Shown here piece after piece: positions 1 to 30,929 of a stretch of 30,929 nucleotides of DNA. The notes beneath the pieces were generated by a model. The model saw only the letters and a list, made by a program, of their open reading frames with translations. It had not been told where the DNA came from and did no database searches. The position numbers were made by a program, and so were the translations under genes. Location: contig JAYZAY010000051.1 in assembly GCA_036339465.1 (NCBI GenBank), positions 1-30,929 of the forward strand. Direction: 5' to 3'. This DNA comes from Myxococcota bacterium (GTDB taxonomy: Bacteria > Myxococcota > XYA12-FULL-58-9 > JABJBS01). The number at the start of each line of letters is the position of its first letter. The first letter of the stretch is position 1.

Positions 1-1
1 A

Positions 2-907
2 TTACATGGTCATCGGGCCACCATGCCCGAGTATGTTGAGTGGATTGAGTGGACTGAAGAAGTTTTGCTGAAGAAGATGCCCATTCGCAACTATCTGTGG
101 ATGAATTGTGTGGCAGCATCTTTAACCGAGATGGCCAAAGACTTGGAAATCCCCCACGAAATTGACGTGGTAGATTATTTGCGCAAGCTCAAGCAAGAGG
201 TAAGTCGTTTAGAATTACAGGGGGTGGATATGAAGGCGCCCCACGATGCAACCTTAGCCCTTTACCGAAAATTACCGGGCGAAATTCAAGAGGTGGTTAG
301 AAATCCAGGGTTGTGTGGTCATCCATCGGCAGGGGATATTCTGGATGGTGTTAAATCTTTCCAAATCGATTGGGCATCGATGCCCGCCGAGGCTTCTGGT
401 CTTGGGAAGAGCTTTCAGTTAGTGGTGGGTGATGTTGAAGGGTTTTCGAATACCCTAAGCGCCACGGATCAACTGGAGAGCTGGTTGCTTGGGGGGTCTG
501 CTCCTGGGGTTCGCAATCTGGAGAAGGATGCTATTTTGGGTGCTTTGGGTACCTTGAGCAAGGAGTATAGTACCTTCGCTATTTTGGGCACCAATGCCTT
601 GGCGAATTTCGTTGCGACCTCTCTAGGAGAACGGGTTAGCGTTGTCAGTTCCGTTGATTATTTCGAAGATATCGACCGCCTTCCGTGCGGAAAAGAGGTC
701 GATTATTTGAACCGTTTGAGTTCAGGCCGATTTGATTGTTTGATCTCGACCGTGGTTTTATCTGAAGTCGATACCCTCCGGTTGAAGGCGCTGTGCGAGG
801 AAGATGGTGCTGGAGCTCCGTTCTTTTTGACCTATGAAGATTTCATGATTGCTTTAACCCGCCCGGAGTCCAAAGAGACGCCCTATGCGAGGTGTGTAAA
901 CGAATGA
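2..907 (+). CDS. 5'-truncated hypothetical protein (probably glycosylation-island accessory)
   Basis: Frame is open from the window edge (LHGHRAT-MPEY...) to TGA at 905-907. The C-terminus has Rossmann-like strands (FAILGTN..., FDCLISTVV). No family recognised. Confidence 0.6.
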   Translation, partial: LHGHRATMPEYVEWIEWTEEVLLKKMPIRNYLWMNCVAASLTEMAKDLEIPHEIDVVDYLRKLKQEVSRLELQGVDMKAPHDATLALYRKLPGEIQEVVRNPGLCGHPSAGDILDGVKSFQIDWASMPAEASGLGKSFQLVVGDVEGFSNTLSATDQLESWLLGGSAPGVRNLEKDAILGALGTLSKEYSTFAILGTNALANFVATSLGERVSVVSSVDYFEDIDRLPCGKEVDYLNRLSSGRFDCLISTVVLSEVDTLRLKALCEEDGAGAPFFLTYEDFMIALTRPESKETPYARCVNE

Positions 908-911
908 ATCT

Positions 912-956
912 AGCGGATTTCCGACGGATTCCTCTAGGTTGTGTCGGAAATTAGAC
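912..956. promoter_or_regulatory. Paired inverted boxes, candidate enhancer (UAS) for a sigma54 activator
   Basis: Perfect 9-bp inverted repeat ATTTCCGAC (917-925) / GTCGGAAAT (943-951). Box 943-956 is GTCGGAAATTAGAC (GTC-N8-GAC). Box 912-925 read on the minus strand is GTCGGAAATCCGCT. Confidence 0.5.
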
Positions 957-1008
957 GATCCCTCAATTTGAAGCTACCGTAATCACTAATCTTTCTTCTT
1001 CAAAATGA

Positions 1009-1024
1009 CGGCATGGATTTTGCT
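1009..1024 (+). promoter_or_regulatory. Sigma54 (RpoN) -24/-12 promoter
   Basis: CGGCATGGATTTTGCT versus consensus TGGCACG-N4-TTGCW. GG at 1010-1011 and GC at 1022-1023 have exact N10 spacing. Intergenic, upstream of hddA. Confidence 0.65.
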
Positions 1025-1181
1025 GGATCCATAGCCTGTAGAGTTGAATCTCATGAGGAGTGGTCGGTTTGCTGGCAAGAATTTCAGTTTCTCGAATAAT
1101 CGTCGATGGGCCTCTGGTGGCGGTAGTCAGTAGGTACTTCGTCAGGGACGGGGATTGTGGCGTGTCAGAAGGGGGACAACG

Positions 1182-2294
1182 ATGATTGTGAGTAGAACTC
1201 CATTTAGGATTTCATTCTTTGGAGGTGGTACGGACTACCCGGAGTGGTATCGCAAACATGGTGGTGCCGTTTTATCTGCCACCATCGACAAGTATTGTTA
1301 TCTGACATGTCGTTATCTTCCGCCATTTTTCGCCCACAAATATCGCGTTGTCTATTCCAAAATGGAACAGTGTAATCGACTGGATGAATTGTTACATCCC
1401 GCGGTTCGCGAAGTGATTCGATTCAGCGGGGAAGAGCGAGGGCTGTGCATTACCCATGACGGTGATTTACCGGCCCGAAGTGGGATGGGGTCAAGCTCGA
1501 GTTTTACCGTGGGATTTTTGAATGCACTTTATGCTCTGCAGGGACGAATGGTGAGTAAGCATCAGTTGGCGATGAACAGCATTCATATTGAGCAGGAAAT
1601 TCTAAGGGAAGCTGTGGGTTCGCAAGATCAGGTTGCGGCGGCCTATGGCGGGGTCAATAAGATTAGTTTTGCAACTAATGGTTCTGTTTCAGTGACGCCA
1701 GTAACCATTGGTACCCAACGATTGTCCGAACTAAATGACCACATCATGCTTTTTTATACGGGGATTAAACGAACGGCGGCGAATATCGCCAAAAGTTACG
1801 TGGAAAACCTCGACCAGAGACGTCGCCAAATGCGACTGATGGAGCAGCTATTGGATGAGTCCATCGAGGTTCTATCCAATGGCCGTGATCTTCATGATTT
1901 TGGTGAACTCATGCACGAAGGTTGGATGGCCAAGCGTAGTCTCAGTAAGCTGGTTTCTAATGAGGAAGTCGATGGTTTATATGACAAGGCGCGAAAGGCT
2001 GGCGCTGTTGGCGGGAAATTAACGGGTGCCGGTGGAGGGGGCTTTATGCTTCTATTTGTTCCACCGGAACGTCAGAAAAAGTTAAAGAAAGCGCTGAGTG
2101 ACTTGGTTCATGTTCCCTTCAAATTTGAATACTCTGGTAGCCAGATCATCGTATGTGACCATGAAGAAGATTTTGCGGAAGTCGAAAAAACTCAACTCCG
2201 ACCAACGGCTCGCAAGGTACGGGAACTCGAACTCGAACAGGGTGTAAGCACCGAAACCAATAGACCGAAGAAGCGGAAAGAGAAAATCGCTTAA
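1182..2294 (+). CDS. hddA: D-glycero-alpha-D-manno-heptose-7-phosphate kinase (GHMP kinase)
   Basis: MIVSRTPFRISFFGGGTD, DLPARSGMGSSS, GSQDQ and GGKLTGAGGGGF motifs. ATG 1182 follows GAAGGGGG and is preferred over TTG 1155. Confidence 0.88.
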   Translation: MIVSRTPFRISFFGGGTDYPEWYRKHGGAVLSATIDKYCYLTCRYLPPFFAHKYRVVYSKMEQCNRLDELLHPAVREVIRFSGEERGLCITHDGDLPARSGMGSSSSFTVGFLNALYALQGRMVSKHQLAMNSIHIEQEILREAVGSQDQVAAAYGGVNKISFATNGSVSVTPVTIGTQRLSELNDHIMLFYTGIKRTAANIAKSYVENLDQRRRQMRLMEQLLDESIEVLSNGRDLHDFGELMHEGWMAKRSLSKLVSNEEVDGLYDKARKAGAVGGKLTGAGGGGFMLLFVPPERQKKLKKALSDLVHVPFKFEYSGSQIIVCDHEEDFAEVEKTQLRPTARKVRELELEQGVSTETNRPKKRKEKIA

Positions 2295-2361
2295 GAGTTG
2301 AGCATAAGGGCAATAATTATCCAGAACCAGAAAATGAAATTGACAAGATTAGGGATTTGAA

Positions 2362-3870
2362 ATGACTGAAAAGGTAGACGTACTCTTTATTAATCCGGGC
2401 AACCGTAAAGAAATTTATCAAGCCCTTGGCAACGAGTTTACTGCCATTGAGCCTCCAGCATTCGCGGGTCTCTTTGCATCTTATCTTCGGATTAAGGGAG
2501 TGTCTGTGGCTATTTTGGATGCACCGGCCCTAGGACTGAATTCAACTCAGGTCACCGATTTGGCCTTTGAGACTTATGAGCCCACGATGATTGCCTTGGC
2601 AGTTTACGGCTACCAGCCATCGGCATCTACCCAGAATATGACGGCCGCCGGGCAGGTGGCCAGTCGAGTGAAGGAAACCCATCCCGATGTTCCGGTTTTC
2701 ATGACCGGAACGCATCCGGCGGCGTTGCCGAAACGTACCATGATCGATGAAGATGTGGATTTTGTATGTGATCTCGAAGGACCGATCACCATTAAGAAAA
2801 CAGTCGAAGCGCTGAAGGCCGGGGTGACAGATTTTTCGGAAATCCCGAGTTTATGGTGGCGTGACTCAGAAGACAAGATTCGCGCTCCCCAGAGTGCAGA
2901 GGGGTTGGTGAAGAATCTCGATGAGGAAATGCCTGGCATTGCTTGGGATTTGCTTCCCATGGAGAAGTACCGTTCCCATAATTGGCATTCCTTTGCCCAT
3001 ATTGATGAACGGGCGCCCTATGCATCAATTCATACAAGCTTGGGGTGTCCTTATAAGTGTTCTTTTTGCTGTATTAATGCTCCCTTTGGGAAACCCAGTT
3101 ATCGGATGTGGAAGCCCGAAAGCGTAATCGCTGAGATCGACCGACTCGTTTATGATTATGGGATCTACAATATTAAGTTTGTGGATGAGATGTTCGTGCT
3201 CAATAAGAAGCACGTAACTGAAATTTGCAACTTGCTCATTAGCCGACCCTATAAAGTGAATATCTGGGCCTACGCAAGGGTAGACACCGTGCAGGACGAT
3301 TGGCTCGATATGCTCAAGGCCGCGGGATTCAACTGGCTATGTTTGGGTATCGAAAGTGCCAGCGGTACTGTTAGAGATGGTGCCCATAAAATTTATGGCA
3401 ACGATGACATCATTGAAGTTGTGCGAAAGATTCAAGCTGCAGGTATCTACATTATTGGAAACTACATCTTCGGACTTCCCGACGACACCCAAGAAAGGAT
3501 GCAAGGAACTTTGGATTTGGCAATGGAACTCAACTGCGAATTCGCAAATTTCTATTCAGCCATGGCTTATCCGGGCTCCCGACTATACGATATGGCGGTT
3601 CAAAAAGGTACACCGCTTCCCGCGGAGTGGCATCATTTTTCCCAACATGGGTACCAAGCATTACCTCTGGCCAACGACTATGTGACGGCCACGGAAATCC
3701 TAGAATTTAGGGATAAGGCTTTTGAACGGTATTTTGATAATCCCGTCTACCTGGACATGGTTCGGGAAAAATTTGGGCAAGACGTCGTGGAGCACATCAA
3801 TCGTATGCGCAAGATCCCTTTAAAGCGAAAGCTCTTTGAAGAAGCTGAGGCCAAGAAAGGTGCGGCCTAA
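2362..3870 (+). CDS. B12-binding domain radical SAM protein (class B methylase-like)
   Basis: N-terminal cobalamin-binding-type domain (VLFINPG, GTHPAALP, DFVCDLEG), then CPYKCSFC, FVDEMF, LGIES, GNYIFGLP and AYPGSRLY. Confidence 0.88.
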   Translation: MTEKVDVLFINPGNRKEIYQALGNEFTAIEPPAFAGLFASYLRIKGVSVAILDAPALGLNSTQVTDLAFETYEPTMIALAVYGYQPSASTQNMTAAGQVASRVKETHPDVPVFMTGTHPAALPKRTMIDEDVDFVCDLEGPITIKKTVEALKAGVTDFSEIPSLWWRDSEDKIRAPQSAEGLVKNLDEEMPGIAWDLLPMEKYRSHNWHSFAHIDERAPYASIHTSLGCPYKCSFCCINAPFGKPSYRMWKPESVIAEIDRLVYDYGIYNIKFVDEMFVLNKKHVTEICNLLISRPYKVNIWAYARVDTVQDDWLDMLKAAGFNWLCLGIESASGTVRDGAHKIYGNDDIIEVVRKIQAAGIYIIGNYIFGLPDDTQERMQGTLDLAMELNCEFANFYSAMAYPGSRLYDMAVQKGTPLPAEWHHFSQHGYQALPLANDYVTATEILEFRDKAFERYFDNPVYLDMVREKFGQDVVEHINRMRKIPLKRKLFEEAEAKKGAA

Positions 3871-3874
3871 TGCT

Positions 3875-4546
3875 ATGAGGCACGGGTGGCACAATTTCGG
3901 CGACGCAAATGAGTGTGGTACGCACTTGGCTCGGGCGGTTGAAGAAGAGGTTAATGCCGATCTCAAAACCCTTAAACGTGTTAGTGTGGTTGTTCCTGGT
4001 GGCAATACGCCAAAGCACTTTCTGGCGGCTCTCTCTCAGAGCGAAATCGATTGGAGCCGAGTCGATCTTACTTTAAGCGACGAGCGCTGGGTAGCGCCCG
4101 CCGACCACCGGAGTAATGAGAGGATGGTTCGGGGCAAGTTTCTGTCGCAGGTAGAAAAACCGCCGCGTTTCTTTTCTTTATGGCGGTCTGAGATTGTCGG
4201 TGATTCGGCACAGTCAATGTTGGAGCAATCTCTGGGGGAGATGGCGTCCCCGGTGAGCGTGGCGGTGGTGGGAATAGGTGCCGACGGTCATTTTGGCTCC
4301 CTATTTCCTGGAGAAAAGTACCGCGACCGGCAAACGAAGAAATGCATTTGGGTCCCCTCAAAAACTCGCGGAAACCGAATTTCCCTAAGCTATGGCTTTC
4401 TATTAAGTGCCAGAAAGGTTTATGTTTTGGCCGGAGGAAAAGACAAACAAAAGGTTTTGAGTGAAGCACAAACAACGCGAATTGATTTACCTATTTCGAG
4501 TTTCTATTGGGATAGGCCGAACCAATTTGAAGTGTATACTTTTTGA
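3875..4546 (+). CDS. pgl: 6-phosphogluconolactonase
   Basis: PGGNTP, DERWV..SNERMVR, GIGADGHFGSLFP and RISL motifs. Start uncertain (ATG 3875 or GTG 3860). Confidence 0.8.
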   Translation: MRHGWHNFGDANECGTHLARAVEEEVNADLKTLKRVSVVVPGGNTPKHFLAALSQSEIDWSRVDLTLSDERWVAPADHRSNERMVRGKFLSQVEKPPRFFSLWRSEIVGDSAQSMLEQSLGEMASPVSVAVVGIGADGHFGSLFPGEKYRDRQTKKCIWVPSKTRGNRISLSYGFLLSARKVYVLAGGKDKQKVLSEAQTTRIDLPISSFYWDRPNQFEVYTF

Positions 4547-4566
4547 TAATGAAGTGAGCGTGGTTG

Positions 4567-5394
4567 ATGGAAATCGAAGTATTAAAAGAAAAAGCGAAAT
4601 GGTTGAGACTTGAATTACTCGACATGGTGGAGAAGGCGAGGAAGGGGCATATACCCTCGTCCTATTCATGTACGGAAATCTTGATCAGTCTCTATTACGA
4701 TGGCGTGCTCAAGTACAAAAATGGCGAGCCGGATTGGGATGGACGAGACCGGGTGGTTATGAGCAAGGGACATGCGGGAATGGCCATGTATCCAATTTTT
4801 GCAGATCTTGGATTTTACGATAAGTCTCATCTCGACCAGTTTTGTAAGAAGGAGTCGGTGCTCAGAATGTATCCGGATCCATCCATTCCTGGCGTGGAAT
4901 CGGTGTCTGGTTCGTTGGGTCATGCCTTGGGGATCGCTGCTGGCTGGTCTTTGGCAGATCGGTCTGAGAAACGAAACAGCCGAAATGTGGTTATTCTCGG
5001 CGACGGGGAATGCTACGAGGGTTCCATTTGGGAAACGGCCATGTTTGCGGCTCACCATCGCCTTGAAAACCTGGTGGCCATTGTGGACCGAAATCAACTA
5101 TGCATTTTGGGAGAGACAGAAGAACTACTCGAATTGGGTGACTTGGCTGCCAAATGGCGGGCCTTTGGTTGGCATGTGGTAGAAATCAATGGTCATAGTT
5201 TTGAGGAATTACGTGAGGCGTTCAAAGAGGTGGGCAATACCAATGGGAAACCCTTGGCCATTGTTGCCAACACAGTGAAAGGGAAGGGTGTGTCTTTTAT
5301 GGAAGGCCAGTGGCAGTGGCATAATAGGATCCCCACGGCCGAGATGTTTGAGCAAGCAAGAGACGAAGTTAGAGCGGGTTTGAAGGGGATATAG
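4567..5394 (+). CDS. Transketolase, N-terminal (ThDP-binding) subunit
   Basis: GHIPSSYS, DRVVMSKGH, GSLGHAL, ThDP motif GDGECYEG...VDRN, TVKGKGVSFME...WH. Confidence 0.9.
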   Translation: MEIEVLKEKAKWLRLELLDMVEKARKGHIPSSYSCTEILISLYYDGVLKYKNGEPDWDGRDRVVMSKGHAGMAMYPIFADLGFYDKSHLDQFCKKESVLRMYPDPSIPGVESVSGSLGHALGIAAGWSLADRSEKRNSRNVVILGDGECYEGSIWETAMFAAHHRLENLVAIVDRNQLCILGETEELLELGDLAAKWRAFGWHVVEINGHSFEELREAFKEVGNTNGKPLAIVANTVKGKGVSFMEGQWQWHNRIPTAEMFEQARDEVRAGLKGI

Positions 5395-6345
5395 GTGGTA
5401 GATATGACAGCGGTAAGAAAACTTCAGAGAGACGTGTTTATCGACGTAATTTATGAAGCAGCATGCAAGGATAAGGATGTTATTTTTGTTAGTTGCGATT
5501 TGGGAGCAGCGGCTCTCGACCGATTCCGTGAGGAGCTACCTGACCAATTTTTGCATACTGGTATTTCCGAGCAAAATATGATCGATACCGTTTGTGGCTT
5601 GGCCATGGCCGGTAAGAAGGTCTTTTGTTACGCCATGGCTTGTTTTCTTACTTCCCGTTGCTTTGAGCAGATTAAATGCAGTTTGGGTATTTTGCAGCAG
5701 CCTGTTACGCTCGTGGGCGTAGGTGTTGGTTTGGGTTATGATAATGCGGGTCCCACCCATTATTCGGTGGAAGATATTGCCTGCTTGAGAACGATTCCGG
5801 GGATGGAAGTTTTTTCTCCGGCAGATACCGAGGCGACGGCTTCCATTGCGAGCCTCTGTTTGGAGAATCCGGCATTACGTTATGTCCGCTTGGAACGACC
5901 CTACCTTTCGGATGTCTATCGACATGGTTTTCAACAAGCGCAAAAAGATGGTTTTGGGATTCTTCGTGGAGAGGGGAGTGTGGCTCTGGTTAGTTCGGGC
6001 TTGATGGTTCACAAATGCTTAGATGCGGCAGAGGAGCTGGATTCCCAAGGGCAGAAGGTTGCGGTCATCGACCTTTTCAGGGTCAAGCCCATCAATAAAA
6101 AAGCACTGTGTGAGTTGCTTGAGAAATATGATGGAATCGTAACCGTAGAAGAACAATGGCTTTCAGGAGGCATGGGTTCAGCGGTTTTGGAAGTGATGGC
6201 CGATGTGGGTTTATCAAAGCCCGTGAAGCGCCTTGGCTTACCCGAAAACTTTCTTTTTGAGAATGGCGGCCGCGACTATTTACACGAAAAATATGGACCG
6301 AATACAAAACAAATACTGAGTGCAGTAAGGACCTTTTCGCTTTAG
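5395..6345 (+). CDS. Transketolase, C-terminal (pyrimidine-binding) subunit
   Basis: GISEQNMI, GPTHYSVED, YVRLER, VTVEEQ..GGMGSAV. Abuts the N-terminal subunit gene. Confidence 0.9.
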   Translation: MVDMTAVRKLQRDVFIDVIYEAACKDKDVIFVSCDLGAAALDRFREELPDQFLHTGISEQNMIDTVCGLAMAGKKVFCYAMACFLTSRCFEQIKCSLGILQQPVTLVGVGVGLGYDNAGPTHYSVEDIACLRTIPGMEVFSPADTEATASIASLCLENPALRYVRLERPYLSDVYRHGFQQAQKDGFGILRGEGSVALVSSGLMVHKCLDAAEELDSQGQKVAVIDLFRVKPINKKALCELLEKYDGIVTVEEQWLSGGMGSAVLEVMADVGLSKPVKRLGLPENFLFENGGRDYLHEKYGPNTKQILSAVRTFSL

Positions 6346-6392
6346 GGCCGAAAATACCCAATGGTGACCCCGAAGGTGCGAGTGAGGGTGAG

Positions 6393-8102
6393 ATGAAAGT
6401 AATTGTATTTGGTGGTTCTGGGTTTTTAGGTTCCTATGTTGTGGAAGAACTCCTTCAGCGTGGGCACGAGGTGACGGTTTTTGACCGTCAAGCTTCGCCC
6501 TATCACCAAAATCTCAATCTTCGTTTTATTCAAGGGGACTTGTTAAATCGACAAGAGGTTTCCGATGCCGTTGCTGGGCAAGATGCTGTATACAATTTTG
6601 CGGGTCAACCGGATATTGGGGTCTCTCTCGAAGAGCCAGTGAGCACGTTAGAGGTAAATGTGCTGGGTAATATCTATGTTTTGGAAGCATGTAGAGAACA
6701 CGATGTTAAACGTTTTGTCTATGCCAGCACGGCCTATGTCTTTTCCCAAAAGGGTGCGTTTTACGGCACTTCTAAGAAGTGCTCGGAGCGAATCATCGAG
6801 GAGTATCACCAACAGTTTGGTTTGCCATTTACCATTGTCCGTTATGGATCTGTTTATGGTGAAAGGGCTGATGGGAAGAATCGTATCTATCGGTTATTAC
6901 ACTCCGCTCTATTAAGTGGACGAATTGTTTTTCCCGGTGATGGCTCGGAGGTTCGGGAATATATCCATGGACGTGATGCGGCAAAATTGAGTGTGGATAT
7001 TTTAGATACTTCTTTTGAGAATCAACATATTATTCTTACGGGTAACGAACGGTATAAGTATTCAGAGGTTCTAGAGCTCATTCGGGAGATTATGCAGGAT
7101 AAGGTCGAAGTTGAGTATTTGTCGAGCGAATATAAGGGGCACTACAAGCTCACACCTTATTCATTCAATCCAACCATTAGCCGTAAGTTGGTGAATAATC
7201 CTGGGATTGACTTTTCCCAAGGTATTCTTCACTGCATCGAGCAACTCTACGATGATATTCATGGTCGTCCAGCCTTTGAAGGCCGCCCGGAGAAACCATC
7301 GAAAACCATGGTTCTGGAAGGCCATAAGGATGTGGTGCAGTTTCCTAATAAAGGACAGTGTCTCCGCGACGTCGATGTGGCGGTGTTGGCGGGTAAAGTT
7401 GGCTCTTCTCATCACGACATACTGGCGGGTAAGCCGCTACTACTTGCGCCCGTTGGCCTCGGCTCCTACGTGGATTTCTTGTTGGACTGGCTGGTGGGTT
7501 ACGGGGCTCAACGGGTGGTTTTCTGTTTGGGAGAAGGAGCTGAGCAAGTCCGTGAGCATTTTCGCCAAAAACATCGAGAGGATATTGAGGTGGAGTTGGT
7601 GGTGGAGCCTTCACCACAGGGAACGGCGGGGGCCCTAAGGTTCGCTAGCGGTCAGCTCAATACGGAGACGGTTTTGACTATCAATGGTGACACCTTTGTG
7701 GGTGCTGATCTCAACGAATTCATGTCGCGATTCAAAGAATCTGGCTTACCTGTCTCCATGGTTTGTACTCAAGTTGAGGAAGTGGGTCGCTTTGGCTTAG
7801 TGGAGCTCGATGATAGCGAGCAGCGGATATCTGGATTTTGGGAAAAGCCCAATACACCGGGGGTTGCGGGCATGATTAACGCCGGCATCTATCTCTTTTC
7901 GGCTTCGATGCTTAAGCAAATTGAGCGGGGTAACGCTAAATCCCTCGAAAAAGATATTTTGGAACATCAACTGGCGGGTACGATTGGTGCTTATGCCGGT
8001 GCGTTTCCCTTTTGCGATATTGGGATCCCAGAGGATTTGGCCCGTGCCCATGAATTGATGGCACATTATGCACCAAGGTCCGTAAGAAAAGCAGCCCTTT
8101 AA
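6393..8102 (+). CDS. Fusion of NAD-dependent epimerase/dehydratase (extended SDR) and HddC-like sugar-1-phosphate nucleotidyltransferase
   Basis: N-terminal GGSGFLGS, YGTSK (YxxxK), RYGSVYG. C-terminal EPSPQGTAGAL, INGDTF, FWEKP, INAGIY, FCDIGIPED. One uninterrupted 569-aa ORF. Confidence 0.82.
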   Translation: MKVIVFGGSGFLGSYVVEELLQRGHEVTVFDRQASPYHQNLNLRFIQGDLLNRQEVSDAVAGQDAVYNFAGQPDIGVSLEEPVSTLEVNVLGNIYVLEACREHDVKRFVYASTAYVFSQKGAFYGTSKKCSERIIEEYHQQFGLPFTIVRYGSVYGERADGKNRIYRLLHSALLSGRIVFPGDGSEVREYIHGRDAAKLSVDILDTSFENQHIILTGNERYKYSEVLELIREIMQDKVEVEYLSSEYKGHYKLTPYSFNPTISRKLVNNPGIDFSQGILHCIEQLYDDIHGRPAFEGRPEKPSKTMVLEGHKDVVQFPNKGQCLRDVDVAVLAGKVGSSHHDILAGKPLLLAPVGLGSYVDFLLDWLVGYGAQRVVFCLGEGAEQVREHFRQKHREDIEVELVVEPSPQGTAGALRFASGQLNTETVLTINGDTFVGADLNEFMSRFKESGLPVSMVCTQVEEVGRFGLVELDDSEQRISGFWEKPNTPGVAGMINAGIYLFSASMLKQIERGNAKSLEKDILEHQLAGTIGAYAGAFPFCDIGIPEDLARAHELMAHYAPRSVRKAAL

Positions 8103-8105
8103 GTA

Positions 8106-8702
8106 TCAGGATTTTGGCCGCATATGACCATAAAGTCGTTCTTCGACCGCTTGGCAAATAATGTGCTCAATGCTTAGATGGGATTCCTGAATAAATTGAG
8201 TATCCCCACTGGGCACGGAGATCACCGCATCAGCCTCACCGCTCTTAAGGCCCGCCTCACCGGTCAATGCAATCACCGAAATGCCCATCTTTTGACACTG
8301 CTCAATACCTAGGATGACGTTTTTGGATCCGCCACTGGTGGTGATCCCCAAGAAAACATCTCCTTTTTTTCCCAGTCCTTCCACCTGTCGAGCAAAAATA
8401 CCGTCGTATCCGCAGTCGTTGGCGAATGCGGTTAGAAATGATGTGTCGGTGGTTAGAGCGAGGGCAGGGAGACTGGGACGGTCGAAATCCTTGGTGAGTC
8501 GACTGGTGAATTCTGCGGCCATATGCTGGCAATCCGCGGCACTACCACCGTTTCCACAAATCAGGAGTTTGTTGCCGTTCCGAAAAGCCGCTTCGATGAG
8601 GTCCACGGCTTGAGTTATTGAGTCCACACAGGAGTCCGCGACGAGGCGCTTAACGCGGGCGCTTTCTTCGAGATGCTCGGTGATGGTCTGCTTCAGGTCC
8701 AT
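8106..8702 (-). CDS. gmhA: Phosphoheptose (sedoheptulose-7-phosphate) isomerase
   Basis: CGNGGSAADCQHMAAE, ALTTDTS, ANDCGY..FARQVEGLG, TTSGGS, IQESH. Confidence 0.93.
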   Translation of the reverse strand: MDLKQTITEHLEESARVKRLVADSCVDSITQAVDLIEAAFRNGNKLLICGNGGSAADCQHMAAEFTSRLTKDFDRPSLPALALTTDTSFLTAFANDCGYDGIFARQVEGLGKKGDVFLGITTSGGSKNVILGIEQCQKMGISVIALTGEAGLKSGEADAVISVPSGDTQFIQESHLSIEHIICQAVEERLYGHMRPKS

Positions 8703-8896
8703 GATGATTCTCTCTTGGGGGATACTCCCCGTTTATTGGGTCCCCTCTATCTAGTGTAATCGGAGTTCCTGCTTTCTACCATTATTTATTGGTTTTGTGA
8801 ACGGGGCGGTCAGGGCTGGAAACTATATTTCGAAAGGTTTCCACTTCTTGCAGAACAACAATGGCTATTCCTTGTTTCTTGTCGGGAAGTCATCAT

Positions 8897-8923
8897 TAAA
8901 GTGGTCCCGTTTTTCGACGATGA
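8897..8923 (+). promoter_or_regulatory. Sigma28 (FliA)-like promoter
   Basis: TAAA(GTGG)-N15-GACGATGA versus consensus TAAA-N15-GCCGATAA; 67 nt upstream of ATG 8991. Confidence 0.5.
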
Positions 8924-8990
8924 AAGGACAGTTCTGGTGATCTTCGAGAGAAGATTGGGGTAATTTGAACTTCATAACTACGGGATTTTT

Positions 8991-10361
8991 ATGACGTCTG
9001 AAAATGGTTCGGCTGGCAAGAAACCGCTCTGCGCCGAGCCTTGGCGTAATTTATATATCGGAAATTCGGGGGTTTATCAGCCTTGCTGTCATATCCAATT
9101 TCAGACGGAGAAGCCTTGTGGTTCTCGAGATGAACTTCTAGACATCTATAATTCCTCGGAATTGGTTGACCTACGTCAACAACTGGCATCCCACAACGTT
9201 ACCAACGAAGAGTGTCGAGGATGTTTGGCCGGTGCACGAAGCAATGCTTCCTATACTAAGGATATTGGTTTTGAGGGAGTTTCTTCTTCGTACAAAGATG
9301 CCCGTCAGAAAGCGGAAGAGAGCTTTAGTCGGGGTGAAACCCATGTTGAACATCTACCTTTACTACTAACGGTTTACCTTTCCTACCGGTGCAATATTCG
9401 ATGTGTTATGTGTAGTCAGGCCCTAGTAAGAGATAAGTCGATGTTTAGGGATTATCCAACTGAAGCTCTTCAGGACATCTTTGATGAGGTTGGTAACGGA
9501 GAACTTCCCTTCTTGAATTTAGTGGGTGGTGAACCGATGTATAGTCGGGATGGAATTGCCCTGTTGGAGTATTTTGGTGAGTCGGAGGATCTGAATACCC
9601 AGCTAGGGGTGACCACCAACGGGACCCTTTTCAGAAGGCACCGAGACCTTTTGAGTAAGATTTCCCAAGCCAATTTTTCGGTCAGTATTGATGGTTTCGG
9701 TGACAGCTATAATTACATTCGTGATGGTGCGAGTTGGGATGAGTTGATTGAGAACCTTGACCTTCTACAGGGGATTACAGAACAGAATCCAAAAGTAGCA
9801 GTGGCAGAGATACTTTCCATTGTGATGGCTTCATCGATTTGCGATTTACCTGAGCTTATTCGCTTCTTCACGGCAAGAGGAGAGAAAATCCGTTTCTTGG
9901 AGTGTGATGGTCCGTTTTATCTGGAGAATTGCTTTGTCTATCCCTCTCTTCTTGTGGGTATGCCTTGGCAGCAGACTCTTGCCGAAGCCATAGAAGTGGC
10001 AGAGGAACTAGAATTGACCCAAATAATTACGAAGTTAGAACAGATCCAGGAACGCCTTTTGGATACTTTTGAAAATCCTTCAATGGAAATATTTATGGCT
10101 GAGATACATCGGGTAAAGGACCTATTCAGCCGAAAAACGGCGACCTGGAAGATTGGAGGGCGGAAGAAAGTTCGGCATCTTGAGGCAGCCAGTTTGGTTA
10201 AGATTGCAGGGCAATTTGTGGCCTGGCTAGATCAGGTTAATGTGAATCATGATTACCTCTCCTCTGAACAGCACACCGGTTTAAGAGAACGGGTATTGTC
10301 TGTGGGGCGTGAGCTGGTTGTTGCTCCTGAAAACTCTCTTTTACCCATTATACGTTCCTAG
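8991..10361 (+). CDS. Radical SAM protein with N-terminal SPASM/Twitch-like domain (paralog 1)
   Basis: CAEPW...QPCC...CRGC, then CNIRCVMC, GGEP, TTNGT, SVSIDG, YNYIR. Confidence 0.85.
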   Translation: MTSENGSAGKKPLCAEPWRNLYIGNSGVYQPCCHIQFQTEKPCGSRDELLDIYNSSELVDLRQQLASHNVTNEECRGCLAGARSNASYTKDIGFEGVSSSYKDARQKAEESFSRGETHVEHLPLLLTVYLSYRCNIRCVMCSQALVRDKSMFRDYPTEALQDIFDEVGNGELPFLNLVGGEPMYSRDGIALLEYFGESEDLNTQLGVTTNGTLFRRHRDLLSKISQANFSVSIDGFGDSYNYIRDGASWDELIENLDLLQGITEQNPKVAVAEILSIVMASSICDLPELIRFFTARGEKIRFLECDGPFYLENCFVYPSLLVGMPWQQTLAEAIEVAEELELTQIITKLEQIQERLLDTFENPSMEIFMAEIHRVKDLFSRKTATWKIGGRKKVRHLEAASLVKIAGQFVAWLDQVNVNHDYLSSEQHTGLRERVLSVGRELVVAPENSLLPIIRS

Positions 10362-10529
10362 GAATGGCTTGAATTCATATGAAAACCATTCACGGGGTTT
10401 TTGGGCAAATACGTCTTTTTGCTCTTCTTCCAAATTGGTGGGGGAGCTAACAAGGATTTTCTGACCTACGGTCAGTTCAAAACAGATGATCAGACCCATA
10501 ATGGGAGTAGTTGGTTGATGAATTCGAGT

Positions 10530-10556
10530 TAAAGAAACCATGGTTTTGGGCGATGT
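10530..10556 (+). promoter_or_regulatory. Sigma28 (FliA)-like promoter
   Basis: TAAA(G)-N15-GGCGATGT upstream of GTG 10590. Confidence 0.45.
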
Positions 10557-10589
10557 TATGCGATTGTTCCAACCATTCGGGGGGCCAGG

Positions 10590-11999
10590 GTGAGCATCAA
10601 GAGAGCTTGTGAAAAGGGGAATCCCAGGGAGTCTAAGGAGGGGACTGAAAGTAAGCGCCCTCTCTGTGCTGAGCCCTGGCGTAATTTATCTATTGGAAAT
10701 GAGGGGACCTATCGACCTTGTTGTCATATTCAGTTGAGGACGGATAAGCCTTGCGGGACCAAGAACGAATTGCTTGACATCTTTAATTCACCAGAAATGC
10801 AGGATTTACGCGGGCAACTTGCGTCTCAAAACGTCACCAACGAAAAATGCCGAAGTTGCTTGGCCCATGATAGGGTTAACCCCGCCTACACGAAGGATAT
10901 TGGTTTTGAGGGAGTTCCTTCTATCTACGAAGATACTCGACAAAGAGCCCAAGATAGTTTTGATCGAGGGGACACTGTGGTTGACCACCTTCCTTTGCTC
11001 CTAACTGTTTACCTCTCTTACCAATGTAACATTCGTTGCATCATGTGTAGTCAGGCGGTGGTGAAGGACAAAAAGATGTTTCGGAACTACCCATCGGAAA
11101 ATCTAATTTCGATATTTGAAGAAATTGATGGAGAAGAGGTTCCGTATCTAAACCTCGTGGGCGGAGAACCGTTTTATAGTCGAGATGGAGTGGCCCTGAT
11201 CCAGCATTTTGGGAATGCAAGAGATTCACATGTTCAAATTGGGGTAACAACTAATGGAACGCTCTTCAGTAAACATGAGGAAGTGTTGTCAAAACTATCA
11301 CAGGCCAATTTTACGGTTAGTATTGATGGTTTTGGGGAGAGCTATGAATACATTCGTGATGGAGCCAATTGGAACGAGCTCATGGAGAACATTGAGACTC
11401 TCGATCGAGTCACGGCGAAGAACCCGAAGGTGCGATTGGCGGAAGTGACCTCCATTGTGATGGCCGCATCGATTCCTGATCTCCATAAATTGGTCCGATT
11501 CTGTGCGGATCGTGGGCAGACTCTGCTCTTTGTGGAGTGCGACCAGCCATTCTATTTAGAGAATTGTTTCTTTTATCCGTCACTCTTGATGGGAACTTCC
11601 TGGGAGGAGTCGATGCACAAGGCGATAGAGGTGGCCCGTGAGTTGAACCTTCCGATAACGACAGAGAAGCTGGAATTCGTTCATGGGAGACTTAGAGAGG
11701 CATTCTATAGCCCCTCTAAGAATATATTGCTGAACGAAATTCAAAGGATCCGCAGCCTATTTAGTTTGAAGGTGACCGGTTGGCAGATTGGCGGTAGAAA
11801 AAAGGTTCGTAGTTTAGAGCGTCATGTACTCAGGCAAATTGCTGCCCAGTTCTTTGCTTGGCTCGACAAAATAAATGCTCAAGGTGAGTATTTTTCTAGG
11901 GAACAGCATGCTCGCTTAAAGGAGCGCTTAGGAGCTTTAAGTTCTGGTCCTTCGGAGAATGTGGCCTCTAAATCGTCTCTTCCCATCTTGAGTGCCTAG
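10590..11999 (+). CDS. Radical SAM protein with N-terminal SPASM/Twitch-like domain (paralog 2)
   Basis: CAEPW...RPCC...CRSC, CNIRCIMC, GGEP, TTNGT, VSIDG. Colinear with 8991..10361 over its whole length. Confidence 0.85.
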   Translation: MSIKRACEKGNPRESKEGTESKRPLCAEPWRNLSIGNEGTYRPCCHIQLRTDKPCGTKNELLDIFNSPEMQDLRGQLASQNVTNEKCRSCLAHDRVNPAYTKDIGFEGVPSIYEDTRQRAQDSFDRGDTVVDHLPLLLTVYLSYQCNIRCIMCSQAVVKDKKMFRNYPSENLISIFEEIDGEEVPYLNLVGGEPFYSRDGVALIQHFGNARDSHVQIGVTTNGTLFSKHEEVLSKLSQANFTVSIDGFGESYEYIRDGANWNELMENIETLDRVTAKNPKVRLAEVTSIVMAASIPDLHKLVRFCADRGQTLLFVECDQPFYLENCFFYPSLLMGTSWEESMHKAIEVARELNLPITTEKLEFVHGRLREAFYSPSKNILLNEIQRIRSLFSLKVTGWQIGGRKKVRSLERHVLRQIAAQFFAWLDKINAQGEYFSREQHARLKERLGALSSGPSENVASKSSLPILSA

Positions 12000-12138
12000 C
12001 TGGCCGGTTGAGTTCTCGGGATGTTTTTCGACTTTTTCCAATAATTTGTTAGTGAAAATCATCGAGGTTTGTGATGATCGGCTAGAGCGTTGGGGCTAGA
12101 TAAACTGTTCTTTCAGTCATTAACTCGAGAGGGAGTGA

Positions 12139-13761
12139 ATGAATTCCGAGGAGCTAAAGAAGCTTTGCAGAGTCTACCGGGAGCATCCCGACATTCCAGC
12201 CTCTATCAAGGAAGCATGTGGGCGGGTACTGGAGGCCTCTGATAGTTCGAGTATTTTTTTCCTGGCTCGCGCCCTCCATGAATTTGGAGCTTGGAAGCCT
12301 TTGGTCGCAATTGCGAATATATTGGGATCTGCTCCTCTTGAGATGAGGTTGGCGACCCATCTCCTCTTGAGCCACGCTTATTGCGAATTGGGAGAGGGGG
12401 AAATGGCTGCCAATGAGATGAAAACTCTTGGGGCACTTGTTGGGGGAATGGATCTGGAAGAGTCAAACCTCATCACCGACTGTTTTTCGGCTGTCTACCG
12501 CCGGGCCAATATCCATTTTAATGATGGGGACCGCGCTCAGGCGGTGGCGGTTTACAATTTGGCACTACCCCACGATAAACGGCTTCATCATATCTCTTTT
12601 GGTCATCTTGGAGAAGAAGAGAAAGCCGTGGTGGCAACCACTCAAGGGGAGGGCACGCTCGAGGGAATCACGCGTTGTTGCCGTGAGCCATTGGGAGTGG
12701 TGGATTATCCTGAGGGAGCTCAGAAGCTTTTAAGCGTGGAACAATCTGAAATCACGACTCTCCAGGGCCGACGTTTACTCTTGGTCATGCGTCTGCATTT
12801 CTCTCGGGGAGAACATTCCAGGAAGCACGAACTCCAAAAGAATTTTAGGTATACGGCCGAACAATTGGGCATCAACACTTCCTTTTTTAACGCTGATCCC
12901 TTTGTGTTTTTTCAAGACTTCGATGAAGATTACCGCCGAGCGGCATTCGCTAAATTGGAAGATTTGATTCAAGAGGTTAAGCCGGAATTTGTGGTTTTCG
13001 ATAATCTTTGCTCCCAAGATCAAGATGAAGTTCTCACCGCTGATTTTTATGAAAGAGAACTGCTCAGGCTAAAAGAACGATTCAATTTTAAGCTGATCGC
13101 CCTCTATCCTGATGCTTGGCATCCACCGAGCTCTCGAGGAGCGATGTTGGCGGGCGGTTTCGCCGATGTTCTTTGGCACAATCATTTGTCTCTTCATTTA
13201 GAGATGGAAGAGACTGTTAGGGCGAAGTCTTCCGTGATTCCATTTCCTTTTCCTGTGGAGCGTTTCGATACGCATAAAAATCGAGACATCGACACCGCCT
13301 TTGTTGGAACCTCCGTACAATACAACTATCTTCGGTCACTCTGGTTTCTGGCCATGGAAGACGCGGGGACCGATTACCAGCTATTTCTGACCAGCCCTGT
13401 CCATCGGGAAGGCATGCTCACCCTAACGGATACCCAGTATGCAGAACTGCTGGGCAGGATTAACACCAGTATCCAATTTTCATCGCGCAATGAGAACACC
13501 AAGATACTTTGTGGCCGGGTTTGGGAATCGATGTTGGCCGGCTGCGCTTTGATTGAAGAAGAAAATATCGAAACAAAACACTTTTTGGTGCCGTATTTAC
13601 ATTATATTCCCTTCAGTTCTACGAAGGATCTGGCTGAGGTGGTGAAATGTTTGACCGAAAATCCCGAAGAGCGATCTGCGTTGGCCCTGCGGGGGCGCGA
13701 TTGGGTGAGCAATATTTGTTCGGGGGCTCGTATTTGGGGTTACATGCTTCTTAAGGCATAA
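12139..13761 (+). CDS. Glycosyltransferase (CgeB/Glyco_trans_1_2-like C-terminus) with helical, TPR-like N-terminus
   Basis: RDIDTAFVG, GRVWESMLAGCALIEE...HYIPFSS..DLAE....L..NPEERSALALRG. RBS GGGAG before ATG. Confidence 0.7.
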   Translation: MNSEELKKLCRVYREHPDIPASIKEACGRVLEASDSSSIFFLARALHEFGAWKPLVAIANILGSAPLEMRLATHLLLSHAYCELGEGEMAANEMKTLGALVGGMDLEESNLITDCFSAVYRRANIHFNDGDRAQAVAVYNLALPHDKRLHHISFGHLGEEEKAVVATTQGEGTLEGITRCCREPLGVVDYPEGAQKLLSVEQSEITTLQGRRLLLVMRLHFSRGEHSRKHELQKNFRYTAEQLGINTSFFNADPFVFFQDFDEDYRRAAFAKLEDLIQEVKPEFVVFDNLCSQDQDEVLTADFYERELLRLKERFNFKLIALYPDAWHPPSSRGAMLAGGFADVLWHNHLSLHLEMEETVRAKSSVIPFPFPVERFDTHKNRDIDTAFVGTSVQYNYLRSLWFLAMEDAGTDYQLFLTSPVHREGMLTLTDTQYAELLGRINTSIQFSSRNENTKILCGRVWESMLAGCALIEEENIETKHFLVPYLHYIPFSSTKDLAEVVKCLTENPEERSALALRGRDWVSNICSGARIWGYMLLKA

Positions 13762-13833
13762 TCGCTGCCGCCACTGCCCAGTGTGATAAAGCGAAGGCGG
13801 AATCGCACCATTGAATTTTAATTTGGGTTGCGC

Positions 13834-14847
13834 TTACTCATCGGCGTAAGCGGGATGGGCGGTTTGGGAAAGTTGGGCCAATGTCTCTTTCGTAAGCCAT
13901 TGGTCGTTGTTATCACTGCGGTAGGAGAATCCATCCGGGAGTTTTTCCGCCTGCGGCGATCCAGGACCGACCCACTTGTGGTCATGGGGTTGAATGACAA
14001 ACATTTTATCCACGCGAACCGCGTTTCTGGCTTCATCTTCTGAGATCAACGATTCGTGTAGCTTTTCGCCCGGGCGTATGCCGCTCGTTGTAATTTCGCA
14101 ATCGGGTCCAATGGCTTCTGCTAGGTCTAAGACTGCCATGCTGGATATTTTCGGAACAAAGACCTCACCTCCGGTTATGAGGGGAATACAGCTCAACACA
14201 AACCTGACGCCTTGATCCAAGGTTAGCCAAAAGCGGGTCATCCTTTTGTCGGTTACGGTGAGAGTGCCGGTTTCTCGTTGCTCAAGAAAAATAGGGATCA
14301 CACTTCCTCGGCTGCCCACCACATTACCATAGCGGACGCAAGCAAAACGGGTGTCTCTGGGACCCGAATAGGAATTCCCGTGGGTAAAAATCTTCTCCAT
14401 ACAGAGCTTGGTGGCTCCGTAGAGATTGATCGGACTCACGGCCTTGTCAGTGCTCAGGGCCATCACCCGGGAAATCCCACAGTCGATGGCCGCATCGATG
14501 ATATTCTTAGCTCCAATGACATTGGTTTGAATGGCCTCGAAGGGGTTGTATTCACAGGCGGGAACTTGTTTTAGGGCTGCGGCATGGACGACGATATCCA
14601 CCTCGGCTTTGAAAGCTCGGTAGAGACGCTCCTTATCGCGGATATCCCCGATGAAGAATTTTAATCTTGGGTCTTGTATTTCCCGACGCATGTCGTGCTG
14701 TTTAAGCTCGTCACGACTGAAGACAATCACCCATTTTGGGTGACAGGTTTTGAGGATGGTTTGTACGAAACGCCTCCCAAAAGAACCTGTTCCTCCGGTG
14801 ACTAGAATCGTTTTACCTTCGTAAAATGAAGAGATTTTTGACGACAT
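13834..14847 (-). CDS. pseB: UDP-N-acetylglucosamine 4,6-dehydratase (inverting)
   Basis: TGGTGSFG, FSRDELKQ, HAAALKQVPACEYNPFEAIQTN, STDKAVSPINLYGATK, RYGNVVGSRGSV, MTRFW, GIRPGEKLHE. Confidence 0.93.
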   Translation of the reverse strand: MSSKISSFYEGKTILVTGGTGSFGRRFVQTILKTCHPKWVIVFSRDELKQHDMRREIQDPRLKFFIGDIRDKERLYRAFKAEVDIVVHAAALKQVPACEYNPFEAIQTNVIGAKNIIDAAIDCGISRVMALSTDKAVSPINLYGATKLCMEKIFTHGNSYSGPRDTRFACVRYGNVVGSRGSVIPIFLEQRETGTLTVTDKRMTRFWLTLDQGVRFVLSCIPLITGGEVFVPKISSMAVLDLAEAIGPDCEITTSGIRPGEKLHESLISEDEARNAVRVDKMFVIQPHDHKWVGPGSPQAEKLPDGFSYRSDNNDQWLTKETLAQLSQTAHPAYADE

Positions 14848-14938
14848 AAACAGACGTTACAGGGTTTTAGAGATTGGGGAAAGAAATCTGAGAAGTCGGC
14901 GTTGTGCAATAACGGGCCATAGGGGCTAGGTTTCGACC

Positions 14939-16129
14939 CTAGTGCCGGTAGAATTTGATTACTTTTTCGAGTGCATCTAGGGTGTCTTGGGTGTCTTGCG
15001 AGGTCATGGCGGGAAAAATAGGGAGGGAAATCATTTCTTCGTATGCTCTTTCAGCATGGGGACAAAGTCCCAGTCCCAGGTTAAAATTTTCTCCATAGAG
15101 CGGATGCAGGTGAACTGGGATATAATGAACGTTTGCCCCGATGCCCTCGGCCTGGAGGGCCTGGAAAAACGGAGGCTTTGAAGCACTTAGGGCACTGAAA
15201 TCTATCCGAATTACGTAAAGATGATAAGCATGGGTCCTCTTTGGAGCTAATTTGAGAGGGGTGATTTCGTGGATTGCGCTTAAGGCCGAGTTGTAGGTTT
15301 GGGCGATACTTTGTCGCTTTTGGGTCCAGTGGGGAAGTTTATTGAGCTGACTTATCCCAAGTGCGCATTGGATATCTGTGAGTCGGTAGTTATAACCCAA
15401 GTCTGCAATTTCGTAGAGCCAAGAGCCGTTTTCCTCGCGTTCCCGGTGATCCACACTGATGCCGTGGTTTCGGAATCTTCGCATCCGGTCGGCCAATTCC
15501 GGTCGGTGGGTGGTGATCATTCCGCCTTCACCGGTGGTCATGGGTTTGACGGGGTGGAAACTAAAGACGGTCAGGTCGGCTAAATTTCCTACCCTCCGCC
15601 CCTTGTAAGTCGCGCCCAGGGAATGGCAGGCATCGGCAATCAGGGCGAGTTGATGTTCGTTGGCGATCTGTTGAAGCCTGTCGTAGTCGCAGGGCTGCCC
15701 AGCGTAATCCATGGCGATGATGGCTTTGGTGTGGGGTGTGATGGCGTTTTGTACGGCCTGGGGGCAAATGGTGAGGGTTTCGGGGGACACATCCACCAGG
15801 ACAGGTTTCCCTCTCTGATAAAGCACACAGTTGGCGGTGGCGGCAAAGGTGAGCGTGGGCACGATGACTTCGTCTCCCTCTTGGATGCCCAAGGCGTTCA
15901 TGGCGGTGTGAAGGGCTGCGGTTCCGTTGGCCACGGCCACGGCATGGTCACTTTGGGTATGGTTGGCGAAAGCTTCTTCGAATTCCGATACCTTCGGACC
16001 CGTGGTCAAAAAATCGGATCTTAGTGTCGCAACCACGGCCGCAATATCATCTTCGTCGATGGTTTGCCGTCCATAATTGAGACGTCGGCTCCGGACGGGT
16101 TTTCCGCCGTGGATGGCCAGTTTATTCAT
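14939..16129 (-). CDS. pseC: UDP-4-amino-4,6-dideoxy-N-acetyl-beta-L-altrosamine transaminase
   Basis: YGRQTIDEDDI...LRSDFLTTGP, DACHSLG, FSFHPVK..TTGEGG, LGYNYRLTDIQCALG, VHYIPVH. Adjacent to pseB. Confidence 0.9.
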   Translation of the reverse strand: MNKLAIHGGKPVRSRRLNYGRQTIDEDDIAAVVATLRSDFLTTGPKVSEFEEAFANHTQSDHAVAVANGTAALHTAMNALGIQEGDEVIVPTLTFAATANCVLYQRGKPVLVDVSPETLTICPQAVQNAITPHTKAIIAMDYAGQPCDYDRLQQIANEHQLALIADACHSLGATYKGRRVGNLADLTVFSFHPVKPMTTGEGGMITTHRPELADRMRRFRNHGISVDHREREENGSWLYEIADLGYNYRLTDIQCALGISQLNKLPHWTQKRQSIAQTYNSALSAIHEITPLKLAPKRTHAYHLYVIRIDFSALSASKPPFFQALQAEGIGANVHYIPVHLHPLYGENFNLGLGLCPHAERAYEEMISLPIFPAMTSQDTQDTLDALEKVIKFYRH

Positions 16130-16206
16130 GGTATTCGAACTCCAATCTTGAGAGGCTTGTTCTCTAATAATGAAGCCCGTGGGGCCTTGTCAAAGGAGCG
16201 ATGGTT

Positions 16207-17571
16207 TCAACTCGCTTCGCGCTGGCAATCGACGGTTTGCCCGTGGTTGGCTCCTAGAAAATCCATGAGCCAAGCAGAGATGGCTTGGGATTTTTCCAAG
16301 GCTCTTCGATTTGAGATTTGATATTCTTTCAGGATTCGGGTCGCTGCTCTTTTGATGTTACGTTGCGTGTCTTCGCGGAGGAGGGATGCGAACTTTTCTT
16401 CCATTTGCGCTTCGGTAGTGGCAACATGAATGATGCCACCACGGTACAAGGGGTGGGGGTTGAAGGCGTCTCCTCGGTAGAAGTTCTTTTCCACGCCACC
16501 CATACAGATCATGGTGGGAATACCTCTTCTAGAGCTATCCCAGATCACCGAGCTGATACTGTTGGTGACGACCAAGTCGGCCACTTCAAGGGCCTCGGGG
16601 AGGAAGTTTTGATGGACTGTTAGGTTTTTCATGTTCGCTTTGTAGGCGATGTGCTGGATGCCATTTTTCCAATCTGGATACACCCGGTTGTCTGCGTAAG
16701 CAGGATGGGCCTTTATCAGCACCTGAATCCTTTCTGCTTTTTGGTGTTGGGCAATGAAGCGAAACATGGATTGATAGAATTGAATTTCTCCCAGCTTGTC
16801 TTGAATATAGCCGGGGTAACTGGGCCCGAACCATGTGGGGGCAACAACAACGGTTTTTATCCCCGGCGCAAGCCCTAGGGTGCTAAAGCATTCGGTTTTG
16901 GATTTTGGGGGTGCATCGGAGCTATCCATGGGGGTGCCTAGGGGGAGCACTTGCTTGTTCTTCCAATGGGGTATTTCCCGGTCAAATTCATGGGCCAGTA
17001 GATTTTCCTCCTCCAAACGGTTGTCTACGCAGAGCACGTCGCCGATGTGAAGCATACCGGGTGAAGGCCAATAGCCCGGTCGAAAGGCCTTGGGGCTTGG
17101 TTGTGCTGCGGAGTATCCGTGCTCGATATTAAACACGGGTATGCCTCGCTTCTTTGCGTTGATCACCGCAGGTCTTTGGGCATAGTGATATTCGGCATTG
17201 GTTAGGAGCAAATCCAACTCAACCGCCTCACAAAGAGCGTTAAAACATTGGTCGAGCACCATGCAGGATTTGGATAGGTGTTCGAATACCTGAAATAGGT
17301 GGTCCTCAATATGGGGGAAAGTGCCGGATTTTAGGCTTTGGAGTCGATAGGTGAGTCGTGCGTAGAATTCCGCTATCTCCCGAGTCCATTTCATAGGATC
17401 GAGGTTTTTATCGCGATCACCAATTAGGGATTCCACAGATATTGCATGCTTGAGTTTTAGACTGTCGAATTTGGCGTCTGAAAAATAGATGAGTTGAAAA
17501 TGGGTATCCAGTTCTCGAATGAAGGTGGTGTGATGGTCGAGGCGCAAACCCATGCATAGAATCTTTTTCAT
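16207..17571 (-). CDS. Putative GT-B transferase with HP motif (candidate nonulosonate/pseudaminyl transferase)
   Basis: AKKRGIPVFNIEHG, VVVAPTW, LIKAHP, ADLVVTNSISSVIWDS..RGIP. Directly upstream of pseC-pseB. Confidence 0.55.
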   Translation of the reverse strand: MKKILCMGLRLDHHTTFIRELDTHFQLIYFSDAKFDSLKLKHAISVESLIGDRDKNLDPMKWTREIAEFYARLTYRLQSLKSGTFPHIEDHLFQVFEHLSKSCMVLDQCFNALCEAVELDLLLTNAEYHYAQRPAVINAKKRGIPVFNIEHGYSAAQPSPKAFRPGYWPSPGMLHIGDVLCVDNRLEEENLLAHEFDREIPHWKNKQVLPLGTPMDSSDAPPKSKTECFSTLGLAPGIKTVVVAPTWFGPSYPGYIQDKLGEIQFYQSMFRFIAQHQKAERIQVLIKAHPAYADNRVYPDWKNGIQHIAYKANMKNLTVHQNFLPEALEVADLVVTNSISSVIWDSSRRGIPTMICMGGVEKNFYRGDAFNPHPLYRGGIIHVATTEAQMEEKFASLLREDTQRNIKRAATRILKEYQISNRRALEKSQAISAWLMDFLGANHGQTVDCQREAS

Positions 17572-18290
17572 CTCAGACTCTGTTGTAGCATGGCGGTGAA
17601 GAATTTTGGCATGTCATACCAAAGTGCGGCTTCCAGATAAGAGAGGTCGTTTTCATCGCTCGAGAATGTGTGGTTGAGCATGGTTACCAAGTCAGTTCGC
17701 AGTTGCTGGCTCAATGTATCATCTTGGGTGATTGGGTGTCGTTTCCAAAACTCTTCAATCATCTCGTAATCGAGGCAAGCGTGGGCGAAACAGTGAGGGC
17801 AATAAAAGTGTTTCAGGACACATAAACTTTGTTGGATCCGACAAGCTGAAATGGTCTGACAACACGGGCATTGGAGTTTAAACTCGAATTCCGTGCAATC
17901 CACCGGTAGCACCTTGCAGCCGAGAATATGAACTCGGTATGTCTCTTCGCGACCGGTTTTCAGATGTGAATCATACCACTCCCAGTGGTTTGTGATGTTT
18001 TCGGTGGCTTTTTGGAGGGCTTCGAATCCAGTGGATGGTTCGATGATCGTGCTCAGGCGCCAAAGTGGTGCCAACTCATGTTTGGAGAGATCGGGCAATT
18101 TTGGGATGAGAAGATCGTAACAGTTTTCTACGTGGGGCAATTGATTCAGGAGCATGCTTAATCGAGCCAATTCGGTGACACTTTTGGTGGTGTAGCCCAA
18201 TTTCTCTTTGGATTCGATGAAGAGGTTGAAGGCTTCTTCGACGCGTCCGGAGAGCCGGAGATGGGCGATAGCCTTAAGTGGGGTTGTCAT
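17568..18290 (-). CDS. Hypothetical protein: helical N-terminus plus Cys-rich putative Zn-binding domain
   Basis: CPCC and CPHC pairs. The stop overlaps the next ATG (ATGA at 17568-17571). RBS GGAG upstream. Confidence 0.7.
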   Translation of the reverse strand: MTTPLKAIAHLRLSGRVEEAFNLFIESKEKLGYTTKSVTELARLSMLLNQLPHVENCYDLLIPKLPDLSKHELAPLWRLSTIIEPSTGFEALQKATENITNHWEWYDSHLKTGREETYRVHILGCKVLPVDCTEFEFKLQCPCCQTISACRIQQSLCVLKHFYCPHCFAHACLDYEMIEEFWKRHPITQDDTLSQQLRTDLVTMLNHTFSSDENDLSYLEAALWYDMPKFFTAMLQQSLR

Positions 18291-18381
18291 TTTGAATTCT
18301 CCAAGGAGCCATTGCTTACACCAAAGGTGCCTGTGGATAGAAAGGAATTTGGGGAGGCCTTGGCACCCAATCCCCCCAAGG

Positions 18382-18408
18382 GCATCGCCGAAAAGACGCT
18401 GAACTGTA
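18382..18408 (-). promoter_or_regulatory. Sigma28 (FliA)-like promoter for the hypothetical-GT-pseC-pseB unit
   Basis: Minus strand TACAGTTC-N11-GGCGATGC versus extended consensus TAAAGTTT-N11-GCCGATAA. Confidence 0.4.
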
Positions 18409-18531
18409 GTCGAAGCGCCGGATTTAAGCGTGGGCTTTTGTCCTTGTCAAAACTTCCCGATGTTTTCCGATTGTGCTCGAAGTGGCGGCCCATAAGTTTA
18501 GTTTAACGGGGGCTCATGTTACCTTTGGGCA

Positions 18532-19125
18532 ATGAGTGATTTTGACGTCTTTATTACCGGCGATAAAGTAAATTTAGTGGCTTTGAATGAGAAAGTGATT
18601 CTGAGCACGCCTTGGTATCAGTGGTTCAACGATGAGCGTGTGACCGAGTCGATGCAAAAGCATTATTTCCCCAACTCTAAGGCGGAGCAACTGGAATTCT
18701 ACGAGCGCCATATCAAGGGGAATAAGCACAAACTTCAATTGGGAATTGTAACCAAAAATGATGGTTCCATGGTGGGAATCATTTCCCTAGATGCCATCAA
18801 CTACATCAATTCCAGCGCCGCCGTCGCGATTTGTATTGGTGAAGAAATCCCCAGTCGCTTGAAGATTTTTGTGGAAGCGAATTACCTCATTATGAAACAT
18901 GGTTTTGAGAGTTTGAATTTGTTTCGTATTTCGGGAGGCACTTTTAATCGGCAGATCTTTGATTTGAATTGCAAAATGTTGGGTTTTGTCGATGAAGGGA
19001 TCAGTCGCAAGGCGGTTTTCAAAGGCGGATCCTACCACGACGTATACCGCTTTGGTCTTTTAAGGGATGAGTTTCAAGGTGGCCTGAAGCTTCAAATGGA
19101 AAAACGCCAACAACCCCTAGGTTGA
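18532..19125 (+). CDS. GNAT (RimJ/RimL, PseH-like) N-acyltransferase
   Basis: WYQWFND..VT, VGIISL..I, HGFESLNLFRI, LGFVDEG..RKAVFKGGSYHDV.RFGLL. Confidence 0.8.
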   Translation: MSDFDVFITGDKVNLVALNEKVILSTPWYQWFNDERVTESMQKHYFPNSKAEQLEFYERHIKGNKHKLQLGIVTKNDGSMVGIISLDAINYINSSAAVAICIGEEIPSRLKIFVEANYLIMKHGFESLNLFRISGGTFNRQIFDLNCKMLGFVDEGISRKAVFKGGSYHDVYRFGLLRDEFQGGLKLQMEKRQQPLG

Positions 19126-19130
19126 TGATG

Positions 19131-19550
19131 CTATTCTTTTGGCAGTTCTAAGATTTCCACCAATCCCACCTGAGCATTCCAGAGAAAGACAATTCGATTT
19201 TCGAACACCGGGGAGAAGGTAATGGGGGTGACTGGCATCCATTTGTCGTTTCGTAGGAAATCGAAGGCTTGTTCCAAAATAGGTACGCCATAACACGTGT
19301 GATAGGGGCCCACCTTGAGTTTTTCCTGCCAGGCCCAAGCCGGAGAGGAGTTGTCGATGGGGGTGACCAATTCTACCAAAGGACCTGAGTGGTGTTTGAG
19401 TATTTCCACCCAGACCTTCTGGGCCTTATCCTCGATGGCCCTTCCCCGTTGGTAACCTAGATGGTGGTAATGTTGGGCGGTTTTCTCTGGCTCAGGCGTG
19501 ATAATGCCTATGTGGTGAAAGGAGAAGTTGGGTGTTTCTTGCGCAGTCAT
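19131..19550 (-). CDS. VOC-family protein, methylmalonyl-CoA epimerase-like
   Basis: FHHIGI, DKAQKV, VELVTP, PYHTCY, LVEILE: His/Gln/Glu/His/Glu pattern. Confidence 0.8.
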   Translation of the reverse strand: MTAQETPNFSFHHIGIITPEPEKTAQHYHHLGYQRGRAIEDKAQKVWVEILKHHSGPLVELVTPIDNSSPAWAWQEKLKVGPYHTCYGVPILEQAFDFLRNDKWMPVTPITFSPVFENRIVFLWNAQVGLVEILELPKE

Positions 19551-19756
19551 CTCTTTGAACCATGATTTCTATCGAAGTTAAAAAGAGTACGCAAGTTCTG
19601 GTTATAGTGAGATTTATTCCGCGAGAGCCGAACTTGCGCAGGGTCGCTATTTATGATTTTTGTGATCGGAGACTTCTCCTTGGACTGGGTATTAGACTCG
19701 GGGTTCCAGGTTTCGCTGAGTATTGTCATCAACCAAGTCTCGGGGGGATTAGGAAA

Positions 19757-20002
19757 GTGTTGGAAAAACGAGTACGAGAGCTTTTCTGCAAAACCCTGAA
19801 ACTAGATTCTGAGCATTTTGATCCGGATCTTGGTGCGGGCGATATTCCGCAGTGGGACTCTTTAGCCCATGTGGCGCTCTTGCAGGCAGTTGAGCAAGAC
19901 TTTGGGATCATCTTCGACCTCGGGGACGCCATTGATATTGAGACCATTGGCGACCTCTTGAGCGCCGTTAAGCGCTATACGTCTTTGGCTAGTGGTGACT
20001 AG
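19757..20002 (+). CDS. Acyl carrier protein (WbeK-like)
   Basis: IPQWDSLAHVALLQAVEQDFGIIF...TIGDL phosphopantetheine motif. Start at GTG 19757 or TTG 19760 after GGGGGATTAGGA; the longer 19562 start is unlikely. Confidence 0.88.
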   Translation: MLEKRVRELFCKTLKLDSEHFDPDLGAGDIPQWDSLAHVALLQAVEQDFGIIFDLGDAIDIETIGDLLSAVKRYTSLASGD

Positions 20003-21577
20003 ATGAATCTGGTCGAAGAGTTTTTACTGAAAAGTGCCGAGAAGACCCCCGATAAATTGGCTTTCGGAGATCCCAAAACCGCTCTAACCTATGAAGAACT
20101 AACCTCGCGGGTTATGGGATTCGCCTTTGCCCTCTCACATCAGCACCAAGTTGATGAAGAGCGTATCCTCATTCTCTTACCCAACAGTGTGGATTTTATG
20201 GTGTGCCATTTAGGTGTCATCGCATCGGGAAATATTAGCGTGCCCTGCGATTGCGCCATTGGTTTTCAATCGCTAGAGCAAATTCTTGCGTGCGCTTCGC
20301 CGAAGGTACTTATCACCACCCGAGTGGTCCATGAGCGGTTGCACACCGTCCTAACCGCATCCAGTATCAAGAGTGTTCTTTTTGTGGATGGGCTCCCCGA
20401 GAGAAACCTCTCATATTCGCGCGGTGTCTTTATCCTTAACGAAATCCTAGAACCCTCTTTGAGTGCCTCCCTAATCCGAAAGTCGAATCTACCTGCTTCG
20501 ATCATGTATACCACGGGTTCTACCGCCCTTGCCAAGGGGGTCGTTTTGACCCATGAAAACATTTTTGCGGCCATTAGCGAGATATGCGAATTTGTGGGCT
20601 ATACGCCAAATGATAAGGAGGTCGTGGTTTTGCCCCTTTCCCATAGTTTCGGGTTGGGACATGTGTACTCCAATTTCTATAAACAAGGCTTTGTTTATAC
20701 GGAAAATGGTTTAACCCGCATCAAGCGGGTGCTCAATAAAATAGAATCTTTGGGAGCGACGGGCTTTCCGGGGACTCCTTTGGGATTTTCTATCCTCATG
20801 GACCGCTATGGTGATTTGTTTGCCGAAAAGGCTCGCTCTCTTCGGTTTTCAGTGATCAATTCGGCGCCCTTGCCACCGGCGCAGACCGCGGCGCTTCAAA
20901 AACTTTTACCCAATTTGAATATTTTTGTTTATTATGGGCTCACCGAGGCCTCTCGCTCCACCTTCATTTCTTTGACCCATCATGGCCCAGATTACTACGC
21001 ATCCGTGGGCAAGCCCATGAACAATGTGCATTTGGAGATTGTGAATGAAGAAGGCGAACCTGCGGATCCTCATGAAGTGGGGGAGGTTATGATTTCATCT
21101 CCCAGAGTCGCCAGTCATTATTGGGAAAACGAAGCAGAATCCCAAGCCAGTTTTAAGCAAGGCACCCTGAGGACCGGTGATTTAGCATTCCAAGATCCCG
21201 ACGGCTTTGTCTTTTTGGTCGGTCGAAAGAAAGACGTGATCAATATCGGGGGGTTGAAGGTGAATCCCAAAGAGGTGGAAGAGGTCGTTAGGAGTCTTGA
21301 TTACGTGCGCGACGTGGCGGTTTTGGGGCTTGAGGGCTATGGGAATTACGGAGAAGCATCGGTGATTGCGGCCATTTGCATGAAAGATGGTCGGGAGGTC
21401 TCCGATGAAACCCTCAACACTCGGTGCCAAGAAAAGCTCGAAAACTACAAGGTTCCCCATCGCTTTGTTAAACTAACCCAAATCCCGAAATCGGAGACCG
21501 GCAAGGTGAAACGAAAGGAATTGGCAACCATACTTCATGAGAAACTGGCGTCGGCCGATTTGGTCGATCATGGGTAA
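20003..21577 (+). CDS. AMP-forming acyl-CoA/acyl-ACP ligase (WbeL-like)
   Basis: YTTGSTALAKG, LPLSHSFG, YGLTE, RTGD, GRKKDVINIGG, PKSETGK. Confidence 0.9.
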   Translation: MNLVEEFLLKSAEKTPDKLAFGDPKTALTYEELTSRVMGFAFALSHQHQVDEERILILLPNSVDFMVCHLGVIASGNISVPCDCAIGFQSLEQILACASPKVLITTRVVHERLHTVLTASSIKSVLFVDGLPERNLSYSRGVFILNEILEPSLSASLIRKSNLPASIMYTTGSTALAKGVVLTHENIFAAISEICEFVGYTPNDKEVVVLPLSHSFGLGHVYSNFYKQGFVYTENGLTRIKRVLNKIESLGATGFPGTPLGFSILMDRYGDLFAEKARSLRFSVINSAPLPPAQTAALQKLLPNLNIFVYYGLTEASRSTFISLTHHGPDYYASVGKPMNNVHLEIVNEEGEPADPHEVGEVMISSPRVASHYWENEAESQASFKQGTLRTGDLAFQDPDGFVFLVGRKKDVINIGGLKVNPKEVEEVVRSLDYVRDVAVLGLEGYGNYGEASVIAAICMKDGREVSDETLNTRCQEKLENYKVPHRFVKLTQIPKSETGKVKRKELATILHEKLASADLVDHG

Positions 21578-22724
21578 ATTGCGCATTTCCATTCCCGTAC
21601 CTCGGTTTCTGAGCGCAGGAGAAGTTTTTGCGTCGGCGGGTAGTTTGGGGGTTTTACGGGCCTTAAATGCGGCGAAGGCCGCCGTGCTACTTTCCGGTTC
21701 CATTGCTCGAAACGATGAAATCATGGCGCATATCAGGAAATCCGTGGGGGCTTTGGCGGTGGCGTACTTTGTGGTGCCTGCGGGCGAGCCGCGCCTCGAA
21801 AATTTGAGCGAGCTACAAAGGGAGGTGAACGCCTTTCGTCCCGATTGGTTGGTGGCCATTGGGGGTGGTTCGGTTATCGATAGTGCTAAGCTTATTTGGA
21901 TTCATTATGAACATCCCGACCTCGAGCTGGAGAGATTGGTAAGGCCTTTTGGGATCCCTCCCTTAAGGGGTAAGGCCTCTTTGGTGGCTGTGCCGACGAC
22001 TTCCGGCACGGGCACGGAAGTGAGTTCGTCGGCCCTTTTTCTGAGCCATGGCACTTCGGAAAAGCAGGTGGCTGTATCCCACGATCTCTTGCCCGATGTG
22101 GTGATCCTCGATCCCAAACTAACCATTGGGGTGCCTAAGAAAGTCATGGCCTATTGTGGTATGGACGCCTTAGCCCATGCCCTTGAGGGATATATCTCCC
22201 GCAATGACAATATCCTGGTGGACCAGCAGGCAGAGAGTGTCGTTCGGACCCTCTTTTCTTCTCTTGAAGGAGCTCGCGAACAACCAACAAACCTGGAGTT
22301 GCGTTTGACTATCATGTCTGCAGCTTTGACCGCCGGATGGGTGCAGAACTTGAAGTTGCCGGGAATAGGCCACGCCATTGCCCATCAGCTCGCAGATGTG
22401 GGTGTGCCACACGGCTTGGCTGTAGGCAGGCTTCTTGTTCCCAGTCTTCAATTCAATCTAAACTCGGAAAAAGTGAACCGAAAAATCGAAGCGTTACTTT
22501 CTCGTTGGGATGGTGGAACTCCGGCGTCTCTTCTAGAACGGTTGGAAGGCCTGGCGACTCGGCTTGGAATTTACGACGATTTTCAAACCTTTGCTCCACG
22601 ACTTTCCCAAAACGATATTTGTAAGCGTATCGTGACCGGAGCTCAGAGAGATATCTGCTTTAAGGCGAACCCCCGAGACGCTCAAGTGAGTGATCTTGAG
22701 GGTTTATTGGCCGAGGTTTCGTAG
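21570..22724 (+). CDS. Iron-containing alcohol dehydrogenase (WbeM-like)
   Basis: GEP, AIGGGSVIDSAK, VPTTSGTGTE, DALAHALE, GHAIAH, PHG. ATG 21570 overlaps the ligase stop. Confidence 0.9.
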   Translation: MGKLRISIPVPRFLSAGEVFASAGSLGVLRALNAAKAAVLLSGSIARNDEIMAHIRKSVGALAVAYFVVPAGEPRLENLSELQREVNAFRPDWLVAIGGGSVIDSAKLIWIHYEHPDLELERLVRPFGIPPLRGKASLVAVPTTSGTGTEVSSSALFLSHGTSEKQVAVSHDLLPDVVILDPKLTIGVPKKVMAYCGMDALAHALEGYISRNDNILVDQQAESVVRTLFSSLEGAREQPTNLELRLTIMSAALTAGWVQNLKLPGIGHAIAHQLADVGVPHGLAVGRLLVPSLQFNLNSEKVNRKIEALLSRWDGGTPASLLERLEGLATRLGIYDDFQTFAPRLSQNDICKRIVTGAQRDICFKANPRDAQVSDLEGLLAEVS

Positions 22725-22734
22725 GGAGTTAGCG

Positions 22735-25272
22735 ATGGGTGGCGCACAGGAAAATAAGATAGACGCGCTGCTGGCGATGGACCCCTATGGCGTTGAGCCA
22801 GAGGTTAAGAACGCAAAGTTGCTGGAGGCAATGGCCGAAGCCCATCGTTGGCATTTTGAGAATTGTCTGGCCTATCGTCGTTTTTCAGAGAAGCGAGATT
22901 ATGCAGCCGACCATGTATTTGGTTGCCTTAAAGATTTTCCTTTTATGCCAGTTCAGGCCTTTAAGTTCTTTCCAGACGCGCTTACTTCTGTGGCGGGAGA
23001 GGATATTAAAGTTCGATTACAATCTTCAGCGACCAGCAACGTTCCGAGTACGATTCATGTGGATAAAATCACGGCGAAACGCCAGGTCAGGGCTCTAGCG
23101 GCGGTGATTGGTGCGACCTTGGGTTCTAAACGACGGCCCTTTGTGGTGATGGATGCGGACCCTCGACAAGCTAAAGCGGGGGCTTTGGGAGCGCGGTCGG
23201 CTGCGGTGAGGGGGTTTCTCAATCTCGCTTCAAAGGTTGAGTATGTGATGAAGGTTCACAAATCAGGAGGGCTTGTACTGGATGAACAAGCCTTTTGTGC
23301 CAGTCTGGATAAGCTTTCAAAAGTGGAGCCCACAGAAGGTGAACCCATGGTTTTATTTGGCTTCACCTACGTCCTTTATCACGAGGCAGCGTTGCCTTTG
23401 ATGGAAAAGAAGTGTTCTTTTTCTTTACCCGCGGGGAGCAAAATCGTCCATATTGGTGGATGGAAAAAACTCGAAGACCGAAAGGTTAGTAAGGAGAAGT
23501 TCTGCCGGGATTTGTCGTCGCTTTTTGGGCTTGAGGATTCCGATATTGTGGATTTCTATGGTTTCACAGAGCAGATGGGAATTACCTATCCCGATGTTTC
23601 TCTCGGGGTCAAATGTGCTCCCGCGTTCTCCGATGTGATTGTGCGCGACCCTAAAACCCACGAAGTGGTGCCAGACGGCGAGACCGGTCTTTTGCAGTTT
23701 CTAACGCCATTGCCCCATTCATATGCGGGTATTTCCATCCTTACTGACGATCTTGGTCGGATTTTGCCGGCGGATGGTGGCAGTGCCTGGCATGGAAGGC
23801 GTTTCGAAGTTCTGGGAAGAGCCAAAGCTGCGGAGATCCGTGGCTGTGGTGATATGATGGCCGAAAAAGTGGTGTCAAATCGGATGGGAGATCCCGAAGA
23901 CTTAGCTTCATTGCCCCAGGCCGCAAGGCTTCTTTTCGCACATGGAAAATCCCATGTAATTGAAGGATCGGGAGAGGAGAGCAGCATCCTTGAGGCTCCC
24001 GTGATTGAGGATATCCATGCCCTGATGGATTCTCTCATCGCTTCCCAAGAAGTTTTAAGGACCTACTCGGTCGACGAGATCATTACCTTGATCTCTTCGG
24101 TGAGCGACCGCTGGTTGGACGAAGATTCCCCACTGGCTCCATTCAAATATCAGGGGCTATCGTTTTTGAAAAGCTGGTGCCAGTCGGCGAACCTTAGGCG
24201 TTTGGCCGATGAGGCTCTCCGCGGCCACCGCGGTTATTTAGACGGATTCCGTCCCACCCACGGTTCCAACCGGCGCCTACTTCGCGCTGTGGAGAAGGGT
24301 TTGGTGGCCCATTGGCTGGCCGGAAATGTTCCCCTTTTGGGAATGTTAACCCTCGTTCAATCTGTTCTCTGTCGGAATGCGAATATTTTGAAGACCGCCA
24401 GTTCATTTTCGGGTGTTTTACCACTCCTATTGGAGACCTTTGTGGATGTGGAGATAGAAAAGAATGGGCGGGTCTTACGGGGCAACGATATCCTCAATAG
24501 TTTAGGGGTGGTCTATTTTCCTTCCGGCGATATTGCCACCGCCCACGCCATCTCTGGTCGGGCTGATGTTCGATTGGCGTGGGGAGGTCGGGAAGCGGTG
24601 GAAGCGATCACCGGTTTACCCAAGAAATACGATGCGGAAGATATTGTTTTTGGACCGAAGCTATCTTGCATGGTCATTGGCCGGGAACTTCTAGGAAGTG
24701 ACGAGGACATCAAGCGGGCGGCTCGCCGGACGGCGACGGATGTATCCACCTTTGACCAATATGCGTGTGCGTCTCCACACACAATCTTTGTGGAAATGGG
24801 TTCTGTACACGGCACTCCAAAGCATTTTGGAGAGATCTTGGGTTTGGAAATGGAAAAGGCTTTGAAGAGAATTCCCAAAGGTCTGGTGGATGCAGCCACG
24901 TCTGCCAATATTTTGAGTAAGCGCCTTCACTATGACTTTTTTGGCGAATATTGGGCTTCTTTGGGCACTGAATGGACGATTTTGTATGAGCCTGAAAAAA
25001 TCGAACTTGCAACCCCCACCTATTCTCGGGTTGTGACCATAGTACCAGTGGAAGATGTTCAAGAAGTTATCCCACTCTTGGATTCAAGTATCCAATCGGT
25101 GGGATTGGGGTTGAAGGATTCAAGAAAACTAGAGTTTGCAGAAATGGCCATTGGCCGCGGAGTGGAGAGACTTCCCGATCTGGGACGCATGACTCACTTT
25201 GATAGTCCTTGGGACGGTATGTACGTGATGGAACGTATGGTGCGCTGGGTGTCAGCGGGCGGCCCTATGTAG
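22735..25272 (+). CDS. LuxE (acyl-protein synthetase)-LuxC (acyl reductase) fusion (WbeN-like)
   Basis: LuxE part: FMPVQAFK, SSATS, FGFTY, HIGGWKK, DFYGFTEQ, ILTDDLG, GRAKAAEIRGC. LuxC part: HWLAGNVP, AWGG, FGPK, FDQYACASPH. RBS GGGAG before ATG 22735. Confidence 0.88.
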   Translation: MGGAQENKIDALLAMDPYGVEPEVKNAKLLEAMAEAHRWHFENCLAYRRFSEKRDYAADHVFGCLKDFPFMPVQAFKFFPDALTSVAGEDIKVRLQSSATSNVPSTIHVDKITAKRQVRALAAVIGATLGSKRRPFVVMDADPRQAKAGALGARSAAVRGFLNLASKVEYVMKVHKSGGLVLDEQAFCASLDKLSKVEPTEGEPMVLFGFTYVLYHEAALPLMEKKCSFSLPAGSKIVHIGGWKKLEDRKVSKEKFCRDLSSLFGLEDSDIVDFYGFTEQMGITYPDVSLGVKCAPAFSDVIVRDPKTHEVVPDGETGLLQFLTPLPHSYAGISILTDDLGRILPADGGSAWHGRRFEVLGRAKAAEIRGCGDMMAEKVVSNRMGDPEDLASLPQAARLLFAHGKSHVIEGSGEESSILEAPVIEDIHALMDSLIASQEVLRTYSVDEIITLISSVSDRWLDEDSPLAPFKYQGLSFLKSWCQSANLRRLADEALRGHRGYLDGFRPTHGSNRRLLRAVEKGLVAHWLAGNVPLLGMLTLVQSVLCRNANILKTASSFSGVLPLLLETFVDVEIEKNGRVLRGNDILNSLGVVYFPSGDIATAHAISGRADVRLAWGGREAVEAITGLPKKYDAEDIVFGPKLSCMVIGRELLGSDEDIKRAARRTATDVSTFDQYACASPHTIFVEMGSVHGTPKHFGEILGLEMEKALKRIPKGLVDAATSANILSKRLHYDFFGEYWASLGTEWTILYEPEKIELATPTYSRVVTIVPVEDVQEVIPLLDSSIQSVGLGLKDSRKLEFAEMAIGRGVERLPDLGRMTHFDSPWDGMYVMERMVRWVSAGGPM

Positions 25273-25325
25273 ATTCTCCAAGAAGAATTTTTGTAGGGGC
25301 AAAAAATCAAGACCCTAATATTTCT

Positions 25326-26606
25326 CTAACGATGTGTGGGTACAGGCCTGGGGGTTTGGTCCACCCATCCTCGCCCTAGGAGTTGGTATCCATCTTCTAT
25401 GGGATTTGGATCACGAGGAGGATTGTTTTGAAAATCGCAGCTAGAAATGTTGTCTAAGCGTGCGCTGCCCACTCCCGGGTCGTTGCGGTGATTTACGACC
25501 GAGTCTTTTAGCATCCAGGCTCCATTGGAGAGCCGGTCCCAAATTTTAGATGAGCGCATGTTTTCGAAATTGCTCCAGAAGTCACCTTCATTCATTTCTA
25601 ACCAATTCAGGAATATCTGTAGATCACGGGGCTGAATAGGTTCGTAGCGATGGACCAAATCGATGCCTTCTTCCCGTGTGATCCGGCGCAGACGAATTTC
25701 TCGGCTTACATGGTCACTGATCTTACCATAACCGTGTTTGATGAATTTGGTATAGTCATGGATACCCGAATAATGGAAACAGTCCACATCGTTGTAGGTA
25801 TCCATGGTTCGTTGCTGGAGCATGGTTTCGTAACCGTGCGCCTCGATCATGGATTCATGCTGGGCCTTGGTGTCCCAGCGAAGGTAATTGTTTAAATAGA
25901 TTCCTCGCACACCGACCGATTCGATTTCTTTATCGTGGGGATACACAAATTGTTCGACGTCTTCTCGCTGAAGAAGGGCACTTTGTTGGAGAAGGTCCTC
26001 TGCTTCGAGCCCCATTAAATCGTGGTTTTTGCGATATTTGCGGGTCATTTCCACTTCGTCGGTATGGGAGAACATGCCCACTTGGTCCACTCCTTGGTGT
26101 GCTCCCCAGATGATGAGTGGGATCCTAAAATTAACCGCTACCTGCACAGGATACACGGTTTGCCCGGCGATGCAGTGCCAATACATGCTCCCTCTTCTTT
26201 TGAGGGTTTCTCGGGTTATCTTTTTCACTCGCTGGGGGCTGACTGTGCATTGCATGAAGTCACAACCCATCTGGGTGCGAAGATATGCCATATTGCGAAT
26301 TCCCATGCGGGTGTTGTAATGCTTGTTGTAGTTGACCAAGAGGGGATGCAGGCCCAATATATTCTTTACCACATAAACGATGTAGTAGGAGTCGCGACTC
26401 CCGGTAATGGGTACGACGCAATCATGGATGCTTCGCCGAGAATTCTTGTAGGGAGCGACCATGGCCTTGAGTTTCTGAAGTCGCTCTTGCCAGGGAAGTG
26501 CGTCTTTTTCTTCGTGGATTTTGCATCCACTGCAGATCCCATCTGCATCAAAGATGATGCCAAGAGCGTGATTTTCGGGATACACACAGCGCGTGCAATA
26601 TTTCAT
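25326..26606 (-). CDS. N-acetyl sugar amidotransferase (PseA/WbpG/WbuX family), variant PP-loop
   Basis: YCTRC...GICSGC, DCVVPITGSRDS, WHC, IPLIIWG, YLNNYLRWD, KFIKHGYG, RITREEG. Confidence 0.85.
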   Translation of the reverse strand: MKYCTRCVYPENHALGIIFDADGICSGCKIHEEKDALPWQERLQKLKAMVAPYKNSRRSIHDCVVPITGSRDSYYIVYVVKNILGLHPLLVNYNKHYNTRMGIRNMAYLRTQMGCDFMQCTVSPQRVKKITRETLKRRGSMYWHCIAGQTVYPVQVAVNFRIPLIIWGAHQGVDQVGMFSHTDEVEMTRKYRKNHDLMGLEAEDLLQQSALLQREDVEQFVYPHDKEIESVGVRGIYLNNYLRWDTKAQHESMIEAHGYETMLQQRTMDTYNDVDCFHYSGIHDYTKFIKHGYGKISDHVSREIRLRRITREEGIDLVHRYEPIQPRDLQIFLNWLEMNEGDFWSNFENMRSSKIWDRLSNGAWMLKDSVVNHRNDPGVGSARLDNISSCDFQNNPPRDPNPIEDGYQLLGRGWVDQTPRPVPTHR

Positions 26607-27472
26607 ATGACTTCCTCGGGGATATAGGTGAAGCGTAGACTCGTAAGTTTTTCTTCGGGATATGAATCGAGTCTTCCACCTTGGGTGAAGCTACTTTCTG
26701 GATAGGTGGCATAGGAATCCAAGCGAATGTCTGATCCCATTTGGATTAATTCGCGTTTGGCCAAGATGACGCTATGTTCGGAAAAATGAAAGAAGTTGGC
26801 GGCAGCAACTGCCGAGGCGCCAGTATCGATCCCCTCTTTAAGGTGTCGGCTATGCCCTACGCCGCCACATGCAATGATTGGTACTGAGGCAGTTTGGCAC
26901 ACTTCTCTCAGGAGCTGGAGGTCGTATCCTTTTTTTGAACCGTCTCGGTCCACTGAATTTATGAGGATCTCGCCCGCACCCAATCTTTCGGCCTGCGCGA
27001 CGGCGGTAGGTAAATCGATTTCCGATTCTCGCTGGTCTTTGTGATTGTAAGTCGCGTATTTTCCGTCCGCCTTTTTCAGGGCATCAATGGAAACGACGAT
27101 GGCCTGGCGACCTGCGAACTTGGCTCCTTCGGCGATCACATCGGGGTCGCTGGATAATACCGAGTTTAGGATGACCTTATCTGCACCAGATTGAATCACT
27201 TTTCTCAGGGTTTCGCAGGAGCGAATACCACCACCCATAGACAGGGGAACGCGGCACTCTTGGGCGCATCTTTCAATGAGTTCAAAATCTGGATCGCGTT
27301 TTTCTCTTGTGGCATCAATGTCCAAAATAACAATTTCATCGATGCCCCAGCGATTGAGGTATTCCACTGTGATTTCGGGAGAGCCCACAGGTAAATAGCG
27401 AGAAAATCCGAGGCTTTGTACGACGTGCCCATTCTTGACCAATACCACAGCAACCACCCGGGGCTTTAACAT
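26603..27472 (-). CDS. HisF-like subunit of sugar amidination system (WbuZ/HisF2 type)
   Basis: DEIVILDID, MGGGIR, GADKV, QAIVVSID, GAGEILINSVDRDG.K.GYDL, ACGG. Lacks the HisF catalytic Asp11. Confidence 0.88.
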   Translation of the reverse strand: MLKPRVVAVVLVKNGHVVQSLGFSRYLPVGSPEITVEYLNRWGIDEIVILDIDATREKRDPDFELIERCAQECRVPLSMGGGIRSCETLRKVIQSGADKVILNSVLSSDPDVIAEGAKFAGRQAIVVSIDALKKADGKYATYNHKDQRESEIDLPTAVAQAERLGAGEILINSVDRDGSKKGYDLQLLREVCQTASVPIIACGGVGHSRHLKEGIDTGASAVAAANFFHFSEHSVILAKRELIQMGSDIRLDSYATYPESSFTQGGRLDSYPEEKLTSLRFTYIPEEVI

Positions 27473-28116
27473 GCTATCTTCTCCGCTATTTCGATTTCTT
27501 CGGCATGTTTCAGAAAGTTTCTAAGGAGCTTCAGCCCATTTCTTTGGCTTTTTTCGGGATGAAATTGAGTTGCAAAAATATTTTCGCGACGCAATGCGGA
27601 CACAATTGGAATGCCGTAGTCACAATGTCCTACGGCCACCGATGGATCTGAGGGGATGAAGTGGTAACTATGATCAAAGAAGAAATGACTTTGTGTGGGG
27701 ATATTGTCGAAGAGTTTTTTATGGGATGCTACTTCCACCGTATTCCAGCCGACATGAGGCACACAGACAACTCGGGATTTGTCTAATTCTACGATATGGC
27801 CAGGGATCCAGCCGAGGCCCCGGGTTAACTGGATTTCAACGGAGTCTGTGGCTAGAAGTTGCATACCCAAACAAATTCCCATGAATGGTTTTTTTCGCCC
27901 GACAACCTCGTGGGTGAGGATTGTATCTAGGTCGTAGGATTTTAGGTTGGTCATGGCTTGTGGGAACGCACCTACTCCAGGAAGCACGATGCCATCTACT
28001 TGCGCTAATATGTCTGGAGACCGGGTTAGAAATGTATCCGCTCCAAGTTCATTTAGGGCTCCAAGCACGGAAGCAATATTTCCCATCCCATAGTCAACCA
28101 CGGCTATTCTAACCAT
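27466..28116 (-). CDS. HisH-like glutamine amidotransferase (WbuY type)
   Basis: VDYGMGN, LPGVGAF, GICLGMQ (Cys), PHVGWN, QFHPEKS (His/Glu). Confidence 0.92.
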   Translation of the reverse strand: MVRIAVVDYGMGNIASVLGALNELGADTFLTRSPDILAQVDGIVLPGVGAFPQAMTNLKSYDLDTILTHEVVGRKKPFMGICLGMQLLATDSVEIQLTRGLGWIPGHIVELDKSRVVCVPHVGWNTVEVASHKKLFDNIPTQSHFFFDHSYHFIPSDPSVAVGHCDYGIPIVSALRRENIFATQFHPEKSQRNGLKLLRNFLKHAEEIEIAEKIAC

Positions 28117-29263
28117 TGGCAGCCTTCTCCTTTACTTGCTCGGGCCTGTAAAATCCTCGATTGAGGGCCCAATTTCCGTCTTTATTCTGAGACCAAATAT
28201 CGAGTGAGCGTGTTTTTTCTATTTTTTTCCGAAGAGCCTCTGGAGGCATTTCTACGAAGTCGGCTAGTTTCTCGATATAGTGGTCTCCGCATCCCTGATC
28301 GAATTGTTCAACCAATTTGAGACCTTCCTCTCGGGTTATTTTTCCCGCATGTATTCGTTCCATTACTTGGTCGGTGACGTGTCCAAATCCAAATTTGAGG
28401 TATTTGATGTGCTGGTTCACTATCCTGAAATCTTCATCCACTGCGGACACGCCCCACAGGTCTCCAGTGTTTTCAGGCGCATCTTCACGGGTTTTCAAAC
28501 CCTTGGAAATCGCAAATTCAGCATTGTTTTTACCCGACCAGTCTTCGATATAATACCCGAGGTAAATAATTCTCAGTTTGGCTTTTTGAACGTCCGTGTC
28601 GGCGGGGTAGTTATAGAAATGGAGGTCCTGTGGGCCGATTTTATCATCCAGGAATCGATCGGCATTACCTCCCATGAGGGTATTGGCATGGCGCATTTGC
28701 GATGCATCTCCATCTAGGCGGCCGTGTTTCTCTCCAATGGTTTGAGCTGGGTTTTCACCAAGAAACACCAAAGGTATTTGGTAAGCGATGGCAGCGTGTA
28801 TGGGGATGGCATAGAGCGACATTTCGGAGTGGTTGCAAATATTGCCAAAACGGTCGATGCATGTTCGCATGAGTTGCTTATAGATCTGAGGATTTAGGCT
28901 CAGAGTGACGCAATCGAAACCATGGCTGATTAGATTTTCAAGGTTCTTGGCGCCTCGTTCATGGAGTTGTTCGGGGGGATAGACCGCACTTACAAGTAAG
29001 GGGTTTAAGCCTAAATTGTCTCTGGCGAAGAATGCTTGACGCATTGAATCCTTTCCGCCACTGACGGTAACGATGCAGTCGTAGGAAGATTTTGTGTTTT
29101 CCCGGCCCCACTGGCATATCTCTTGTATTTCCGCATTCCTCGTATCCCAATCAGCTCCTGTGTGGAAATATTCACAAACCGAACAAATCCCATCAGCGTT
29201 GATGGATACGTTGGGACGAGTCGATAGGTTTACGCATTGTCGGCACAATTGGATTTCTTTCAT
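28109..29263 (-). CDS. N-acetyl sugar amidotransferase (PseA/WbpG/WbuX family)
   Basis: CRQC..STRP...GICSVC, YDCIVTVSGGKDS, GENP, YLGYY, KYLKFGFG, ITREEG. Confidence 0.88.
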   Translation of the reverse strand: MKEIQLCRQCVNLSTRPNVSINADGICSVCEYFHTGADWDTRNAEIQEICQWGRENTKSSYDCIVTVSGGKDSMRQAFFARDNLGLNPLLVSAVYPPEQLHERGAKNLENLISHGFDCVTLSLNPQIYKQLMRTCIDRFGNICNHSEMSLYAIPIHAAIAYQIPLVFLGENPAQTIGEKHGRLDGDASQMRHANTLMGGNADRFLDDKIGPQDLHFYNYPADTDVQKAKLRIIYLGYYIEDWSGKNNAEFAISKGLKTREDAPENTGDLWGVSAVDEDFRIVNQHIKYLKFGFGHVTDQVMERIHAGKITREEGLKLVEQFDQGCGDHYIEKLADFVEMPPEALRKKIEKTRSLDIWSQNKDGNWALNRGFYRPEQVKEKAANG

Positions 29264-29293
29264 TCGCTTTATCCCCCAAGTGCTTTTGCAATA

Positions 29294-30580
29294 TTATAGA
29301 GTCGTTCGTAGTTCCCACACTTTGTGAAAGGCTTTAATCACATCGTCCATGTCCTTTTCTTGCATGGATGGGAGCATGAATTCGTGCGTGAAGAGTTTCT
29401 CAAAATGCAATTGTTCACAGATAGGAGCCAAGCCCTTGTTGTAGGTGACGTCGCTTAGATTGAACGGATAGCCCTTAGAACCGTAGGCGATTCGTTGTTG
29501 GAATATAGGCATGAGGTAGAGAGGCTTGACGTAGCCACAACCAAGCTGGACGCCCTCCTCTTCTCGTAGGGTGTGGTGAGCTAATTCTGCTTTGACAGCC
29601 TCCATGAATCGGTTGCGTTCCACTCCTGCGACTTTCTTGTCAAATTGACAGGCGTGTCCATAATAAACATGGGTGCAGTTTTCACGGGTTTTGGGGTTTT
29701 GAATGGCGGGGATACTGGAAAGTCCTTTTTCGATATAACGTACGTTCGTGATTCGTTTGTGGAGTAAGCTGTCTAACTTTTTGAGCTGGCAACGCCCGAT
29801 GGCAGCTTCTATTTCAGGCATGCGGAAATTGAAGCCAATCATATTGACTAGGTTCTGTTCATCTTTTGCTTCTACCACGGCTTCGGCATGATTTCTGATA
29901 AGGCGGCATCGTTCGGCGAGGTTGTCATCGTCGGTGACAATCATTCCACCTTCGCCGGTGTGGATGTGTTTGTGGTAGTTGAAAGAGAAGATCCCCATAT
30001 GCCCGAGGGTGCCGGCAAAACGTCCATTGTATTTCGCTCCAGGGGCCTGGGCGCAATCTTCGATGACCACCAGGTTGTGTTTTTTCGCGATAGCGTTGAT
30101 GCGGTCTACGTCGTAGGGTTGGCCAAAGATGTCCACCACCACGATGGCCCTGGTTTTGGATGTTATCTTTTCTTCTGTAGAATTTGCATCGAGGCAGAAG
30201 TAGTTGGGTTCCACATCTGCGAAAACAGGAATGGCATTAAATATAAGGGCTGCGGTGGCTGAGGCGCTCATGGTATAGGGAGATACGATGATTTCGTCTC
30301 CGGGCTCGATTTCAGTGGCGCCCACAGCACAATAAAGCCCCGAAGTGCAGGAATTGACGGCAATGGCATGTTTGGTGCCAAAATGTGTCGCCCATTCCTT
30401 TTCTAAGGCGCGGACTTGTTCTCCGCCGTAGAATTGTTGGTGCCAGCAGCCTAGATATTTTGATAGTTTTCCGGAATCGAGAACTTGAGAAACAGCTTCT
30501 TTTTCCTCCGCCCCAATGGTGACGTGGGCAGGGAAAGGAGTGCAACGGATAGGGGTGCCCCCGTTAATCGCCAGTTTCAT
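29294..30580 (-). CDS. DegT/DnrJ/EryC1/StrS-family sugar aminotransferase
   Basis: KLAINGG, AVNSCTSGL, IEDCAQA, FSFNYHKHIHTGEGG, GFNFRM. ATG 30580 follows GAGGAAAAG. Confidence 0.9.
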   Translation of the reverse strand: MKLAINGGTPIRCTPFPAHVTIGAEEKEAVSQVLDSGKLSKYLGCWHQQFYGGEQVRALEKEWATHFGTKHAIAVNSCTSGLYCAVGATEIEPGDEIIVSPYTMSASATAALIFNAIPVFADVEPNYFCLDANSTEEKITSKTRAIVVVDIFGQPYDVDRINAIAKKHNLVVIEDCAQAPGAKYNGRFAGTLGHMGIFSFNYHKHIHTGEGGMIVTDDDNLAERCRLIRNHAEAVVEAKDEQNLVNMIGFNFRMPEIEAAIGRCQLKKLDSLLHKRITNVRYIEKGLSSIPAIQNPKTRENCTHVYYGHACQFDKKVAGVERNRFMEAVKAELAHHTLREEEGVQLGCGYVKPLYLMPIFQQRIAYGSKGYPFNLSDVTYNKGLAPICEQLHFEKLFTHEFMLPSMQEKDMDDVIKAFHKVWELRTTL

Positions 30581-30929
30581 GCTTTTCCTCTGCCGCGACA
30601 ATCATGGTTTGGTACATGACTTCGGCTTGCTCCCAATCTTCAGGCGTATCAATATCCTGAACGAATTTTCTCGGTAGAATAATGGGGCGCGCATCTTCGG
30701 TGTAGATTTTTAGGGATTGCAAAAAAGGAGGCACTGCAAACCAATAAAATTGACCCGCATCATGGTAGGCCTCGGGTAAATCTTGTGAACGGGTTAGTTC
30801 GTGTTCTGGCCAAAACATGCTTAGACAACCATTCTCTATTCTTAGGCCACGAAAAATGGGGAAGGGAAAGGAGGTCACGGCAAAGGAGCTCGAGCACTTG
30901 AAGGTTTCGATATTTTTGAGTCCTTCTTT
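30564..30929 (-). CDS. pseF: Pseudaminic acid cytidylyltransferase, 3' part (runs off the window)
   Basis: FAVTSFPFPIFR, TRSQDLPEAYHDAGQFYW, VQDIDTPEDW. Frame is open to the window end. Confidence 0.85.
   Translation of the reverse strand, partial: KEGLKNIETFKCSSSFAVTSFPFPIFRGLRIENGCLSMFWPEHELTRSQDLPEAYHDAGQFYWFAVPPFLQSLKIYTEDARPIILPRKFVQDIDTPEDWEQAEVMYQTMIVAAEEKHETGD

Follow-up and report, generated by a model that had tools for sequence, protein, structure and literature searches.

What is a gene set for an ACP, an ANL/AMP-ligase, an Fe-ADH and a fused LuxE-LuxC protein doing inside a pseudaminic acid (pse) cluster, next to a GNAT gene? The question is raised by a contig of a Myxococcota bacterium (JAYZAY010000051.1), all 30,929 nucleotides of which were analyzed and are referred to below as the window. 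We propose that this cassette probably assembles a small hydroxy-acyl group on a dedicated ACP and that the GNAT places this group on a sugar nitrogen in place of acetate. The genes of the window were identified through ORF calls combined with Pfam and NCBIfam profile searches:

13834-14847, minus strand: pseB (TIGR03589, 472 bits, above cut-off)
14939-16129, minus strand: pseC (TIGR03588, 459 bits, above cut-off)
16207-17571: ORF without assigned function, between pseC and the GNAT gene
17568-18290: second ORF without assigned function, between pseC and the GNAT gene
18532-19125, plus strand: GNAT (Pfam Acetyltransf_3)
19131-19550, minus strand: VOC/glyoxalase-fold gene (Pfam Glyoxalase_4)
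~19757-20002 (ORF 19562-20002), plus strand: ACP (PP-binding, residues 70-135 of the ORF)
20003-21577, plus strand: WbeL-like ANL/AMP-ligase (AMP-binding and AMP-binding_C)
~21570-22724 (ORF 21537-22724), plus strand: WbeM-like Fe-ADH (Fe-ADH and ADH_Fe_C)
~22735-25272 (ORF 22690-25272), plus strand: WbeN-like fused LuxE-LuxC (Pfam LuxE 300 bits, LuxC 284 bits)
25326-29263, minus strand: WbuX-WbuZ-HisH-WbuX amidotransferase set (acetamidino-type modification; TIGR03573 twice above cut-off)
29294-30601, minus strand: DegT2, a second DegT aminotransferase (DegT_DnrJ_EryC1)
30564-30929, minus strand: C-terminal 107 residues of PseF (TIGR03584, E 6e-36), cut by the contig end

The initial annotation of this DNA had described six genes, abutting, overlapping or a few nucleotides apart in the core. 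ORF, Pfam and NCBIfam data find all six where it had placed them, and add that the VOC gene, whose strand had gone unmentioned, lies on the minus strand. Specifically, the ACP probably starts at GTG 19757 or TTG 19760 (~81 aa, motif W-D-S-L), and the ligase ATG comes immediately after its stop. The probable ATG of the Fe-ADH (21570) gives an 8-nt overlap with the ligase stop, and an ATG at 22735, preceded by GGGAG, opens the called LuxE-LuxC gene of 845 aa. The GNAT gene forms a transcription unit apart from the ACP operon, and the VOC gene lies between the two on the opposite strand. NCBIfam matches also uphold the position assigned to the module, between pseCB and pseF, within an inventory that had omitted the two ORFs, both WbuX genes, WbuZ, HisH and the second DegT. 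WbuZ scores 247 bits against an NCBIfam cut-off of 300, and HisH is also detected in this set. DegT2 abuts pseF, whose N-terminal part (90 residues) is encoded at the end of contig C8, and pseB and pseC are the sole copies in the genome. The window also carries heptose genes, radical SAM enzymes and glycosyltransferase-like genes. As had been noted, neither perosamine genes nor a hexapeptide (WbeO-like) transferase were found in the window by the Pfam and NCBIfam searches.

The four-gene core gives full-length matches to Vibrio cholerae O1 WbeK-L-M-N in identical order and direction, as originally suggested. Identity is 44-45% for LuxEC (residues 5-845), 40% for the Fe-ADH, 35% for the ACP and 27% for the ligase. 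In V. cholerae ATCC 14035 (locus L036), perosamine genes are followed by an ACP, a 471-aa ligase, an Fe-ADH, an 825-aa LuxEC and an LbH transferase. Judged by sequence, the ACP-ligase-Fe-ADH-LuxEC core is the counterpart of the WbeK-L-M-N cassette. Both cassettes lie inside a surface-glycan cluster and adjoin a DegT aminotransferase; however, the transferase is the hexapeptide-repeat WbeO in V. cholerae and a GNAT in the window, the sugar genes are of the GDP-perosamine type there and of the pse type here, and the VOC gene is extra in the window. Tetronate is a C4 acid, and a role in making 3-deoxy-L-glycero-tetronate was reportedly put forward for wbeK-L-M-N-O (rfbK-O) in a sequence-based proposal of 1995. 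The available portion of a published paper gives WbeL a length of 471 aa and describes wbeL as needed for the O antigen and "predicted" for tetronate; the O1 antigen, in the published text available, carries a tetronate acyl group. The tetronate pathway of V. cholerae is itself a proposal, drawn from wbeL genetics and the sequence-based proposal.

We next consider how widely the cassette occurs. A LuxEC survey among species genomes kept 80 loci out of 223 matches, with an ACP in 71, a ligase directly upstream of LuxEC in 73 and an Fe-ADH in 52. The 80 loci come from other genomes and repeat the ACP-ligase-(Fe-ADH)-LuxEC arrangement with unchanged order and direction, so the core gene order is not due to chance. 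A search of 5 genomes from the bacterium's own family turned up no fused LuxEC, so conservation among close kin lends no support. Neighbors in the 80 loci include nonulosonic acid genes (13), DegT (27), LbH transferases (34), an adjoining AAC(3)-like transferase (3) and a VOC gene adjoining the Lux-type module (17). The expected association with amino-sugar genes is seen in this survey as perosamine genes (L036), PglD/PglE/PglF-like genes with a PglC-like transferase (L008, L003), full pse sets (L059) and NeuB with a CMP-transferase (L040). Altogether, the four genes form a portable cassette located next to perosamine, bacillosamine-type or nonulosonic acid genes.

Residue alignments bear out the reported catalytic motifs of LuxE, LuxC and Fe-ADH. 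The LuxE-domain Lys, Arg and acylated Cys (R-G-C-G-D motif) align with K238, R355 and C364 of Photobacterium LuxE, the LuxC-domain Cys aligns with C296 of Photobacterium LuxC, and all four are invariant across 28 aligned family members. The GGGS motif and D/H/H/H metal-ligand positions of the Fe-ADH match the ADH domain of AdhE, and the W-D-S motif of the ACP is invariant across 26 relatives (45-53% identity to the nearest clade). Membership of the fused protein in the true LuxC or LuxE families was rejected, with NCBIfam scores of 103 (cut-off 750) and 79 (cut-off 550), far under the equivalog cut-offs. With the LuxCDE fatty acid reductase it shares domain folds and the residues for acyl-AMP formation, Cys-thioester formation and NADPH reduction; it differs in the fusion of the LuxE and LuxC domains, in a family-specific insertion with an invariant G-A-R-x-A-A that is absent from LuxE, and in the lack of LuxD or luciferase in the window.

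This likeness bears on a different reading, in which the module acts as a LuxCDE-type fatty acid reductase and supplies a long-chain aldehyde, alcohol or acyl-ACP for a lipid-bearing glycan. Pfam does name LuxE and LuxC, the ligase is best matched in NCBIfam (every match below cut-off) by long-chain-fatty-acid-CoA ligases, and papers on Aeromonas (PMC7874193) and Enterobacteriaceae (PMC4875605), in the text available, assign such genes to fatty-acid synthesis and suggest a liposugar. We nevertheless consider this reading very improbable. Besides the low equivalog scores, no LuxD, LuxAB or FAS genes were found in the window by Pfam and NCBIfam searches, and the closest relatives of two core enzymes act on short polar substrates: oxalate-CoA ligase (170 bits) and malonyl-CoA synthetase are the closest solved relatives of the ligase, and AdhE, 1,3-propanediol, 4-hydroxybutyrate and lactaldehyde enzymes are closest to the Fe-ADH. 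Moreover, the O1 antigen with its counterpart genes bears tetronate, again according to the available text. The GNAT family, described below, pairs mostly with FkbH-type loaders, which make C3 units.

The nearest relatives of the ligase and the Fe-ADH thus hint at a short polar substrate for the cassette. The more specific "hydroxybutyryl-type" acyl group of the initial annotation did not hold as a finding; it is an analogy, and any identity for the acyl group, this one included, would be inferred in that way. The VOC protein, which matches methylmalonyl-CoA epimerase weakly (30 bits, NCBIfam cut-off 115), may be an epimerase or isomerase acting on an acyl thioester.

Which enzyme would transfer the acyl group? 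The GNAT scores 23 bits against PseH (NCBIfam cut-off 93) and belongs to a small family of 22 relatives at 39-52% identity. Our GNAT survey comprised 80 loci, 36 of them of 5 kb or more and 27 long enough to judge the presence of an ACP. An ACP lies within 6.5 kb of the GNAT relative in 24 of these 27, and an FkbH-like loader plus ACP lies beside it in 21; NeuB, CMP-transferase and PseG genes are present in 18, 19 and 10 of the 36 longer loci, respectively. LuxE/LuxC adjoins the GNAT relative in 2 of the 27 (L134 and L149), and three short loci (L144, L157 and L162) have a ligase with or without Fe-ADH. Therefore, the acyl-building genes beside this family are interchangeable, and its pairing with the Lux-type module is rare: conversely, when the 80 LuxEC loci were searched with three types of GNAT query, 5 contained a GNAT of any type and a single one matched the GNAT of the window. 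Because the GNAT, DegT2 and WbuX proteins of L134 are 37-60% identical to those of the window, whereas its Lux-type module is split and just 24-34% identical, the comparison points to separate recruitment of that module. The WbuX-WbuZ-HisH-WbuX pattern also adjoins GNAT relatives in L107, L134, L158 and L163, and the VOC gene also adjoins FkbH-type modules (e.g., L121 and L126).

The GNAT could instead be an ordinary acetyl-CoA-dependent enzyme, PseH-like or unrelated, with the acyl group transferred by another protein such as the product of ORF 16207-17571 or 17568-18290. Acetyl-CoA is the usual donor for the GNAT fold, the match to PseH, although weak, exists, the gene lies outside the ACP transcription unit, and at other loci the transferase adjoining the cassette has another fold (LbH, 34 of 80; AAC(3)-like, 3 of 80). 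We judge this doubtful, with a small chance of being correct. The frequent company of an ACP (24 of 27 loci) argues against it, as does the glycine-rich CoA loop of SpeG-type relatives (QGYGYA or SGKGYA), which is absent from the GNAT family; the window protein has EEIPSRLKIF at the aligned place. None of the 80 LuxEC loci has a relative of either unassigned ORF next to the cassette; among the GNAT loci, relatives of orf240 were found in 0 of 80 and relatives of orf454 in none of the 36 that span at least 5 kb. In addition, a PseH candidate beside pseG and pseI on contig C3 scores 71 bits versus 23 for the window GNAT, which is therefore an extra enzyme in this genome.

Structure prediction bears on the same point. 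A modeled GNAT-ACP complex, which is a prediction and not a measurement for a class of carrier proteins that dock many enzymes, reached ipSAE values of 0.67, 0.68 and 0.68 in three runs, against 0.10 for the best control. Of 157 solved complexes, 116 reach the mark applied to such models, compared with 2 of 215 mismatched pairs (counts that apply roughly here, since own alignments were used). At least 97% of contacts agreed among runs, partner pLDDT was at least 85, and in the predicted interface D34-S35-L36 and helix II of the ACP touch GNAT residues 107-114 and 141-151. The neighborhood survey, the missing CoA loop and this model make the GNAT a good candidate for an N-acyltransferase, proposed to draw its acyl group from the ACP. 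The initial annotation had the GNAT acylate the PseC product; its choice of transferase finds support, but the choice of PseC does not, since 15 of the 16 adjacent aminotransferases are closer to DegT2.

Specifically, in 16 of 33 loci long enough to judge, a DegT2-like gene lies directly upstream of the GNAT relative, and 15 of the 16 aminotransferases in that position are more similar to DegT2 than to PseC (median identity 48%). Because the upstream neighbor of the family resembles DegT2, the acceptor amine may come from DegT2 rather than PseC, and we consider DegT2, from these resemblances, the likely source of the amine acylated by the GNAT. DegT2 itself scores 217 for PseC and 193 for LegC, both under the NCBIfam cut-offs, and its closest solved relatives include perosamine synthetases and Kdo-8-aminotransferase. 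Given these relatives, the window's heptose genes and two further NeuB loci in the genome (contigs C17 and C49), the acceptor could be another sugar: the acyl-ACP would be made as proposed and passed to another amino sugar of the glycan or to a different nonulosonic acid, with the pse neighborhood reflecting a shared glycan island. The varied sugar contexts of the cassette (perosamine, bacillosamine-type, and nonulosonic acid genes in only 13 of 80 loci) and the radical SAM and glycosyltransferase-like genes of the window are in line with this. On the other hand, the GNAT family and its DegT2-like neighbor sit mostly in nonulosonic acid clusters, a DegT2-like protein is the sole aminotransferase seen beside PseB-like, PseG or NeuB genes in L134 and L158, and DegT2 abuts pseF in the window. 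We therefore regard another acceptor as unlikely, although it deserves more weight than the acetyl-CoA and fatty-acid readings.

For a pseudaminic-type product, we infer the following chemistry. The starting compound would be a small, possibly hydroxylated dicarboxylic acid, most likely similar to malate. The LuxE domain would activate one of its carboxyls and hand it as a thioester to the LuxC domain for reduction to the aldehyde, which the Fe-ADH would reduce to the alcohol. The other carboxyl would be joined to the dedicated ACP by the ligase, before or after this reduction, and the VOC protein may epimerize or isomerize the 2-position of the thioester. With the ACP rather than CoA as donor, the GNAT would then transfer the short hydroxy-acyl group to a nucleotide-linked 4-amino-4,6-dideoxy-hexosamine, at its 4-amino group, and would thereby occupy the usual place of PseH. 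DegT2 or PseC would supply this hexosamine from the PseB product. PseG, PseI (contig C3) and PseF would carry the acylated sugar on to a pseudaminic-type nonulosonic acid that bears the hydroxy-acyl group on N7; from this, the two WbuX amidotransferases may form an amidine derivative. We find the pathway as a whole, from WbeKLMN-like acyl-ACP through GNAT transfer to the N7 product, somewhat probable.

Several known systems resemble parts of this route. FkbH-type glyceryl-ACP modules share the GNAT family, a DegT2-like neighbor and a dedicated ACP, as well as the logic of N-acylating a nonulosonic acid with a carrier-borne small hydroxy-acyl group, but use an FkbH-like loader and a methyltransferase where the window has the ligase, Fe-ADH and LuxEC. 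In butirosin biosynthesis, a short polar acyl group is likewise built on a dedicated carrier (BtrI) and passed by BtrH to a sugar amine, although the enzymes are unrelated and belong to an antibiotic pathway. Campylobacter jejuni presumably possesses a member of the window's GNAT family. The FkbH-type modules include a region of its strain NCTC 11168 tied to di-O-methylglyceroyl-pseudaminic acid, which in the accessible text carries its acyl group on N5, and the aminopeptidase-like Cj1295 is implicated (PMC3068675). Group II polar-flagellin glycosylation islands of Aeromonas (98 strains) have an ACP, an AMP-dependent synthetase, LuxE and LuxC between pseBC and pseFGHI (PMC7874193), and similar gene sets occur in Enterobacteriaceae flagellin glycosylation islands (PMC4875605). 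As far as these published descriptions extend, such islands are alike in holding ACP, synthetase and Lux genes among pse genes, and unlike in having separate LuxE and LuxC genes and a FabG-like SDR instead of an Fe-ADH. The route had been called uncharacterized; this holds for its biochemistry, as the literature searched yielded no assay of any cassette enzyme from any organism, whereas the two papers, in the parts available, had already published such gene sets in pse islands.

Altogether, the initial observation is confirmed and its interpretation as a whole is partly supported. What is new here is that the window GNAT has a small family of relatives whose genes are found in nonulosonic acid clusters, usually together with an ACP and an FkbH-type loader and rarely with a Lux-type module.

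The window is a glycan gene island that makes up the whole of a 30.9-kb contig (C51) of the 4.17-Mb assembly. ORF and family annotation confirmed the observation of the initial annotation that a cassette encoding an acyl carrier protein (ACP), an ANL ligase, an iron-type alcohol dehydrogenase (Fe-ADH), and a fused LuxE-LuxC protein (LuxEC) lies, together with a GNAT and a VOC gene, inside a pseudaminic acid (pse) cluster. The features are as follows.

Features of the window
18532-19125, plus strand: GNAT, by family annotation
19131-19550, minus strand: VOC, between GNAT and ACP
19562-20002 (ORF), plus strand: ACP; domain at residues 70-135, likely start 19757 or 19760
20003-21577, plus strand: ANL ligase
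21537-22724 (ORF), plus strand: Fe-ADH; likely start 21570
22690-25272 (ORF), plus strand: fused LuxE-LuxC; called gene of 845 aa from 22735
Left of the cassette, minus strand: pseB, pseC, and two ORFs without a family
Right of the cassette, all minus strand: WbuX, WbuZ, HisH, a further WbuX, a further DegT aminotransferase (DegT2), and the pseF fragment that encodes the C terminus
Left half of the window: genes of the heptose type, a transketolase split in two, three radical SAM genes, and one gene resembling a glycosyltransferase

In the left half, the radical SAM genes, one B12-binding and two with a twitch/SPASM domain at the N terminus (2362-3870, 8991-10361, and 10590-11999), adjoin GmhA, an HddA-like kinase, and an SDR-nucleotidyltransferase fusion. 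The N and C halves of the transketolase are two genes (4564-6345) among the heptose-type genes, about 13 kb from the cassette. The region 16207-18506 holds a 454-aa ORF with a sub-threshold Glyphos_transf match and ORFs of 240 and 81 aa without a family; none of the three had relatives in the best 80 of the 223 LuxEC loci described below. For the ORF at 17568-18290, every ESM Atlas feature score was below 0.9, giving no usable lead, and the ORF at 16207-17571 showed no detectable relationship to a TagF-like gene that adjoins a GNAT relative (L163). Promoter and terminator scanning of the window returned a site count not above that of shuffles.

The remaining pathway genes were located elsewhere in the same genome. 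PseB (472 bits) and PseC (459 bits) are equivalogs above cut-offs in the window, as are PseG (254 bits) and PseI (494 bits) on contig C3. The pseF gene is split over two contigs, with its C-terminal fragment at the window end (E = 6e-36 against TIGR03584) and an N-terminal fragment with a CTP_transf_3 match at the end of contig C8 (locus L180). Since the open end of C8 cuts pseF after its start, this contig continues the window; it also encodes a GFO/IDH/MocA oxidoreductase and a GT1 glycosyltransferase. The genome has one copy each of pseB, pseC, and the Lux-type genes. On C3 (13469-18065, L088), a TPR-GT41 protein, which may resemble FlmG-type flagellin glycosyltransferases, is encoded beside a PseH-like GNAT, pseG, and pseI; a gene for a D-2-hydroxyacid dehydrogenase lies close by. 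Two further NeuB loci lie on contigs C17 and C49 (L181 and L182): one carries a UDP-GlcNAc 2-epimerase-like gene and an ATP-grasp-HAD fusion, and the other a CMP-transferase-HAD fusion, an MptE-like (Maf-type) protein, and an AMP-binding protein.

Tetronate chemistry has reportedly been proposed for the wbe genes of Vibrio cholerae O1, and the initial annotation had given their set and order, wbeK-L-M-N, as that of the cassette. This comparison was right, because the locus of V. cholerae ATCC 14035 (L036) agrees with the window in both order and full-length identity. In L036, manC, manB, gmd, and perosamine synthase are followed by transport genes and then by ACP, a ligase of 471 aa, Fe-ADH, a LuxEC of 825 aa, and a transferase with hexapeptide repeats; the four cassette genes are co-directional and identically ordered in the two genomes. 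Compared with the window, the V. cholerae proteins are 44-45% (LuxEC, residues 5-845), 40% (Fe-ADH), 35% (ACP), and 27% (ligase, a weak match) identical. The length of the ligase fits WbeL, which the sections consulted of PMC3441752 describe as a protein of 471 aa with a predicted need in tetronate formation, whose deletion abolishes O antigen. The two loci differ in their sugar genes and transferase: L036 has GDP-perosamine genes and a WbeO-type hexapeptide partner, whereas the window has no gmd or perosamine synthase equivalog, no Hexapep protein, and a GNAT beside the cassette instead.

Alignment to the solved Photobacterium LuxC-LuxE complex, for which the structure paper, as far as consulted, gives K238, R355, C364, and C296 as catalytic residues, shows that the fusion retains all four: the lysine, arginine, and acylated cysteine of LuxE and the cysteine of LuxC. 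None of these positions varies among 28 family members. The W-D-S motif of the ACP is likewise invariant in 26 relatives, and the Fe-ADH retains GGGS and the aligned Asp and His ligands. Membership in the LuxCDE fatty acid reductases was rejected on scores of 103 bits for LuxC (cut-off 750) and 79 bits for LuxE (cut-off 550), and neither LuxD nor a LuxAB luciferase was found within the window. Literature searches on tetronate, dihydroxybutyryl, and rfbN/wbeN biochemistry returned no enzyme study, and, in the main texts, we found no enzymology for any cassette member.

How widely this cassette travels was assessed in genomes sampled at one per species. A single LuxEC protein as query found no relatives, whereas an alignment of the fusion protein found 223 loci, of which the best 80 were examined. 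Gene counts, from tblastn searches in which each family was represented by several queries (E up to 1e-4, half of the query covered), are lower bounds because contig ends clip many loci: among these best 80 of 223, at least 71 have ACP, 73 the ligase, 52 Fe-ADH, 34 an LbH transferase, 32 KAS III, 30 a FabG-like SDR, 27 DegT, 25 a PglC-like transferase, 17 VOC, 15 a split transketolase, 11 NeuB, and 10 a CMP-transferase. Nonulosonic acid genes of any kind were seen in 13 of the 80. In the 15 loci with a split transketolase, the pair lies directly upstream of ACP-ligase-LuxEC and the cassette Fe-ADH is missing; from this gene order, the transketolase may act on the LuxC aldehyde in a two-carbon extension.

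Pfam annotation of four loci illustrates the range. In Cerasicoccus and an Opitutus MAG, the cassette occurs with PglD-, PglE-, PglF-, and PglC-like genes; in a Bacteroidales MAG (L059), it lies inside a complete pse set, with an SDR replacing Fe-ADH; and in Treponema parvum (L040), it adjoins NeuB, a CMP-transferase, a DUF4910 protein, and an AAC(3)-like transferase. The fold of the transferase beside the cassette varies with the sugar context, which fits a portable acyl-donor unit combined with acceptor-specific transferases. In L040 (4541-12469, NeuB adjoining), the DUF4910 aminopeptidase-like and AAC(3)-like transferase genes are followed by VOC, ACP, ligase, Fe-ADH, and LuxEC. A Campylobacter jejuni locus tied to N5 di-O-methylglyceroyl-pseudaminic acid also has an aminopeptidase-like gene (Cj1295) and an N-acetyltransferase gene (Cj1296/7), according to the part consulted of PMC3068675.

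The closest LuxEC relatives (L001-L005 and L010, 51-55% identical to the window LuxEC) have KAS III added downstream, and all except L005 also carry a FabG-like SDR and an LbH transferase. The gene content of these cassette versions suggests chain extension; the window has none of these three genes. The window-type cassette is patchily distributed: fused LuxEC was found in none of five genomes of the window's own family, and the search of genomes of the same order found only distant, split LuxE and LuxC genes. Across 61 sampled Treponema genomes, fused LuxEC was found in T. parvum only, and split LuxE at 36-38% in three others. The 2-methoxy-4,5,6-trihydroxyhexanoyl nonulosonic acid described for the T. 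denticola glycan (PMC13439194, consulted in part) could not be linked to the cassette.

The GNAT of the window belongs to a small family. It scores 23 bits against PseH (cut-off 93) and has only 22 relatives in a large protein collection, at 39-52% identity; a metagenome scan with their alignment yielded 266 relatives, and the best 80 of these 266 loci were examined. For the 36 that span at least 5 kb, we counted ACP in 26, DegT in 24, CMP-transferase in 19, NeuB in 18, PseG in 10, and WbuX in 8. Downstream of the GNAT (27 of the best 80 with at least 4 kb), ACP is present in 24, an FkbH-like gene in 21, and LuxE/LuxC in 2. Upstream (33 of the best 80 with at least 1.5 kb), a same-strand DegT gene lies directly before the GNAT in 16, and 15 of these 16 proteins are closer to DegT2 than to PseC, with a median identity of 48%. 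The common form by Pfam is DegT, GNAT, methyltransferase, FkbH-like, and ACP, with VOC between methyltransferase and FkbH-like in two annotated loci. A GFO/IDH/MocA gene occurs in 20 of the best 80 loci.

One locus, L134, has almost the gene set of the window: PseB-like, CMP-transferase, NeuB, DegT2-like, GNAT, ligase, Fe-ADH, LuxE, LuxC, and ACP, with VOC on the opposite strand and WbuX, HisH, WbuZ, and WbuX. With the window, it shares 37-60% identity in the GNAT, DegT2, and WbuX genes, whereas its Lux-type genes are unfused and only 24-34% identical. Therefore, as judged from these sequences, one GNAT family is joined to Lux-type modules of different descent. In the present analysis, Lux-type and FkbH-type cassettes, so far treated apart, are linked through one GNAT family and DegT2. 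The two WbuX amidotransferases of the window flank WbuZ and HisH (25326-29263), and this WbuX-WbuZ-HisH-WbuX pattern also occurs beside GNAT relatives in L107, L134, L158, and L163.

The donor of the GNAT was addressed through its nearest solved relatives, the SpeG-type enzymes. These have a glycine-rich loop, which in GNATs binds the pyrophosphate of CoA, and the family has no such loop at the aligned position. Models of the GNAT-ACP complex built with both alignments scored 0.67, 0.68, and 0.68 in three runs, compared with 0.10 for the best control; this mark, which 116 of 157 solved complexes and 2 of 215 mismatched pairs attained, is rough, as our own alignments were used. At least 97% of contacts agree between runs, the partner pLDDT is at least 85, and GNAT residues 107-114 and 141-151 lie opposite the carrier serine and helix II. 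The model supports GNAT-ACP binding as a prediction, and the window GNAT is a candidate acyl-ACP-dependent member of a GNAT family, defined here, of nonulosonic acid clusters.

As for the acceptor, the initial annotation had proposed a hydroxyacyl cassette with the GNAT acylating the PseC product, an interpretation that is supported in part. The PseC product is a possible acceptor, but the conserved neighbor of the GNAT is DegT2. Because DegT2-like genes hold this position, and are the sole aminotransferase seen beside PseB-like, PseG, or NeuB genes in L134 and L158, DegT2 and the GNAT can be read as a branch parallel to PseC and PseH. With the PseB product as their common precursor, both branches would end at N7 of the final sugar. 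The best PseH candidate in the genome is the C3 GNAT beside pseG and pseI (71 bits, below the cut-off of 93), which is 24% identical to the window GNAT over 107 residues.

Several comparisons hint that the acyl group would be a short polar acid. The nearest solved relatives of the ligase are oxalate- and malonyl-CoA ligases, the nearest families of the Fe-ADH give one such hint, and the FkbH partners of the GNAT family another. Tetronate is a C4 acid. A further hint is its presence as the acyl group of the V. cholerae O1 antigen in the sections consulted of PMC3441752. VOC genes accompany both cassette types, as would suit an enzyme that acts on a 2-hydroxy thioester. Literature on 4-hydroxybutyryl nonulosonic acids was absent among the matches listed.

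Altogether, we tentatively propose, giving the reading somewhat less than even weight, a modular replacement of acetyl on bacterial nonulosonic acids, in which a DegT2-type aminotransferase and a GNAT using a carrier protein instead of CoA are fixed and FkbH-type or WbeKLMN-type cassettes are swapped. The product of the window would then be an undescribed N7-(2,4-dihydroxybutyryl) pseudaminic-type sugar, possibly an amidine. If this modular reading is true, FkbH-type cassettes would supply C3 glyceroyl groups and WbeKLMN-type cassettes C4 dihydroxybutyryl-like groups.

It would also explain two masses from Aeromonas, whose flagellin linking sugar is an unsolved pseudaminic derivative of 376 Da and one of whose glycans ends in an unidentified 102-Da moiety (bioRxiv 10.1101/2024.05.20.594992, in the part consulted). 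Numerically, 316 - 42 + 102 = 376, and C15H24N2O9 + H gives 377.156, compared with the reported 377.16; dihydroxybutyryl or O-methylglyceroyl would fit both masses, which we offer on this arithmetic as a lead only. In the sections consulted of PMC7874193, group II flagellin islands of Aeromonas, surveyed in 98 strains, have ACP, 3-oxoacyl-ACP reductase, AMP-synthetase, luxE, and luxC between pseBC and pseFGHI, genes for which a liposugar was suggested, and islands with similar genes are described for Enterobacteriaceae in the part consulted of PMC4875605.

Flagellar assembly and recognition by phages and antibodies are influenced by the N-acyl groups that pseudaminic and legionaminic acids carry. 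A 2017 Tannerella paper, in the part consulted, calls the modifying enzymes scarcely known and the genetic basis of N-glyceroyl groups a major challenge (PMC5378307). The window and the collected loci offer concrete candidates, namely a carrier protein, a transferase family with a recognizable signature, and a partner aminotransferase. If confirmed, these would make unusual nonulosonic acid structures predictable from genomes and the enzymatic synthesis of such sugars possible.
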